A DNA stretch of 62,229 nt from a virus. Its lineage: Duplodnaviria; Caudoviricetes. Position 1 is the stretch's first letter. The number at the start of each line of letters is the position of its first letter. A program made the position numbers and the translations under genes. Shown here piece after piece: positions 1 through 62,229 of the stretch. The notes beneath the pieces are model-generated. The model worked only from the letters and a program-made list of their open reading frames with translations, did no database searches and was not told the origin of the DNA. The stretch spans positions 1-62,229 of the IMG/VR virus record IMGVR_UViG_3300020477_000002; one strand, 5' to 3'.

Positions 1-77
1 ATCAGGCACATACCCGCACATACAGGCGTGTGTGAATGCCGAACCAACCCCACGCACAGGAGTGAACGATGGGAAAT
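1..77. repeat. Exact 77-bp terminal direct repeat (copy 1); circular assembly overlap
   Basis: Identical to 62153-62229; 77 is a common assembler k-mer; the repeat ends inside the start of ORF 69..449. Confidence 0.95.
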
Positions 78-449
78 CTAGCAACAAAGCTACTCGAAGA
101 CGTAGCACAAATGCAATCACAGATTGCATCACTTGAAAAGGCCGTAGCGAAGCTAAGCAAACCAAGCAGAGCTAGAAGCGTAGCTTCCAGTGAAGCAGAG
201 CTTCAGCAGTTCCTGACGAAGCACGAGGAGGGCAAACCCTTCGCCCAGCTTCGGAAGGCTCTGGATGAGCACTACGCTGACTTCGCCAACTCCAGCTTAG
301 CAGAGCTAAGCCGGAAGCTGTTCAACAACGCAAAGATTAAAAATCTTTGCAAGGCTTGGGCAACACACCACAAAGAACCTTCGGTTCTGAAGTGGGCAAC
401 GGCTAAGACCAGAAACAACGCCAAGATTTTGGCTTGGTACAAAGGCTAA
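69..449 (+). CDS. Hypothetical basic helical protein, monocistronic, probably immediate-early
   Basis: 126-aa ORF, SD AGGAG at 58-62, own terminator downstream. Confidence 0.8.
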   Translation: MGNLATKLLEDVAQMQSQIASLEKAVAKLSKPSRARSVASSEAELQQFLTKHEEGKPFAQLRKALDEHYADFANSSLAELSRKLFNNAKIKNLCKAWATHHKEPSVLKWATAKTRNNAKILAWYKG

Positions 450-462
450 AGCCTTTACCCAG

Positions 463-502
463 AACCCCTTGTGGATCTACGGATCTGCAGGGGGTTTTTT
501 TT
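463..502 (+). terminator. Rho-independent terminator
   Basis: acccctt-gtggatc-TACG-gatctgc-agggggt stem with UNCG tetraloop followed by a T8 run. Confidence 0.9.
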
Positions 503-609
503 ATGCCTACAGGATTTAACAGCCAGTCTGTTACAACCCCAATGGCAATTAACTCTGGTATAACAGTTGCTTATGCCAGTCAATGTAAACCATGTAATCG
601 GAGCGTAGT

Positions 610-852
610 ATGACGAAGGAAATAATCAAGCCAACCCCACATAGAGGGGCAAGGATATGCTGGACAAATATACGTCCATTGCCAGCTAACACAGTTGGTA
701 AAACGAACTTCAGTTTCACTGAACCTGTTGTAAGGCACTTTGAAGGCGAGCCTATGGTATCTGAGGAGGATGCGAAGCCTAAGAAAGTAGTGAAAGTGAA
801 GTGCAATGCTGATGGTATACCGAAGATCAAGTGGTTTGACCAGAAGATCTAG
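610..852 (+). CDS. Hypothetical protein
   Basis: 80-aa ORF with GGAG SD. Confidence 0.6.
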   Translation: MTKEIIKPTPHRGARICWTNIRPLPANTVGKTNFSFTEPVVRHFEGEPMVSEEDAKPKKVVKVKCNADGIPKIKWFDQKI

Positions 853-861
853 GCAGAGTGT

Positions 862-1007
862 GTAGTCTGGTAAAAGGTCAGGGGTTTCACCTAGTACCAG
901 ACTACGATCCCTCAGGGTGAGGGTTCATCTAAAGGGTTTATAACAGGGTCAATTAGCTTAGGCTAAGTGGTTGTTTTATAAGCCTTTTAACTCATCGTAA
1001 ACGATGA
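862..1007 (+). other. Cluster of intergenic stem-loops
   Basis: gtagtctggta/taccagactac (862-905), ccctca-ggg-tgaggg (909-923), aagggtttataa/ttataagccttt (~932-987), tcatcgt/acgatga (992-1007). Confidence 0.6.
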
Positions 1008-1052
1008 TTACATTTTCAAGCCTATATATATATTTTATTTACTATAAGACTA

Positions 1053-1086
1053 TATATAAAGAAAAGAAATATATAAAGAAAAGAAA
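1053..1086 (+). repeat. 17-bp tandem repeat x2 in an AT-rich tract
   Basis: TATATAAAGAAAAGAAA at 1053-1069 and 1070-1086. Confidence 0.85.
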
Positions 1087-1295
1087 GTTACATAGCTTTG
1101 TAACCTACCTGTAAGTTCCACAGTTACACAACCTTCCCAATTTACGTTTAAAACCACGCTAGATTGAAACGATGTCCTAACACTAGGTAAGCGTAGCCTT
1201 GTAATCATTCGTTTCATTCTAGGGGTGTTTTGAACATCCTATGACACAACAATGGTGTTGTTGTCATCTTACCTTAACTCTAAACGGAGTGAACT

Positions 1296-1667
1296 ATGTC
1301 TAATAATAGACGAGTTGAAAGTATTACCGCTAATGGTTGTGAACTTAGCGAAGACAGTACACAAGTACAGAGAGACATTGCATCTGAACTTGCTACACAC
1401 AAGGCAGTGTTCAGCCAGATTGAATCCTGTACTCCTGCTAACCAGAGCAGAGGTGGCTCTTATGGTAAGCATCCTATGCTGGAAGCTAGTAGTGGTACTG
1501 TAACTGAAGTATCCATTGATAACCAAGTTATGTCCTACCTTACAATGCCTAAGCAGAAGCGTAATCGTATACTGCTTGATGGCAGGGTTGTAAACCCTGA
1601 AGGTGAGACAGTGAGATACTGGAAGGATGCTCTGATAAAGGAAGGTGTTGAATCTATCGAGATATAA
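1296..1667 (+). CDS. Hypothetical early protein
   Basis: 123-aa ORF with GGAG SD. Confidence 0.7.
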   Translation: MSNNRRVESITANGCELSEDSTQVQRDIASELATHKAVFSQIESCTPANQSRGGSYGKHPMLEASSGTVTEVSIDNQVMSYLTMPKQKRNRILLDGRVVNPEGETVRYWKDALIKEGVESIEI

Positions 1668-1702
1668 TACTGCCTTTAAATATACATCCTTCAACAGTAG
1701 TT

Positions 1703-1858
1703 CCGGAGTCTTGCATAGCAAGATTTCCCGGTGTGATTACTGAGGTTAGGTTACATCACCTAGCCTCAGTATCATGGGAAGTTTAAACCACATCTGAGTT
1801 GCTTCCCAATAGCTTAGTCAGAATTCTGAGCTATTGGTGTGCAATTCTAATGTCAGAT
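1703..1858 (+). ncRNA. Structured RNA leader or sRNA with three long hairpins
   Basis: 10-, 14- and 12-bp stems whose non-Watson-Crick pairs are G-U on the + strand. Confidence 0.55.
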
Positions 1859-1904
1859 TGCATATATGTCAAGTTATTTTTTACACACTAAACATGGAGG
1901 ATAT

Positions 1905-2093
1905 ATGAGTGAATCACATATCAAGCCCTATGTATGGGATCAGATGGAACTAGTACGAATGCTTACCGATCTATACATGAAAAACAAGGACACTGAACAA
2001 GGGTTAATAAAGGGGATGCTAGGTGAACAAGCAAGCACGGCATTGAGAAAAGCTATCAACCTAGAATTAATCAAATTACTGGAGGAAATATGA
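1905..2093 (+). CDS. Hypothetical early protein (start moved to MSESH)
   Basis: GGAGG SD immediately upstream of ATG 1905. Confidence 0.7.
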   Translation: MSESHIKPYVWDQMELVRMLTDLYMKNKDTEQGLIKGMLGEQASTALRKAINLELIKLLEEI

Positions 2094-2428
2094 ACACTAA
2101 ATCAGTAGGCTCTGCCTTCTTCGATCTAAAAAATATCTGCGAAGAAGTTAGAGGCAGGCTCATCAGGAAGCTGATACGAGAAGCAGTCGGTGAAGCTATC
2201 CAACAGTCTGCTTACCTAGTTGAAAACGATGAGGAAGTGAATGAACTTATAGCTGAGTATTCTACTTCCGTACTACAGGTTACAAGAGTAACTGAAGATG
2301 TAACCCAGCAGATTCGTAATTACTGCATGAAAAATCTCAGTGATGACGAAGATATGAGGGAAGGAGTCAAGGAGGAACGCATGAAAGAGATGCGTGGTGA
2401 GACTGAACCAGTTGAACTAGAGTTTTAA
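2090..2428 (+). CDS. Hypothetical acidic early protein
   Basis: ATGA overlap, GGAGG SD. Confidence 0.75.
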   Translation: MNTKSVGSAFFDLKNICEEVRGRLIRKLIREAVGEAIQQSAYLVENDEEVNELIAEYSTSVLQVTRVTEDVTQQIRNYCMKNLSDDEDMREGVKEERMKEMRGETEPVELEF

Positions 2429-2438
2429 AGGAGAGCTT

Positions 2439-2669
2439 ATGGCAATAATCGGGTTAGAAACCAACAAGATATACAATCATGCTCGTCTAAACGAGATGAT
2501 GTATGTAATGAAAATACTTCACGAAGGTCTTGAAACTATATCAGTTGTTACTGATGAAGACCCAAGATCTATAGCAATAGAAACACTTAAATCAATGGAG
2601 GATGTATGCTCAAAGAGCGAATTAGCAACGACACTTCTAATACCAGAGACACTGAACGAGATGGACTAG
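2439..2669 (+). CDS. Hypothetical early protein
   Basis: AAGGAG SD. Confidence 0.7.
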   Translation: MAIIGLETNKIYNHARLNEMMYVMKILHEGLETISVVTDEDPRSIAIETLKSMEDVCSKSELATTLLIPETLNEMD

Positions 2670-2761
2670 CTTTCATAATCTTTGAGGAGATTGATGATGA
2701 GCAGGCTGTCAAGGAACTAGATCACCAAGTAGACAGGAGGTTACATGCCCACACTAAGTGA
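2606..2761 (+). CDS. Possible 51-aa protein (MLKERISND...), not in the ORF track
   Basis: GGAGG SD; fills the gap between neighbours but overlaps both. Confidence 0.35.
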   Translation: MLKERISNDTSNTRDTERDGLAFIIFEEIDDEQAVKELDHQVDRRLHAHTK

Positions 2762-2945
2762 GGAAGAAATCACTGCCATCATAGATCAGGTTATCATAGA
2801 TGTTGGCAACAAAGATTACACTGCTATCTACGAATTAGTTGAGAAGTTAGCTGAGTTAGATAGTACAAACGTAACCTTACTCCTCAGGGGATTCTTATCG
2901 GAAGGATTCTTTAAAGCAGAGGATAATGCTATGGAGGGAATATGA
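2745..2945 (+). CDS. Hypothetical acidic early protein
   Basis: AGGAGG SD. Confidence 0.75.
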   Translation: MPTLSEEEITAIIDQVIIDVGNKDYTAIYELVEKLAELDSTNVTLLLRGFLSEGFFKAEDNAMEGI

Positions 2946-3142
2946 GTCAAATAACTGATGATGAGTTCATTGATGGACTTGAGGCTTGGCTCAATAAAAC
3001 TGTAGGTAAAACATGGGACTTTCGCTTTGAAAGTTCTGATGCTGAGGCAGGGAATGTTGGGCTTAGTATCTCCATGCAAGTATGGGGATTAAAGTGTGAT
3101 GCTCTGTTAGATTATGATGGTGAAATACAAGGAGGAGCATGA
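2942..3142 (+). CDS. Hypothetical acidic early protein
   Basis: ATGA overlap, GGAGG SD. Confidence 0.75.
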   Translation: MSQITDDEFIDGLEAWLNKTVGKTWDFRFESSDAEAGNVGLSISMQVWGLKCDALLDYDGEIQGGA

Positions 3143-3348
3143 GTGAAATTAAAGAGCATAACCCTCGTGCATTTGATGAGCGTTACATTGAACGCATAGA
3201 GGATACAGTTGATATTGTAGTTGACAACATGGATGTGAAAGATCTTGTTGCATATACAGCAAGCTCATTGAAAGACTACTATGTAAACGTAGCAAGTGAG
3301 GAAGAGATTGAAGAATTGCTACGGGATAACGAACCACTACCATTCTAA
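3139..3348 (+). CDS. Hypothetical acidic early protein
   Basis: ATGA overlap, AGGAGG SD. Confidence 0.75.
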   Translation: MSEIKEHNPRAFDERYIERIEDTVDIVVDNMDVKDLVAYTASSLKDYYVNVASEEEIEELLRDNEPLPF

Positions 3349-3356
3349 GGAGGAAT

Positions 3357-3536
3357 ATGGAGCTAAGAAACTTAACAGAATTCCCAACAGATTACCTTGA
3401 TGCTTACTGTGATGCACAGCATGGGCATACTAATTGGGTAGTGCTAGGGAATAGAACTAAATTTACGATAGATGACCCGAAGATAGCATCTGTTGTAATC
3501 TTTTACAAGAACCCAGCAGAGGAGGAACATGAGTGA
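3357..3536 (+). CDS. 59-aa hypothetical protein (MELRNLTEF...), not in the ORF track
   Basis: AAGGAGG SD; fills the gap exactly. Confidence 0.7.
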   Translation: MELRNLTEFPTDYLDAYCDAQHGHTNWVVLGNRTKFTIDDPKIASVVIFYKNPAEEEHE

Positions 3537-3711
3537 TATAATGGACACAAGAATTGAATGTCCGCATTGCTTTTCACCTAATGTGGATCAGTTCGTAAAC
3601 AACGATGAACTATGGCACTGCCACACCTGCTCAGAGATGTGGGAAGTGGGAGAAAGCCTAGAGTTCTTAACCATTAAACATCCTGAACCTATGGAAGGGG
3701 TAAGCTTATGA
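3529..3711 (+). CDS. Small Zn-ribbon protein
   Basis: CPHC...CHTC. Confidence 0.7.
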   Translation: MSDIMDTRIECPHCFSPNVDQFVNNDELWHCHTCSEMWEVGESLEFLTIKHPEPMEGVSL

Positions 3712-3980
3712 GAGTAATAGTTACAATAGAAGAATCCAGTGGAGGATTTGCTGAGTGGAAAACATATAACATCAGAGTTCGTAAATGTCCACCGCATGAG
3801 GCTATGTTTGGATATGAAACTAAGAGCAATGAGTTTATATGTGAGTTAGAAGATTACTCTGATGAGGATATACGAAAGTATATGGAGAAGGAAGTAACCC
3901 TGACCCATACCGAAGCACAGCAAAGCTTTAACGAGATGGCTAATTACCTGCTGACAGGTAAAAGGGAGGGTGATGGGTGA
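3708..3980 (+). CDS. Hypothetical protein
   Basis: 90-aa ORF, ATGA overlap. Confidence 0.7.
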   Translation: MRVIVTIEESSGGFAEWKTYNIRVRKCPPHEAMFGYETKSNEFICELEDYSDEDIRKYMEKEVTLTHTEAQQSFNEMANYLLTGKREGDG

Positions 3981-4068
3981 CTTCTATTCAAAGCCTGTGA
4001 TTAACTATTACAGGAAAAGAAAACTCCTACCTAAAAAGCCTAAGTAATATACCAGTGTAAAATAAAAC

Positions 4069-4097
4069 TTGACAAGGTGTAACCACTGGTATATCCT
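4069..4097 (+). promoter_or_regulatory. Sigma70 promoter for the AAA/recombination/replication operon
   Basis: TTGACA-17 bp-TATCCT, AT-rich upstream, flanked by an 11-bp inverted repeat (4047-4057 / 4084-4094). Confidence 0.75.
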
Positions 4098-4141
4098 AGC
4101 GATAGTACCAGTCTACTCTAACTAGAAACAAGGGAGAATAG

Positions 4142-4222
4142 ATGGTTGAATTAATAATACCAGCAATTATAGCTGTGATCGTGGTGATCATAGTTATCCA
4201 AGACTTAAATGATAAATATTAA
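4142..4222 (+). CDS. 26-aa single-TM peptide (MVELIIPAIIAVIVVIIVIQDLNDKY), not in the ORF track
   Basis: GGGAG SD; first ORF after the promoter; hydrophobic core. Confidence 0.55.
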   Translation: MVELIIPAIIAVIVVIIVIQDLNDKY

Positions 4223-4234
4223 ACGGAGGAATAT

Positions 4235-5407
4235 ATGAAAGCATTAAACTTTAACGAAACACAGACAGCCGTAGCTCTCTGTATGAAAGCTGATGTAGTA
4301 CCATTCATCTTTGGACATCAGGGTATGGGTAAATCAGCATCCATTAAACAACTGGTTGACCATATCAGTAGTGGCAGAAAGAAACCATTTCACCTGATAG
4401 ATCTAAGACTCTCACAGATTGAAGGCATAGATCTAAGGGGGCTGATGAAAATAGAAGATGGGATTACTAAGTATTACCCACCATCCTACCTAGCACCTAT
4501 GCTTGAGAAGGATTGGGAAGGTACTATCTTCATGGATGAGTACATGCTTGGTGATACTGATGCTCGTAAGGGATCTATGCAGTTAACAACTGACCGAAGG
4601 ATCGGGGAGTTTGTGTTCTCACCTAAGGTGTATCCTGTTATGGCATCGAACAGAACTCAGGATGAAACCATGCAGGGTAAACTGTCAGGCCCAGAGGCTA
4701 ACAGGTTTGCCATATGGGAGATGGATTATGATGCAGATTATTTTAATCAGGCTGCCGTAGCTGGATTTGAATCTGACTATAGTCATCTGCCTAAGTGGGA
4801 TGACCTGCCTGATCCACTGTCAAGAGAGGATAAGCACCCTGTTGATGGAAGGATAAGGTTCTTTATAGCCAATCAGGACACAACAAATAACCCTGTGTTT
4901 AAGAACTTTGATCGAGCATCTTTCAAGGCTGGATCATTTGCCCATGCTACTCCACGTTCATGGCATGCAGTGAGTAGAATCCTGCAAGTTTGTGATCGGG
5001 ATGCAGAGGTATGGGAGAAACTACCTAGCTTCAAGTCTATCCGCAGAGCATTAGTATGTGGATTGGTTGGAGATGGAGTAGGGACTAGCTTTACTGGCAT
5101 GATTGATCAGCTAGATAAGTTAGTTGATATCGAAGCAGTTAAACGTGATGGGTCTAAGGCTAAACTGCCTGACCAGAATGACTCCATGTGTGTAGGAATC
5201 TGCTGGATCTCAGTAGGTGTACTCACAAATGAGAGACACTTCACCCCAGAGACTGCTGATAATATTATCAAGTACATCAAACGACTTGGTGATATATGTA
5301 AGGAGTTACCTCAGACAGCTAAGGCTATGATTGAGGGTACAAATTGCCCATCAATTCAGAGTGCCATTGAGAACAGCAAGGAATATCACAAGCTTGCTGC
5401 TGCATAG
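4235..5407 (+). CDS. MoxR-like AAA+ ATPase
   Basis: Walker A GHQGMGKS, IDLRLSQ, Walker B IFMDE, ASNR sensor, NRF Arg finger, TPRSW. Confidence 0.9.
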   Translation: MKALNFNETQTAVALCMKADVVPFIFGHQGMGKSASIKQLVDHISSGRKKPFHLIDLRLSQIEGIDLRGLMKIEDGITKYYPPSYLAPMLEKDWEGTIFMDEYMLGDTDARKGSMQLTTDRRIGEFVFSPKVYPVMASNRTQDETMQGKLSGPEANRFAIWEMDYDADYFNQAAVAGFESDYSHLPKWDDLPDPLSREDKHPVDGRIRFFIANQDTTNNPVFKNFDRASFKAGSFAHATPRSWHAVSRILQVCDRDAEVWEKLPSFKSIRRALVCGLVGDGVGTSFTGMIDQLDKLVDIEAVKRDGSKAKLPDQNDSMCVGICWISVGVLTNERHFTPETADNIIKYIKRLGDICKELPQTAKAMIEGTNCPSIQSAIENSKEYHKLAAA

Positions 5408-5415
5408 GAGGATAC

Positions 5416-5667
5416 ATGATCTTCGTAGCTGTCACACCACTCCAGTGGAGATGGGCTTTCACTATTGAGGAGGCACAACAGAAGTCACTGGAAACTTTTA
5501 AGAAGATGAAGGAGCAAGGCTTATATAAGATGTACATTCCTATGAAAGTCTATGCCTTAAAGAGTGGAGTTACTGCACAGAAATTCCACATTGAACATGA
5601 CACCGATCTCCTCGGCAGGTATCAAGCCGTAGCCAGAGGTGGTCAATGGATTATAACTAAAATATAA
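5416..5667 (+). CDS. Hypothetical protein
   Basis: AGGAGG SD. Confidence 0.65.
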   Translation: MIFVAVTPLQWRWAFTIEEAQQKSLETFKKMKEQGLYKMYIPMKVYALKSGVTAQKFHIEHDTDLLGRYQAVARGGQWIITKI

Positions 5668-5676
5668 GGAGCTAAT

Positions 5677-6054
5677 ATGACTACATTAAATAAAGATGGT
5701 ACACCCAGAAAGAAAAGAATAACCAAGCAAATGATCATGGCAAAGAATAGGAAGAATGGTCAGAAGAAAGCATGGGCTACACGTAAGGAAAGATATCCTG
5801 AAACCAATGGATACAAACCTGAGATGGTTGACACTGACGTTAAGATTAGTGCACCTGTATCCACTGTTAAGGCGGAGCCTGTTGAATCTTCACTCACCCC
5901 TGATGTCTTGGAAAAGTTAATACAACTTGAAGACTTCCTTAATGATATCCCCGGCAATAACTTTAATAGAGATCAGTTTATTGCCAATGCAATTATCAAT
6001 GCAATAAATAGTGCCCTTGCAATACAGGGTGTTACACTCGTAACTAAAGACTAA
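5677..6054 (+). CDS. Hypothetical protein with basic N-terminus, possibly DNA-binding
   Basis: AAGGAG SD; KKAWATRKER. Confidence 0.7.
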   Translation: MTTLNKDGTPRKKRITKQMIMAKNRKNGQKKAWATRKERYPETNGYKPEMVDTDVKISAPVSTVKAEPVESSLTPDVLEKLIQLEDFLNDIPGNNFNRDQFIANAIINAINSALAIQGVTLVTKD

Positions 6055-6074
6055 CATTTATTTAGGAGGAATAT

Positions 6075-7034
6075 ATGTCAGACAATTTATTTAATCCAAC
6101 AGGTGAACCAGAACCACAGATATTAACTGGTGCTATGCTTGTTGAGTTAAACCTGAAACAGTTCGGGTTGACTCGCAAGCTAGGCTGGGAAGCGGCACGA
6201 GCTATATCGAATGACAGTGGTAACAAGGAGTCATTCACTGGTGGTCAGTCACCTACAACTAAGGCATCCAAGTGGATTATACCGAAGCATCTGTATGATC
6301 CCATTCAAAAGTACCAGAGCGAAACACGTAGGATTCATAATGATTATACGTGTGGTATGCGATGGACTACTAACATGGATATCATGTCCACTAGGATGTA
6401 CTCAGGTGGTGGGCATGGTATGAAACCCTATGCTGAGTTCATTGAGGAAAGAAAGTTTGGACTTGAATCCTTGAAGCATGACTTTGCTTACAACATCTAT
6501 CCTCAGGCAGTTATCACTGCAAAGAATGATCTCGGTGGGTTGTATCAGGAAGAAGATTACCCATCACATGATGAGGTCTATCACACTATCAGTATGCAGG
6601 TTAATGTAACTCCGATTGCAAAGGGATCAGACTTCAGGTGTTCACTTGATCCTAAGGTGCAGGAAGAGATGGCACATGAGCATGACAAAAGACTTCTCGA
6701 AGTACAGAAGGACAGCGTTATGAAATTAATAGCCGGACTATCGGAGAAGGTACAGCATATACATGACAGTATAGAGAACGACAGGGTCTTGCATGATAAG
6801 ACTCTGTCTGACCTGTATAAGCATGCTATTAACCTACCTGCTATTGACTTTACTTCTGATGACACACTATCTGACATAGCATCTCAGGTAGCAATGTCAT
6901 TGATGGATCAAGGCAACCTCGATAAAGAAAGTCTTAAGGATAAGTCAGTGAGGGAGCGTACCAAGCAGGAAGCAGATGATCTGGCAAGGAAGCTGGATGC
7001 ATATGCTGATGTTAAACAACAGGAGGCAACATGA
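6075..7034 (+). CDS. DUF3150-like conserved phage protein
   Basis: AMLVELNL...TRKL N-terminus; lies between the AAA and VWA genes. Confidence 0.6.
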   Translation: MSDNLFNPTGEPEPQILTGAMLVELNLKQFGLTRKLGWEAARAISNDSGNKESFTGGQSPTTKASKWIIPKHLYDPIQKYQSETRRIHNDYTCGMRWTTNMDIMSTRMYSGGGHGMKPYAEFIEERKFGLESLKHDFAYNIYPQAVITAKNDLGGLYQEEDYPSHDEVYHTISMQVNVTPIAKGSDFRCSLDPKVQEEMAHEHDKRLLEVQKDSVMKLIAGLSEKVQHIHDSIENDRVLHDKTLSDLYKHAINLPAIDFTSDDTLSDIASQVAMSLMDQGNLDKESLKDKSVRERTKQEADDLARKLDAYADVKQQEAT

Positions 7035-8425
7035 CTCCGAAACCTAAGGGGCAGTCTAAGTATGATGATCCTAACTCAGGGTATACAGAAATAGATAAGG
7101 AGTTTATGGAGAAACGTGCCAAGCAGAGGTATATAGAGGCACAAACCTACCTAGTACGCAAGATACCTGTACTAGGTATACCTCTCTTGGAGAAGCTTCC
7201 ACCTAAGCAATCATACAAGGTGCAAGCGATGGCAACTGATGGTACTTGTATCATTTACAATCCAGAGTGGGTAGTACAACAACCACTCCTTGAACTTGTA
7301 CATGTCATTGCACATGAGGTAGCACACGTAGCATTTAAACATATGACTAGACGTAAGAACAGGTGTCAGAAGTTATGGAATGTAGCAACTGACTATCAGG
7401 TTAACTCCTACCTCCACTTGATGGGGGTAGGGCAGATGCCTAAGAACTGTTTATATGACGAGAAGTATAACGGGATGCTCATGTCCTCGGATGCTATATA
7501 TAATGACCTCGTTCAGAACTCTAAACCTGATCCTAATGGTGATGAACCAGACAAAGAACAGGAAGAGACTAGCCAAGGGGATGGCGATAGCGATAGCAGT
7601 GGCAATGACACTCCACAAAACAATAACTTTGAGGAGGAAATGGAAATTGCTGCAAGCTATGGATGGGTTGATGACTATGATGGCAGTGATCCAGATGCAT
7701 TCGGTCAGGATGAGAATGGTGATAAGCCTGTCAACATTACACCTGCTGATCTGCAAGAACTTGAAGCAGAGATTGAAGAGGCTATTTCTCATGGTGAATT
7801 TGCACACAGTAAGATATCTGGTGATCAACCACCAGTATCTATCAATGAAATCATGGAGCCTGCCAATGTAGAAGTTATAGATTGGGAGGATGCACTGCAG
7901 GAATTCCTAACTGAGAAGGTAAAAACATTTAAGAACTGGAACAGACCACATAAGAGATGGTTGCAACAGGGATTCTGGTTGCCTTCTAAGGGAGCATATG
8001 GACTGAAGGATATCGTTATAATGAATGACGAGTCTGGGTCTATGTCTGAAGAGGAAAACCAAGCATGCCTTACTAACATAGATGAGTTGAATCAACAAGG
8101 TCTTGTCAGCTTTGACAGGGTTGTGCTTATGCACTTCACTACTAGGGTTTCACATATAGAATACTTTGAACCCGGTGATGACCTGATCTATAGACGACAC
8201 TCATCAGGAGGTACATGCTTTGATACAGTATTCAAAAAGGCTAAGGAGTTAGAGGAAGATAGTCTGATAGATCCGTCTTGCTACATAGTAATGACTGATA
8301 TGTATGACTGGTTCCCACCTGAGCCTGAGCACCCTGTTCTGTGGATGTCGGTAACAAGCCCACAAGAACTTTACTCTAATGAAATGATCCCAAGTTATGG
8401 GAAGATAACACACCTACAAATATAA
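7031..8425 (+). CDS. DUF2201-type metallopeptidase plus VWA-like domain protein
   Basis: MATDG, HEVAH (HExxH), WNVATDY, acidic linker, MIDAS DESGSM, GGT, MTD. Confidence 0.9.
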   Translation: MTPKPKGQSKYDDPNSGYTEIDKEFMEKRAKQRYIEAQTYLVRKIPVLGIPLLEKLPPKQSYKVQAMATDGTCIIYNPEWVVQQPLLELVHVIAHEVAHVAFKHMTRRKNRCQKLWNVATDYQVNSYLHLMGVGQMPKNCLYDEKYNGMLMSSDAIYNDLVQNSKPDPNGDEPDKEQEETSQGDGDSDSSGNDTPQNNNFEEEMEIAASYGWVDDYDGSDPDAFGQDENGDKPVNITPADLQELEAEIEEAISHGEFAHSKISGDQPPVSINEIMEPANVEVIDWEDALQEFLTEKVKTFKNWNRPHKRWLQQGFWLPSKGAYGLKDIVIMNDESGSMSEEENQACLTNIDELNQQGLVSFDRVVLMHFTTRVSHIEYFEPGDDLIYRRHSSGGTCFDTVFKKAKELEEDSLIDPSCYIVMTDMYDWFPPEPEHPVLWMSVTSPQELYSNEMIPSYGKITHLQI

Positions 8426-8432
8426 GGTACAT

Positions 8433-9416
8433 ATGTCAATAATATTACACGATTTTAACACTGAAAAATGGGAGGATATAAGGAATCGCTACTCTCTTGG
8501 AGCTTTCATTGGAGGTAGCGAAGCCCCACCCATTAATGGTACATCATCTTATGGGGGAGGATACTCCCTCATGAGGAGAAAGCTAGGGCTTGAGGAGTTT
8601 CCAGACCTGTCCGAAAAGATTAACGTACAGCGTGGCAATACACTTGAGCCTATCCTTTTAGATGAAGCAAGCAAGATGTTAGGTGTTGGTATTAGTAAGC
8701 CTAACTATATGCTTCTCAATAAGGAACATCCATTCATGATAGCAAACTTTGATGGTGTTACTGAGGAAGCGGAGCCTTACATAATAGAAGTAAAGACTAC
8801 GCAAAGTAAACCTAAGATTGACCTTGCTAAGAAGGGCATCGTTGCAGATGACTGGCTTACACAAGGCGATCATTACTTACACTTCACCCAGTTTAAGGGA
8901 TGCCCTAATGAAGGACAGTATTTCAAGGGGATTATCTATGTGATAGCTTACCATATACATCACGAGCCTATCCTCATAGAGGTATCTCGTGAGGAAAGAC
9001 TAGAGCATATGGAGAGATTGCTTATCAAAGAGAAAGCATTCATAGATATGTTCAATGATAAGATTATACCTGAGCCTACAGGATTAGAGGATGATACTAA
9101 ATCAATTAAGAAACAGTATCCAACCTATGGCCCTGATGAAAGGGAAGCTACGCAGGAAGAAATTGAGATGCGTAATAGGTATAAGGAATTAAGTAAAACT
9201 GAAACAGATGCCAAGAAGGAGAAGGCTAAGATCAGCAACATCCTAAAGGATAGGATGGGGGTTGGTAATTACAGAAAAATACAAAGCGTATGTTTCATAA
9301 GTCATGGTGAGTCCTTTGATAAGAAGGCTCTGGTTGAGAAACTTAAGAAGCATGAACTGGATCATCTCGTAGATGAATCCAAATCACAATACACTAAATT
9401 TAGTATAATGTCATAG
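8433..9416 (+). CDS. YqaJ-like (lambda Exo family) exonuclease
   Basis: IGGSE, RGNTLEP, HPFMIANFDG, IEVKT, Q-x2-HY. Confidence 0.9.
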   Translation: MSIILHDFNTEKWEDIRNRYSLGAFIGGSEAPPINGTSSYGGGYSLMRRKLGLEEFPDLSEKINVQRGNTLEPILLDEASKMLGVGISKPNYMLLNKEHPFMIANFDGVTEEAEPYIIEVKTTQSKPKIDLAKKGIVADDWLTQGDHYLHFTQFKGCPNEGQYFKGIIYVIAYHIHHEPILIEVSREERLEHMERLLIKEKAFIDMFNDKIIPEPTGLEDDTKSIKKQYPTYGPDEREATQEEIEMRNRYKELSKTETDAKKEKAKISNILKDRMGVGNYRKIQSVCFISHGESFDKKALVEKLKKHELDHLVDESKSQYTKFSIMS

Positions 9417-9423
9417 GAGGAAC

Positions 9424-10242
9424 ATGAGAAAAATTAAAACAACAAAGATTGGTAAGAAGGAATATGTAGAGGTAGACGAAAGGATACGTTTGTTCTGGGA
9501 GTTACATCCTAATTGGACAATCCTTACCGAGATGGTCTATAACTGTGAAGAACAAATGGTTTGTATCTTCAAGGCTAAGATTATAGATGAAAATGATGTG
9601 ATCAAAGCTACTGGTCATGCCCGTGAATTCCAAGCAGATAAAAAATCTATGGTTAATAAGACCTCACATGTAGAGAACTGTGAAACTTCAGCTATTGGTA
9701 GAGCCTTAGGTATTAAGGGTATCATAACTGAGTATGGCATCGCATCTGCAGACGAGGTTAGGAATGCTATAGAACAAGAGAAGGCTATGGATAGGGAAGC
9801 TAAGGAAGCGGAGCAGGATAAGGTTATTAAAATTGTAACCGATGCCGCTAAGAAAAAGGTGGAAGATGAGAAGCCTGAAGTTAATGTAGCTAGTGACTAT
9901 GCTTCCACTACCCTTACACAGGATGCTACCCCTGAGCAACTTGAATCCATCTTAGGCAAGAAGCCTAAGCAAAAAGAAATAGATGAACTTGAGAAGGAAC
10001 TTAGCACCGACAATGCTGAGGAGGAACAGGAATACTTAGTTGATTTAAACAAAAGGGTATCCATGTTGAAGAACTCCAAGGATGCTAAGGCTCTTGCTGA
10101 AGAGGGTCGCAAGTGGAGCAAGAACTGGACATACAAGAAGGATGAATACCAGACATTGTATAAATGTATTGCTGAATCATTTGCAACTTACAAAAGATCT
10201 GAGGATCAAGCAAAGGCTGCCAACTCTAAAGGAGGTTCATGA
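9424..10242 (+). CDS. Single-strand annealing protein (Sak/Rad52-like)
   Basis: YVEVDERI, ATGHA, ENCETSAIGRAL; adjacent to the exonuclease. Confidence 0.7.
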   Translation: MRKIKTTKIGKKEYVEVDERIRLFWELHPNWTILTEMVYNCEEQMVCIFKAKIIDENDVIKATGHAREFQADKKSMVNKTSHVENCETSAIGRALGIKGIITEYGIASADEVRNAIEQEKAMDREAKEAEQDKVIKIVTDAAKKKVEDEKPEVNVASDYASTTLTQDATPEQLESILGKKPKQKEIDELEKELSTDNAEEEQEYLVDLNKRVSMLKNSKDAKALAEEGRKWSKNWTYKKDEYQTLYKCIAESFATYKRSEDQAKAANSKGGS

Positions 10243-11021
10243 TTAAGATCAACAACAATATAGGTGTTGGTGATAAACTTACAGGGGATCTCCTCAGAGA
10301 TCCTCTGGCATGTTCATTGCTAATGTATTTTATCTTCGACCATTCAAATGGAGATGAGCTAGGGTCTGTAATTTCTGTACAGGAGCTGTCAGATTATGTA
10401 TTACAAACCCCTAAGGTTATAAAGAAAAGATTGGAACGACTTGAAGAAGCAGGTCATATCATATCCATAAAACAATTTCATAATGAGGATAGCGGTAAGA
10501 AGTTAGCTAAGTTATACATGCTTAACTTTGATAGTAAGTTATTCCTTAAACCTGCTAAGAAAGCTGATCCAATTAAAATAACAGAGGATCATGATACGTT
10601 GATTAAAAAGTTTACTGAAATTAATCAGCGGGTTCATGGTATGGAATTTAAACCTGAGTCATCAGTTGAAAAACAACGATGGGTTAAGGGTGCTCAAAAA
10701 GTTCTGACACTTAAACCCGGAGGCAAGGAATTTGATATAGGAACATATGAAAAAGTTGTTGAGTTCCTTGCACATCAACTCAAGGACTTTAACAACACAG
10801 GAGATAAGTTTAAAATGCGATGTAAAGACATGGGTAATCTTGTATACAAACATCCTAATGCAACAGACTGTAAATATATTAAGGCATGGGAGATGATGAG
10901 AACAAACTCAGGTCACCGCAGTAATCTAATTAACAACATGGAGGAGAAGAATGTCCCAGCAACAGTCAATGATACAGGAAATGGTCATCAATCTCATGGA
11001 AGCATATGGGAAAAGGCGTGA
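10239..11021 (+). CDS. Putative replication initiator with N-terminal winged HTH
   Basis: SVQELSD...IKKRLERLEEAGHI; upstream of the loader-like gene and DnaB. Confidence 0.6.
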   Translation: MIKINNNIGVGDKLTGDLLRDPLACSLLMYFIFDHSNGDELGSVISVQELSDYVLQTPKVIKKRLERLEEAGHIISIKQFHNEDSGKKLAKLYMLNFDSKLFLKPAKKADPIKITEDHDTLIKKFTEINQRVHGMEFKPESSVEKQRWVKGAQKVLTLKPGGKEFDIGTYEKVVEFLAHQLKDFNNTGDKFKMRCKDMGNLVYKHPNATDCKYIKAWEMMRTNSGHRSNLINNMEEKNVPATVNDTGNGHQSHGSIWEKA

Positions 11022-11493
11022 CGATGGCGATAAATTCCTTATTGGCATATGGCAGAAGGCTCTGGATGGGTGTAGTGAGGACGATCTACGTATAGGATTT
11101 CAGAATCTTATCTCAACTAGGGTCAAGTCAGGTATGCCAGTACCTGCTGAGTTCTTTGAAGCATTGCATAAAGATCTATACGATGATGCATTGATGGCAT
11201 GGAACCAGTTATTCCAAGTATTAAAATCACATCCGGGTAGACCTGTAAGTTTTTCAGATACAATTCTAGCCGAATCAGTCAGGAGACTAGGTGGATTAAA
11301 CTTTCTAGGTAGTCTCAATGCCAGCGAGTTACACTTTCAAAAGAAAAGTTTCACAGATACTTACTGTGTACTAGCAAAGCAGAGTCAGGAGTTTGATATG
11401 CTTTGTCAGGGTACGTATGATGCTAAGCCTATAGAGATGGCTTCATTAGCTAGACGTAAAACTCTCAGGCAGGCTGAGGAGGAGCATGAGTAA
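10951..11493 (+). CDS. Helicase loader/inhibitor-like protein (DUF6475-like)
   Basis: W-x2-AL...MPVPAEF...A-x2-AW...FSD...RRLGG pattern; lies between initiator and DnaB. Confidence 0.55.
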   Translation: MSQQQSMIQEMVINLMEAYGKRRDDGDKFLIGIWQKALDGCSEDDLRIGFQNLISTRVKSGMPVPAEFFEALHKDLYDDALMAWNQLFQVLKSHPGRPVSFSDTILAESVRRLGGLNFLGSLNASELHFQKKSFTDTYCVLAKQSQEFDMLCQGTYDAKPIEMASLARRKTLRQAEEEHE

Positions 11494-12832
11494 CTCAGCA
11501 GAAAAGTCTATCGTTGCTTTATGTATTAAGTATCCGGATATGATACCAGTAGTACGTACTTCTATAATGGGTAAGATGTTTACCAGTCAGAAGTATTCTG
11601 CAATTTATAAAGCATGTTTAAAACTAAAAGATAATAATAAACTTGTCGATTCAGTAACCTTATCCGACCATATTAAATCCAATAAAAAAGCCAGTGTAGT
11701 ATTCGATGGTGAGGATGTATTATATAGCACCCTCTCAGAGATTACTGACACAGAAGTAAAGGCAACATCTTTTCAGGATTATACAGACATAATCGTTAAC
11801 AATTATCGCAAACAATTTGCGGTAGATGAAACACGAAAGTCTGCTGATAAGATGAAGGATGGTGAGGATGTTACAACAGTTGTTGAGACACTCGGTGAGA
11901 ACCTTCGTGAAACTGAACGACTAACATCCAAGCCCTTCAAGTCCTTCCTTGATATAGCACAGGAAGAAACAAACCAAATTGAAATCAGAGCGAATCGTGG
12001 CCCGGTAGGAATAGAAGAATTGTTCGTACCAATGGCCTTCGATTCCCTTGGTAAATTCATTAAAGGGTTTCGCTATGGCAGTCTGTCTCTGTTAGGGGCA
12101 CGACCTGCTATGGGTAAGACTACATTTGCTGTAGCTCTAGCTGCTGATGCTGCCCGTAGAGGAATCAAAACTCTATTCATTTCTATTGAGATGGATCAGA
12201 GTGAGATTGCACAGAAGATGCTCAGTCACACAAGTGGCATCCACTTCAATAAGATTCTGGAGGGGTTCTCGTTGGAACAGTCTGATTGGGATGGCTTAAC
12301 ACAAGCGTTGAGCCAGCACAATGAAGGCTGGGGAGAAAACTTGGCAATAGATGACGAGTCTAGTACACCTTCTGAGGTACTGCGGTCTATCAATTGGGGC
12401 ATTAACGAAGGTTATAGATATATAATTATAGATCACCTTCATGAGTTAGTGTTCGATGATAGGAGATCACACATCTCACTAACAGAGGCAATGGGAGATT
12501 ATGTGAAGCGTCTGCGTAACATGGCTCAGCGAAATGCTCTTGCTGTATTAGCACTATGCCAACTCAACAGGGAGGTTGAGAAGCGTTCATCTAAGATACC
12601 ACTCCCCTCAGACTTGGGGGAGAGTGGTGCTCTTGAACGTGTAGCACATAATGTAATCATGCTATATCGTGACGAAGTTTATAACAGAGCTTCAGAACAT
12701 AAAGGAGAACTTGATGTTGTAGTTGCCAAGGCTAGAGGCGGACAAACAGGTATTGCTACTATGGATTTTGATGGTGGCAAGAACCTAGTACAGGATCAGG
12801 TATATGAACTTAAACCTAAAGGGGAATTATGA
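11486..12832 (+). CDS. dnaB: DnaB-like replicative helicase
   Basis: [38 protein letters not shown]. Confidence 0.95.
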
Positions 12833-13461
12833 ATAGTGATAGGAAAAATTTGCCTAACAGGAGGCGTGGCTTCACCCAGAAGGCTCGCATAGGGGGACAC
12901 AAGATATACTTACATACAGGTGAGTATGGAGATGGTTCCCTTGGAGAGATCTTCTTGGATATGAATAAGGAAGGAGCTACATTGGGAGGCTTAATGAATT
13001 GTTTTGCAATAGCGGTTTCACTAGGCTTGCAGCATGGTGTGCCGCTAAGAAAATATGTTGATGCATTTACTTTCACAAAGTTTGAGCCGTCAGGTATGGT
13101 TCAGGGTAGTGATTGTATTAAGATGTCTACGTCACCACTGGATTATATATTCAGGGAGTTGGCAGTAAGGTACGATGACAGACAGGATCTGGCTCACGTA
13201 CCACCTGCCCAGATCGTAGACAAAAAGACTGAGAAGTATATACCAGAGATAGATGGATTACCCCTGCCAATAGAGGGAGCATCTGTCCCTGAGAAGATTC
13301 CAGTTGAGGTAACACCAAAGACTACACCTTCCAAAGCAGAGGAGGCAAAGGTCAAAGGGTATGAGGGTGAGGCTTGCACCTCATGCAGTCAGTTCACTTT
13401 AGTTAGGAATGGATCTTGCTTAAAGTGTGTATCATGTGGAGAAACTAGTGGGTGTTCTTAA
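12829..13461 (+). CDS. Stand-alone C-terminal region of class II (B12) ribonucleotide reductase NrdJ (TSCPD-like plus Zn ribbon)
   Basis: [59 protein letters not shown]...[14 protein letters not shown]. Confidence 0.88.
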
Positions 13462-13534
13462 GCTAATACTATTATTGCTTATTGTATATTCATACATTTC
13501 ATTCTATCCAGAATGGAATAGTTTTATTCTACAA

Positions 13535-13612
13535 TTTTATAAATAATTTATTTTATTTATTTATTTATTTATTTATTATAAAATAATATTTATATTATTA
13601 TAAAAATAATCC
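13535..13612. repeat. Near-pure AT tract with (TTTA)n
   Basis: About 75 bp essentially without G or C, including several tandem TTTA units. Confidence 0.85.
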
Positions 13613-13632
13613 TACCTATATGAGGTTGTTCT

Positions 13633-13848
13633 ATGGATGGAACATATAAACTCAGCAGTTTTCCTAAAAATCTTAGGAAATTAATGTTTGAAAAAGGCAT
13701 GAGTTCTGCACATCTAGCAGAGGAGTTAGATGTGGTACGGATGAGTGTATATAATTGGAGGGCAGGCCGTGCCGACCCTTCTTTACGGAGACTCTTCGAG
13801 ATCTCCTCGGTGCTTGACACCAACATAACTAATCTATTAAAGGAGTAA
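13633..13848 (+). CDS. Cro/CI-type (XRE) HTH regulator
   Basis: GMSSAHLAEELDVVRMSVYNWRAGRADPS. Confidence 0.88.
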   Translation: MDGTYKLSSFPKNLRKLMFEKGMSSAHLAEELDVVRMSVYNWRAGRADPSLRRLFEISSVLDTNITNLLKE

Positions 13849-13852
13849 TAAA

Positions 13853-14200
13853 ATGCCCAGTTATAATAAAGTAATTATCGTAGGAAACATGGGAGCCGAT
13901 CCCAGTATTAAGGAAAGTTCAACTTATGTAAGCGTAGCAACTAACGAGTCATGGAAGGATAAGGAAACTGACGAGTGGCAGGAGAGAGTATCTTGGCACA
14001 AGGTTATGGCTTATGGCTACACTGCAGAGAAACTTAACAAGCTGTCGAAAGGCACAAACATAATGGTTGAGGGTAGCCTTGACTATTTCACACCAAAGGA
14101 AGAAGGTGAAAATCCTGCGGCCTTTATTAAGGCACAGAAGATTACCAACATGTCCCAAAAGTCTAAAGATGATGGCGGGAAGGACGATATTCCATATTAA
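13853..14200 (+). CDS. ssb: Single-stranded DNA-binding protein
   Basis: NKVIIVGNMGADP, SVATNESWKD, WHKV, VEGSL, acidic DDIPY tail. Confidence 0.95.
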   Translation: MPSYNKVIIVGNMGADPSIKESSTYVSVATNESWKDKETDEWQERVSWHKVMAYGYTAEKLNKLSKGTNIMVEGSLDYFTPKEEGENPAAFIKAQKITNMSQKSKDDGGKDDIPY

Positions 14201-14203
14201 TTA

Positions 14204-14473
14204 ATGCAAGATAAGAAGTCTAACATAACGATACGGCTCCCTGAGAGTGCACTAGAAATATTCAGAGATCGAGCTGCCAAGTCAGGGGAGGCCGTATCTA
14301 AAGTCGTAGCAGATGCCTGTGTTTCAGTGATTGAAACACCAAAGCTCATGGAAGAGCAACAGGCTATGCCGATGGAACTGGCAGAGGGTGAGGCTCCTCC
14401 ACCGGAGAAGACCTATCTGTCAGATCCCTTTGCATATAAACCATTTGTATTTGTTGACTCAGATACTGAGTGA
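14204..14473 (+). CDS. Ribbon-helix-helix DNA-binding protein
   Basis: NITIRLPE...AAKSGEAVSKVV. Confidence 0.6.
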   Translation: MQDKKSNITIRLPESALEIFRDRAAKSGEAVSKVVADACVSVIETPKLMEEQQAMPMELAEGEAPPPEKTYLSDPFAYKPFVFVDSDTE

Positions 14474-14479
14474 GATTGA

Positions 14480-14679
14480 CGGCAGGCAAGCGAAGCAGAA
14501 TTCCCTGTGTCTTTGTTAAGGTTTCAATTACCTTCCTTAAACAGAGGCAACTCCACTAGACTGTTCCACAGGATCATATCCTACAGGGCTAGGACAGGGA
14601 GGATGACATAATACATTCAGAGTTCGTCTGTGAAGCATAGAAGGTGTGTGGATAAACCTAATGTTGCGGTTGCTTGCCG
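14480..14679 (+). ncRNA. Unclassified 200-nt multi-stem structured RNA
   Basis: Closing stem cggcaggcaa/ttgcttgccg and nested helices with G-U pairs all favouring the + strand. Confidence 0.6.
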
Positions 14680-14774
14680 ACAAACCCTACCCCTAATTGT
14701 ACCATTTAAAAACCCTACCCAAAGTACCAATCACCCCAGAACATTGCGATACAGAGAGATCTGAGCATCCAAAT

Positions 14775-17700
14775 CTAGCGAAGAGCAGGTGATTCTGCTA
14801 TTCTGTCTGTGATTTGGTTCCTTAACAGGTATAATTGATCCATCCTCTCTCTTTTTTGTTCAGCCCCCATATATTTATCAAAGCGAATGATCCTTATACG
14901 TTTATTTATTTCATTAAGCATGCGTTGCTTCTTCTTAATGAAGTCCTTCCACTTTAATAAATCCTTTTTCTCCTCATATATTTCCTTATACCTATCCCAA
15001 TCTTCCAATTTCTTTGACAGGTTCAAATCATTATGTGCTTGTTCTACATCTTTAAGCCTTTCATAAAATGCAGTACCTGCTTTAGTGTTACGGATAGGCG
15101 ATGCCTGAAACATTTTTCTTAATACAGGATGATCCATAAACTTCTGAGCTGGTCGTTCAGGAAAATCCCTAGCCTTGGATACAATCATATTAGATAGCCC
15201 TATACCTAGCTCTCCTACCCAGCCAAAGTATCCATTAACTAAATGCTCTAACTGCATAGGCGAAATTTCTACACCTGCCCAATCGAATGCTTCCGACATA
15301 GTAATCATTGTCTCGGAAGTATACAGGTCACGCTTCTCCTTAGCAGACATATTCTTAAAGCGGTACGGCTCTATCGGTCTATCAAAGAAGAAGTTCTTAT
15401 TCATTCCGACTTCTATTAAAGGTTTAACTACCTGTGGTATGGGTGTCATATCGAACTCCCTAAGAAGAACTGATTTAACAGCACTTACAAATAGCTCCCC
15501 ATTAACAGGGTCTTTCTTCCTCGCCATGTCAAGTCCACGCCATGCTAGGTTAGCCACGATAGCAAACTCATGAGGCTTAGGCATTCTAAAAGCGGTATCA
15601 GTGCCGGGTATATTAATCCACCAGTACATATCCTTATCCCAATCCTGCCTTCTTTGCCACTCTTCGTTATCCTCATACATAAAATACTCAGCTATTGAAG
15701 CTGCAGTTATAGCACTAGACACAACCACAACAGGGATAGGATTATTTATTAATGCACGACCTGTCTTGTACTTACCTTGAAGCATAGCATTTGCAAACGG
15801 GGTTAGTGACGTTACTAAATTAACCCACTTAGCACCACCATGCAGGGTGAAGTCCATTAAATCTCTAGCTTCAAACGCAGCCTTTAGCTGCGAATCACCT
15901 TTATCTAAATGATGTCGGAAGATTGCGGCTCTGTTAGCATTCTCAAGCTTGTCACCAAATCTCTGGTATCTATCCCAGACACCTCTTGCCATAGCGGTAT
16001 ACTTCCTCACCGCATTCATATATCCATCATGTGCTTCAGGATTTGCACCTATAAAACCTGACCTCATTTCTTTAGTGAGAAGCTTCTTCGAGAAGTTAGG
16101 ATCATCAGATCTTATATTACCAAACTGTATATAAGCACCTGATACCAGCATGTCTGCCTCACTCCTACCTAATTCTTTATAACCACCAACAGCATTCTTA
16201 AATACATTATATCCAACTTCACTTTGTGCTGCGGCATTCATTGTATCTCGAAGTACGTTCCTTACTTTGAATACTGGACTGGCTGTAGTAATTCTAGTGA
16301 ATAAGTTCTTTGCATATAAAGCCCAACCCATACCTGCAAAATCATTACTTACATTCATTGACCCAAGTGAATCGAACAGCATGGGATCTGATATTTCATA
16401 ATGAAAATCCTTCCCATCTTTAATAACTCTCAAGGAAGATTCTGAAGGATGCCTAACCCTTCTAGCTAAGAACTCTCCTGATATTGGATCTTTTATTTTC
16501 GATGCTTGTTCTAATGTTAGCACTGCAGAATCGTTCTTAAGCGATGCCGATATGATGTGCATGGCATTTCTTACAAGGTTATCTAGTGGATTATCCAGTG
16601 CTCTATGGGAACCCTTTAGCTGTTTAATACCTGTCTGCCCTGCTAGTGACTTATAATTACGTGTGCCTTTGGGCACATCTTTACCAATCCCCTCTTCAAA
16701 ATGTCTGAAGAATGGTAGATACCAATCTGTATTCCAGTTGGATGCTGACTCAGCATTAAACAGGCCCATATCAATACCAAAATCAACAATCCCTTTGTTC
16801 CACTCAGCTAATTCCTTAGCCATTTTTGCATAGAGATGTTTCCTAGATACTGTTACACCTGTTGTTGCATCCCTAAGCTCACCTTTATCAAATCCATTTA
16901 CCGGATCAATAGCGGCATCAATATGTTTTCTTTGTATGCCTAAGGTTTCTTCACCCATTTGCTTCTCAAGAAGGTCTGCTCTTTTGTATGCAACCCAAGC
17001 AACAAACCTGTCAATCTCAGATTTATAGTCATCCTTGTTGCCCATCTTACCACCCAATGGACGGAGAATTTCAAACAACCCCCTACCTTTTGGATCGAAC
17101 TTGACTTCATTTATAGTTACACCATCTACCTTTTCCCTCTTTACAGTAATACCTCCATGCCTTAGCTTAACAGCCATCACCCCATCTTCTCTGTTCGAGA
17201 GCCTAGCCTTCATGTACTCTACATCACCAACCTTTGATTTAACAACTCTATAGGGATCTGTAACCTTATGTATTATCTGAGCACCTAATCTACCCCACCA
17301 CCCTGACATAGTTTTTTCGTTAGGATTATAGGAGGGATACATTGCATCCATAGCTTCCAGTTGGTCAACACCTACGTCACCCATATTCCTAAACTTTTCG
17401 TGAGGCTCAAGGATTTTCAAGTGCCTTTCACCAAGTTTAGTTTGTCTCATTTCCCTCACGCTTTCTATATGAGAGATGTCTTCAAGTGGCATATCAGATA
17501 CGCCAAAAAAATCTAGCTCTGATCCTAGTTTTTCTTCACCGGGTTTTGCTGGCCTATTTAAAGCTGCTTGTTCATCTCCTTCTGCATAAATAACTTGCTT
17601 AGGATAATTTCTCCATGCTCTATCTTTTCTTTTCCAAGCTTTTGCCATATCAAGAAGTCCAAGCTTAACCTCTGCAGGAGTAAGTGCAGTTTGTTTCCAG

Positions 17701-20700
17701 CCTAATGACTCCATGAATCTACCAAATACCTTCCTAAACCAAAAAGCAATCTTGTCTGTGAATGTAGGATCTTCAGCAAACTGCTTACTGGATTCTTCAG
17801 TAAAGTATTCACGCCCCTTATCTACATCCTCCCTACCTAGATACTCTGATATCCTAGCTACAATTTCTAATGAAGCCTCAGTCTCTGCATGTAATTCAAG
17901 ATCCTCCCCAAACTTTTTATTATACTCAGAAAATTTAAAGTTACCGCTAGTTCCTTCATTATCAACCTTCATAAAATAAACTTCTGCAATAGCCCTAACC
18001 TCTTCATAAGTTTCTTGTGCCTTAGCTTTGGAGGTAGCTGAAGTTGTATTTACATTGCCAAACTTCCTAAGAAATTCCTGATGTGGTTCATATGGTATTT
18101 CTTCAAACATTTCCTCAAACCATCTATCTCCCCTTGCATCTTGATTACTTTTAAGCCAGTCTCCATACATAGGCTTACTTAGTTCTTCTGTGATGAAAGC
18201 CTTATATGGATGGGACTTCATCCTTTCATTTTTAAGAGCATCATAACCATGCTGCATAAAACTTTTAATACTGTTTTGATAGTGAGGCCCAAGCATTGAT
18301 GCACCATAGCCCGGAGTATTCTCATAATATTCAGCAAACTCTTCAGTCATATTGTTCTTGACAAGCTGAACAAGCTCATCCTTTGCAGGCTTAGGAAGAA
18401 GCTCAACAACTCCATGACCTACTGATTCATGCCATAATGTTTTAGCTAGTATGATTTCACTAGTCATCATCCTCTGGTTAAGGTAGACACGCCTTGTTTG
18501 TGAATCAAACCATCCAGCTATTGGCAGAGTACCCATCATTCCATCTGATAATACACTTATTCTTGGAGCACCCGGATATCTATTGGTAAATTTTTCAATC
18601 ATTTCTTTTATTCTAGGCATAGGTAGGGGTGCAGGCATAGCCTTATCAACTATGTCACCGGGTTCGGCTTGTCTATTAGGATCAGCTATCCTTAATTCTC
18701 CTTCTACTCTACGCCATCCTTGACCTATATTTCTTTGAACTTCTTTTACAGCCTCCCACCACTCGTCACTAAATAGAGTGTGATCTGCTGTAGCTTCTTT
18801 AATTTCATTGGAGATAATGATTCTATCAGATAGCAGGTGAGCCTGTAATTGGAATGGACTTGTTTGTTCAGCTTCTATTAACCTCCAAACTGGACTATCT
18901 TTTAGTTGCTGGTATCTATTCTTTACGGCCTCCCATTCTGCATCTAATTCAGCTTCAGTCATCATATCCGACTCACCAACTTGAGAAGGATATTTCCAAG
19001 ATCCTGCTTCTTCAGATAATATTTCTTCTACTGTAGCATCGAATGCCTCTATTTCTTCTGGAGTTAAGTCTGCCCTTATAGAAGAATCAACAGGGGTTGG
19101 AAGTATAATGGGGATTGCTCGCCCATCACTTATTTGATCCTTTAATTTACTTTCATACTCTGCAATTTCCTCAGGTGTATATTTTTTCTCCTTATCTTTA
19201 GCAGCCTCAACTTCATTATAGTAATCAGTTGATGTGCCTACATCTGTGTCAGTAACAAAGTCATCATATACTGTGCCGTGATCTTCTGCATTCTTCTGGA
19301 CTAAGGCAGTTAATGTTTCAATCTGTGCCTCACCATGTGCTGAACGATTGATATTCTCCTTAGTCATCTGCTGAACCAGCTCATCTTCATCCTGCTGTAG
19401 TCGTTCCCGATCAGGATTAAGACTCTTAACTGTTTCTACATAAGTACTTGCAGTTGCCTCATCTTTGAATTCAATATTAACTACTGTAGGCTCTTCCCCC
19501 TTACCACGCTCATACATGTATGATAGTTCAACTAAGTTACCTGTATTAAATGCCCACACTATAGGCGTTCCTGCAATATCTTCCTGCATAGTAATAGCAT
19601 CAACTTCATCAGCCAGCTTATTAAGATTAACGTCTACATCTCTGTCAACTCTAGCAAGTATATCAGATGGCAGTGATGGAGAGTCTTTGGTGGTTTCTAT
19701 CAGGTCAGTCCTGTCGAGTTTCCTACTAATAAACTTGTTGGCCTTCCTGTCTTTACCCAACATAACACCATGTTGATGCAAGGTGCGTTTAATAAAGTCT
19801 GGAACAACCTGTGGCTCTGGATCAAGGGCGGCTAATAAGGAGCTGCCACTCTCATATCTAGCAACAGAATCAGGCTCAGCAACATCGATGTCCATATTAA
19901 GTCTGTAGATTTTCCAGTCATCACCCTTAGCCAGACCCTTACTGACAATGAATGAATCATCACCACCTAAACTATCAATGAATGTTTCTATTTCGTTTTG
20001 CTTGGCATCGGAAAGGTATGGTGCAAAGATACGTTCAACTTCTGAAGTAACTATTTGCCATACATCAGGGGTCTTTGGTTCTTTGTAGGGTACTTTTTTG
20101 GTTGCTTTGACAGCACCTCTGGTGAGCTTTGATACTAGGTCTTCTGGATTGGTAGGTTCAGCTTCCTTTTTTGTTTCTTGTTTTTCCTCCCTTACTTCGG
20201 ACTTTTTTTTTAAAGTTTTCTTGGGCTTCCTTGTAGCCTTTAGTTTCTCAGAAGCTTCCTTCTCTTTGGCAGAGTACTTATCCACCTTAGTACTAACAGT
20301 GCTACCACCCTTCTTGGCTAATGCAAAATTAACTTTTTCCCTTTGCTTTTGTGTCAACAGTGGGAAGTATCTATCCTTTAGGGACTGGCTATTATCAGGT
20401 GTTACTTCACCTTCCAACCAAGTTACTAATGCATTGCGTATAAGTTCCTTTAAATCAGTTGGAGCTTTTTTAACACCACCTAGATCCTTCTTTATTTGTT
20501 CAGAGAAAAATTCTGTAGTTTTACCTGTCGCATCCCAACGGGATACATCAGTATACTTAGGATCATCTTCTATTTTCGCATACCAATCTTCTCTGAATTT
20601 TTCAGGTAGGGAGTTCTTTACGGCATCCGCATCTAACACCCTTCCAGTTTTCTTAGCTTGGTTTACTCGCTCCTGTAGTATCTCTAATGCCTTGCCAATA

Positions 20701-23700
20701 GCACCAGTACCTTGCTCTAAGGCATCCCCTACTGTTGCCATCTCACCTTTTGGGGGTCTGACGGGGGCTTTTGTTTCTTTCTTAGGAGCAACCTTTGCCC
20801 TAATCTTTTCTAAAACATCCATTGGCTTATCAGTTTTTTCAACCTTAACACCAACACCTTTAGCTACTCTACTTACTACATCTTCGAGTTCACTTAATGG
20901 TACATCGCCTACGTCAACTGTCTGAATTAATGCCCTAGCTTCTTCGGCTGCATCTATCCTGTCCTTTATCTTTTCTTTGCCCTTCTTACCCCTTCTAGCG
21001 GCAAGCTTATCCTTCATATCCTGTTGCTTGGTACGCTTCTTTGCGGCATCATCTGCCAATCCTTTATCTGTTACCTGCTCAGGAGATTTAAGGTCTGCTG
21101 ACTTCTTCCTATTGTCAACCATACCCTCTGTCAAGGCATCTGTATGTACCTGCTCCTCAACATCTGCCTGAGTTACTGGTCTGGTGCGAGGTGTTCTAGG
21201 TTTCTCAGTACCTTCAGCTACTCTCAGTGGCGTGTCAGCTTCCCTACCTTCAGTAATGAATCCGTTCCTGTATTTACCACCCTTTTCTTTAACACTATAC
21301 GTATCAGCTAATCCTGACAGCAGGTGTTGGAGCATAGCTTCTGCTTCCCTAGTATGCTTACCATTCTTGCTTATAGCATGTCTTCTTACAGTACTATCTG
21401 GTCTATAATTACGTCTTTCTTCAGGTGTTAATTGATTGTAACGATGCGTTTCTATTAGTTCTTTTTTAACTGTTTGTCCTAGCTTACCTGCCCCCCTCTT
21501 TTCAGTAGAAAAGAAAATATTACCATCACGATCAACCCCATCGAACCTCCACTTCTGTACTTTCTTCGGGAAACTATTGGGATCATCATTACGGAAGCCC
21601 CTATTCTTAGAATAATGAATAACAGTTTGCCCTATGAGTGGGGTAATGTCTTCTTCTGGAACCTTTTTAGGACTCTTTATAGTACTTCCATCACGATTAT
21701 AAAGCCTTACTCCTTTAGTAAATTTAGGGGAAGCAGCAACTTCAGCAGCAAGTTCTTCTTCTAGCTCCTGCCTTTCTCTACTTATTTGTTCTTTTGTCTG
21801 GTTTAATTCTCCCAATCCTTCTTCTATAGAACTCCTTAATTCCGCTTGCTCCTTTGCTTCAGCATCACCCAGAACTTCAATATCAGAAGCAGCTCGTGCT
21901 CTTGAAAATGGAAGTGCATCACCGGGAACTTCTATTTCAAGCTCCAGTGCTAAGTCTTCTGCTATCCTATCCCTTAAGTCTGCTGGGATTTGATATTCAT
22001 TTTTCTTTTTACCTTTCTTTGTTGTATATTCAGTTGGTTTGATACCTTCTTCCTCAGCCCTTTCCTTAATCTTGTTATATAACTTACCTCTTTGATAGTT
22101 CCAATCCCAACCTCCTTCTTGGAATCCCTCCCTAAGTGCCCATGATTTAACAAGTTCAACTATCTCAGTAGCAGATTCACCTACAGTTAGAGTTTCTGGT
22201 ATAGGAGTTTCTTCATAAATTGTTTCTACCGCTTCTTTTTTAACAGTTGGTTTTTTCTTTGGTTCGGTTCCCTTCTCCGCAACCACACTGGCTTCCCTTT
22301 CTGTACCAACTTGTTCAACTGCTTCCCCTTCTTTTGGTGGTAAAACTGGTGGTAAATCTCCAGCCTTGGTACTTACTGGTGTAGCATCAGGTTCAGGTGT
22401 AACTACAGGTTCACCTACTTCCTCAGCAGGAGCCTTCTCAGCCCTGACTGCATCAGCCCTAGGTATAGTACCAGCCTTCTCCATGTTAGCGATGACAGCA
22501 TTAACACCTTTGTTATCAAGATTTACATTACCTTGAGCTGTCTGCAGGTAGGCTATATCACGGGGGCTTCTTTGTTCTTCTGGTGTCTGAAGTATATTAT
22601 CTACAGTCTGCCTTAGAACTGCATCCTCATTAAGCTCAACTGCTGGGTCGGCTGCCTCCTGTATTGGAGTAGCATCTGGAATAAAATGAGTTCCGGGCTT
22701 GAATGAATCTACTCTACGCTTCCTTTCTGATGTACGTTTAGGTTCTGTCTTCTCACCAAGAAGATCAGCACCTCTTCTCATGTCAGCTATTTCTTCATCG
22801 ATGACTCGTACAATACGATCATCCTGATCTACTGCCTTCTGCCTTAATCTATCAAGTTCTACGAGTGCAGTCTCCGTATCAGGAATATCTATTGCAGATC
22901 TAACCTGATTTAATATAACTCCCTTAGGAACAAAGTCCTCATCACCCGGTTTAGCAGTTCCTGATGGTCGAGCAATAGGATTACCATTCTTATCTAAACT
23001 AAAAGATCCCTTCTCCCACGCTTTATAGCCTCTATATCCACTAACACTACCAAATGGGCCACCCATAACACCACCCATCAGTGCCTCGTAACCTACCTGC
23101 TTAGGATCAATTCCATATATAGTACCTGCTAATAATGGGTATGGAATCTGCTCACCAACATCTCCTAATGCCAACATCTTAGCTTCCATTGCAGTATACT
23201 GAGAACCTGCTGATTGAAGTGCCTCTTCAAGTGCCTCTATACCTGATGACTTAGCACCTGTTCTCATTATAGTTCCCCATTTACCTGATGCGGTCTTAAT
23301 CATTTTAGCAAAACGACCTGCACCAGCAGGTGTTCTGTTAAGTGGATTAAATAAATTACCTAGAAATACCTTCCATGCACTATCATCAGCACGTTCAGAT
23401 AAAATCTTTACAGCCTCTAATCGTATTGCCTCTTCATCTTCAGTGGTAAGCTTCTTCTTCATTGCAGTCTCAAGCTTCTCCCTTACCATTGGATCTGTAA
23501 TAATATCTACATAATTAAATCCAACTTCTGCCAATGCTTCTACTGTATTCCTTGCCATAAAAGCTGTCAGCCAAGCGGCAGCTCCAGTTATTCCTATGGC
23601 AGCAGCAGTCTTTGCTCCAACAACTGCACCTGCTACACCACCTACCATAACTGCCGCCATTGTTGGGACAGATACGGATAGATCAAAGAGGAACTGAGTA

Positions 23701-24191
23701 ACAGGATTCATATCCTTAGATTGGTATGCGTATATAAGACTGTTCTCCCACCTTGATTCATCCATTTGCTCTAGGTTGTCAAGCATACCTTCAGGATCAT
23801 CGAGTCCTTTTGCTATTGCAAACTCACTTACATCAACCATCTGACCGCCCAGATTTTTAACCATCTGGCCCCATCTGCTAACAGTTCCACCGAAGCCTTT
23901 CTCACGGCTGAAATCTCCGGGGTTATCTGCTTGCCCTAAGCCATATGCATCAAACAAGTATTCCAAATCATCGTCAGATATGTCAGGCATGGTTGATTTG
24001 ATCTCCCTTCTTAAGGAATTTCTTTTCAACTTCCATGCTCCGTATGGATTGTCTGGCATATTATAAAGGCTATCTAATTCAGACCTGTACTTTTGTGCCT
24101 GAGGAGGTATTGCTAAAGGTTGAGGAGCTATAGGATCAACCTGATATCTCCTCATTTTTGTATCTTCAAATCCTTTATATTGTTCTGCCAT
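14775..24191 (-). CDS. Giant internal virion / ejection protein (polyvalent-type) with zincin-like motif and LPD38-like C-terminus
   Basis: 3138 aa; LWHESVGH; W-x2-RQDWDKDMYWWINIPG...RMPKPHEF...P-x2-KPLIEV...NKNFF...PI; last gene of the virion operon. Confidence 0.75.
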   Translation of the reverse strand: MAEQYKGFEDTKMRRYQVDPIAPQPLAIPPQAQKYRSELDSLYNMPDNPYGAWKLKRNSLRREIKSTMPDISDDDLEYLFDAYGLGQADNPGDFSREKGFGGTVSRWGQMVKNLGGQMVDVSEFAIAKGLDDPEGMLDNLEQMDESRWENSLIYAYQSKDMNPVTQFLFDLSVSVPTMAAVMVGGVAGAVVGAKTAAAIGITGAAAWLTAFMARNTVEALAEVGFNYVDIITDPMVREKLETAMKKKLTTEDEEAIRLEAVKILSERADDSAWKVFLGNLFNPLNRTPAGAGRFAKMIKTASGKWGTIMRTGAKSSGIEALEEALQSAGSQYTAMEAKMLALGDVGEQIPYPLLAGTIYGIDPKQVGYEALMGGVMGGPFGSVSGYRGYKAWEKGSFSLDKNGNPIARPSGTAKPGDEDFVPKGVILNQVRSAIDIPDTETALVELDRLRQKAVDQDDRIVRVIDEEIADMRRGADLLGEKTEPKRTSERKRRVDSFKPGTHFIPDATPIQEAADPAVELNEDAVLRQTVDNILQTPEEQRSPRDIAYLQTAQGNVNLDNKGVNAVIANMEKAGTIPRADAVRAEKAPAEEVGEPVVTPEPDATPVSTKAGDLPPVLPPKEGEAVEQVGTEREASVVAEKGTEPKKKPTVKKEAVETIYEETPIPETLTVGESATEIVELVKSWALREGFQEGGWDWNYQRGKLYNKIKERAEEEGIKPTEYTTKKGKKKNEYQIPADLRDRIAEDLALELEIEVPGDALPFSRARAASDIEVLGDAEAKEQAELRSSIEEGLGELNQTKEQISRERQELEEELAAEVAASPKFTKGVRLYNRDGSTIKSPKKVPEEDITPLIGQTVIHYSKNRGFRNDDPNSFPKKVQKWRFDGVDRDGNIFFSTEKRGAGKLGQTVKKELIETHRYNQLTPEERRNYRPDSTVRRHAISKNGKHTREAEAMLQHLLSGLADTYSVKEKGGKYRNGFITEGREADTPLRVAEGTEKPRTPRTRPVTQADVEEQVHTDALTEGMVDNRKKSADLKSPEQVTDKGLADDAAKKRTKQQDMKDKLAARRGKKGKEKIKDRIDAAEEARALIQTVDVGDVPLSELEDVVSRVAKGVGVKVEKTDKPMDVLEKIRAKVAPKKETKAPVRPPKGEMATVGDALEQGTGAIGKALEILQERVNQAKKTGRVLDADAVKNSLPEKFREDWYAKIEDDPKYTDVSRWDATGKTTEFFSEQIKKDLGGVKKAPTDLKELIRNALVTWLEGEVTPDNSQSLKDRYFPLLTQKQREKVNFALAKKGGSTVSTKVDKYSAKEKEASEKLKATRKPKKTLKKKSEVREEKQETKKEAEPTNPEDLVSKLTRGAVKATKKVPYKEPKTPDVWQIVTSEVERIFAPYLSDAKQNEIETFIDSLGGDDSFIVSKGLAKGDDWKIYRLNMDIDVAEPDSVARYESGSSLLAALDPEPQVVPDFIKRTLHQHGVMLGKDRKANKFISRKLDRTDLIETTKDSPSLPSDILARVDRDVDVNLNKLADEVDAITMQEDIAGTPIVWAFNTGNLVELSYMYERGKGEEPTVVNIEFKDEATASTYVETVKSLNPDRERLQQDEDELVQQMTKENINRSAHGEAQIETLTALVQKNAEDHGTVYDDFVTDTDVGTSTDYYNEVEAAKDKEKKYTPEEIAEYESKLKDQISDGRAIPIILPTPVDSSIRADLTPEEIEAFDATVEEILSEEAGSWKYPSQVGESDMMTEAELDAEWEAVKNRYQQLKDSPVWRLIEAEQTSPFQLQAHLLSDRIIISNEIKEATADHTLFSDEWWEAVKEVQRNIGQGWRRVEGELRIADPNRQAEPGDIVDKAMPAPLPMPRIKEMIEKFTNRYPGAPRISVLSDGMMGTLPIAGWFDSQTRRVYLNQRMMTSEIILAKTLWHESVGHGVVELLPKPAKDELVQLVKNNMTEEFAEYYENTPGYGASMLGPHYQNSIKSFMQHGYDALKNERMKSHPYKAFITEELSKPMYGDWLKSNQDARGDRWFEEMFEEIPYEPHQEFLRKFGNVNTTSATSKAKAQETYEEVRAIAEVYFMKVDNEGTSGNFKFSEYNKKFGEDLELHAETEASLEIVARISEYLGREDVDKGREYFTEESSKQFAEDPTFTDKIAFWFRKVFGRFMESLGWKQTALTPAEVKLGLLDMAKAWKRKDRAWRNYPKQVIYAEGDEQAALNRPAKPGEEKLGSELDFFGVSDMPLEDISHIESVREMRQTKLGERHLKILEPHEKFRNMGDVGVDQLEAMDAMYPSYNPNEKTMSGWWGRLGAQIIHKVTDPYRVVKSKVGDVEYMKARLSNREDGVMAVKLRHGGITVKREKVDGVTINEVKFDPKGRGLFEILRPLGGKMGNKDDYKSEIDRFVAWVAYKRADLLEKQMGEETLGIQRKHIDAAIDPVNGFDKGELRDATTGVTVSRKHLYAKMAKELAEWNKGIVDFGIDMGLFNAESASNWNTDWYLPFFRHFEEGIGKDVPKGTRNYKSLAGQTGIKQLKGSHRALDNPLDNLVRNAMHIISASLKNDSAVLTLEQASKIKDPISGEFLARRVRHPSESSLRVIKDGKDFHYEISDPMLFDSLGSMNVSNDFAGMGWALYAKNLFTRITTASPVFKVRNVLRDTMNAAAQSEVGYNVFKNAVGGYKELGRSEADMLVSGAYIQFGNIRSDDPNFSKKLLTKEMRSGFIGANPEAHDGYMNAVRKYTAMARGVWDRYQRFGDKLENANRAAIFRHHLDKGDSQLKAAFEARDLMDFTLHGGAKWVNLVTSLTPFANAMLQGKYKTGRALINNPIPVVVVSSAITAASIAEYFMYEDNEEWQRRQDWDKDMYWWINIPGTDTAFRMPKPHEFAIVANLAWRGLDMARKKDPVNGELFVSAVKSVLLREFDMTPIPQVVKPLIEVGMNKNFFFDRPIEPYRFKNMSAKEKRDLYTSETMITMSEAFDWAGVEISPMQLEHLVNGYFGWVGELGIGLSNMIVSKARDFPERPAQKFMDHPVLRKMFQASPIRNTKAGTAFYERLKDVEQAHNDLNLSKKLEDWDRYKEIYEEKKDLLKWKDFIKKKQRMLNEINKRIRIIRFDKYMGAEQKRERMDQLYLLRNQITDRIAESPALR

Positions 24192-24193
24192 AT

Positions 24194-26482
24194 TTAGTTC
24201 CTCCTTTTTCTACTACCATATCTACCCTTGCCAGAAGGTCTTCTTGACTTACCGCTATACTTATCTTGAGTCATTACTGCAGCCCAGAATTGTTCAAATC
24301 TGTTTTGCAAAAAACTTTTTCTTGGGCTAGTCTCCGTTGCATATAAACCCTTATTAAATAGTTCAAACTCTGCTTTCAATAATATTCCTCTAGGATTACG
24401 CTCTTGATTACCTAGCTCTGTTTCAGTTCCAACAAGGTGAGAAATGTAATCACGGAAAGAAGTAAACCCAAGTTCTTTATTTCTATCAGTCATAAAAGAA
24501 CCACCATGCCTATATGCCATATCCCCTAATAGTTGTTTTAGTTCAGGATATTTTCTATATACACTGGGCTTAAGGAATTCATGATTATTAGTTAGAATTT
24601 TTAAATTTTTATCATATGCCCACATGCCTAATGCTTTCCCTTCTTCAGGAGTAAGCTTAAGGCTATCCCTGTTAGCTTGTTGGGCTGGAGTAAGAACATC
24701 TATAGGAGATTCTCCTCTTTTAACATGACCTAAAAATTCATGAAGATCAGGGGCTAAGAAATATTTTTCAAGTGCTTTCCACTTAGGACTTTCTGGTTTA
24801 AGATTCAATTCCTTCCTTACCTGATTCATTATTTTAGTTTTGTGATTGGCATCTCCTTGTGCCATTTCCCATGCATTAACTGAAGGGCCAATTGCCGGGT
24901 CATCTAAATCATCAACTACATGAGCTAATCCATCTGCCTCTACTTTAAATCCTTCATTATATAAAAGATTATTTGCAACTTGCTCATCATATTCATCTGA
25001 ATATATACTTTTTGGAACTGCAGACAAATCCTTTTTAATAACAGTTGAAGGAGTTACATCTACACGAAATCCGGGTTCCTCTGCACCAAGCTTCTTCTCA
25101 ATTTTTTCAATCGCTGTATTAATAGTTGGCCCATATTTTAACCTAAGGACTTCTTCCTCACGTTTGAGATTATTTACAATACTTTCTGTCGTTGTTTCAA
25201 TCTGTGCTTTAGTATCATCACTAAGTTCTCCATCTTCTACTAATTCAGCAGTTATTTTATTTAAAATAGTTTGCTTTGTAGGATCAAACTCAGCCCCACG
25301 ACCACTAGATTCTATACCTATTAAAGGAGCACCAGCTCGAATCCTTGCAGCAAGGCTTGCTCTCAACCTTTGTATATAACCTGAGAGTTTGTTATCAAAG
25401 GACAGCTCCTGTCCATTTTTATCTACTGTAGGAATTGGAATATCAATAATATCCTTACCTTCTTTAAGATCTGCAGCAGCCTGCTTCTCGACCTCATCTT
25501 GATCAGCAGCCAGCACTTCATTTGTGGGTTGTACAGGTTTAAGTAATGATATTGGCCCTTTGTGCAGAGGCTGTGGTTCAAATTTAGGTATAGTCTCTGA
25601 TCCAGAATCTATTTGTTTCTTTTTCTTATACTTCTCCTCAAGCAACTGTTCATTGAACTCATGTATCCCCGTTTTTACCAAACCAGCAGGTTTCTTTTCT
25701 GGTGTGTTAATAGTATAACCAAGCTGATTCTTAACATACGCAACCATATTATTAACATCATCCCTTGGTTCTGTATACACATCAGGATTATAATACCCGG
25801 CATCTTCTGCCCATTTCATAAAATCTGTAGTAGCTGTATGCTGAGGATTTGTTGTTAGCTCTTCAATAATTTCCTTCCTTCTCTGCTCTATATCATCTCC
25901 CTTGTAATTAGCATAGTCTTCAAGTAGTCTTTGGGTATTCTTAGGGAATAAGTTTTTATATTTAACAACCAATTCATACTTAGATAACTGCTGAGTATCA
26001 GCTATATAAGCATCATAGATTTTATTCCATGTCTTCTCTATCTTATTTCGATCCCTCCATCCCCAAGCCTTACCATTCTGTTGGATGTTCCCCATCTCAA
26101 CAGCTTTCATATGTAGTCCAAGCTTATGGGTAACTTCTCGCCTTTGATTTTCCTGATCTGTAATATCCTTCTGCCACCCAGCCTTACGCATATCTCTGCC
26201 TATAGTACCCCCGAAGTACTCCTGAGGCTGTTGGTCTGTTTTTAATTTTAATCCCGCTTGCTGTGCCCCTGCTTCTTGGGGTTGTTGCCCCTTATATCCA
26301 GAGTAAAGATCAGCACCAAAGATTTGGCCTGTCCTCTCAGCCATGTTAGCAAATGCACCACCAGCATAACCTATATACTGTCTAGTTCTTTCAGCATCTG
26401 CATTCCTTTGCTGTATCTGTTCTGATAAATTCTTATGCCGATACGGAAGCAGTCTTCCACTGTCGTAAAATGCTATTGCCAT
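24194..26482 (-). CDS. Internal virion protein with T4-lysozyme-like C-terminal domain
   Basis: LLYNEGFK...DD..DPAIG, LTPEEGKAL, QLLGDMAYRHG...F. Confidence 0.55.
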   Translation of the reverse strand: MAIAFYDSGRLLPYRHKNLSEQIQQRNADAERTRQYIGYAGGAFANMAERTGQIFGADLYSGYKGQQPQEAGAQQAGLKLKTDQQPQEYFGGTIGRDMRKAGWQKDITDQENQRREVTHKLGLHMKAVEMGNIQQNGKAWGWRDRNKIEKTWNKIYDAYIADTQQLSKYELVVKYKNLFPKNTQRLLEDYANYKGDDIEQRRKEIIEELTTNPQHTATTDFMKWAEDAGYYNPDVYTEPRDDVNNMVAYVKNQLGYTINTPEKKPAGLVKTGIHEFNEQLLEEKYKKKKQIDSGSETIPKFEPQPLHKGPISLLKPVQPTNEVLAADQDEVEKQAAADLKEGKDIIDIPIPTVDKNGQELSFDNKLSGYIQRLRASLAARIRAGAPLIGIESSGRGAEFDPTKQTILNKITAELVEDGELSDDTKAQIETTTESIVNNLKREEEVLRLKYGPTINTAIEKIEKKLGAEEPGFRVDVTPSTVIKKDLSAVPKSIYSDEYDEQVANNLLYNEGFKVEADGLAHVVDDLDDPAIGPSVNAWEMAQGDANHKTKIMNQVRKELNLKPESPKWKALEKYFLAPDLHEFLGHVKRGESPIDVLTPAQQANRDSLKLTPEEGKALGMWAYDKNLKILTNNHEFLKPSVYRKYPELKQLLGDMAYRHGGSFMTDRNKELGFTSFRDYISHLVGTETELGNQERNPRGILLKAEFELFNKGLYATETSPRKSFLQNRFEQFWAAVMTQDKYSGKSRRPSGKGRYGSRKRRN

Positions 26483-26507
26483 AACGTATTCCTTTTATTT
26501 ATTATTT

Positions 26508-28004
26508 TTATCTAATTGATCTACCATGACCCCATTGTAAACCGCCACTTCCTTTTATCCTCCAATTTTTATTATCTTTTCTATTCATAAAAGCAGAATT
26601 GTGTTGAACGGAAGATGGTACTCTATCATATGATCCGGGCAATCCTGATCCACCTCTTGGAATATAACTTGGCTGACTATCTTGGTAATTTATACCACTA
26701 TAGTTTTTACCTAATCCGGGGTGAGCCCCACTTGAAGTATACATAGTTTGATATGGATCTGGGCCACTAGCACTTACATTTGACAGATCTGGCTTGCTTG
26801 CCGAAGCAAATCTTGTATTCATATCAGGATTTCTTATATGTGATATATTAGAAATAAGATTACCATCGGGAGGTGGTGGCGTACCTCCAGCAGGCCGTGC
26901 CATTCTTCCATACATGTCAGCTTCTGCACTAGCCGCCCTACCTGCTTGTATGCCTGTGTATAGATTTGCCGCAGTACCTGCAATAGCAAGACCTGTCTGG
27001 ATACCTCTGCCCATCCGACCAGCATTATACTCATCAACCTGTTGCTGTGCCATACGATCACTAAGCATAAGCTCCTGCTCCCTACCCATACGTTGCTCTT
27101 CTATACTTGTTCTCCTGTCAGACATAGCATCACCCATCTGATCATAGCCCATACTAGCTTGCAGTGATCTTCCTGCTAAGTTCGCAAACCTATCTCCTGT
27201 AGCACCATACTGAGATGCAAGTGCAAGGTTAGCTTGTGATCTATTAAGCCCTGCTGTAGCAAGATTCATCTGATCTGCTATACGTGACTGGTGAGCCTGT
27301 GCCATAATCTGATCTGCCTGCTCCTCATCACCAAGCATGCCTGACTGTTGCATTATCCTATTAGCATCAAGCTGCATTTCCCTCATCCTATTCTCCTGAC
27401 CTGCAAACCAGCCTTTCTGTTTAGCTTTAGCCATATTAGTACCTGCAGTATTCTGAGCATCCATCATTAACTTAGCTGCGGCAACAGGATTAGTCTTTGC
27501 TAAGCCAGAAGCTACTGCCTTAGTTTGTTGCAATGCTGCTTCATTCCCCATCTTAGCGGCATCCATTACCATTGCCTGCACTGCATCAAAGCTACCGGGC
27601 TGGTATTTCTGGGCTTCAAGATCTAATCTGTAAGCTTCTCTCTGCTTCTGCCTCTCCATTGATCTTTCACGTAACCCTGCATAATGTTGCCTGTCATCTG
27701 CAAGTTCACCAGCTCTTCTCTCTCGCATAGCGGCTGATGTAATGCCTGCTTGGGCTGCACCAGCTTGTGCTTCTGATCTACCATATAACCTACGAGCCTC
27801 GCCTGTATCTTTAAGGTATCTGCCATACTCATCCTGACCACGACCTTCATAAAAATCCCGTCTTTTACCATACCTATCGTATGATTTATCAGACCTCTCC
27901 TTCCACTTCTTGAGTTCTGCAGGATTGTGAAACCTTGCGGCATCACCCATCTTAGGGCCACCAAGACTCTCAAACATTCCTCTAATTGCTTTCCCTATGG
28001 GCAT
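26508..28004 (-). CDS. Internal virion (ejection/pilot) protein
   Basis: A/Q/M-rich helical 498 aa with a Gly/Ala hydrophobic segment; precedes the larger ejection proteins. Confidence 0.6.
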   Translation of the reverse strand: MPIGKAIRGMFESLGGPKMGDAARFHNPAELKKWKERSDKSYDRYGKRRDFYEGRGQDEYGRYLKDTGEARRLYGRSEAQAGAAQAGITSAAMRERRAGELADDRQHYAGLRERSMERQKQREAYRLDLEAQKYQPGSFDAVQAMVMDAAKMGNEAALQQTKAVASGLAKTNPVAAAKLMMDAQNTAGTNMAKAKQKGWFAGQENRMREMQLDANRIMQQSGMLGDEEQADQIMAQAHQSRIADQMNLATAGLNRSQANLALASQYGATGDRFANLAGRSLQASMGYDQMGDAMSDRRTSIEEQRMGREQELMLSDRMAQQQVDEYNAGRMGRGIQTGLAIAGTAANLYTGIQAGRAASAEADMYGRMARPAGGTPPPPDGNLISNISHIRNPDMNTRFASASKPDLSNVSASGPDPYQTMYTSSGAHPGLGKNYSGINYQDSQPSYIPRGGSGLPGSYDRVPSSVQHNSAFMNRKDNKNWRIKGSGGLQWGHGRSIR

Positions 28005-28012
28005 ATTTTACC

Positions 28013-28588
28013 TCACTTGCGTAATCTATTTAATGTTTGTCGTGCTAACCTCTTAGCCCGTTTTGCTGACGACCCTTCAACTGAAAGGATACGTTCTTTA
28101 TTTAGATATGAAGCGTTCACACTTGCATCCTCTGCATCCGGATCATGAGCTGTATTTCCATGTTGCCCTGTACCACCGGGAGTACTTTGACTGCCACCTG
28201 CACCCGGATTATATCCCGGCCCACCGGGAGCACCAAAAAAAGTAGGCCCAATAGTATTTGTTTTAAGAAAATGAGTTCTTGTCCATCCCATATAAGCCCC
28301 ACCATATCCTAAGACATTCAATTCCATATTTGCATGAGTATCCATATCGCTAGTATAATCCTTCATCTCTTGTAATATACCATGTCCTTGAGGTGAGCCG
28401 GGAGTTGTATATCCTGCCATAACTACAGTATTTATATCATTCAAGTCAGTTATTAAGATATTAAGTTTTGCTGAAATGGCCTGCAAGTCTGTAACAACTA
28501 AGTTTATTTTTGTTCTCAGCTCTAATATATCAGTTTCTAAGGCAGCAAGCTGAGCAGACTGTATTAAATCTATCTTCTTTGTCCCCAT
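28013..28588 (-). CDS. Virion protein, paralogue of 28590..29165
   Basis: Coiled-coil N-terminus ending NDINTVVMAGY; basic C-terminus. Confidence 0.7.
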   Translation of the reverse strand: MGTKKIDLIQSAQLAALETDILELRTKINLVVTDLQAISAKLNILITDLNDINTVVMAGYTTPGSPQGHGILQEMKDYTSDMDTHANMELNVLGYGGAYMGWTRTHFLKTNTIGPTFFGAPGGPGYNPGAGGSQSTPGGTGQHGNTAHDPDAEDASVNASYLNKERILSVEGSSAKRAKRLARQTLNRLRK

Positions 28589-28589
28589 A

Positions 28590-29165
28590 TTAACGTGACC
28601 TTTTAAGTAAGGTACGTGCTATCTTTCTTGCCCTTGTTTCACCTTTAGTTTTTAATGTCATAACTGCCTTTGATTCCGCACTATACGTTGGTGATGATGC
28701 TGTTGCTTGTTGAGAAACAGAAGTATGTAACGATCTTGTAGCACTACCTTGTGCAGTCCCACTTAAATTACACCCCGGTTGTGAATAGCCGGGATAGGGT
28801 GGCAAACTAGCCGTAGCAGAAGTAGGAGGATGAACTTCCTTATATGATGGTGTACTTGTTTGCGATGAACTACCCGGAAATAACTCATACCTGTGTTTCT
28901 CAAAATTGTTAACCAGCTCATCCAGCCTTTTTAATATACCAGTATTTGCTGTACCTGACCCACTTCCTACAGAATATCCTGCCATAATTACAGTGTTTAA
29001 ATCATTCGCATCATCTATTGCATCATTAAGTTTCTTAGTTATTCCATTAGTTGCGTGAGTTATATCTGTTACAATCAAGTTCAATTTATCCCTAAGCTCT
29101 TTTACATCATCTTGTAGGGCTTCAATCTGTTCAGTTTGTAGTATATCAATTTCAGATACTGACAT
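28590..29165 (-). CDS. Virion protein, paralogue of 28013..28588
   Basis: Coiled-coil N-terminus ending NDLNTVIMAGY; basic C-terminus. Confidence 0.7.
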   Translation of the reverse strand: MSVSEIDILQTEQIEALQDDVKELRDKLNLIVTDITHATNGITKKLNDAIDDANDLNTVIMAGYSVGSGSGTANTGILKRLDELVNNFEKHRYELFPGSSSQTSTPSYKEVHPPTSATASLPPYPGYSQPGCNLSGTAQGSATRSLHTSVSQQATASSPTYSAESKAVMTLKTKGETRARKIARTLLKRSR

Positions 29166-29365
29166 TATCCATCCATTAATAAGGCTAGTGTTTCCGATTG
29201 TTCCTTTATCATACTCCTTAAATTAGATATCTCAGCTTCTGCATTAACTATCTTGGCTCTCAGCTCTGCATTAACACGTTCCTGATCCCTGAAAGCCTCC
29301 TGTGTAATCTGATCATCTATCTGTGATGCAACTACATTTAATCCGTATCGTTCTGCATCAGCCAT
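29165..29365 (-). CDS. Small coiled-coil virion protein
   Basis: TAATG coupling on both sides. Confidence 0.7.
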   Translation of the reverse strand: MADAERYGLNVVASQIDDQITQEAFRDQERVNAELRAKIVNAEAEISNLRSMIKEQSETLALLMDG

Positions 29366-29922
29366 TAGCTAGGTACTGCTGGAGTTTCAACATCACTTAC
29401 ACTGATGTCTGTTTCAAATGATCCTACGTATCCTCGTGGATTAGAATTAGTATTCTCAACCTGCTTCCACTGGAATATATAACCCCTACTTCCAGACGGC
29501 ATATAGAACTTCTCAGTCTTCCAAACAGTTGAGCTGAAATAACGACTAGAGCCTAGCTTATTGCCATCGAAATACATATCTATAGTAACATCACCCTTGT
29601 ATGTTATTTGTGCTTCTGACAGCTCTTTAACGACTCTGTGAGATGATACTGGAGCAGCTACTATCTCACAGTTAACCATGTCACATCCATCCTCTATGCT
29701 TATCTGTACTAATGAGCCTGCCTGTGATGGATTAGGGAATATCCTAAGAGGCAGAAGCTTCCCTTTAACTGTAAGATCACTGCCTATAACTGTCTCTGTT
29801 CCTGCATGCTCACCATCTACAGCAAAATTAAACTTAAGATTTCCTCCACTTACTCTAGGTATTACACCAACCATTGCCTGATGAAATACTACTGGTGCAG
29901 GATACTGCTGAAACTCTGCCAT
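29365..29922 (-). CDS. Beta-rich tail protein resembling the C-terminal domain of the 2101-aa protein
   Basis: ITYKGDVTIDMYFDG...KTEKFYMPS vs VFYKGDIDFRVMLDG...KEERIYLPA. Confidence 0.65.
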   Translation of the reverse strand: MAEFQQYPAPVVFHQAMVGVIPRVSGGNLKFNFAVDGEHAGTETVIGSDLTVKGKLLPLRIFPNPSQAGSLVQISIEDGCDMVNCEIVAAPVSSHRVVKELSEAQITYKGDVTIDMYFDGNKLGSSRYFSSTVWKTEKFYMPSGSRGYIFQWKQVENTNSNPRGYVGSFETDISVSDVETPAVPS

Positions 29923-32900
29923 TATGCTGCCATATTCCCGTTAAATGTTACTGATTCTATAGTGCCTGACCTGCTTTCGTTCATGTAATGTATCCTCTGT
30001 CCATATGCAGATGCAGGTAAATATATTCTCTCTTCCTTAAACTCACCATCAGGATTATTTAATTCTTTCCTGTATATTAATTCCCCATCTAACATCACCC
30101 TAAAATCAATATCACCCTTATAGAATACATCTGCACTATGAGTTAGAGTCTGGGCTTGGTATTGCTGAAGAGGGTAGTGACGGATTGATAGTGTCTGAAC
30201 TCTCATGTTGCCCTCCATTTTAACAGATAATGTTCTGAATCTACGTAGATCAGTCAAGTACAGATCTGCTGTTAGAGGTTCTACTGTATCACTAGGGGGT
30301 AGAGTGAAAGACCTAGCCGCAGTTGTTTCATTATTAATAAATATATCTACAACTGGCAGATTCCCCCAATATATTTTACCTGTCCCACTTCTTAGTGGTT
30401 CCTTGTCTAATAGTATAGCTGGATATGTAACACTATTAACTACTGCAGTGGTTATACTGCTTACTTTAGTATTATCTGCAAGCATTTCATTCCATATTTT
30501 ATCGCCTGCCTTAATAGATGAGGTATCAAAATCAAGTGGCATTACTATCTTTTTCCTTTCTGTCTCAGATAGATTGCCTCCACCTATATCAATCTCAAAG
30601 TACTGCTCTGCATTTCCATAGTTAATAAAGACATCATACATATCAACTTCATCATCACTACCTGCCTGAACTAAATCTCCTGCATCTAAATCATCTGGAC
30701 TCATACCTAACAATTCTGCGGCTAATGCCTGTCCTCGTATACCATCTGTATTAGTTTCAGATGACTTAGATTCTAGCACTTCGTATACTACTGCCAGTGA
30801 TCCCAAAGCTTTTGCAAGTGCAGGTTCTCCTGCATCTATCTTCTTGCTTTTCCATACTATATTAGTTGCCTTAGTTGAGCCTACTTCCTCCACCTTAAAA
30901 GAAGAATCTCCTTTCTGATCATCTTCTGTAACAACTATTGCCTTACCTACAGCTTTAGAGTAATGAGCATGGTGTGCTTCTATTGAAGTCTGGCATAATC
31001 TTAGATCACCTCCTGTTATTTCAAGCCTGATACCCTTACCAGATCCGGGCTTTTGAAATAGCCAGTAGACCCCGTCTGACACACATGCCTGAGGCTTAAC
31101 AAGATCAGTTACTATATGCTTATCCCTAGTTAAATACTGAACCTTCCCAGCCTGATAGTATGCAATGCCATCATTTGCAGTGAGCCATAAAACCCCGCCA
31201 CCAAACTCAGCTACAGTATGTTCATCGCCTGCCTTAATTCCATGTGCATCAGGCACTCTAAATGCTATCATTGCTTTAGGATCAGTACCTCTCACCCTAT
31301 ATAATGAATTAGTTGTCCATACTAGCCCCTCTCCTGCGTGTTCTTTTATTGCCCTGATCTCAGAATCTAGTGTAACTACAGCATCAAGAGGCCAGTATTC
31401 AGGAGTGCCATATCTTGAGAACTGTAAGTTAGCATCTAATGCTCCGAAATACATTGACCCAACTGATGTAATATACCTGTAATAATCCTCGCTACTCTCC
31501 GTTTCAAAGAAGTTCTTCTTTTCCTCATTATATGTAAGACCTATAGGAGGATAGTTATCATTCTGTAGATAGTGCAGTGATGTTACTGGTGCTCGTGCTT
31601 TATCCCTGTAACCAAAGCTATTGATTTCTATTGACATATTAGTAACAGAGGTATTGGAATATGTTTCTTCATAACTAAATACTGTAACACCAGCTTCATG
31701 AATAGTAGGTAGACTTCCTGCTGAATTAGTTGTACATCCTGTAAACTTATTAGGGGAGGATGTTATATCTCTACCTGTATATTCGTATATCTCATTACCG
31801 ATTAGTAATTTTTTAGGGCTACCTGAAGATGCAGTTTGGAATAGTGAGGCATCTTCAACAAATATTGTTATTGCTCCAGTACTTGCAGAATAGGGAGGAT
31901 CTATAGTTACAGACAATGTAGACGTATCTTGATTTCTGTGTTGTATTTCAAGTAACCACTCAACAACATCAACTGTCTTACCTGACTCATGTCTACTAGC
32001 AGAGGAATCATTTTGTGCACGAGTACATCCTGTTAATGATGTGCCTGATACACCAGTATATGATATGTATTCCTCTTCAATCTTAACTACTCCTGCAGTA
32101 GGCCATGCACTTGGGTTTGTTGTGCTGGTTAAGGCAATGGTAGTTGCAGTTTCATTAATCTCTGCTGATAGTGTAGTTGTATAAGCAACAGTAGGAGATG
32201 CACTTTCACTAAGCTGGATTATATTCCACGAACCATCCATGTCCGAAGGAGTTGCAATTAAATCAAAATTTGAATTAGTAAATCCTCTTAATTTACTAAT
32301 ATCCTGATATGTCTTCAGGCTATAGAACTGTGAAAGAGTAGATACTCGTGCAAATGTACCACTTATGCCTGATAAACTAAGTGGGAACCCTGTTAGATCA
32401 GGCATATCAATATCACGGAGGAACATCCACTCTGATGAATCTCCACCATAACGATACACACGTATTGTTTCTATATCTGTATTATCAAAGTGGAAGAAGT
32501 TCTCATCAAAGTTAATTTGTATGCAATCATCTGCACTATCCAAGGGCTGGATGCCTTCAGCAGACGCTACTGATGGAGCACTCTCATTGCCCCACTTATC
32601 TAGGAAAGATGCACGATAATAGAAATCTATATTCGGGCCATAAGGATTAAACATATTGGGAGCACCTACCAAGAATGCTGAGATACCAACCTTTGAAGCA
32701 TCAAAGGCATTACCAGCAGAATCTGCCTGCCCTAGAAGATATCCTTTTTCTTTAGCATCTACGCCACCTTTTAGGTTTATTGCACTATCATTTAATACAT
32801 AAAAGTTTTGACCAGAATCTTGATAGTTAGTAAATGATATTCTATTATTTGCACCTGTTTGCCCAGTTGATGGGACTACTGTTTCAGCAGTTTTAAAGAA

Positions 32901-35900
32901 TACTATATCACGATACACTTTACTCTTGAATTTAATCTCAAGCTTAGGATCTGTAATCTGTGTACCTACTCCTCCAGACTGAAGTGTAGTAGGAGCGTCT
33001 AGTATGTACCATGTAAAATCATTCTGGTTCCCAAGCATTTTATTAGACTCATGGTTTAATCCTATCGTAGGATCTCCAGTACTATTATAAACTCCAGAAT
33101 CGAACTTCCATTCAACTGACAAAAACCTTGGAGTTCCACCATCATCTGTTACAGCTTCCCTAGTTTTTATAACCTGACCCCATGCTGATACATTATTACT
33201 ACTAGATGAGTGGTTGACCCATGAATTCTTAAGATCAGATTCAAAGAATGGAACTGATGTATGTATATCGTACTTCTCTGTATCTGCACCTCTGTATATA
33301 CCCCATGCCTTAAGGCCATCAAAATGAAGGGGTTTATTAAAATCATAGGAAAGTATAGAGGTTTCTGATTTAGTGGTTCCTGTTTTAACAAGTCTCCATT
33401 TGGGTTGTGCTTCTGCCTTTGGCCTAATCTTCACGAACACAAACACAACACTGCTTGCTATTACATGGAGTACATCCTCAACTAACCCTGTCAATCCTAA
33501 ACCTGTTGCAAGTTCTGGCTTAGCCTTAACATATTTAACATTATAAAATGGATCATATACAGTAATATTATCTTTATCTACAACAGATAGATAATCAGAT
33601 GTTAAGTGATAAACTCCAGCATTACTAAACACGCTGGAGGATGGTGCTACATCACTGTCACTTCCATTTTGAGAATATAACTTACCAGACTTTTTATACA
33701 ATATCCTTGGCTGTGCACCTGACGTTGTGGTAACAGCCCTTATATCCTGATCCTTCCATTTAATGCTATGTTTAAAATCAGAATTGGTTGTTACTGCACC
33801 TGAGTTAGGCCTTACTTCTATTATTTGATTATCAGGATCTTCTGCTGGACGATTCGCTGTTAATACATGTCCAAATAAATCAGTTTGTATTACTTCCCTC
33901 TGAGGCCCATCAAGTTTACCTCCTCTATGAGCATAATCTGGGTGTACATACAGAAGGGTTGTCTCATCTGCAAATGGATCAATTGAATTAATTATTGGAT
34001 AACAACTTTCATCTGCAATAGGTCTATCATCAACCCTATCGAAGTATATCTTTGTTGCTGAATTATCTATTCTTGTAATCTTTGCAAGAAAATAATCCTC
34101 ACTAAGATTTGTAGACACCCCTTGAGAAGCATACTTTCTGCCACCCTGTGGTTTTATCTGTATGCCATCACCCCACCTTCTAAAAGACTGATTCCATGAT
34201 AATGTCCTATGAAGATGTGATGCCCTTGCCTGAACTTTAATAAAATCTCCAACTGTAAATGCTTTATCTGATGCTTCAGCAAATGCTATGCTCTTTTCAC
34301 TGGCATTTATTACTGCCTTCGTCCACAACCTTGACTTAGGAAAGTTAGTTTGTAATGTCAATGAACCACCCGGACTATAACTACACAGCCTTTGTATAGT
34401 AGGTACAACTGTATTAGAATATCCAGTTGACCCAATAGTATTAGAAGTGCTATTTTGTTTTAATCTTTTATTTGATACTCTTAATTCTTGGTCAGGATGA
34501 GCACTTCCCTCATTATGTTCCATAGTCCAAGTTCTCTTCTTATCTATGGTCATATCGTCATAGAAAGGATACACACCATGATACCAATCCCATCTTCCAA
34601 ACGTGATATTTTTCTTACCAGTATAAGTAGAGAAATGGTAGCTATAGAATTTTCTTTGATTTAAAATTCTGTAATCATGTGTTTTATTCCACCTATGATA
34701 TAGTTCATGAGTCCATGTTCCTACAGTACCTTTAGGTAAGGTGTTATTAACATACTTTCTTGTTACTCCATACTTAGGAATAGACAATGTAATTGTAGGC
34801 TCTACAGTATAGTAATTTCTTCTGGGATATGAATTACTGACAAGTCCGGGGATATCTCCAGATGTCAAAGTGGATACAGATTTTGTAACATTCATATCTC
34901 CTGTTACAGAAATATTCTTTATGTCAGAATCTTTTGGACTAACTCCCTTCTTACCAAACATAAATATATCAGGCTTATTAGTTCCAACATATTTAACCAT
35001 TGCCCACTCATTAGCCTTATGAATAACTGCACACCATTTTATTCCTACTTCAACATTCCTATCATACTGATGAGTACCTACTCCATAACCATTATCAAAT
35101 TGCCCCTTTGCCCACCATCTAGGAGTTTGCCAGCTTGCATATCCACCACTTACCTTGGCTGGAGGATTACTGCCAGACTTTGCATATATCTCTACCTCAT
35201 CAGAACCAGCATTATATGCACCACTTCCATCTCCTTCACTTTTATTCCCATCTCTAAGTAAGAATAATATAGAATCATATGCTAATGGGAGTATCCATCT
35301 TTCGTTAGCACTATCTGTATATGCACTTGGAGCTGTGTCTGAGGTTTGTATTTCCTGAGCAAATGTTATAACTCCATTACATACATCAAGGCTGGTAATT
35401 GAAGTACCTGTTGCACCTGTGGTTTTGTTGAAGGGGCTTCCTGCATCTCCACCTTGTGATGCATCAAGTGTATCAAACGTATTTACAGTCATTGAGGAAC
35501 TACTAAGGGCAACAGTTTCTATAAACTGAGCATCCCAGCAAATGAAATAGTTTTCCTTAAAAAGAAAACCATTACTATGTTTAGTGAGGTTTCCAGACTG
35601 TATTAAGTTAGTAGTCCATCCCCCAGAACCATCTGGCTGACGAGTAACAACCTTCCAGTCAGATGTACTATCATCTATCCAGTAAGGCTGACCACTATAG
35701 TAGTAAATCTTTTTATCATCAGTGTTAGAATCTGCCCTGTGTTCTTCTAAGGATGGGGCATCACTATAAGGAGGGGTGTTTGATGCTGTACCTGTATCTA
35801 CTGCACCAAACTTATCTGAATCTAGCTTTAGTAGGTGTGATCCTTCTGCAGGTCTTAGTCCCCTAGAGCCTTCTGAGACAACAGAACCTGTAATAATAGA

Positions 35901-36227
35901 CTGAGGAGGTAGTGAAGGCCCAAGATTCCTAGATACGTTTTCTTCATCATTAATTATTTCTTCAAACTTTGGTCTTTTATTATTGTATGTTTTAACAACA
36001 CCAATACCAGACTCCTCAAAAGACACCGCTTCTGAGTCACGTATCCACTCACCTCGGTAGTGGTAATGACCAGCATCAGTCAGCTCTTCAAGCCCGTCAC
36101 CGGGTTCAAGGGCAAAGCCCTTTAAGTTTATATCAAGAGCTTCTTCTCCTTGGTCATCACGTAAATTCTGGGGATCAATCTCATTAGATATCCCACCAGT
36201 AAACTGTCTAAGTACATTCCTTGGCAT
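29922..36227 (-). CDS. Tail nozzle / tubular protein B-like, with large insertions
   Basis: LRQFTGGISNEIDPQNL N-terminus, GNESAPS, LQFSRYGTPEYWP, WKSKKIDAG; beta-propeller-like. Confidence 0.7.
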   Translation of the reverse strand: MPRNVLRQFTGGISNEIDPQNLRDDQGEEALDINLKGFALEPGDGLEELTDAGHYHYRGEWIRDSEAVSFEESGIGVVKTYNNKRPKFEEIINDEENVSRNLGPSLPPQSIITGSVVSEGSRGLRPAEGSHLLKLDSDKFGAVDTGTASNTPPYSDAPSLEEHRADSNTDDKKIYYYSGQPYWIDDSTSDWKVVTRQPDGSGGWTTNLIQSGNLTKHSNGFLFKENYFICWDAQFIETVALSSSSMTVNTFDTLDASQGGDAGSPFNKTTGATGTSITSLDVCNGVITFAQEIQTSDTAPSAYTDSANERWILPLAYDSILFLLRDGNKSEGDGSGAYNAGSDEVEIYAKSGSNPPAKVSGGYASWQTPRWWAKGQFDNGYGVGTHQYDRNVEVGIKWCAVIHKANEWAMVKYVGTNKPDIFMFGKKGVSPKDSDIKNISVTGDMNVTKSVSTLTSGDIPGLVSNSYPRRNYYTVEPTITLSIPKYGVTRKYVNNTLPKGTVGTWTHELYHRWNKTHDYRILNQRKFYSYHFSTYTGKKNITFGRWDWYHGVYPFYDDMTIDKKRTWTMEHNEGSAHPDQELRVSNKRLKQNSTSNTIGSTGYSNTVVPTIQRLCSYSPGGSLTLQTNFPKSRLWTKAVINASEKSIAFAEASDKAFTVGDFIKVQARASHLHRTLSWNQSFRRWGDGIQIKPQGGRKYASQGVSTNLSEDYFLAKITRIDNSATKIYFDRVDDRPIADESCYPIINSIDPFADETTLLYVHPDYAHRGGKLDGPQREVIQTDLFGHVLTANRPAEDPDNQIIEVRPNSGAVTTNSDFKHSIKWKDQDIRAVTTTSGAQPRILYKKSGKLYSQNGSDSDVAPSSSVFSNAGVYHLTSDYLSVVDKDNITVYDPFYNVKYVKAKPELATGLGLTGLVEDVLHVIASSVVFVFVKIRPKAEAQPKWRLVKTGTTKSETSILSYDFNKPLHFDGLKAWGIYRGADTEKYDIHTSVPFFESDLKNSWVNHSSSSNNVSAWGQVIKTREAVTDDGGTPRFLSVEWKFDSGVYNSTGDPTIGLNHESNKMLGNQNDFTWYILDAPTTLQSGGVGTQITDPKLEIKFKSKVYRDIVFFKTAETVVPSTGQTGANNRISFTNYQDSGQNFYVLNDSAINLKGGVDAKEKGYLLGQADSAGNAFDASKVGISAFLVGAPNMFNPYGPNIDFYYRASFLDKWGNESAPSVASAEGIQPLDSADDCIQINFDENFFHFDNTDIETIRVYRYGGDSSEWMFLRDIDMPDLTGFPLSLSGISGTFARVSTLSQFYSLKTYQDISKLRGFTNSNFDLIATPSDMDGSWNIIQLSESASPTVAYTTTLSAEINETATTIALTSTTNPSAWPTAGVVKIEEEYISYTGVSGTSLTGCTRAQNDSSASRHESGKTVDVVEWLLEIQHRNQDTSTLSVTIDPPYSASTGAITIFVEDASLFQTASSGSPKKLLIGNEIYEYTGRDITSSPNKFTGCTTNSAGSLPTIHEAGVTVFSYEETYSNTSVTNMSIEINSFGYRDKARAPVTSLHYLQNDNYPPIGLTYNEEKKNFFETESSEDYYRYITSVGSMYFGALDANLQFSRYGTPEYWPLDAVVTLDSEIRAIKEHAGEGLVWTTNSLYRVRGTDPKAMIAFRVPDAHGIKAGDEHTVAEFGGGVLWLTANDGIAYYQAGKVQYLTRDKHIVTDLVKPQACVSDGVYWLFQKPGSGKGIRLEITGGDLRLCQTSIEAHHAHYSKAVGKAIVVTEDDQKGDSSFKVEEVGSTKATNIVWKSKKIDAGEPALAKALGSLAVVYEVLESKSSETNTDGIRGQALAAELLGMSPDDLDAGDLVQAGSDDEVDMYDVFINYGNAEQYFEIDIGGGNLSETERKKIVMPLDFDTSSIKAGDKIWNEMLADNTKVSSITTAVVNSVTYPAILLDKEPLRSGTGKIYWGNLPVVDIFINNETTAARSFTLPPSDTVEPLTADLYLTDLRRFRTLSVKMEGNMRVQTLSIRHYPLQQYQAQTLTHSADVFYKGDIDFRVMLDGELIYRKELNNPDGEFKEERIYLPASAYGQRIHYMNESRSGTIESVTFNGNMAA

Positions 36228-36260
36228 CTATCACAACCCCTTTATTATTTATATATTGTC

Positions 36261-36614
36261 TCACGTAGGATTCTGAGGGAATACCTTTGGATTGCATTTA
36301 TCTGCTAATAGTTTTGTAAGGTTAATTTCTTTTATTATTTCTTCCCTCTGAACTTCTTCAGGTGTAAGCTTCTCACGTATTGTATCCGTATAACAATCGC
36401 AAATTTGCCAAACTAATATCTGCGTCATGTATGGATGTTTGTGCCTCCAGCTCACTGAGCACACTTGCCAAAGACTCCGTATTTCTATTGTCTCGAAATT
36501 GCCATTGTACTTTGGTTTTATCTGAGTGGTTTGTTGGCAACTCGAAGTCAGGCTCAAAGTCAACAACAAGGCCACAATCCAATTCAAGCGTAATGCCCAT
36601 TTTAATATGTCCAT
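36261..36614 (-). CDS. Putative lipoprotein (lysis accessory / spanin-like)
   Basis: Signal peptide ending LTSSC; overlaps the end of the endolysin gene. Confidence 0.55.
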   Translation of the reverse strand: MDILKWALRLNWIVALLLTLSLTSSCQQTTQIKPKYNGNFETIEIRSLWQVCSVSWRHKHPYMTQILVWQICDCYTDTIREKLTPEEVQREEIIKEINLTKLLADKCNPKVFPQNPT

Positions 36615-36982
36615 ACTGTAGGTCTTGGCCCTTCGTCTGGAGATAGTATATCAAGGTGAACAAACCTTTTAGAATGAGTACCTTTCTGGCTCATTCCTAC
36701 ACCACTAACTCCGTGTTTTTGTGCGACTGCAAAAAGTCTCATTGCATCTGCACCAGAGATTAATATATCTGCTGCCTTTGCATATGTATGAGGCCCATTC
36801 TTTCCAGTGCTTGATACCCTTGCATTGTGTTTTTCACATCTGTATCCAGATGTTACCTTTAATGGACGTTGCATTTCATCCCTAATAGATTGTAAGGTCT
36901 TCATAAATTCTTCATCCATGTCAGCTTTACCACAACAAGTGCAAGCCATCTCGTCTGTCGTAAAGTTCTGTGTAATGTGCAT
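36602..36982 (-). CDS. Peptidase M15 endolysin
   Basis: NFT-x2-EMACTCCG, SGYRC-x2-HN, H-x6-D (HTYAKAAD), FVHLD. Confidence 0.9.
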   Translation of the reverse strand: MHITQNFTTDEMACTCCGKADMDEEFMKTLQSIRDEMQRPLKVTSGYRCEKHNARVSSTGKNGPHTYAKAADILISGADAMRLFAVAQKHGVSGVGMSQKGTHSKRFVHLDILSPDEGPRPTVWTY

Positions 36983-37048
36983 AGCTATCCCTGCAATGAT
37001 AATTTTACCAAAATGCCTACGAGTAATAATAGAACCTTTCGGGAGCTA

Positions 37049-37228
37049 TTAACCATTGATACTCTTTTCATAGGCTTGTAATATCTTGTCGTCAACTTCA
37101 TTTTCAGTAGATTCAACAAGCCTTCTTAAGAGTATTAAAATTACCTGCTGTAGAAGCTTCTCGCTAAGCATCGACATACACATTGTTTTTACTGTACCCC
37201 CAATTAAAGGGGCTAATAGACCTACCAT
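37049..37228 (-). CDS. 59-aa holin-like membrane protein (MVGLLAPLIGG...), not in the ORF track
   Basis: AGGAG SD; amphipathic; STENEVDD motif; upstream of the endolysin. Confidence 0.6.
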   Translation of the reverse strand: MVGLLAPLIGGTVKTMCMSMLSEKLLQQVILILLRRLVESTENEVDDKILQAYEKSING

Positions 37229-37402
37229 CTAATTATCTCCTGTAAGTGAATTAAGTTTTTCAGAGTTCTGATTAACCTGAAACTTGATTACCTTAACATC
37301 CCCACTTAACTCTGAGACTGTTACCAGTAACCATGAAATGCTGGCAATAACTAAACTGCCAACTACAAGAAGGATATTGTTAACGCTCATAGGTTGTCCC
37401 AT
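37229..37402 (-). CDS. 57-aa TM plus coiled-coil protein (MGQPMSVNN...), not in the ORF track
   Basis: Abuts neighbours; one hydrophobic helix. Confidence 0.6.
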   Translation of the reverse strand: MGQPMSVNNILLVVGSLVIASISWLLVTVSELSGDVKVIKFQVNQNSEKLNSLTGDN

Positions 37403-37404
37403 AT

Positions 37405-37674
37405 TTAGTGTGCTGTTATTTTTCCTACTTGAATACGGATGTTTGTGACAATTTCTTTTAGCTCTTTCATCTGATATGAAAATGTATTTTCAGCCTCATG
37501 TAAATGTTCTAAGTGTATTGAATGCTGAGAAACTGTTTCTTCCAAATCTAATACAGTACTAAAGAGCCATCCTACGATTCCCAATAATCCTGCTACAACT
37601 AAAGGTGTAAAAGTTTTTACTAAAGCATGATCTGTAGCAGCAGTTAATGCACTTCCATTCCCATTATTTGGCAT
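37405..37674 (-). CDS. TM plus coiled-coil protein (lysis region)
   Basis: PLVVAGLLGIVGWLF followed by heptads. Confidence 0.65.
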   Translation of the reverse strand: MPNNGNGSALTAATDHALVKTFTPLVVAGLLGIVGWLFSTVLDLEETVSQHSIHLEHLHEAENTFSYQMKELKEIVTNIRIQVGKITAH

Positions 37675-37955
37675 TATTTTTCCCCATTAGATTCTTCATG
37701 TTCTGCATCCCTTTTCTCACGAAAGAAATAATCGGTAATTTTAACAAGTACGGCAACATATGTGCCGACCAATATATTGACAAGATCACGTGAAGTTTCC
37801 TTAACCTCTGCATAAAACAGTAGCCATAATAAGACCAAGAACGTAACTGCGTTTGCAACCGCAATCGTATAACGTGCCCAGAAATTAAGAAGTTTTCTAT
37901 TCTCGACTGGATCACCACCACCTCCTAATAATGATCTGTGAACTTTTTTGCTCAT
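37674..37955 (-). CDS. Two-TM holin-like protein
   Basis: Two hydrophobic segments; DYFF followed by a charged tail. Confidence 0.65.
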   Translation of the reverse strand: MSKKVHRSLLGGGGDPVENRKLLNFWARYTIAVANAVTFLVLLWLLFYAEVKETSRDLVNILVGTYVAVLVKITDYFFREKRDAEHEESNGEK

Positions 37956-38140
37956 TCATCACAATTTTTTATGCATTCCCAATAAGGACTTTTATTAAAT
38001 TTGTTTGCCTGTATAGTTCCCTTCCAAGGTTTATCTGCCTCCCAGTAACCTATATTCTGCGGAGTAGCACACGCATTTGCTATGAAGCCGTATATGATTA
38101 ATATATATAACCCCCATTTCCATAAGAACAACTCAATCAT
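37952..38140 (-). CDS. Small putative lipoprotein
   Basis: Hydrophobic N-terminus ending IANAC. Confidence 0.5.
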   Translation of the reverse strand: MIELFLWKWGLYILIIYGFIANACATPQNIGYWEADKPWKGTIQANKFNKSPYWECIKNCDE

Positions 38141-38661
38141 TCTGGTTTAGTAGGCCATGTAATATCATCAGGATCACTCTGAGTTGGTACATCTCTTAAC
38201 TCCTGTCTGTAGGTTTCCATATCACTTGAAAGTGTGTTGTCTGAGAGTGCAAGATAATCTGTCTCTGCTAGTTTTCTATTCCTCTCTCTCCTTACATTAT
38301 CCCACTTATCTGCCAGTAGCCTTGCATCCTTTGCAGTGTCATCTCCAGTAAAATGAGTTTCAATCTCAATATCATTAACAGTTACTTTAGTTTTCTTATC
38401 TGACCATTTGATGTTGTAGACTCCTTCTGCTTGGTAATCACTTAACTGAACAAGTCTTGCAGACACATCTTCATCTGTGCATTCAACTATCGTGTAACCA
38501 GTTTCACCTGAGTAGTCCACTACAGGATGTCGATCACCAGAAGTGATTGTAGCAAGCCAAGCCCAATACTCAGGTTTGTCTAACCCTTTAGTTTTTCTCC
38601 TGCATTGCCACTCTTGTTCGTGAACTTGCTGGAGTACGTTGCTTTTGTGTGATATAAACAT
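38137..38661 (-). CDS. Tail fibre assembly chaperone (Tfa-like C-terminus)
   Basis: W-x2-VRRERNRKLAETDY...YRQELRDVP...ITWPTKP. Confidence 0.85.
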   Translation of the reverse strand: MFISHKSNVLQQVHEQEWQCRRKTKGLDKPEYWAWLATITSGDRHPVVDYSGETGYTIVECTDEDVSARLVQLSDYQAEGVYNIKWSDKKTKVTVNDIEIETHFTGDDTAKDARLLADKWDNVRRERNRKLAETDYLALSDNTLSSDMETYRQELRDVPTQSDPDDITWPTKPE

Positions 38662-38663
38662 AT

Positions 38664-41315
38664 TTAACCTATTTTTATAATTCTAAATTCGTTATAACCA
38701 ACACTACTTCCATCAGCAACATTACCAGTACCATAATCAACTCTTACAGTAATGTAATCTCCTCTTTTACAATGCCACCTTCTCATGCCATGCACAGTAT
38801 CATCAGAAGACGTTCTCCTCATCAACCTACCATTATCTTGACCACCAGTAGTATTGTTTTTTAGAATAGTTACAACTCCACTATCCCCATGAAAATAATT
38901 TTGATATGAAACTTCATAGTAACCATCCTCAAGAATAATAATTCTATCGTATGCTATCGCAATTCCTTTATTATAATGGTCTTTTCCATCCTCAAGTCCT
39001 CTCCAATAATCACCGAACCATATATTGCCAGCAGTTACATGACCTCCTTCTCTTGCACAATGCATTTCAACTCTTGGCCCAATATAACTCGTATCCCTCG
39101 TAACCTCATCCCAAGTCTTACCGTCTGGTGTAACAACTAAGTTAGTCTGTTCCATATTCCTGTCACCACCTACCAACTCATGTAGGTAAGGTGTTTCAAA
39201 GGTCTGATAGTGGAAACTTGTGTGGATTGGGGAGGCTAAATGATATTGAGTAAAATTATATCCACCATTAAGAATAGTTGAAATTACCTCATTATTACCT
39301 AGTGTTGCAGAATCAGCTAGAGTGTAAAGATCACCAGTATCACCTCCCGCATTCGCTCCTGCCCCAATAGCAGTTTTAGTATTTGCAGTAGTACCGGGGA
39401 ATGTTACAGTATGAGATTGTTCTGAATTTGCTATTCCTGCAACAACATCTGTTCCAAAAAAGTGCAATTTTGCAGTCATAGTAGCAGTGCCAGCACGAAC
39501 ACCATTAAAACCAAATGGAGGAGCCACCCAAACTTCTACTGCCGGAGTAGCATTAAAAGCTGCAGATGAATCATAAAAAACATCCCTTGTTGCAGATAAA
39601 GCTCTGACTCCTTTGCTAATTTCTGTACCATTAGATTTTGCCGTTTGTTTTACAAAATCTGCCATTAGCATATAGTCTGCCAGCACTACTGCATCCTCTG
39701 GTATTGGTGGTTTCTTGGGTTGGTGGAAGGATATATCTGCTCTTGGCCCTTGTTCGTAAATATTATTACCAGTTGAAGCATCCCAATCTTTTACCTCAAC
39801 CCCGTCTACATACCATTTTCCTGTAGAAGTGCTTGAATCGTTTACTTCTATTTTAAAAATATGAGTTCCATACGGAAGATTTTGAACTACAGTTTTCGGA
39901 GCAGTATCGTTTGTGCCATCATGACCATCTATAGCTATACCAGTACCTATAAAAGTAATAAAAGCATCTTTGCCAGTAGCATTTCTAATAAGACCATAAG
40001 CATTATTAAGATAATAATCGTCTGCCCCTAATGAAGTAAGACCATCATCCATAACGTATGCAATATCATCGGCAGCTCCAGAAAGCATACTTGCATCTGC
40101 CCAATATGCTCTTTCTGTTCCTCCATTTACCGCACCATTACCAAACTCTCTCCAATGGAAAGTCTTGGCAACCTCAGAGAGTGAATGGTCTATTGCTCCT
40201 GAAAATGTAGGTAAATAAGTATTGTTTGCAACAGATGCATTAGCTTTTGCAGATATTGCAGTACCAGCAATATTCTGGGCATTAGGTGGCATCATGTTTA
40301 CTGATGTCTTGATTGTTCCATCACTAGCAACCCATTTAACTACTCTTCCACCATTGTAGGGTCTGTAGTAATTAGAACCATTTTTCCATCCATCTGTTCC
40401 TAATGAAGTAGCATAATCAATATATGTATTATGGTTATCTGTTTCATTGGTGAACCCATTAAAAGGATCATAATGTGGTGTACCACTTACAGTAAACTTC
40501 TTTCCGTAGCTGACTACATTCTGTGAGGGTATCTGGATTTTGGATTTGTTTGCAGTTGAAGAGGTGTCTTGGGCTATTAGTTCTACTCCATAGTTTGAGT
40601 AGTAAGCACCATTTGTGTTACTAATTCGCAAAGTATTGATACCCAATGTTGGAGTTGCATTAAATGTAACATTTACAACTGATGCAGAGTCAACAAACCT
40701 ACTTGATAGAGGTGAAGCTACACCAACAGCTAAATCATTGTTTTGTCTTGTGCCACCATTTATAGCAATACCAAATTGATCATTATTAGTTCCAGAAGGC
40801 CAATGTAGTACATTTGCATCATTAAAATAACCAACAATCTCAATAAAATGATTATCGTCTGCCATTGAGGATGTTGAATTTTCTAAAAAATTCCCATGTG
40901 CATTATTCAACATAACCCATTTGTCACCACAAGCCCTAACCCACTCTCTACCATCTATTGAATAAACATTTGATCCATGTGTTGCAGTCTCTTGTTCAAG
41001 TAATTGCAATGACTTAAACTTATGTCTCTGACTACCAAAATGAGCACCTATCCGTGGGTCTTTAATCGGCTTGCTACCCTTGATGTCTGTGTAGTAGTAC
41101 ATCCTTCCGTCTGACTGCACTGTTCCATATTTACTTGAAGTAACAGTAGAACTATTTGGGCCAGTTGTACTTGCAGATAATGAAGTAGTGCCATCAACCA
41201 TTTTGTCAGCAACCGCAGGATACAGCACACCGGGGATTATGTGTGGTAATACTTCACCAGCATCCATGCCAGTTGAAAAATCTGCTCCACTTGCTATATC
41301 TCTTGCTCGTGTCAT
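38664..41315 (-). CDS. Large receptor-binding / tail spike protein
   Basis: 883 aa, beta-rich, MTRARDIA N-terminus, C1q-like C-terminus, followed by a chaperone. Confidence 0.75.
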   Translation of the reverse strand: MTRARDIASGADFSTGMDAGEVLPHIIPGVLYPAVADKMVDGTTSLSASTTGPNSSTVTSSKYGTVQSDGRMYYYTDIKGSKPIKDPRIGAHFGSQRHKFKSLQLLEQETATHGSNVYSIDGREWVRACGDKWVMLNNAHGNFLENSTSSMADDNHFIEIVGYFNDANVLHWPSGTNNDQFGIAINGGTRQNNDLAVGVASPLSSRFVDSASVVNVTFNATPTLGINTLRISNTNGAYYSNYGVELIAQDTSSTANKSKIQIPSQNVVSYGKKFTVSGTPHYDPFNGFTNETDNHNTYIDYATSLGTDGWKNGSNYYRPYNGGRVVKWVASDGTIKTSVNMMPPNAQNIAGTAISAKANASVANNTYLPTFSGAIDHSLSEVAKTFHWREFGNGAVNGGTERAYWADASMLSGAADDIAYVMDDGLTSLGADDYYLNNAYGLIRNATGKDAFITFIGTGIAIDGHDGTNDTAPKTVVQNLPYGTHIFKIEVNDSSTSTGKWYVDGVEVKDWDASTGNNIYEQGPRADISFHQPKKPPIPEDAVVLADYMLMADFVKQTAKSNGTEISKGVRALSATRDVFYDSSAAFNATPAVEVWVAPPFGFNGVRAGTATMTAKLHFFGTDVVAGIANSEQSHTVTFPGTTANTKTAIGAGANAGGDTGDLYTLADSATLGNNEVISTILNGGYNFTQYHLASPIHTSFHYQTFETPYLHELVGGDRNMEQTNLVVTPDGKTWDEVTRDTSYIGPRVEMHCAREGGHVTAGNIWFGDYWRGLEDGKDHYNKGIAIAYDRIIILEDGYYEVSYQNYFHGDSGVVTILKNNTTGGQDNGRLMRRTSSDDTVHGMRRWHCKRGDYITVRVDYGTGNVADGSSVGYNEFRIIKIG

Positions 41316-41318
41316 GTG

Positions 41319-41621
41319 TTACTCCGTTGGTTTTGGATTGTCATCTTTTACTTTTTTTATTTCTGCTTCCATATCTGAGGGGAATGCTCCTGCTTTGTAT
41401 AAAGCATCTAATTGATCACCAATTTCTGGATAAGATTTTTGTCTATCTCTTCCATATTGATATGCTTCCCATTCACCTTTTAAGGTTTCTTTATGAGCGG
41501 CTCTTTTAGTATCATCAGCATAATCAGCTTCTCCCCAACGAGAAAGTATTTCTCTCCATACTGAAGAATGCTCACTTTCCCATTCTTTTAAATCTAAAAA
41601 ATTTATTAAATTGTTTTTCAT
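41319..41621 (-). CDS. Fibre-tip chaperone-like protein (family copy 4)
   Basis: YPEIGDQLDALY...IKKVKDDNPK. Confidence 0.7.
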   Translation of the reverse strand: MKNNLINFLDLKEWESEHSSVWREILSRWGEADYADDTKRAAHKETLKGEWEAYQYGRDRQKSYPEIGDQLDALYKAGAFPSDMEAEIKKVKDDNPKPTE

Positions 41622-42098
41622 TTATGCCTCCATAATATAAAATCCGCCCCAAGCAGAATAAGAGCCATGAAAATCAGAAGCATGAGCAGTACAAACTTGG
41701 ATATAATCTCCTCCTGCTAAAGTCATAGGAACGCCACCGTGCTGAATTATATCTCCTGAATCGCCTTCAGGGCCGAATGAAAGTTCGTTAGAACTTGAAT
41801 CATTAAGATTGACAAGAGTTCCGTTTTTCTTGAACGTAAATCCATTATTTGTATCGTTCTGTGCAGTATAACAATTAAAGAAAAACCAGTATCTGCCAGC
41901 AAAAGGTGCAGTGTATTTTTTATCAGTTGTGTTATAATCTCCACCTACATCAAAACAATCACCAGTACTAACATCATCAAATGGAACAATATCATACTGA
42001 GAAATGGCCGCCCAACCAGCTTCACCCCTTGCCTGAAAAGAAGATGGTCTTTTTATAACACCTGACTTACTTCCTGCTCCTCCAATTAATCCACTCAT
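41622..42098 (-). CDS. C1q/TNF-like fibre tip protein
   Basis: FDVGGDYNTT...YTAPFAGRYWF...LAGGDYIQV. Confidence 0.75.
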   Translation of the reverse strand: MSGLIGGAGSKSGVIKRPSSFQARGEAGWAAISQYDIVPFDDVSTGDCFDVGGDYNTTDKKYTAPFAGRYWFFFNCYTAQNDTNNGFTFKKNGTLVNLNDSSSNELSFGPEGDSGDIIQHGGVPMTLAGGDYIQVCTAHASDFHGSYSAWGGFYIMEA

Positions 42099-42107
42099 GC
42101 TAATCTC

Positions 42108-42551
42108 CTATGCGTTGTTCTGGTCAATGAAGGTAATTATAACGTCATATTCTGTGCTATTACTATCTGTCTGAAATGTTAAAAATTGAGCCACACCCCC
42201 TTGATCTGCTATTGCATTTTGTTTGGTTGTATCATCCATTGGCCCTGTAAAGTTAGCTGGCTCAAAACCATTGAAACTAAACTTATCATTCCAGACATAA
42301 GTTTCATTAGCTGGCGTAGGACAAACAAATATTTTATGTACGCTATTTGTAGTACCACCTACAGCATCATAGCCGTTAAGTCTAAGGAACCCATTTTCTG
42401 TACCAGATCGTGCATTACAGTGGCAAATGACACTTAGAACTGTATATATATGATGTTGCTCTCCTATAATTAATTTTTGAACTGGTGCCGCAATATCTTC
42501 AAAAAGATGTGTCCGAATTATTTCTGTTCCTGCTCCTCTAGCTATAGCCAT
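42108..42551 (-). CDS. Putative fibre hub/adaptor protein 3
   Basis: Beta-sandwich pattern (YTVLSV...PANETYVWNDKF...DVIITFIDQ); follows a fibre ending WVLGG. Confidence 0.5.
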   Translation of the reverse strand: MAIARGAGTEIIRTHLFEDIAAPVQKLIIGEQHHIYTVLSVICHCNARSGTENGFLRLNGYDAVGGTTNSVHKIFVCPTPANETYVWNDKFSFNGFEPANFTGPMDDTTKQNAIADQGGVAQFLTFQTDSNSTEYDVIITFIDQNNA

Positions 42552-42552
42552 A

Positions 42553-43035
42553 CTATCCTCCTAATACCCAAGACTGGTGAAATGAGTTTTCCATAAACTG
42601 TCCTTTCTGTTTAATCTTTTTATTTGTTGCTGTTTCCATATCGGAACTAATTGTAATACTTGTACCATCTGCCGATATAGAATCTAAGGCTAACGAACCT
42701 ACGTTGGTTATATTATTATCACCGAAAGAGACATTCCCTGAGAAGCTTCCTCCTGTTGCTGGGACTGCATCACTTGAACTGAACGTGTGCTGTGCCTCGA
42801 TAATTACGACATCGTTCTGAGATAGAGCCGCAAGACCTGTGATTGAATTACCTGTGGTTGCAGTGAAGTCTGAGTCATGTAAGCGTACACCATTCAAATA
42901 GACTGCTACCCAACCAACAGTATAATTAATTGTCTTGCCACTGGTATCAGTGGTGATTGCTGTTTCACCACCAGATGTGGATGTGTAGTAGTATGTTTCT
43001 ACTCTACCTCGACTTAAATCGTTTCCTATATACAT
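42553..43035 (-). CDS. Short tail fibre / linker protein
   Basis: MYIG start, VAVYLNGVRL...DFTATTG domain, GGSFSGNV, ends WVLGG. Confidence 0.7.
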   Translation of the reverse strand: MYIGNDLSRGRVETYYYTSTSGGETAITTDTSGKTINYTVGWVAVYLNGVRLHDSDFTATTGNSITGLAALSQNDVVIIEAQHTFSSSDAVPATGGSFSGNVSFGDNNITNVGSLALDSISADGTSITISSDMETATNKKIKQKGQFMENSFHQSWVLGG

Positions 43036-43038
43036 GAG

Positions 43039-43311
43039 TTATCCTTTGGGATTATCGTCTTTCACTTTCTTAATCTTAGCCGCCATCTCAGTAGAAAATG
43101 CACCCTTATGGTAGAGGTCATCTAGTTGATCTCCAATGTCTGGATACAAGGGTTGTCTTGCTCTGGCATAGGCTTGAGCATCGTACTCTGCTTGTGCTTT
43201 CTCCATATCTACGACTACATCATTACCATTAATATCTTTAAATTCCTTAAAATCCCTAATTGTTATAACAGAAGGATTTTGTTGTCTAATAATAGAATCT
43301 AAATGCTTCAT
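43039..43311 (-). CDS. Fibre-tip chaperone-like protein (family copy 3)
   Basis: AEYDA...YPDIGDQLDDLYH...IKKVKDDNPK. Confidence 0.7.
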   Translation of the reverse strand: MKHLDSIIRQQNPSVITIRDFKEFKDINGNDVVVDMEKAQAEYDAQAYARARQPLYPDIGDQLDDLYHKGAFSTEMAAKIKKVKDDNPKG

Positions 43312-43892
43312 CCTGATACCTCCATTAGTTGATAAAAAGATTTAGTATCAAAATCAGTTGAATAGCCATAATTATAGTAACCTGATACAGTACTCTTTGG
43401 TTGCATTTGAAGTTTATAACTATTAGTCCCGACACTAGGTGATGTATCTGTACCTATTAATGTAGGAACTGCCCCATGCCAGCTACTCGTACCACCAGTG
43501 TACGATTGAGATTGAGATAAAACACTTCCAGAACTATCCACAATGCGGAAGCCTACAGTTCCCGAATTTTCTGTTAAAGCACCCCCTATTGCAACTGTAA
43601 CGATTACCTTGCTACCAGATTTAACATTAGTAATAGTTACTTCGTGACAGTCTGTCCAAACTTGATTACTGTGAGATACATACCCACCATGATCACTTAC
43701 TACAACCTGCAAAACATGACCAGCCGGAAATGTTCCTGCCGTTATCGTTGCAGTGGTTAGAGTTGCATTATGCAGAGTAGAAGCACCAGCATCACCCACC
43801 TGTATGGCATAGTTACTGCCAGACTGATCCTGACCCTGTATTAAAGTTTTGTTGCCTGTTCCTGCGGCACTCTTAATTATAAAATCTGCCAT
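43308..43892 (-). CDS. Fibre tip protein
   Basis: TFPAGHVLQVV followed by a beta-sandwich ending LMEVSG. Confidence 0.7.
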   Translation of the reverse strand: MADFIIKSAAGTGNKTLIQGQDQSGSNYAIQVGDAGASTLHNATLTTATITAGTFPAGHVLQVVVSDHGGYVSHSNQVWTDCHEVTITNVKSGSKVIVTVAIGGALTENSGTVGFRIVDSSGSVLSQSQSYTGGTSSWHGAVPTLIGTDTSPSVGTNSYKLQMQPKSTVSGYYNYGYSTDFDTKSFYQLMEVSG

Positions 43893-43895
43893 AGT

Positions 43896-44189
43896 TTATC
43901 CTTTCGGGTATTTATCCTTTGTTTTCTTAATTACTGCTTTCCATGAATCAACGCCATTATGATAAATCTCATCTAGCTGATCTGGGATACTTGGGTATTC
44001 TGATGCTCTGGATCGTTGGTATTCGTTTGCATCATATTCTGCTTGTAATTTTTTTATTTCTGCATCTACTTCGGCATTTGTTGGCTTTTTATCGTCACAT
44101 TGCCAATCAATACCTTTATAATCATCACCTATTATTGAGAATATTGCAGTTGGAACTAAAGATTTAATCGCATCTGCTATTGTAATCAT
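43896..44189 (-). CDS. Fibre-tip chaperone-like protein (family copy 2; XkdW-like N-terminus)
   Basis: DAIKSLVPTA.F, AEYDANEYQRSRASEYPSIPDQLD...KDKYPK. Confidence 0.7.
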   Translation of the reverse strand: MITIADAIKSLVPTAIFSIIGDDYKGIDWQCDDKKPTNAEVDAEIKKLQAEYDANEYQRSRASEYPSIPDQLDEIYHNGVDSWKAVIKKTKDKYPKG

Positions 44190-44767
44190 GATTTTATCTC
44201 CTGAACAAATAATGTCGATATTTGGCTCCCATCTTGAAATTCAAAATCTTGAGTAGCAGGTTTCCCAACTATACTAATAGTTACACTACCAGTTGAAGGA
44301 ACTGTTAAATAGTCTACAATACTAACTTGTACTCGATTACGTAAAGTTGAAATTGATGTTGCAGATGACCAACGCATACATTGGGCAAAATCTCTTAAAG
44401 TTGATGATCCATCCTGAATTTCTAAATCAAGTTCTCCACCAGCACCAATCACATTCCCACCAATACTAGCAAGTACAAGCATCTTATTACTTGTAGAAAC
44501 AAAATTACATGCAACACTAATTATTGTATCTGAACCAGAAGCACTAATATAAACTCTATCTGAACTTTGAGTAAAAAAAGTTTCAGCTACTGGATGCCCT
44601 GCTGGAAACGTACAATTTGCCATACTAGCAATCGTTGGTGTAGTTAGGGTTGCATTAGCAATAGTAGCCCCAGAGTCTGCAGTTGTGAGGACATCTGTAC
44701 CTGTTCGGTCTTGGAGTCTTAGCCTGTCTCCAGAATTTGTCTGAGGTTTTATAATTAGGTCTGGCAT
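44186..44767 (-). CDS. Fibre tip protein
   Basis: TFPAGHPV followed by a beta-sandwich ending VQEIKS. Confidence 0.7.
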   Translation of the reverse strand: MPDLIIKPQTNSGDRLRLQDRTGTDVLTTADSGATIANATLTTPTIASMANCTFPAGHPVAETFFTQSSDRVYISASGSDTIISVACNFVSTSNKMLVLASIGGNVIGAGGELDLEIQDGSSTLRDFAQCMRWSSATSISTLRNRVQVSIVDYLTVPSTGSVTISIVGKPATQDFEFQDGSQISTLFVQEIKS

Positions 44768-44770
44768 AGT

Positions 44771-45073
44771 TTAACTCTTAGGATATTTTGTTTTAATTGC
44801 TTGTCGTTTCTCTTGTAAGGCAGTCAGATCATCATCTAGGATTGCATGAACGCATTCTTGTATAGAGGGGTATTCTGCCTCACGTTTTCTTGAATAGGCT
44901 AGGGCATCGTATTCTGCTTGAAGTTCTGTAAGTTTATCTTCTGCTTGTTTTTTTGTTGGAGGTTTTTGACCGTCAAGATATTGCGTAGATTCAAAACTAT
45001 CTGTATCCCCTGCTAAATTACCTCCAACTAATTCCCTAATTGCATCATAAATCTTTGGTTTTTGACTTATCAT
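44771..45073 (-). CDS. Fibre-tip chaperone-like protein (family copy 1; start moved to MISQK)
   Basis: AEYDALAYSRKREAEYPSI...KTKYPK; ATGA overlap. Confidence 0.7.
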   Translation of the reverse strand: MISQKPKIYDAIRELVGGNLAGDTDSFESTQYLDGQKPPTKKQAEDKLTELQAEYDALAYSRKREAEYPSIQECVHAILDDDLTALQEKRQAIKTKYPKS

Positions 45074-45921
45074 CTTGCGATCTCCATACAAGTTATTGAT
45101 TGCATACTAGAACCAGCATCAAAGCCAATATAAGTATTATAGGCATTATGTGCCCTTGCTGAAATAGTATAAGTTTTTTCACTTGTTGAGTTCTCTGGAA
45201 CAGTATCTAAATAAACCATTGTTTGACCTTGCCATTTATCATGCCCAACTGATATTCCATAAGTCACTCCAGAAAGATTATAAGTTTCGGTAACATCTGA
45301 AGCGTTTTTATAAAAATCATAATACCCATAAGTTGCGGCAGTGTATGACATAAAAGTTGCTATTAATAAAATATCAGATGAGGCTAATGTTGGTGTAAAT
45401 GTAATACTAGTTGAAGCCTTAAATGGAGATGATGTCCAGCTAGTAGTAGTTGTATAAACACTACCACTAAATCTAGTATTTTCAGTTTTTATCACATGCC
45501 CTGTTGGGAACGTAGCATTACCAAGATTAAGATTTGGACTACCAGTAACAGCACTCCCAAGGGTTGCTCCTGTTCCTAACTCTCCTGTCATTCCAGTGAG
45601 TGAAGCATTCGGTGTTTGCGTAAGTGTACTGGCCTCAAGACTCCCTGAACCTGTTATGGTACGTGTACTAGTATCGTTAGTCAGGGTTATGGCATTCCCA
45701 TCATCCGATATCTTTGAGAGTATAAGGTTGTCTGATATGGTGACATCACCAACTACTGTAACTCCATCAGCTAAACGCATGGTGTGTTTATCATACGTTC
45801 CTGTTAGATTAAGGTTTGTAGGCTGGTCAGTAAAACTAATGTCATCAAGAGATATAGAACCGGGATCTATATCGGCACTTGATAATACTCTTGATCTTGG
45901 TGGTGTTCCTAAGTAGGCCAT
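45070..45921 (-). CDS. Tail fibre with tip domain (start moved to MAYLG)
   Basis: TAATG coupling at 45921; TFPTGHVIK; ends CMEIAR. Confidence 0.7.
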   Translation of the reverse strand: MAYLGTPPRSRVLSSADIDPGSISLDDISFTDQPTNLNLTGTYDKHTMRLADGVTVVGDVTISDNLILSKISDDGNAITLTNDTSTRTITGSGSLEASTLTQTPNASLTGMTGELGTGATLGSAVTGSPNLNLGNATFPTGHVIKTENTRFSGSVYTTTTSWTSSPFKASTSITFTPTLASSDILLIATFMSYTAATYGYYDFYKNASDVTETYNLSGVTYGISVGHDKWQGQTMVYLDTVPENSTSEKTYTISARAHNAYNTYIGFDAGSSMQSITCMEIAR

Positions 45922-46265
45922 TATGTAATCTCCAATATACTCATACACACATCAACACTTGATGCGGCTGATGATTTAACCTTAATAAGATCTGTGGGTT
46001 CCATCACCAACTTCTGATCCCCACCAACAAGCACGACTGTCGATCCTGAAGGGACAGGAATGCTAGTTCCTAGTGATATATCATTGGTTGTATTAGCCAT
46101 TGTAGCTGATAAAGCTACATCAACATCAACTGAACTCCCAGTCACATTAGAGACAGACAGACCTATTACTGTCGTTTCCGTTGAAGAAGGAACAGCATAC
46201 GAACCAACTTGCGTCAGAGAAGTACCCACTCCTTTTGATGTTTTCTTTTTAAATGCATTTGCCAT
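45921..46265 (-). CDS. Putative fibre hub/adaptor protein 2
   Basis: Y.VPSSTETTVIGL...IPVPSGST...KLVMEPTDLIKV...DV.MSILEIT; follows a fibre ending AMAIALG. Confidence 0.6.
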   Translation of the reverse strand: MANAFKKKTSKGVGTSLTQVGSYAVPSSTETTVIGLSVSNVTGSSVDVDVALSATMANTTNDISLGTSIPVPSGSTVVLVGGDQKLVMEPTDLIKVKSSAASSVDVCMSILEIT

Positions 46266-46281
46266 AATTTATCCTTTAATA

Positions 46282-48201
46282 TCAGCCGAGTGCAATTGCC
46301 ATTGCAACGGATGCGTTATTAGCTTCAGTTTGAGTTTCTGCTGTAGTAAGCCCAACATGAGTCCACGATGATCCATCATAAACTTTTAACCTATTAGCTG
46401 TACTATCAAATGCCAAATCTCCATCAGCTAAGGCATTACCTCCCCCATCAGTTGATGGTGCAGATGGAGAGAAGTTGTCTATCTGGTATAGATCTGCAAA
46501 GTTACTAACATCAGATATATTAGTTGCTACTGTATCTAAATCTGCAACAACATCAGTAGTGCCTAATATAGCCATATCTGCTACACAATCGGAAGTACCC
46601 AAGAGTGCCATATCAGCAACACAATCAGCAGTTCCAAGCAATGCCATATCTGCTGTTGCATCTGCAGTCCCCAACCTAGCTAAATGACCAGTAGATGCAG
46701 TTGCCATAGCACTTGTACCTAATAAACCTATTTCTGTATCTCTGGCAGCAACAGCTCCTATATCAGTTGCATCTCCTGCAACTGCTGTTACATCACTACT
46801 AATACCTGCAACTGTAGTTACATTTGCACTTATACCTGCAACTGTATTTACATTAGCTACATTATCTGCAACTACATCAACCTGTTTAATATTACGATTA
46901 GTTCCACTTGATGCTGTAGTTGACCCATCAAACTTATTTGTTAGTATATCAATCTGGGTTTGATCACTTGCAGTTGGCTTAAATGCAGACCAGCTTGTAC
47001 TAACTGTATCATAAGCCCACATTGTCTTTTTATCGATATTCCAATACATTGCTCCATCATTTAATCCTCCATTCCGATTATTTAATATTGGATGAATATT
47101 AGTTACTGTGATAGTTGCTGTATTAGATGTACTGCCCGGATCAGTATAAAGAAGTGTGTCACCTATATTAAAATTCTTTCCCCAACTGGCAGTATTAGCA
47201 AATGTTGGATTACCTGATCCATCTGTAGTTATATCAAATGTATGTTTATCCGTTCCAGTAATTTGACCTGAACCAGATGTGCTTGTAGCTTCAACACCAG
47301 TATATGTTTGGCTTGCCTGCCATGCTCCAGATGGTGTGGGTGTATAATCACTTAATGCAGTAATACTACTATGTTTATCTCCTAAATACAGATCCTCAAA
47401 ATCATTGTACTTGGAGACTGTAAGATCATACTGTTGTTCAGCAGTTGCAGCATAAGATCTGGCAGATTTATCAAAACCCGAAACAACTGTATGCAGAGTA
47501 AAATTTTCACCACCTCCTAAAGCCCATTGCTTTGCAGTACCTTCAGTTGGAGTTGTTCCCGTTGCCCATTCTTTTGCTGAATATTCTGAATCTGCTACTA
47601 CTTCTCCTGTAGTCTTTGCCCATTCCTTTGCTGATCCAACAGTTGGTGCATCTGCTCCTGTTGCAGCAGCATAATCTTTAGCACTCCATTCTGTTCCGTC
47701 AACTGTTCCTGATGTATTAGTGGCCCAATCCTTTGCAGAACCACCTTGTGTTGAATTTGCTAAATTATCTTGTGCCCATGCTTTTGCAGATCTCAAATTG
47801 GCGTCCCCAGAACCTGACACAACACCTTGAGACATTGCCCATTCTTTTGCCGAACCTCCAGTAGTTAGCACACCAGAATTAGCATCTCCATGTGCATATT
47901 CTTTAGCTGAGAATTCTGATGTATCAACTGTACTATCAACAGTTGTTGCCCACTCCTTTGCTGCTCCCCTACTTGCAGTATTTGTTACACCTGTACCACC
48001 AACTGCATAAGCTTTTGCTGAACCTTCTCCACTATCTGCTCCAGAAACCTGATCAATTACAGTCCCATCTGTTTTCTTAGCCCAATAAGCTGCAGTTGCA
48101 CGTTCCTTCGCTATATCCTCAGAATCATCTATGATTCCTAATGCTGCGGTATTAGCTAGACTGGAGCTTCCTGCTCCTATATAAATTGGACTCTTAGACA
48201 T
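46282..48201 (-). CDS. Tail fibre shaft protein with internal repeats
   Basis: About 11 SAK[ED][WY]A-type repeats, VTTVAG heptads, four T.D..ADMA.LG-type repeats; ends AMAIALG. Confidence 0.8.
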   Translation of the reverse strand: MSKSPIYIGAGSSSLANTAALGIIDDSEDIAKERATAAYWAKKTDGTVIDQVSGADSGEGSAKAYAVGGTGVTNTASRGAAKEWATTVDSTVDTSEFSAKEYAHGDANSGVLTTGGSAKEWAMSQGVVSGSGDANLRSAKAWAQDNLANSTQGGSAKDWATNTSGTVDGTEWSAKDYAAATGADAPTVGSAKEWAKTTGEVVADSEYSAKEWATGTTPTEGTAKQWALGGGENFTLHTVVSGFDKSARSYAATAEQQYDLTVSKYNDFEDLYLGDKHSSITALSDYTPTPSGAWQASQTYTGVEATSTSGSGQITGTDKHTFDITTDGSGNPTFANTASWGKNFNIGDTLLYTDPGSTSNTATITVTNIHPILNNRNGGLNDGAMYWNIDKKTMWAYDTVSTSWSAFKPTASDQTQIDILTNKFDGSTTASSGTNRNIKQVDVVADNVANVNTVAGISANVTTVAGISSDVTAVAGDATDIGAVAARDTEIGLLGTSAMATASTGHLARLGTADATADMALLGTADCVADMALLGTSDCVADMAILGTTDVVADLDTVATNISDVSNFADLYQIDNFSPSAPSTDGGGNALADGDLAFDSTANRLKVYDGSSWTHVGLTTAETQTEANNASVAMAIALG

Positions 48202-48576
48202 TTAGACCCTTTCTACTACTGATATAAAGACATCACATGTTTTAGAGGATGTAATTTTTAATATATCACCTGTTAAAGCAGGTGTTTCTGCATTGTTATT
48301 AGCGTGTTGTAATACAAGCTTCCCCGGTATTAAATCAACACTTGTATCTGCAGGCAGAGGTATTGTATCCATGATTTTAATCGTAGTTCCATCATAGTAA
48401 TTCGTATGTTCAACTGTAACTTCCCCTGCTTCAGTTGATGTGCTTGCAACAAGAAAGCCTATTATTACAGACTCTGCTGCTCCCGGTGAAGTCTCCCCAT
48501 CATCAGGTGCAGTATAAACTGTGGTTGCTGTTGCAGCAGGAATACTCTTTACAAATCGTCTGTACCTTTCTGCCAT
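48202..48576 (-). CDS. Putative fibre hub/adaptor protein 1
   Basis: VYTAP...SVIIGF...IPLPADTS...KLVL...DILKI...DVFISVVE; paralogous to 45921..46265. Confidence 0.6.
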   Translation of the reverse strand: MAERYRRFVKSIPAATATTVYTAPDDGETSPGAAESVIIGFLVASTSTEAGEVTVEHTNYYDGTTIKIMDTIPLPADTSVDLIPGKLVLQHANNNAETPALTGDILKITSSKTCDVFISVVERV

Positions 48577-48577
48577 A

Positions 48578-48973
48578 TTAATCTCCTAGTATCATTTGGT
48601 TCTTTCTGGCAACTCTTGCAACCATTTGCTCTAGGGGCACAGTACTACCCTGATCAACAATGCTTGGAGTATCCAGTGTTGTTGTATTAGAAGAAAATAC
48701 AAGCTTGCCTCCAGTTATAGTTGCAATTGTATTCCCACTGTTATCACTAATTGTTCCAGTAAATTTTGAGTTATTAAGTACTTTATTATTTAAAGTAGCT
48801 ACACTATCTGCTGAAGGAACAAGATGACCTGCTCCCCCCAAACCATCATGAACTCGTAAATCCCAAGGATCACCTGAAGAATCAGACTTCTGTACTGTAA
48901 CTTCACCCTCAGAACCAGCAAACGTAGAATGTTCTGATGCGGTTCCTCTTCTAAATTTAACTGCTACACCCAT
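48578..48973 (-). CDS. Short proximal fibre with Mtd_N/hyaluronidase-like anchor
   Basis: VKFRRGTASEHSTFAGSEGEVTV...LRVHDG..GAGH; ends QMILGD. Confidence 0.75.
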   Translation of the reverse strand: MGVAVKFRRGTASEHSTFAGSEGEVTVQKSDSSGDPWDLRVHDGLGGAGHLVPSADSVATLNNKVLNNSKFTGTISDNSGNTIATITGGKLVFSSNTTTLDTPSIVDQGSTVPLEQMVARVARKNQMILGD

Positions 48974-49890
48974 TATCTTCTCACTATAAATCTGTTAAGG
49001 TTTACCCCACCTGTAATTGAAGCAGGATGAATTGGTTCGGTTCTGTGTGCATCAACAGTAATTGCGAGTTTCTTATTCTTAAAGTATTCACTCTTCTCTA
49101 CATTCCGTAAATCGTGTTCCTTAAGATATGCTCTCTCCACTGCACCAAATGTTAATGCGTCTACCCATACATAATCTATATCGCAACTTGTAATATAATC
49201 TGTAGGTATAACTAAAAATGTGTCTGTGCTTTCTGTCAATGACTGAACTGTAGAATCGAATGTAAGGTTCCTGCCAAAATCATCTAATAATAAATCAGTG
49301 CTAGTCCATCCATTAAGTGAGTTTTGTATGTATCTTGTTACAGGATCATATGGATCTGAGTTATCAAGAAATGTATAAGGAACCTCATCACTCATGCGTG
49401 GCGGCCTCAATGTCCCAGTAAGTTTTATTGTAGTTTCAGTTGTTGGGATAGGCCAGACTCTTATTGTACTAGATGACTTTTGATCAATTACTAAAGCCTG
49501 AGGAGTGCCCGTAGATGTAGTCCAGTCCTCTATCTTGCTCCATATAGGGTTCCCAAATATTTCTGTTATAGAGTACTCTCCATCTTTAATAACTGTAGGG
49601 AGCCTTCCCTGTGACGCTAGGCTCTTCATTTCTGAAGTTGTTACTATTGGCAGTTCTCTCCCATCAATTGAACCACCACTTATGTCCATTAAGTTAGTGG
49701 GTAGACTGAGAAGATACGTAGTTGAATTAATAGTTAAACTTTTCTCTGCAGTAGGCAGACGAATAGTTCTCACTAAATCCAGCAACGAATCATGAATATA
49801 GTTATTCAGCTCAGTCTTAGTCCACCGAGTATAGCTGGTATCCTGAAGTAAAGTTACTACTCTTGATCTAATATCAGCTAACTCAATCAT
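48973..49890 (-). CDS. Head-tail adaptor / tail tubular protein A-like
   Basis: LLQD...RWT..EL..YI.D, GTP...IRVWPIP, DAL..GA..RAYLK. Confidence 0.75.
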   Translation of the reverse strand: MIELADIRSRVVTLLQDTSYTRWTKTELNNYIHDSLLDLVRTIRLPTAEKSLTINSTTYLLSLPTNLMDISGGSIDGRELPIVTTSEMKSLASQGRLPTVIKDGEYSITEIFGNPIWSKIEDWTTSTGTPQALVIDQKSSSTIRVWPIPTTETTIKLTGTLRPPRMSDEVPYTFLDNSDPYDPVTRYIQNSLNGWTSTDLLLDDFGRNLTFDSTVQSLTESTDTFLVIPTDYITSCDIDYVWVDALTFGAVERAYLKEHDLRNVEKSEYFKNKKLAITVDAHRTEPIHPASITGGVNLNRFIVRR

Positions 49891-50348
49891 GCAACTTCAA
49901 CTCTCTCGACCTTTTCGTTAACCTTATCCTTATCTACATTAGAACCTTTAGGGGTCTTTAGTACCTGCACATTATATCTACAAACCTCATATCCAACCAA
50001 AGGTGCACCTTCCTGTGCTTGATGATATTTAGTTTCAACTGCATCCATAAGTACAGAGAAATGCCCCGGAGGTATTGCTCTTCGAGAGTTCCTTGGGAAT
50101 CTCAGTACCCAGTCATTCCATGTGACTGTAACTGGCCCCATCTGAGAAGGATCATCGCCATATCCAATTACTACAACTCCCCAACCTTCTGGTGTTTTAA
50201 GATCCTTGCCAACTTCCAAAGCTATATCTTCTTGGAAAGTTTTGTGCACAGATACTCTTTTCTTGCGGCCTGAATCATACATTGGATTATTTAACGTATG
50301 ACCATATTCCCCTGTTGGAAGTAATCCTCCTGCTAATTCACCACTCAT
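49887..50348 (-). CDS. Conserved protein downstream of the N4-type capsid gene
   Basis: PVTVTWN...FPRN...IP...VL.DA pattern; position. Confidence 0.55.
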   Translation of the reverse strand: MSGELAGGLLPTGEYGHTLNNPMYDSGRKKRVSVHKTFQEDIALEVGKDLKTPEGWGVVVIGYGDDPSQMGPVTVTWNDWVLRFPRNSRRAIPPGHFSVLMDAVETKYHQAQEGAPLVGYEVCRYNVQVLKTPKGSNVDKDKVNEKVERVEVA

Positions 50349-50782
50349 GATATTGTCCTTGTTTTAATGAAAAATAAAATCTTGCCAGATGTTGGGAGTT
50401 TATCTCCCCTCATTCTGACAGTTAACCGAATCGTTTTGTTTGATCCGTCTGGAGGAAGAAATAAAGATTCTGGACGTTGCTGAAACGAATGTGGTTTCTG
50501 CGGTAACTTAGTCCATTTAAGATATAATTCATTTTCTTCCTTTACTCTACTTACCCTTCCTACACATATCTCTGCTGTAATTCCCTTGAATGGTTCAGTT
50601 AAAACAACTGATATTCTTTCAGGCAATGCTTGCGGATATAAGTAATGATCAAAGTAAGCATTTGTTATTAGGGTATCATTGCCACCACAAAACTTATGAT
50701 AGTCAATTTCTAATATTTGAGTTTCCCTAACCTGTTCAGAAACAGGGGCAGGAGGTTCCCACCCCTGAAATCTTTGTGTCAT
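50345..50782 (-). CDS. Putative capsid decoration / minor head protein
   Basis: Beta-rich; directly after the capsid gene. Confidence 0.45.
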   Translation of the reverse strand: MTQRFQGWEPPAPVSEQVRETQILEIDYHKFCGGNDTLITNAYFDHYLYPQALPERISVVLTEPFKGITAEICVGRVSRVKEENELYLKWTKLPQKPHSFQQRPESLFLPPDGSNKTIRLTVRMRGDKLPTSGKILFFIKTRTIS

Positions 50783-50791
50783 TCACATCTA

Positions 50792-52048
50792 TTAACTAAT
50801 AGTAGATGCACCACACTCGATACGATAGATCCAGTCTTCATTGAGGATCTGGCAAGCATACCAGCTCTTCCAACCAACTGAACCAGACTGACCCAAAGGA
50901 TCAGTAACTGCAGGCTGTGGCATCACAACCTTAGGAATAACAGCATCATATCCAGAAAGTGAAACACATCCTAGACAATCTGCTGAGAAGATAACAACAG
51001 GATATACCTGTACGTTGTTACCATTTGGAACTGTAACAAGCTTGAGGGAAGCAATAGCTGCTCCAAGTTCTTCTGCCTCAATTGCTCCAGCTTCACCATA
51101 GTTACTGGAATCAGCAATAGTCCCATCCGTAGTACCAAATGATTGGCCTGTATGACCGGGAGTGTATGCTGAGTTTTGAGTCCTTGAGATTTGCGTATCC
51201 TTAATCTCAGTACCATCTGGCTGTCTACCAAACGGAGCTGCCTGAGTTGTCAGGACAAATCTAATCACACCCACACTTCCTAATTCCCCCGGAAGCATTT
51301 GCTGACCATTGTTACTGTACTTAACATAAGGAATAAAACCCGGAAGCTTTTCAATATCCTTACGCAAGTCAGTATGACCTACGGCAACATATGCCTCAGG
51401 TACTGGCTCAGTATTATACTTGGGAGATGGAGTCATCTGCTTCGCAATCTTGCGAGCTTCATTGTACTCCAGTGTGCGGACTGCTGTATCGAGAAGATTA
51501 GTAGTTGAACCAGTTGTATCACCAGCCGTTCCACCAATCTCTGCATCTACTGTGGCACGAGTAGTACCACCAGCATAAGCTGCTTGAGTACCAGAACGTG
51601 CATGTAGAAAAGTAATGAAGTCCATAAGCTCGGCAGCCTGAATTGACTGACGCTCAGTGACTTGTTGAATAATAGGATCAGTTGCTGCGGCAACTAATAC
51701 ATCAGTGGTAGCAACATACGATCCATACTGGTGTAGTTTTACCTTGATGATAGTCTGGAGCAACGTGTCAGCCGGAGGCTTTACTCCCTCAGCCAACGGA
51801 ACCATTGGCAGAGCGAATTTCTCAAATCGCTTCCATCGTACCTCAAGTCCCTCCTTCTGTGCTTTCGTCTCCTTCTGAGCAAATCGAGCCATTATCATGG
51901 ATCTCTTCGCTATCGCCAGAAACTTTTTTTGGATTTTAAACGCCTCCGTTTCGTCAAGGGAGCCGTATTTCATAGTTCCCGCAATGGATGCTACACCCGT
52001 AGCACCTCGGTTTGCATTGGAACCACCACTTGTCCAGTTTGTAGCCAT
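50792..52048 (-). CDS. Major capsid protein, N4-gp56 family
   Basis: LAEGVKP, LHQYG, TEPVPEAYVAVGHTDL, GELGSV..IRF, VYPV, DPLGQSGSVGWK. Confidence 0.92.
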   Translation of the reverse strand: MATNWTSGGSNANRGATGVASIAGTMKYGSLDETEAFKIQKKFLAIAKRSMIMARFAQKETKAQKEGLEVRWKRFEKFALPMVPLAEGVKPPADTLLQTIIKVKLHQYGSYVATTDVLVAAATDPIIQQVTERQSIQAAELMDFITFLHARSGTQAAYAGGTTRATVDAEIGGTAGDTTGSTTNLLDTAVRTLEYNEARKIAKQMTPSPKYNTEPVPEAYVAVGHTDLRKDIEKLPGFIPYVKYSNNGQQMLPGELGSVGVIRFVLTTQAAPFGRQPDGTEIKDTQISRTQNSAYTPGHTGQSFGTTDGTIADSSNYGEAGAIEAEELGAAIASLKLVTVPNGNNVQVYPVVIFSADCLGCVSLSGYDAVIPKVVMPQPAVTDPLGQSGSVGWKSWYACQILNEDWIYRIECGASTIS

Positions 52049-52109
52049 TATCTTACTCTATTAAAATGTTAAAAAATTAATCTAATGTAGAGCAAGAACA
52101 AACTCTAAC

Positions 52110-52925
52110 TCAGTATCCTTCGTCAGGTAATGAGTTAAACAGAGCTTCACCTGTAAGCCCTTGAGTAGGATCTGTAGTTGTGGCTTGAGGTTGTGAAGAC
52201 CCTAGTAATTGAGAAGCTTGTTGCCTTCTCACATCCTGTTTGTTATTCCCGGTATAGGGCTGATCACCCTGCATACTTAAGAATAATTGAATCACCTGAG
52301 CCTTTGCCTCATTATCACCCTGAGTCATACCCAGCCTACGCATTGAATCTTCATTCACCCAATCTATAAAGGCTCTGTCGTTTTCAATTGCAGGCCAAAC
52401 ACCGAACCCAAGTATGCCATCGAAATACGATTGCTGCGATATAGCATCATACTTTTGATTTAATGTGCTAATCGGTTCCTCGTATTTGTTTTCTACATAC
52501 CTGTTAATCCTGTCCTCTACATCATTTATTTGTTGTTGTTTGAATTGACTCAACTGCTTATTAACAAGTCGCTCTGCTAACTTCTCAGAAGTTCGCATAA
52601 CCTCAGGAAAATCTTCCATTACCCTTTGGTCATCTTCAGACAAAAAGTTTTCATCGGAATAAGGATCAGGTTTTTGAGTTTGCAAATTAATTTCTGATTC
52701 ACGCTCAAGCACTGCAAGCCTAGCTCGCAAGTCCTGATTTTCTGCATCCTTTTCTTTTTGAGCACTGAAGGCACGATCTGCATGTGGCCTTAAGTCCTCA
52801 TAACTTTTTGTTACTGAATCAAGCTTTTGTCTTAGTTCAGCAATTTCATCTTCTCTATCTGCCCCTTCGTTACTTGCTTGAGAATCAAGCATTTCTCCCT
52901 CAAAAGGAGGTGCTTCATCTGGCAT
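52110..52925 (-). CDS. Capsid scaffolding protein
   Basis: Acidic coiled-coil between portal and capsid genes. Confidence 0.7.
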   Translation of the reverse strand: MPDEAPPFEGEMLDSQASNEGADREDEIAELRQKLDSVTKSYEDLRPHADRAFSAQKEKDAENQDLRARLAVLERESEINLQTQKPDPYSDENFLSEDDQRVMEDFPEVMRTSEKLAERLVNKQLSQFKQQQINDVEDRINRYVENKYEEPISTLNQKYDAISQQSYFDGILGFGVWPAIENDRAFIDWVNEDSMRRLGMTQGDNEAKAQVIQLFLSMQGDQPYTGNNKQDVRRQQASQLLGSSQPQATTTDPTQGLTGEALFNSLPDEGY

Positions 52926-52928
52926 AAG

Positions 52929-53207
52929 TCACTCTTCGTTATGGGTTAATACATTTCGGACAAATGTTTCAAGGTCAAGAATATTCTTGATTTCTTTTAT
53001 TTCTCCGATTAGTACGTTAAAGGAGGCTACTTCCTTTCCGTCATAGAGGGGCTTCTCAGAGAGTCTGTCCTCTTTCCGTCTAAGTCTGTCCTCAAAAAAT
53101 TCAGAGAGCTGGTTCCATCGGGGATCTTCCCTCAGGCTGAGCAGGTGCTCCAGCTTCTCCCTGTCTATCTGCACCTTGATTCTGTTGTTCTTGAACATCT
53201 TCACCAC
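52929..53207 (-). CDS. Small head-associated protein
   Basis: Helical ORF overlapping the portal 3' end (start may be MFKNN). Confidence 0.6.
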   Translation of the reverse strand: MVKMFKNNRIKVQIDREKLEHLLSLREDPRWNQLSEFFEDRLRRKEDRLSEKPLYDGKEVASFNVLIGEIKEIKNILDLETFVRNVLTHNEE

Positions 53208-55293
53208 GAAGTTCTGTTTCTCGTTGTTGTTGTGCTTGCTGTTCTTGCTGTTGACGTTGCTGTTGAGCTTCCATCTGTTGCTTTTGCATTTCCTCTAACA
53301 ACAATAACGAGGTTTGTTGTAATAAATCAGGTAGGTTCTCACTTAAAGTTAAATCCCCCTCTTTAATTTTAGCGAGTCTTTCCTGTATGATTCCTTTTCT
53401 TATATCGGCAGCAACTGCTTTCTTCTCATCTACAAGTGCTTTATCTTCATAGTTCTGGTTTTCCAGATCCATTTGCATCTGAGCCTGCTGTACTGCCTGC
53501 TGTTGTTCCTGCTGAGCATCTTCTGCTGCTTCTTCCTCAGACTTAATCAGCCCATCTATTTCTAATCCTAACCCAGCTTTTAATGGAACGGCAAGCTTCT
53601 CAAAATTAAATCTTCCTCTCATCTCAGGAACCTGACCTACAACCTGTATCAACTGAAGTACCTGTTGTATGGTAACTTCCTTTGCCATGAATGTATCAAA
53701 GCTTTTAGCCTGACAAAGGAAATCTCCTTTAATAGACAAGTCATCTGAGTCTGCCATTAACCAGTAGTATATGGCAGATACATTTGCAGTAACTAATGCA
53801 TTAAGTGATCTTACTACTCCTGTCGTTAACTTGTTTTGATTCTCATTGAGAATCTGCATTCCTGTGGCAGTCTTTGTCTGGTATTGTGCCCCAGACCCCA
53901 TACCTATGGGTGTCTGCCCTGATGATAGATCAGTATTCCTTTCTACTATCCTGAGTAAATCTACAAGCCCACTTGTTACATCTGGTATTAATACTGGTCT
54001 GAAAGCATCATTAACACTTTCTCCAGTCTTCATCCTGAATATCTTGCCGGGGAAAACATCATAGAAGTCATCCTGCGTACTATCAAAGGCATTAGGGTTT
54101 ATCGCAAACATTGGCTGCGATGACATTGTCTTCCCTTCAACAATCATTCCATAAATAAAATTCATCATGGATTGATCGTCACGGATAGCCTCATATATAC
54201 CGCTACCCCAAATACTATCTTCCTGTTCCTGCCAATAGCAAAAATCATATGGTATCCTGCCATCGAATGGATTAGGGATAGCCCTTAAAACCTTTGAACC
54301 AAGTACAGTAACAACGACAGGTAAATTAATTGGTGGCTCACCTTCTTTTTGATCAGGAACTTCCATATGTTCTGCTAGTTCCATCCTGCCTAATCCCCTA
54401 TGCCATAGCTCCAGTACACAATAATTCTTATTCTTATCGTAACTGGTACTCCATCGTTTAGGAGATGTACCACCTATATCTGATACTGTCTGACCCTCAC
54501 CCGTTTCTATACATCTTTCAATCAATTCTGCATCTAAAGCCCCATTAGACGATTCTGCCATCGCCCTTAATTCTTGAGCAGACATATAACGCCTCTGAAT
54601 TACCCAGTCTAAATCAGATTTCCCTGTGGAGCCGGAGGAAGGGAATACATCCCAAACGGAGATCCACTCGACATGAGGATACATTTCTGCTTCGACTGCC
54701 TCCTCAATCATCTCCATTAAAGGATCTGCGTAAGCTGTCTGGTATAGTGGGAAGTCAATCTTCTTGAGGACTATTGACTTGGTAACACCCGTACCATACA
54801 GTGTCTGCTCATTGATCACCTTGGATAAGACATCCTCATAGTTAGTAATATCCATGATGTCTCTGATTTTTAACTCACAGTTCTTAGCTCTCAGGATTGC
54901 TTCATCATATGGTGAATCACTTTGCAACACCTCTGGAACCATGAACTTCGGCCTTCGTGAAGGGCTGATCTTAAAAGGAATCTTGCCCTGCTGGAACGTA
55001 GCACTCATTAACTTTGTCCGTGCTTCGTGAACCTTCCTCTTAGTAAGGTTTACATATATACCACGTTCCTTTGCAATCTCTACTGCCTTAGATACTACAT
55101 CTGGGAATTCACCACGCATAGCATGCCATGCTGATTCCCATATCTCTTCTTTAGTTGTACGCTCAGTATCGGAAGAAGCTTCTGTATAAAGCTGTTGTAC
55201 CAATAAACCTAACGTGTCAGGAAGTAATCCCTCCGGCTGGTCTTCACTATCAGACGTAATATAGTGATTACTTTCCTTTGCATACTCTGCCAT
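53101..55293 (-). CDS. Portal protein
   Basis: LYGTGVTK, ISVWDVFP, NPF.GRIPY, WGSGI, PGKIF, TKTATGM; Q-rich tail. Confidence 0.9.
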   Translation of the reverse strand: MAEYAKESNHYITSDSEDQPEGLLPDTLGLLVQQLYTEASSDTERTTKEEIWESAWHAMRGEFPDVVSKAVEIAKERGIYVNLTKRKVHEARTKLMSATFQQGKIPFKISPSRRPKFMVPEVLQSDSPYDEAILRAKNCELKIRDIMDITNYEDVLSKVINEQTLYGTGVTKSIVLKKIDFPLYQTAYADPLMEMIEEAVEAEMYPHVEWISVWDVFPSSGSTGKSDLDWVIQRRYMSAQELRAMAESSNGALDAELIERCIETGEGQTVSDIGGTSPKRWSTSYDKNKNYCVLELWHRGLGRMELAEHMEVPDQKEGEPPINLPVVVTVLGSKVLRAIPNPFDGRIPYDFCYWQEQEDSIWGSGIYEAIRDDQSMMNFIYGMIVEGKTMSSQPMFAINPNAFDSTQDDFYDVFPGKIFRMKTGESVNDAFRPVLIPDVTSGLVDLLRIVERNTDLSSGQTPIGMGSGAQYQTKTATGMQILNENQNKLTTGVVRSLNALVTANVSAIYYWLMADSDDLSIKGDFLCQAKSFDTFMAKEVTIQQVLQLIQVVGQVPEMRGRFNFEKLAVPLKAGLGLEIDGLIKSEEEAAEDAQQEQQQAVQQAQMQMDLENQNYEDKALVDEKKAVAADIRKGIIQERLAKIKEGDLTLSENLPDLLQQTSLLLLEEMQKQQMEAQQQRQQQEQQAQQQRETELRGEDVQEQQNQGADRQGEAGAPAQPEGRSPMEPAL

Positions 55294-55342
55294 TATTTCT
55301 TTTTCTTCCCTTTACGCTTAGGTACGTGATATCCCGGCATAT

Positions 55343-55567
55343 CTATCTCCTTTTAGTTTTAAGCCCTCTAGGTTTGTTATACTTACTTGGCATAATCCTT
55401 TTCTTCTTCTTCTTCAACTGCTTCCCTGTCTTCTTATTCGTTTTTGCTGAAGCCTTCTTCGGAGATGTCATACCTCCAGCTAAAAAGAAATGATCCGCCT
55501 GTACTCCCTCTGTACCACCTCTCCCGTGTTGAAGGCCTTTTTTATGTCGAACTTTACTTACTGCCAA
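55343..55567 (-). CDS. Small highly basic protein
   Basis: K/R-rich 74 aa with GGAG SD. Confidence 0.6.
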   Translation of the reverse strand: MAVSKVRHKKGLQHGRGGTEGVQADHFFLAGGMTSPKKASAKTNKKTGKQLKKKKKRIMPSKYNKPRGLKTKRR

Positions 55568-55575
55568 AGTAGCTC

Positions 55576-55950
55576 TTAATCCTTATAATCAATCCATTGA
55601 CTTGCTGCTCCGGCTGCAAATGCGGCTGAAGTACGCTTAATTATCTTCTTTTTCTTTTGACTTGAAAGTATGCTCTTAGTTTTCTTAAGTGGCCTTGATT
55701 TTTTACTTAACTTCAATACATCTGGTCTTTTAACTTTCTTTTTTCCTCGCCACCCCCAATCTTCTCTTGGGGATACACCTTCCTTTGCTTCACGCTTATT
55801 TATTTTTTTATAAACTTTTGCCAACGACTTTTTTTGAGAAGGAAGTAATTTCCCTCCTGTGCCTCCTGAGCCTCCTATCGTATCTAAAATATCAGCTCGA
55901 GTTTCTGTGCCACGCTTTGTATGCTTCTTAACATTTATTTTACTTACCAT
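55576..55950 (-). CDS. Highly basic protein (start moved to MVSKINV)
   Basis: GAAGG SD before 55950; K/R-rich. Confidence 0.6.
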   Translation of the reverse strand: MVSKINVKKHTKRGTETRADILDTIGGSGGTGGKLLPSQKKSLAKVYKKINKREAKEGVSPREDWGWRGKKKVKRPDVLKLSKKSRPLKKTKSILSSQKKKKIIKRTSAAFAAGAASQWIDYKD

Positions 55951-56058
55951 AATACCTTCTTGAGGGGAAATTAGGGGGGTGTTAGAGTATTCGTCACAGT
56001 ATTTCTTTTCAATACAGGGCGATCTGAGCATCTTTTTTTCTAACAATTAATCATTATC

Positions 56059-56087
56059 AGCTTATTTAAGGGATATATGCCCGTCAA
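56059..56087 (-). promoter_or_regulatory. Putative sigma70 promoter for the morphogenesis operon
   Basis: TTGACG-17 bp-TAAGCT. Confidence 0.55.
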
Positions 56088-56100
56088 TATAAATATTACT

Positions 56101-56514
56101 TTACATACCAATACGTTCCATAAAATCCTCATAACTCATACTCCCCTTTGCAGCATTACAATCACGACATGCTACTACTAAATTATCTGCATCAAGTATC
56201 TCATCCCTTGTATTCAGTACCTTTACAGGGATCTTGTGATCCAGTACAAAATCATCTGGCGACAACCTAGCCTTACAGTAATGACATGGGGCAGTGTTAT
56301 CAGAAAGTCTTGCTTCCATCCATTTTTTAATATAAGTAGACCTATTGTACCCACCCTTAGTCCTCCTTATGTGGCCTGATTCAACCTTCTTTTCCCATTG
56401 ACGCTTATTCTTGCACTTCTTACTGCAATATCTTTGCTTCTTATACTGATAATTATTGGGGACATACTTAGCCCCACAGACCTCACATACTTTATAACCC
56501 CTGTTTGTATCCAT
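56101..56514 (-). CDS. HNH endonuclease with N-terminal Zn-binding motif
   Basis: CEVC...YCSKKC; CHYC...LDHKIP...NLVVACRDCNAAKG. Confidence 0.9.
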   Translation of the reverse strand: MDTNRGYKVCEVCGAKYVPNNYQYKKQRYCSKKCKNKRQWEKKVESGHIRRTKGGYNRSTYIKKWMEARLSDNTAPCHYCKARLSPDDFVLDHKIPVKVLNTRDEILDADNLVVACRDCNAAKGSMSYEDFMERIGM

Positions 56515-58308
56515 CTAAGCCCTTACATAATACTCTCTTCTCTGGGACTTAGTCTGTATAGGGATCTCCGGCCCCGGTAAATGAGGATACATATAGCACA
56601 TATATGCGGCAATCGCTAAAGACATGACCCTATCATCATGACAACCATGCTGTGCTGCTTCCTTACCATTGTTATGTATAACGAATGTCTGCAATTCATC
56701 TATTGTAGGTTTAGAATATATTTCAATCTGCTCTTCACGTATAAGCCTACGCAGTAAATCAAGAATCAACTTCCTAGTTTTTATATTAGTGTTAAACCCT
56801 AATCTCTTCTTCTGCCTTTGGCCTCGCTCATCCAGAGCCTTCTCAACGTATATATTGTCATAATGATGGATAGATGAAAGAAACTTCAATGTAAGCAACC
56901 CGTGATTATTATTCTCAACTGCAACCAGTGCATTGTTATACCATATACCAATAGTAACTATTATCCATGCAAGCAGGTCTGGATCTATACGTGCACACCA
57001 TGTGCCACATTCCTCATAAGTCTCTGCATCAAGTACAGTAACTACAGAATAATCAGGATTCCCTGTCTCAGTCATTATCCCCTCCGCTACATCGACACCT
57101 ATCCTGTAATGCCTTCCATCCTGAGGTGGATTAAATACAGTGAACTCCCCATCCAGCCTGTGATCCATAAAATACTTCATCTTCTCAAGACCACCTACAT
57201 TATGAAAACCATTCACTGGAACTTCAAAACGCTTAGGTGGAAAGTCCCTTTCCCTTTCCTCTGCAGTAAACCACATCTTGCTCAAGTTCACCGAATCAAA
57301 TGCACTCCTGCCTGATGCCACAAAAGCTTCCCTCGCAGTAGTAGGATACTCCTGATGGAATACATTCAGATCCCCCTGACACTCTGGGGATATGATCTTA
57401 TTCCTACGCCACTTCAAATGCTCAAGTGTAACCTTAAACTCAAACATCCCATCATCTGTTTCATATGATGTTTCAACTCCTAGTAGATTCTTTTCCTCAT
57501 CACCACCAAATGTGGGATTCTTACCCAATGAATTCAAGAATGAATCATCCTTAAGCTCCTCCTCACTTAACTCAGTCTTATACTCATCAAACACAAACCA
57601 AGGGAAGAACACAGTTTTAAGTCCACTCTCATCTTTATCTGCTCGCCACCACTCCTTCTCAAAGTAGTTACCTACACCCTTTGCAGTACTCTCCATCCAG
57701 ATCTCTGTTCCATATCCCTGCACAACACAGTTCATCATACCAGTTGCATACTCACGGGCACGACTGCCCCAACGAGCAACCTCAGAGCAATGCAACATAT
57801 CAATCCCGGCTCCTACCACTTCCGACCCTTCTACAGTAGACATGCCGTACCTAGAGTTTAAACCCTTACCATCACTGGAACCCCACGTAAGCTCCTGCTT
57901 TCCTGAGTAATGGGATAGCGGCTTGATAAAGGTTGGGTAGTTCTGCTCCATAACTTTCGTCATGGCAAACATTTCCGCAGTTGTATTCTTGGAATGTGTG
58001 CAGATATGCACTAACTGGTTAAACTGGGTGGCTGCACGTTTAAACATACGTGCCTGAACATATGTCGATATACCAAATCGCCTTGCCTTCAAGACAATTA
58101 TCCTGACATGGTTCTTTTCCTTTAACTGTTTCTGGGCAATCCCATGCAAGATCTTCTGCACAGGATTCATAACGAAGGGGATTAGGCTTTTAGTACCTAA
58201 CTCTTGAATTTTTAAGCAAAACTGGAAGTAAGTATCGTGATCCTGAAGCCGATCCATCAGCTCCTGCATCGCCTCCTTATCATCCTTTGCCGGAGATTGC
58301 TGTACCAT
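56515..58308 (-). CDS. terL: Terminase large subunit
   Basis: LKARRFGIST, LHCSEVA, ESTAKG, QEYP, IGVDVAEG, VENNNHG, HDDRVMSLAIA. Confidence 0.95.
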   Translation of the reverse strand: MVQQSPAKDDKEAMQELMDRLQDHDTYFQFCLKIQELGTKSLIPFVMNPVQKILHGIAQKQLKEKNHVRIIVLKARRFGISTYVQARMFKRAATQFNQLVHICTHSKNTTAEMFAMTKVMEQNYPTFIKPLSHYSGKQELTWGSSDGKGLNSRYGMSTVEGSEVVGAGIDMLHCSEVARWGSRAREYATGMMNCVVQGYGTEIWMESTAKGVGNYFEKEWWRADKDESGLKTVFFPWFVFDEYKTELSEEELKDDSFLNSLGKNPTFGGDEEKNLLGVETSYETDDGMFEFKVTLEHLKWRRNKIISPECQGDLNVFHQEYPTTAREAFVASGRSAFDSVNLSKMWFTAEERERDFPPKRFEVPVNGFHNVGGLEKMKYFMDHRLDGEFTVFNPPQDGRHYRIGVDVAEGIMTETGNPDYSVVTVLDAETYEECGTWCARIDPDLLAWIIVTIGIWYNNALVAVENNNHGLLTLKFLSSIHHYDNIYVEKALDERGQRQKKRLGFNTNIKTRKLILDLLRRLIREEQIEIYSKPTIDELQTFVIHNNGKEAAQHGCHDDRVMSLAIAAYMCYMYPHLPGPEIPIQTKSQRREYYVRA

Positions 58309-58792
58309 CCAATATATTTTTTCTTAAATATCTTGCAATGAGTACCGCATCAGCAATCCCGTGATCTTTAACTCGTGTAAGTGAGAGTTCTGGATAGAGC
58401 TGTGATACCTTCTGTATGGATGCACCTTTTTCCTTACCCATATCAGGCATCATAACTTTTTTCCACGATTGAGGTTGAATTAAATGATAAGGTATTCCAT
58501 TACCTACGCATAAACCACGAAGAAAGCCATATGAAGCCATGTACCTCCCACTCGAAACTATGCCCTGATTCGGCATAGTCTGGCTCTTTTCAAGCCCTAC
58601 TGTGATAGGTTTAGCTTTCCACATCTTAAATATCATACCAAGCTTTGCTTCATCCAGTTCACGCTTCTTGCCTACCTTTATAATAGGCATATCCATTACA
58701 AAGTCTATCTTTAAATCTTTATCTAAAACAGCTATAGCCCCTGAGAATCCGGGGTCAATACCCATTAAATACATTTTCTTCCCTGTAATCAT
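58280..58792 (-). CDS. ruvC: RuvC-like Holliday junction resolvase
   Basis: MGIDPGFSGAIA, LEK, PQSWKK, DHGIADAVLIA; start set at the GGAGG-preceded ATG. Confidence 0.85.
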   Translation of the reverse strand: MITGKKMYLMGIDPGFSGAIAVLDKDLKIDFVMDMPIIKVGKKRELDEAKLGMIFKMWKAKPITVGLEKSQTMPNQGIVSSGRYMASYGFLRGLCVGNGIPYHLIQPQSWKKVMMPDMGKEKGASIQKVSQLYPELSLTRVKDHGIADAVLIARYLRKNILDGTAISGKG

Positions 58793-59366
58793 CGACAGCC
58801 TCCTGCTCTTCATGCTCTGATACCTGCCACGATGGGAGTATTTCTTCCTGTATTAGTGAGGGCTGAGCACCATACTTAGTTATCTTGCCACCATTTTCTA
58901 GGTACTCCTCCACCTTTGTTCTCAACTCAACTCTTTCTTCCGTATCAGATGGCGTAAAAGAGGCCGTGTTAACCAGTGCCACAGGTATTTTTATCTCTAT
59001 CTTGTGACCACACTGACCAGTTTTCCTCCATTTATTACCTGAACCTGCTGTCCCAAATATAGTTTTAGTCTGCCTATTCCATACAGTATTGTCAATGCCT
59101 AGTGCCCTATGCCGTTCACGCTTCTTTTTCCTTTTATCTGCCATAACAATTCCCCAGCAGGTCTTCTTGCAGTATATGTGACGTTCCGATTTCGGCTCAA
59201 ATTTATCACCACAATACACACATACCCTTGTAGGAAGTAATGACCTGAGACTTAAACGCTTTTCCCTGCGTTTCATCTCATAATAAGTAGCACATGACAT
59301 TGAACAAAATTTTGTCCTCCTTCTAGGAAGCTCATTACCACATACTGCACACCCCTTTCTCTTCAT
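58755..59366 (-). CDS. Double Zn-finger protein with SutA-like RNAP-binding motif
   Basis: CAVC...FCSMSC, CVYC...YCKKTC; ERVELRTKVEEYLENGGKITK. Confidence 0.55.
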   Translation of the reverse strand: MKRKGCAVCGNELPRRRTKFCSMSCATYYEMKRREKRLSLRSLLPTRVCVYCGDKFEPKSERHIYCKKTCWGIVMADKRKKKRERHRALGIDNTVWNRQTKTIFGTAGSGNKWRKTGQCGHKIEIKIPVALVNTASFTPSDTEERVELRTKVEEYLENGGKITKYGAQPSLIQEEILPSWQVSEHEEQEAVDDYREENVFNGY

Positions 59367-59368
59367 AG

Positions 59369-59674
59369 CTAAGCCCTTCCTACTGTTGGAGTACTTGCCA
59401 GTGCATCACTCTCCAGCATATATATCATAGTTCCGACTGTATCTGCTATCTCCAGCCAAAATGTTTCTGGGGAGGTATCGGATTTATGGGCTTCCATCAT
59501 CAGCTCCTGAAATGAAATACCAGACTTCCAAGATGCGGCAGCACAGGCAAGCATAGTTGCTAACTGCCTACGTGAATCTAATATAGAATCACTCTCAAGC
59601 TTCTGCTCCTTGACTGTTTTCTTCCGTCTGGACGTATTGTTGTTCTTTACTTTTGGTCTTACTATTTTCGGCAT
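59369..59674 (-). CDS. Hypothetical protein
   Basis: 101-aa ORF in the operon. Confidence 0.6.
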   Translation of the reverse strand: MPKIVRPKVKNNNTSRRKKTVKEQKLESDSILDSRRQLATMLACAAASWKSGISFQELMMEAHKSDTSPETFWLEIADTVGTMIYMLESDALASTPTVGRA

Positions 59675-60257
59675 GGTTAATCATCTTTATAGGTTGAGTG
59701 TTTGACTCGGCAATAATTTCCCCCTCTATGACATTATTGCCCATCTGTGTGTTTAGTTCCTTCAGGGCATCTTCCACCCTGTATACGTTCTCATTCTTCT
59801 GCTCGATGTACTTGTACTCATTAGGCATTGCAAGAGCTATCCTCTCACTACGTATGAGCTTCATCACTGTGTCGGCTTTAGCCGACCACATACTTAATTC
59901 ACTTGCATCCTTAGAATTAAGTACCTTCTCCTTTAAACTATTAAGTTCATCTAAGTGCTGATGGGAAATATTTGCCCGGTCATCTGCATACTTTTGTATC
60001 ATCCGTGTATGCATATGTGTTAATGCCTCCTCCCTCTTGGAAGCATACTGCCAGTTTCCTGCATTAACATACTTAGTCAGAGTGCTCTGCCAGAAGCCAT
60101 ACTTCTCACAGATCTGTGACCTAGTAAGTATACCAGCCTCAAAGTCCACCCTGACTGCCGCCTTCATCACTTCCCTGTGATGCTTGGCTTCATGCTTAGA
60201 TCCAGTTGTTACTTTCGTGGCATTGCTATTACCACGCTTCTTTACAGGTTTTCTCAT
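59595..60257 (-). CDS. Putative terminase small subunit
   Basis: HTH (RVDFEAG..TRSQICEKYG...TLTKY...NW) plus helical body; upstream of TerL. Confidence 0.65.
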   Translation of the reverse strand: MRKPVKKRGNSNATKVTTGSKHEAKHHREVMKAAVRVDFEAGILTRSQICEKYGFWQSTLTKYVNAGNWQYASKREEALTHMHTRMIQKYADDRANISHQHLDELNSLKEKVLNSKDASELSMWSAKADTVMKLIRSERIALAMPNEYKYIEQKNENVYRVEDALKELNTQMGNNVIEGEIIAESNTQPIKMINHAENSKTKSKEQQYVQTEENSQGAEA

Positions 60258-60263
60258 ATAGTA

Positions 60264-60473
60264 CTAAATTGGTGCTATATCATCTTCAGCAATCTCATCC
60301 TCCCACCTCTTTACTCGCTCCTTGTCAGATTCAATCTTATCCTTGAGCCAGCGATTCTGCCTCTTCTCAAGTTCCCTTCTTACTTCACTACGCTGATCCT
60401 TAGTGCTGTCATCCAAACAGGTAGATACTTTCTTCCTACCAATAGGCATCGATTTCATATTGTCCCCCTTCAC
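60264..60473 (-). CDS. Hypothetical protein
   Basis: Charged helical ORF in the operon. Confidence 0.5.
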   Translation of the reverse strand: MKGDNMKSMPIGRKKVSTCLDDSTKDQRSEVRRELEKRQNRWLKDKIESDKERVKRWEDEIAEDDIAPI

Positions 60474-60651
60474 AGCACGGCACTACATTAGTACCGCAGT
60501 TAATACATTGCTCATGACCATGTACCCTAATTGGTATCGTGATCATACCACAATAGTTACACCTGTTATGTGCCTCTCCATTTACCGACACTACCTCTGG
60601 GACGCTTTCCCAGCTTCCCCTTTTGTACACCTTTGTCCCCTTTAAAGCCAT
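60436..60651 (-). CDS. Small Zn-ribbon protein
   Basis: CNYC...VHGHEQCINC...PCCEG. Confidence 0.65.
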   Translation of the reverse strand: MALKGTKVYKRGSWESVPEVVSVNGEAHNRCNYCGMITIPIRVHGHEQCINCGTNVVPCCEGGQYEIDAYW

Positions 60652-60823
60652 ATACCTTCAATAACACATTAACGCTTTCAGCATTGATAATCTGAGTCAA
60701 TGTCAATTCGTATGTTTTACCTTTCATTAAATTAGATAATACAGTATCTGTCAATGGTACATTTATCTTTATAGGGTCTGTCTGTTTTTTTATAATACGC
60801 CTGATGTTCTCCTGATCATTCAT
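60566..60823 (-). CDS. Hypothetical protein
   Basis: ATGA coupling to the upstream gene. Confidence 0.5.
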   Translation of the reverse strand: MNDQENIRRIIKKQTDPIKINVPLTDTVLSNLMKGKTYELTLTQIINAESVNVLLKVYGFKGDKGVQKGKLGKRPRGSVGKWRGT

Positions 60824-61038
60824 TTGGCTTTGGAATTCCTCAACTCACTACGCCATGCGGCTTTCCTTTTATTATATTCATTCGTAAGATCAAAGATCCA
60901 ATCCTGCAACACATCAATCTGCCACAGTGGATACATCTTATCAAAGTGGGGCATTATCTTTATATGTCCTTCTCCTACAGGAACATCTGCAAGTAACTTA
61001 ATTTCAGTCTTCATGTTGCTATCTCTATTAGGTTGCAT
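60820..61038 (-). CDS. Hypothetical protein (likely start MKTEIK at 61014)
   Basis: IDVLQDWIFDL motif; in the operon. Confidence 0.6.
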   Translation of the reverse strand: MQPNRDSNMKTEIKLLADVPVGEGHIKIMPHFDKMYPLWQIDVLQDWIFDLTNEYNKRKAAWRSELRNSKAK

Positions 61039-61427
61039 AGTTTAACGGGGATATCATAAAAGTTCTCCCCCTCAGGATACCTTGTATTAGGTATATTCCT
61101 GACGTACTCCTCCTTCATGTGCCTACCATCTATGTGCCAAGCCTTACTGCAATCCTTGTTCAATACCCAAAATGCAATTCGCCTGCCACCCTCAAGGTAC
61201 TTCTTCTTCCTATAAGGGATATGCACAGTTCTCCAGCTCGTAGGCCACTCATCCTCCCACGAGGATTTAATCTCTACCTCATGGGATACGTTGATCCACG
61301 ACTGGATATCAGGGCCGTAATCCTCCCGTATATTAGTTAATATACCCTTGGAGTCAAGATACGACCTGACTGCTGTCTTTGCTTTATTGTCGCAAGCTAG
61401 ATATGCCTGCTTGTTGAAATATGCCAT
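61011..61427 (-). CDS. PD-(D/E)xK-fold nuclease-like protein
   Basis: YGPD...EVEIK, VHIPYRKKK, ENFYDIP. Confidence 0.55.
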   Translation of the reverse strand: MAYFNKQAYLACDNKAKTAVRSYLDSKGILTNIREDYGPDIQSWINVSHEVEIKSSWEDEWPTSWRTVHIPYRKKKYLEGGRRIAFWVLNKDCSKAWHIDGRHMKEEYVRNIPNTRYPEGENFYDIPVKLCNLIEIAT

Positions 61428-61738
61428 TATAATAATCGTCCATGATTCCCTTCTAATAGCTCTTCTAATGGTATGTTAAAGTTTTCAGCTTCTGGTACTA
61501 CTAGCTGAAGAGGTGGAATAATACTTTTCTCGTGTACAGTCTGCGGCTCCTTAAGCTTAGCTTCGGCATCCCGCATAGCTTTTTGGTGATTTTCAGCAAG
61601 CATCTCATCATATGATGGGTAGCCCTTAGCCGCCTGCTTATCACTAACCTTACCCATAAAGCCGTATATCATTAATGGGACTGTAAACACTAATGACCAC
61701 AACCCTATGGTGTCTATGATCTCGTTAAATTTGTTCAT
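61427..61738 (-). CDS. Membrane-anchored hypothetical protein
   Basis: N-terminal TM; first gene after the leftward promoter. Confidence 0.6.
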   Translation of the reverse strand: MNKFNEIIDTIGLWSLVFTVPLMIYGFMGKVSDKQAAKGYPSYDEMLAENHQKAMRDAEAKLKEPQTVHEKSIIPPLQLVVPEAENFNIPLEELLEGNHGRLL

Positions 61739-61755
61739 GATTACCCCCGGTCTTG

Positions 61756-61854
61756 AATGTTTGATACGGACTTACCGGATCAGATTAAAGCATGCTGAAC
61801 AAGCAAGCCCGTAATTTCACCAAACAGATGAATCTTATATTGGTTAAGACTCAT
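61756..61854 (-). ncRNA. Structured 5' leader of the leftward operon
   Basis: atgagtctta/taagattcat hairpin, then tgtttgg/tcaaaca enclosing tacgggcttgc/gtaagtccgta; G-U pairs favour the - strand. Confidence 0.5.
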
Positions 61855-61859
61855 ATCAG

Positions 61860-61888
61860 AGTATAAAGCAAAATGTACACCATGTCAA
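61860..61888 (-). promoter_or_regulatory. Near-consensus sigma70 promoter, leftward
   Basis: TTGACA-17 bp-TATACT. Confidence 0.85.
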
Positions 61889-62109
61889 CTATTATTTTCA
61901 TGAGGGGATAAGCAACTCATATTATTTTGGGTTTTCGGAAGGGGGGTGTAAGAGAGTAGGAGTCCCATATATATATGTGCACGGGCGGAGGGTCGCCTGT
62001 GGGGGGGACTTTTTGTGCGAACCATTTATTTGATCTGATCTTTTTTCTGGAGGTCATCCGAATCTGGGAAATGCTTCGGGGCAATCGAGCCAATTTTTTG
62101 GGAAAGTTG

Positions 62110-62118
62110 TGCTAGACT
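62110..62118 (+). promoter_or_regulatory. Putative extended -10 sigma70 promoter for the first gene
   Basis: TG-c-TAGACT about 100 nt upstream (across the join) of ORF 69..449; no clear -35. Confidence 0.5.
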
Positions 62119-62152
62119 GAAAGCAGATCGACTTGCCACTTTTGGCAGGAAG

Positions 62153-62229
62153 ATCAGGCACATACCCGCACATACAGGCGTGTGTGAATGCCGAACCAAC
62201 CCCACGCACAGGAGTGAACGATGGGAAAT
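62153..62229. repeat. Exact 77-bp terminal direct repeat (copy 2)
   Basis: Identical to 1-77. Confidence 0.95.

Follow-up and report, generated by a model that had tools for sequence, protein, structure and literature searches.

An uncultured marine phage with a dense array of short perfect hairpins inside a small early gene

Results

A one-gene cassette and its hairpins

The window, by which we mean the whole 62,229-nucleotide stretch of DNA analysed, comes from an uncultured marine phage, and an array of hairpins runs through one of its genes, the small, early ORF1. Judged from its sequence, the cassette around this gene is a strongly conserved, self-contained unit of extended -10 promoter, structured leader, ORF and intrinsic terminator, the putative promoter being of the sigma-70-like, extended -10 type:

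62108..62118, + strand: extended -10 promoter-like element TGTGCTAGACT (TGnTAGAMT), a putative promoter
62132..62149, + strand: hairpin of the 5' leader, CTTGCCA-CTTT-TGGCAGG, capped by a tetraloop and including one G.T/G.U pair; slightly changed in other alleles
56..71, + strand: Shine-Dalgarno AGGAG and ATG of ORF1, conserved in all alleles
69..449, + strand: ORF1 (126 codons, 126 aa), an all-helical small protein of a small phage family; carries the hairpin array
465..502, + strand: intrinsic terminator at the end of the one-gene unit; its long stem contains G.T/G.U pairs and carries a TACG (UACG) tetraloop, and T8 follows

The -10 element recurs in the cassettes L003, L004, L009, L014, L015 and L018 as TGcTAGACT, TGaTAGAAT or TGcTAGAAT, at an equal distance from the ORF, and the terminator is near-identical in all alleles. 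This terminator is also found on many more contigs of public runs, where the sequence upstream of it differs. The RNA runs listed for the cassette contain only 0.04-0.05 of the sampled words. Elsewhere the phage encodes two giant virion proteins without assigned activity, and its capsid protein is distantly like (23-29% identity) those of phages, one of which is annotated as N4-gp56 family.

ORF1 starts at 69 and not at 79, where a preliminary description of this DNA had put it, and it is the 'first gene' of that description by record numbering only: bases 1-77 repeat 62153-62229, and the promoter region is found at the opposite end of the record. Nor is the claimed position near the genome end established, as this 77-bp terminal repeat looks like a circular-assembly overlap and the cassette is internal in other contigs. 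Two weak hints of an origin lie close by, a cumulative GC-skew minimum at the cassette's intergenic region, which is confounded with gene orientation, and AT-rich iteron-like repeats ~600 bp downstream of the cassette.

ORF1 is a real, fast-evolving gene, putatively immediate-early. Its dN/dS of ~0.3 (0.078/0.273, L014 against L015) indicates purifying selection on the protein, and between alleles the interior of the ORF has diverged far more than the cassette flanks, with protein identity of only 30-50% between alleles that keep the hairpins. With E <= 1e-3 as the threshold, the family has 12 members among 1.84 billion representatives; searches found no significant family in Pfam or PHROG (best E = 0.0036 and 0.014), nothing in the GenBank phage collection by DNA comparison or tblastn, and no usable match in the ESM Atlas. 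An AlphaFold2 model of the protein (pLDDT 73.8) has seven helices, and Foldseek returned nothing for it in the PDB at E <= 0.001. Within the gene, the direct repeat AAGCAGAGCT stands at 164-173, at 298-307 and within the hairpin at 191-205, and the internal direct repeats have AGCAGAGCT in common.

The hairpins predicted from the sequence of ORF1 are the following:

111..129, + strand: ATGCAATC-ACA-GATTGCAT, 8-bp stem, 3-nt loop
145..155, + strand: TAGC-GAA-GCTA, 4-bp stem, 3-nt loop; includes the heptamer GCGAAGC
175..187, + strand: GAAGC-GTA-GCTTC, 5-bp stem, 3-nt loop
183..196, + strand: GCTTC-CAGT-GAAGC, 5-bp stem, 4-nt loop; overlaps both neighbours
191..205, + strand: TGAAGC-AGA-GCTTCA, 6-bp stem, 3-nt loop
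295..311, + strand: GCTTAGC-AGA-GCTAAGC, 7-bp stem, 3-nt loop
330..350, + strand: GCAAAGATT-AAA-AATCTTTGC, 9-bp stem, 3-nt loop
374..388, + strand: AGAACC-TTC-GGTTCT, 6-bp stem, 3-nt loop; the loop reads GAA on the minus strand
420..433, + strand: GCCAA-GATT-TTGGC, 5-bp stem, 4-nt loop
441..456, + strand: AAAGGC-TAAA-GCCTTT, 6-bp stem, 4-nt loop; spans the stop codon

All nine palindromes of the preliminary description lie where it had placed them; the hairpin at 183..196 was not in its list.

Enrichment over shuffled sequence

ORF1 holds 8 perfect hairpins with a stem of at least 5 bp and a loop of 3-4 nt, against means of 0.79 under codon permutation, 1.21 under synonymous and 0.92 under dinucleotide shuffling, and none of 5000 shuffles of each kind reaches 8; the summed stem pairs come to 51, against shuffle means of 4.2-6.7 and a maximum of 37. 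Hairpin density across the whole window is 2.94 per kb. The comparison of inverted-repeat density with codon-shuffled controls thus comes out at 8 against about 1, and the pattern is absent from every other gene of the 62-kb genome, in agreement with the earlier remark that the density was unlike that of other genes.

The excess extends to the kind of hairpin. Only 7 hairpins in the 62-kb window have a stem of at least 5 bp that is closed by C-G around a 3-nt loop reading R-N-A on one strand or the other, and 5 of these 7 lie inside ORF1; the heptamer GC[AG]NAGC occurs 5 times in ORF1 (28 times in the window), against 0.17 expected. In L003 there are 10 hairpins, 9 of them with stems of at least 7 bp, where synonymous shuffles average 1.35 and 0.29 and none of 3000 reaches the observed values. 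All six homologous alleles exceed synonymous shuffles in hairpins of the C-RNA-G type (P <= 0.001, 2000 shuffles), and L018, a cassette with a different ORF, does so on summed pairs with P = 0.007.

A shared loop signature

Across alleles the array takes the form of 6-11 short perfect stem-loops with stems of 5-9 bp and a G/A-N-A loop, mostly on the sense strand. The stems are perfect, sharply bounded and mostly of 7 bp; loops of 3 nt dominate (6 of the window's hairpins, and 29 distinct hairpins over 7 alleles, with stems of 5-9 bp), where background loop lengths are flat. Among 29 distinct hairpins—'distinct' in sequence and not phylogenetically independent, the set being 7 alleles of which several are closely related—the only positions with more than 1 bit of information are the closing C and G and the R and A of the loop, giving the consensus 5'-C(R-N-A)G-3'. 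The closing pair is 5'C..G3' in 17 of 20 distinct stems, compared with 7 of 71 background hairpins (p = 2.6e-10), and an R-N-A loop is present on one strand in 22 of 23 loops, compared with 20 of 71 (p = 5e-9).

Counted over the 29 hairpins, C..G closes 26 and A fills loop position 3 in 27, while the loop centre is freer (A 14, T 7, G 6, C 2; a purine in 20). Of these hairpins, 22 carry the R-N-A loop on the sense strand and 5 on the opposite one, while 2 have it on neither. The C-GNA-G signature of DNA mini-hairpins, which the preliminary description had recognized, is therefore present in the hairpins of ORF1, with the qualification that 19 loops begin with G and 10 with A, the A-starting loops (AGA, AAA, ACA) falling outside the strict GNA motif; we found no stability data for such loops and count them against the explanation that we prefer below.

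Conservation between alleles

Six other cassette alleles, on other marine contigs, are likewise all rich in hairpins, reaching 10 hairpins and 9 stems of 7-8 bp. A narrower family profile was used for the DNA scan, the all-member profile being too diverse. L005 is the same as L003 in the ORF, L016 as L015 and L021 as L018, and each of these pairs entered the counts a single time; the metagenome-scan entries L006-L008 encode a bacterial protein that shares only the word LIEDVAQM and were left out of all counts.

Between close alleles, differences fall in loops or between hairpins and not in stems. L003 and L004 differ at 25 positions over 465 nt, with none in the nine stems of 7-8 bp, 3 in loops and 20 elsewhere (Fisher p = 0.004), the remaining 2 being both partners of a single pair in a 5-bp stem, changed from G-C to T.G. 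None of the 15 ORF differences among those listed for the X13 contigs, and none of the 7 among those listed for the X8 contig, falls in a stem of at least 5 bp. At 111-129, L003 and L004 share the stem and have the loop AGA instead; the loop-centre base of that hairpin, 120, is C in the window, G in the contigs of X12 and X13 and A in the X8 contig. This pattern supports the earlier suggestion of a second code over the gene, at the level of the nucleic acid.

Between alleles the hairpins are also kept through compensated changes, as the preliminary description had proposed to look for in homologues. The counterpart of 175-187 in L003 and L004 is CAGAGAC-GTA-GTCTCTG, in the same register, so that GAAGC-GTA-GCTTC faces GAGAC-GTA-GTCTC with 2 compensated pair changes; likewise GCTTAGC-AGA-GCTAAGC of the window faces GCTAGC-GGA-GCTAGC in L009, again with 2 pairs compensated. 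All six homologous alleles keep a hairpin at the protein motif of 295-311, with varying stems, loops and registers. At the most conserved hairpin site the register shifts by 1-2 nt and the loop has 3 or 4 nt from allele to allele, and because no single consensus structure fits it, compensated changes were read from the codon alignment.

Elsewhere, too, it is the number and kind of hairpins that are kept and not their exact place, since from one allele to the next they are gained, lost or displaced by a few bases. At the site of 145-155, L009 has the 8-bp stem TCTGTAGC-AAA-GCTACAGA. Near 330-350, L003 and L009 carry (C)AAGAGC-GTA-GCTCTT(G), shifted 8-9 nt further on; near 374-388 stand CCAGTTC-GTA-GAACTGG in L003 and CTTCG-GTGA-CGAAG in L009, and near 420-433 AAGAATC-GACA-GATTCTT in L003, whereas the hairpin at 441-456 is identical in L003 and L004. 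Relative to L014, L015 gains a hairpin: 4 changes within 12 nt, 3 of them synonymous, hit both arms of what becomes the perfect 6-bp palindrome AAGAGC-TTC-GCTCTT. The hairpin code visibly dictates pairs of amino acids, with Ser/Ala, Asp/Val and Arg/Ser swaps arising from complementarity.

Discussion

A probably selected array, and how it might act

The array goes far beyond what protein sequence and codon usage allow and is present in every cassette allele found; sequence constraint is limited to the closing pair and both ends of the loop, and the stems are kept by compensation and spared by recent substitutions. We consider it likely that this is a selected array of hairpins. Our best explanation taken whole—such an array, more likely acting as DNA than as RNA, and probably seeded by template switching—is a serious contender that stops a little short of being probable.

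Under this explanation the palindromes would arise as template-switch (fold-back) mutations nucleated at stable C-GNA-G turns, selection would retain them, and they would act as DNA and not as RNA. The cassette, presumably heavily transcribed, would become unwound by transcription, in an R-loop, or as lagging-strand template beside the candidate origin; its unwound sense strand would snap into compact mini-hairpins that bind SSB poorly and resist nucleases, and these might keep the region open or protected, or give priming entry points. No specific downstream function, taken singly, rises above the improbable. A narrower reading, possible and offered tentatively, is that of a dual-coded gene, in which SSB- and nuclease-resistant mini-hairpins would form a cis-acting DNA element whenever the sense strand is unpaired, kept by compensatory evolution; such an element might, for example, hold a transcription-made R-loop open for replication or priming, or shield the first exposed DNA. 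The DNA reading depends in part on the stability attributed to C-GNA-G turns in DNA relative to RNA; GCGNAGC mini-hairpins are described as very stable, nuclease-resistant and poor at binding SSB in the available text of a review (PMC13037366).

DNA or RNA

Given selection, action at the DNA level seems to us somewhat more probable than action at the RNA level. Among stems of at least 6 bp, ORF1 has 5 that are perfect and 2 that contain a wobble pair, compared with 53 and 257, respectively, elsewhere in the window: perfect stems are enriched ~15-fold, while sense-strand wobble stems, at 2 against ~1.6 expected, are not, and a G.U test for RNA-level selection gave no signal on either strand. 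The stems of ORF1 are not extended by G.T/G.U pairs, and in its prevailing 3-nt loops the array is unlike the cassette's certain RNA hairpins, leader and terminator, which have tetraloops and G.U pairs. A search of L001-L004 against Rfam 15 gave no match near the gathering score, the best (E = 0.085) being to an unrelated miRNA model.

These observations bear most directly on the alternative that the hairpins act in the mRNA, making a compact, strong first transcript protected from host endonucleases or Rho, or tuned in its translation; the DNA-like look of perfect stems and C-GNA-G turns would then reflect only a template-switch origin. We rate this as rather unlikely. It draws on the layout of the cassette as a complete transcription unit (promoter, structured leader, strong terminator) to which the hairpins are restricted, and on predicted RNA folding far below shuffles (z = -7.7 for window 40-510, -7.6 for L003). 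R-N-A loops on the sense strand in 22 of 29 hairpins speak for it as well, although coding-strand purine bias may account for part of that asymmetry. Under RNA parameters the sense strand has slightly larger z (-5.1, -4.3 and -6.5 against -3.5, -3.9 and -3.7, 20 shuffles each); both strands beat synonymous shuffles under RNA and DNA parameters alike (with DNA parameters, z from -4.6 to -6.3), and the strand comparison did not discriminate. The single paired double change between close alleles ends in T.G, pairable in RNA as U.G, and we count this against our best explanation. Perfect stems could also be young template-switch products retained by RNA-level selection, by analogy with what PMC8794818, in its available part, argues for rRNA, where template switching makes and repairs, and so can create and keep, RNA stems.

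Template switching as a possible source or sole cause

The preliminary description had offered a footprint of template-switch mutagenesis as one reading; as an origin of the palindromes this is plausible, and it leaves the conservation of stems unexplained. Template switching, or quasi-palindrome mutation, is reported in coding genes (PMC8604942, in the text available), and high transcription raises quasi-palindrome mutation in yeast (PMC3820800, likewise in part). The array resembles its products in perfect arms, multi-base changes and loop inversions, and a hairpin could be created in one step; it differs in that template switching is a mutational source and not a function, and in that ~ten hairpins of one loop type are concentrated in one gene and spared by recent substitutions. 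Between L003 and L004, a cluster of 8 changes at ORF positions 125-134 has no obvious inverted source among the few alleles.

That the array is nothing but the neutral, functionless footprint of frequent template switching, in a highly transcribed and weakly constrained gene whose C-GNA-G turns nucleate the fold-back, strikes us as quite unlikely. It would account for stems that are perfect, sharply bounded and mostly of 7 bp, for hairpins that slide and turn over between alleles, for an ORF interior far more diverged than its flanks, and for some loops (TTC, TAC, TCT) that are the reverse complements of the commonest (GAA, GTA, AGA), as spacer inversion gives in the available part of PMC8604942; the yeast result would supply the link to high transcription. 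Yet none of the 25 changes between L003 and L004 touches a 7-8-bp stem, nor do any of the 22 differences among those listed for X13 and X8 fall in stems, when unbiased correction of one arm by the other should still let pairs change roughly as fast as neutral sites do. Both arms of the L015 palindrome differ from L014, with 3 of 4 changes synonymous, and so it did not come from one copying event; purifying selection acts on the protein, so the gene is not weakly constrained; and the pattern appears in no other gene of the 62-kb genome.

Hairpin-reading systems

The early promoters of phage N4 are three intergenic DNA hairpins read by an injected virion RNA polymerase, a diverged T7-like enzyme. 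Their conservation runs from -17 to +1 and includes particular bases of the stem as well as a purine (G) in the middle of the loop, and the stable hairpin lies on the template strand, upstream of the genes under its control; these hairpins extrude from supercoiled DNA at physiological superhelicity and are stabilised by SSB. DNA mini-hairpins of the forms GCGNAGC and GCGNNAGC, the subject of work by Hirao and colleagues, are reportedly present at the complementary-strand origins of phages G4, St-1 and alpha3 and at ssiA.

The likeness to N4 is close in form: a perfect 5-7-bp stem, a 3-nt loop, C-G closing, a loop of G-N-A type and a GC-rich heptamer, in the earliest-expressed part of both genomes. 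In the available text of PMC4496689 the N4 early promoters have a 5-7-bp stem, a 3-nt loop and a GC-rich heptamer, and the P2 hairpin, as given in an excerpt of PMC13492108, is GAAGC-GGA-GCTTC, with the same stem letters as the ORF1 hairpin at 175-187. The differences concern use. ORF1 has 6-11 hairpins inside one coding gene where N4 has three intergenic promoters; its array lacks conserved sequence beyond loop and closing pair, leaving outer stem and flanks free; its loop centre is often T or C; and the gene has a putative host-type promoter. Its stable (GNA) strand is the sense strand, so that N4-type initiation would run antisense, going by the P2 geometry in that excerpt.

Recognition of the hairpins by a protein specific for hairpin DNA, whether an injected RNA polymerase like that of N4, a G4/ssi-type primase or the ORF1 protein itself, is a reading that we regard as very unlikely. 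The geometry equals that of the N4 early promoters, as far as PMC4496689 is available, and the shared P2 stem, the 5 heptamers against 0.17 expected, the two giant virion proteins and the capsid protein distantly like one annotated as N4-gp56 all lean the same way, as do the mini-hairpins at the G4 origin and ssiA in the accessible text of PMC13037366, which places such motifs at replication and transcription start regions. ORF1 shares with these mini-hairpins the core heptamer GC-(G/A)NA-GC; its stems are longer (5-9 bp), a third of its loops start with A, and its hairpins lie one after another within a reading frame of a double-stranded DNA phage.

Against a reading protein of the N4 kind, Pfam and PHROGs scans of the large proteins (~3137-3138 aa, ~2100-2101 aa and others) detected no N4-type virion RNA polymerase, phmmer gave 0 matches to PDB chains for the ~3137-aa and ~2100-aa proteins, and the motif DxDGD was not found; a six-frame PF00940 search had no match, a weak result since its controls were also silent. 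The phage thus appears to be without a detectable N4-type virion RNA polymerase, though it may have a very diverged one. Conservation is confined to five central positions, unlike the N4 stretch from -17 to +1, no more than 20 of the 29 hairpins have a purine in the middle of the loop, N4-type initiation from a sense-strand GNA would run antisense, and the gene has its own putative sigma-70-like promoter. As a mechanism, the N4 analogy drawn in the preliminary description finds no support in the polymerase searches, the wider sequence or the strand.

Chance, or a by-product of an Ala/Ser/Glu/Lys/Leu-rich helical protein with reverse-complementary codons (AGC/GCT, GAA/TTC, AAG/CTT), has practically negligible probability: the peptides A-K-L, A-E-L and S-V-A can be encoded as GC-GAA-GC, GC-AGA-GC and AGC-GTA-GCT, and the direct repeats do share a core, but the shuffles reject it, since those that preserve protein or codons give ~1 hairpin where 8-10 are observed, with none of 2000-5000 matching, and loop starts occupy all three codon phases.

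Significance

We found no published report of such a hairpin array in the literature searched. Stable DNA triloop hairpins are known as single signals (N4 promoters, G4, ssiA), whereas here ~ten stand across one coding gene, a clear-cut example from nature in which two codes compete for one set of bases. If the dual-coded reading is true, this would be a new class of structural signal in the coding DNA of a double-stranded DNA phage, with the same hairpin as the N4 promoter used without the N4 polymerase. Hairpins acting as DNA would give the phage an undescribed way to mark or protect its first-expressed region; acting as RNA, they would be an unusually explicit armour for an mRNA. Either way the gene offers a test bed for how template switching and selection build and keep hairpins.

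A palindrome-rich stretch in the first DNA to enter the cell is also a feature of phage T5, whose first-step-transfer injection-stop region is described, in the available part of 10.1101/866236, as rich in palindromes and repeats and is proposed there to control ejection. The comparison with ORF1 is one of palindrome richness: the T5 region is untranslated and long, consists of repeats and DnaA boxes and is part of a mapped terminal repeat, whereas the hairpins of ORF1 are unique sequences inside a gene. Elsewhere in the window, the only 400-nt stretch of equal density, within 13,200-13,900, is an AT-rich, low-complexity intergenic run (TTTATTTA...) and a different phenomenon.

Hairpin excess in the first gene

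The preliminary description had reported that the first gene is packed with short palindromes, and an exact scan confirmed every one of those it listed, at the coordinates it gave, and found one more, at 183-196. ORF1, the gene concerned, contains 8 hairpins with a stem of at least 5 bp and a loop of 3-4 nt, against means of 0.79 after codon permutation, 1.21 after synonymous-codon shuffling that keeps the protein and 0.92 after dinucleotide shuffling; none of 5000 shuffles of each kind attained 8, and the proposed density lies far above the synonymous expectation. Across the window such hairpins occur at 2.94 per kb. The sole other hairpin-dense stretch, 13,200-13,900, was set aside as AT-rich simple sequence; within it, an AT-rich low-complexity intergenic run at 13480-13610 (TTTATTTATTTA...) is a possible promoter or origin region, with a 210-aa ORF on one side and a small helix-turn-helix-like ORF on the other.

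ORF1 is the sole gene of a compact unit that extends from a promoter element through a terminator:

62,108-62,118: conserved promoter-like extended -10 element, TGnTAGAMT
62,132-62,149: leader hairpin with a tetraloop
56-71: AGGAG and ATG start
69-449, plus strand: ORF1, 126 codons
465-502: long intrinsic terminator with a UACG tetraloop, several G.U pairs and T8

We obtained the DNA of six further distinct alleles of this cassette from marine contigs, giving seven for analysis with the window, some of them closely related; three pairs of contigs carry identical ORFs (L005 and L003, L016 and L015, L021 and L018), and L006-L008 were dropped as false matches. Protein identity to ORF1 is 42% for L003 and L004, 49% for L009 and about 33-36% in the family alignment for L014 and L015, which are 31-36% identical to the lead protein of the family profile. 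The palindromes, expected to recur in homologous genes, do so: all alleles are hairpin-rich. In L003, 10 hairpins have a 3-nt loop, and stems of 7-8 bp occur in 9 of these; synonymous shuffles average 1.35 and 0.29 for the two counts, and none of 3000 attains the observed values. Hairpins with a purine-any-A (R-N-A) triloop closed by a C-G pair exceed synonymous shuffles in all six homologous alleles (P <= 0.001 of 2000). Plain hairpin counts are weaker in L014, the most distant allele (P = 0.07-0.10); for L018, P is 0.007 when pairs are summed and 0.058 for the number of hairpins.

A mini-hairpin signature

The hairpins share a narrow motif. A 5'C..G3' closing pair is found in 17 of 20 distinct stems from four alleles, as against 7 of 71 background hairpins elsewhere in the window (p = 2.6e-10), and an R-N-A loop on one strand in 22 of 23 loops as against 20 of 71 (p = 5e-9); 3-nt loops predominate in the alleles, whereas background loop lengths are flat. 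Across 29 distinct hairpins from seven alleles, information exceeds 1 bit only at the closing C, the closing G and two loop positions, the first (19 G, 10 A) and the third (27 A), leaving the flanks and the stem outside the closing pair unconstrained. Of these hairpins, 22 have the R-N-A loop on the sense strand and 5 have it on the opposite strand; the remaining 2 have none on either. The heptamer GC[AG]NAGC occurs five times in ORF1 (0.17 expected), and five of the window's seven hairpins that combine a stem of at least 5 bp, a 3-nt loop, C-G closing and an R-N-A loop fall within the gene.

This is the motif of very stable DNA mini-hairpins, which the review PMC13037366 describes as nuclease-resistant, poorly bound by SSB and found at the G4 origin, ssiA and N4 promoters. 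The geometry is also that of N4 early promoters, in which a GC-rich heptamer lies between inverted repeats and the loop has a sheared G:A pair (PMC4496689); the hairpin at 175-187 has the same stem letters as the N4 P2 hairpin quoted in PMC13492108. The array looks like, and perhaps works like, N4 promoter hairpins and mini-hairpin DNA. Membership of the N4 promoter family itself we rejected after testing for conserved flanks, a virion polymerase and the strand logic, none of which was detected. Nor does the array resemble the injection-stop region of T5, an untranslated stretch of repeats and DnaA boxes (10.1101/866236).

Stems are kept while letters change

Codon alignment of the alleles places hairpins at corresponding positions with different letters. 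Where the window has GAAGC-GTA-GCTTC, L003 has GAGAC-GTA-GTCTC, two compensated pair changes that convert Ser-Val-Ala to Asp-Val-Val; where the window has GCTTAGC-AGA-GCTAAGC, L009 has GCTAGC-GGA-GCTAGC, again with two compensated pairs. One protein motif bears a hairpin in all six homologous alleles, its register shifting by 1-2 nt and its loop being 3 or 4 nt; other hairpins are allele-specific, which indicates hairpin turnover. Close alleles differ mostly outside the stems. Between L003 and L004, 25 of 465 positions differ: none in the nine 7-8-bp stems, 3 in loops and 20 elsewhere, while the remaining 2 together convert a single G-C pair of a 5-bp stem to T.G (Fisher p = 0.004). Likewise, among the ORF differences listed between the window and contigs of two public sequencing runs (15 for X13, 7 for X8), none lies in a stem of at least 5 bp. 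Loops vary: base 120, a loop centre, is C, G or A by population, and the L003 stem CAGAGAC/GTCTCTG occurs with loop GAA, not GTA, in one loose contig end. L015 carries the palindrome AAGAGC-TTC-GCTCTT where L014 is imperfect, the four differences falling across both arms and three of them being synonymous. What is inherited is thus hairpin structure rather than hairpin sequence, and this coding gene is under a structure-level constraint that is cassette-specific, carries the mini-hairpin signature and is biased to the sense strand.

A conserved cassette with changing cargo

Across all alleles the DNA of the promoter element, the leader, the ribosome site and the terminator is almost unchanged, unlike the ORF interior, which is strongly diverged, and the terminator is shared with contigs of other runs that have yet other upstream sequence. 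With constant signals around a diverged or replaced interior, the locus behaves like a fixed expression cassette whose cargo changes fast. As a protein, that cargo is still under purifying selection (dN 0.078, dS 0.273, L014 versus L015). The L018 ORF has a different C-terminal half; this 106-aa ORF occupies the same promoter-leader-terminator cassette (L018, reverse strand, 1464-1784; L021, 2445-2765) and has C-GAA-G hairpins too. The cassette locus seems to swap its cargo while keeping its expression signals. In an X8 contig, 64 nt of ORF1 with two hairpins (173-236) are replaced by 76 other letters and the remainder is nearly identical, which looks like mosaic exchange within the gene.

Upstream, between divergent promoters, a non-coding block (61937-62009; about 2720-2795 in L003 and 4283-4352 in L009) is near-identical in all alleles, with GGGGGG and GGGGGGG runs, a small GC hairpin and a (TA)n run; a role in packaging, as a terminus or as an origin is conceivable. 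At 62049-62069 the window has GGAGGTCATCCGAATCTGGGA where L004 has GGAGGTGGGTCGAATCCCAGA (about 195-215), differences that look like paired changes keeping a small stem with a TCGAAT loop. That stem recalls a tRNA T-arm and has no Rfam match.

ORF1 belongs to a small family, for which a word search gave 5 clusters and a profile search across 1.84 billion representatives gave 12 proteins at E <= 1e-3; it matches no Pfam or PHROG family. A C-terminal helical domain is common to the family; the AlphaFold2 model of ORF1 is all-helical (pLDDT 73.8), with no structural match in the PDB. P0014 (319 aa), a distant match to the family profile, contains a unit of about 60 aa repeated four times in tandem, ..EVAKAWAxEHNIIN..QW...NRP.NLP...YKCTKEEFFG, which resembles the family's C-terminal motif. 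P0014 also has a weak Pfam WRKY match, and may hint that the domain binds DNA. ORF1 itself contains the direct repeats AAGCAGAGCT (164-173, 193-202, 298-307) and AACAACGCMAAGATT (324-338, 414-428), encoding the repeated peptide pieces SSxAEL and NNAKI, which suggests an internal duplication that copied hairpin cores as well.

Action as DNA or as RNA

If selection maintains the hairpins, sequence patterns make action at the DNA level the somewhat likelier reading. With wobble allowed and at least 6 pairs, ORF1 has 5 perfect stems and 2 with G.T, against 53 and 257 in the rest of the window: the excess is limited to perfect Watson-Crick stems, which have sharp ends that G.T pairs do not extend. 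By contrast, the undoubted RNA hairpins of the cassette, in leader and terminator, have tetraloops and G.U pairs. C-G-closed G-N-A triloops are the specially stabilised triloops of DNA nearest-neighbour tables; RNA prefers UNCG and GNRA tetraloops. These points favour DNA. Action as RNA, again given selection, is a credible though less favoured reading, and several observations favour it or are neutral: the predicted transcript is very structured (z about -7.6), both strands fold better than synonymous shuffles under both parameter sets, with a slight sense-strand edge under RNA parameters, and the sole paired double change between L003 and L004 ends in a wobble. Template switching, moreover, creates perfect stems that RNA-level selection could retain (PMC8794818).

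We propose that the palindromes are probably generated where stable C-GNA-G turns prompt fold-back template switching, that selection then keeps them, and that they would matter once the sense strand loses its partner. This might happen to the non-template strand, in an R-loop, if the first gene is transcribed very actively, or to the lagging-strand template adjoining an origin; the folded strand might exclude SSB, block nucleases, admit primase or hold the R-loop. The origin idea fits two weak hints: a cumulative GC-skew minimum at the cassette's intergenic region, which is confounded with gene orientation, and a perfect 17-nt tandem repeat (ATATATAAAGAAAAGAA twice, 1052-1085). The latter lies in an AT-rich, iteron-like stretch with (TA)n runs 3' of ORF2 (1018-1090), a candidate origin or regulatory region.

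Genome layout

The window is a complete record of 62,229 bp from an uncultured marine phage, found in whole or in part in marine metagenome runs from 11 studies. Its first 77 bases are identical to its last 77 (1-77 and 62153-62229), a length more suggestive of an assembler overlap, in a circular or terminally redundant assembly, than of a true repeat at physical ends; the numbering start is therefore probably arbitrary, and ORF1's upstream region sits at the opposite, 62-kb end of the record. Rightward early and replication genes occupy 69 to about 14,500; a leftward block, which starts near 61,750 and reaches 14,775, encodes terminase, a portal-like protein, the major capsid protein and two giant virion-module proteins:

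14775-24191, minus strand: 3138-aa protein
29922-36227, minus strand: 2101-aa protein

The larger combines an LPD38 'polyvalent protein' domain with WHESVGH, a metalloprotease-like motif of HExxH form; the smaller matches an 'internal virion protein' PHROG and contains HELYH. Searched with phmmer (as 3137 and 2100 aa), they had 0 matches among all PDB chains. No RNA polymerase was detected when the large proteins were scanned against Pfam and PHROGs, a search for the DxDGD motif found none, and a six-frame search with PF00940, a weak test whose own controls were also silent, gave no match. Distant relatives of the capsid protein (23-29% identity) occur in phages of Stenotrophomonas, Xanthomonas, Pseudoalteromonas and Pseudomonas, and one of these capsid proteins is annotated as N4-gp56 family. 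Facing the leftward structural block is a near-consensus sigma-70 promoter (61860-61888, minus strand; TTGACA, 17-nt spacer, TATACT), and by this predicted match the 'late' block also seems to have a strong host-type promoter.
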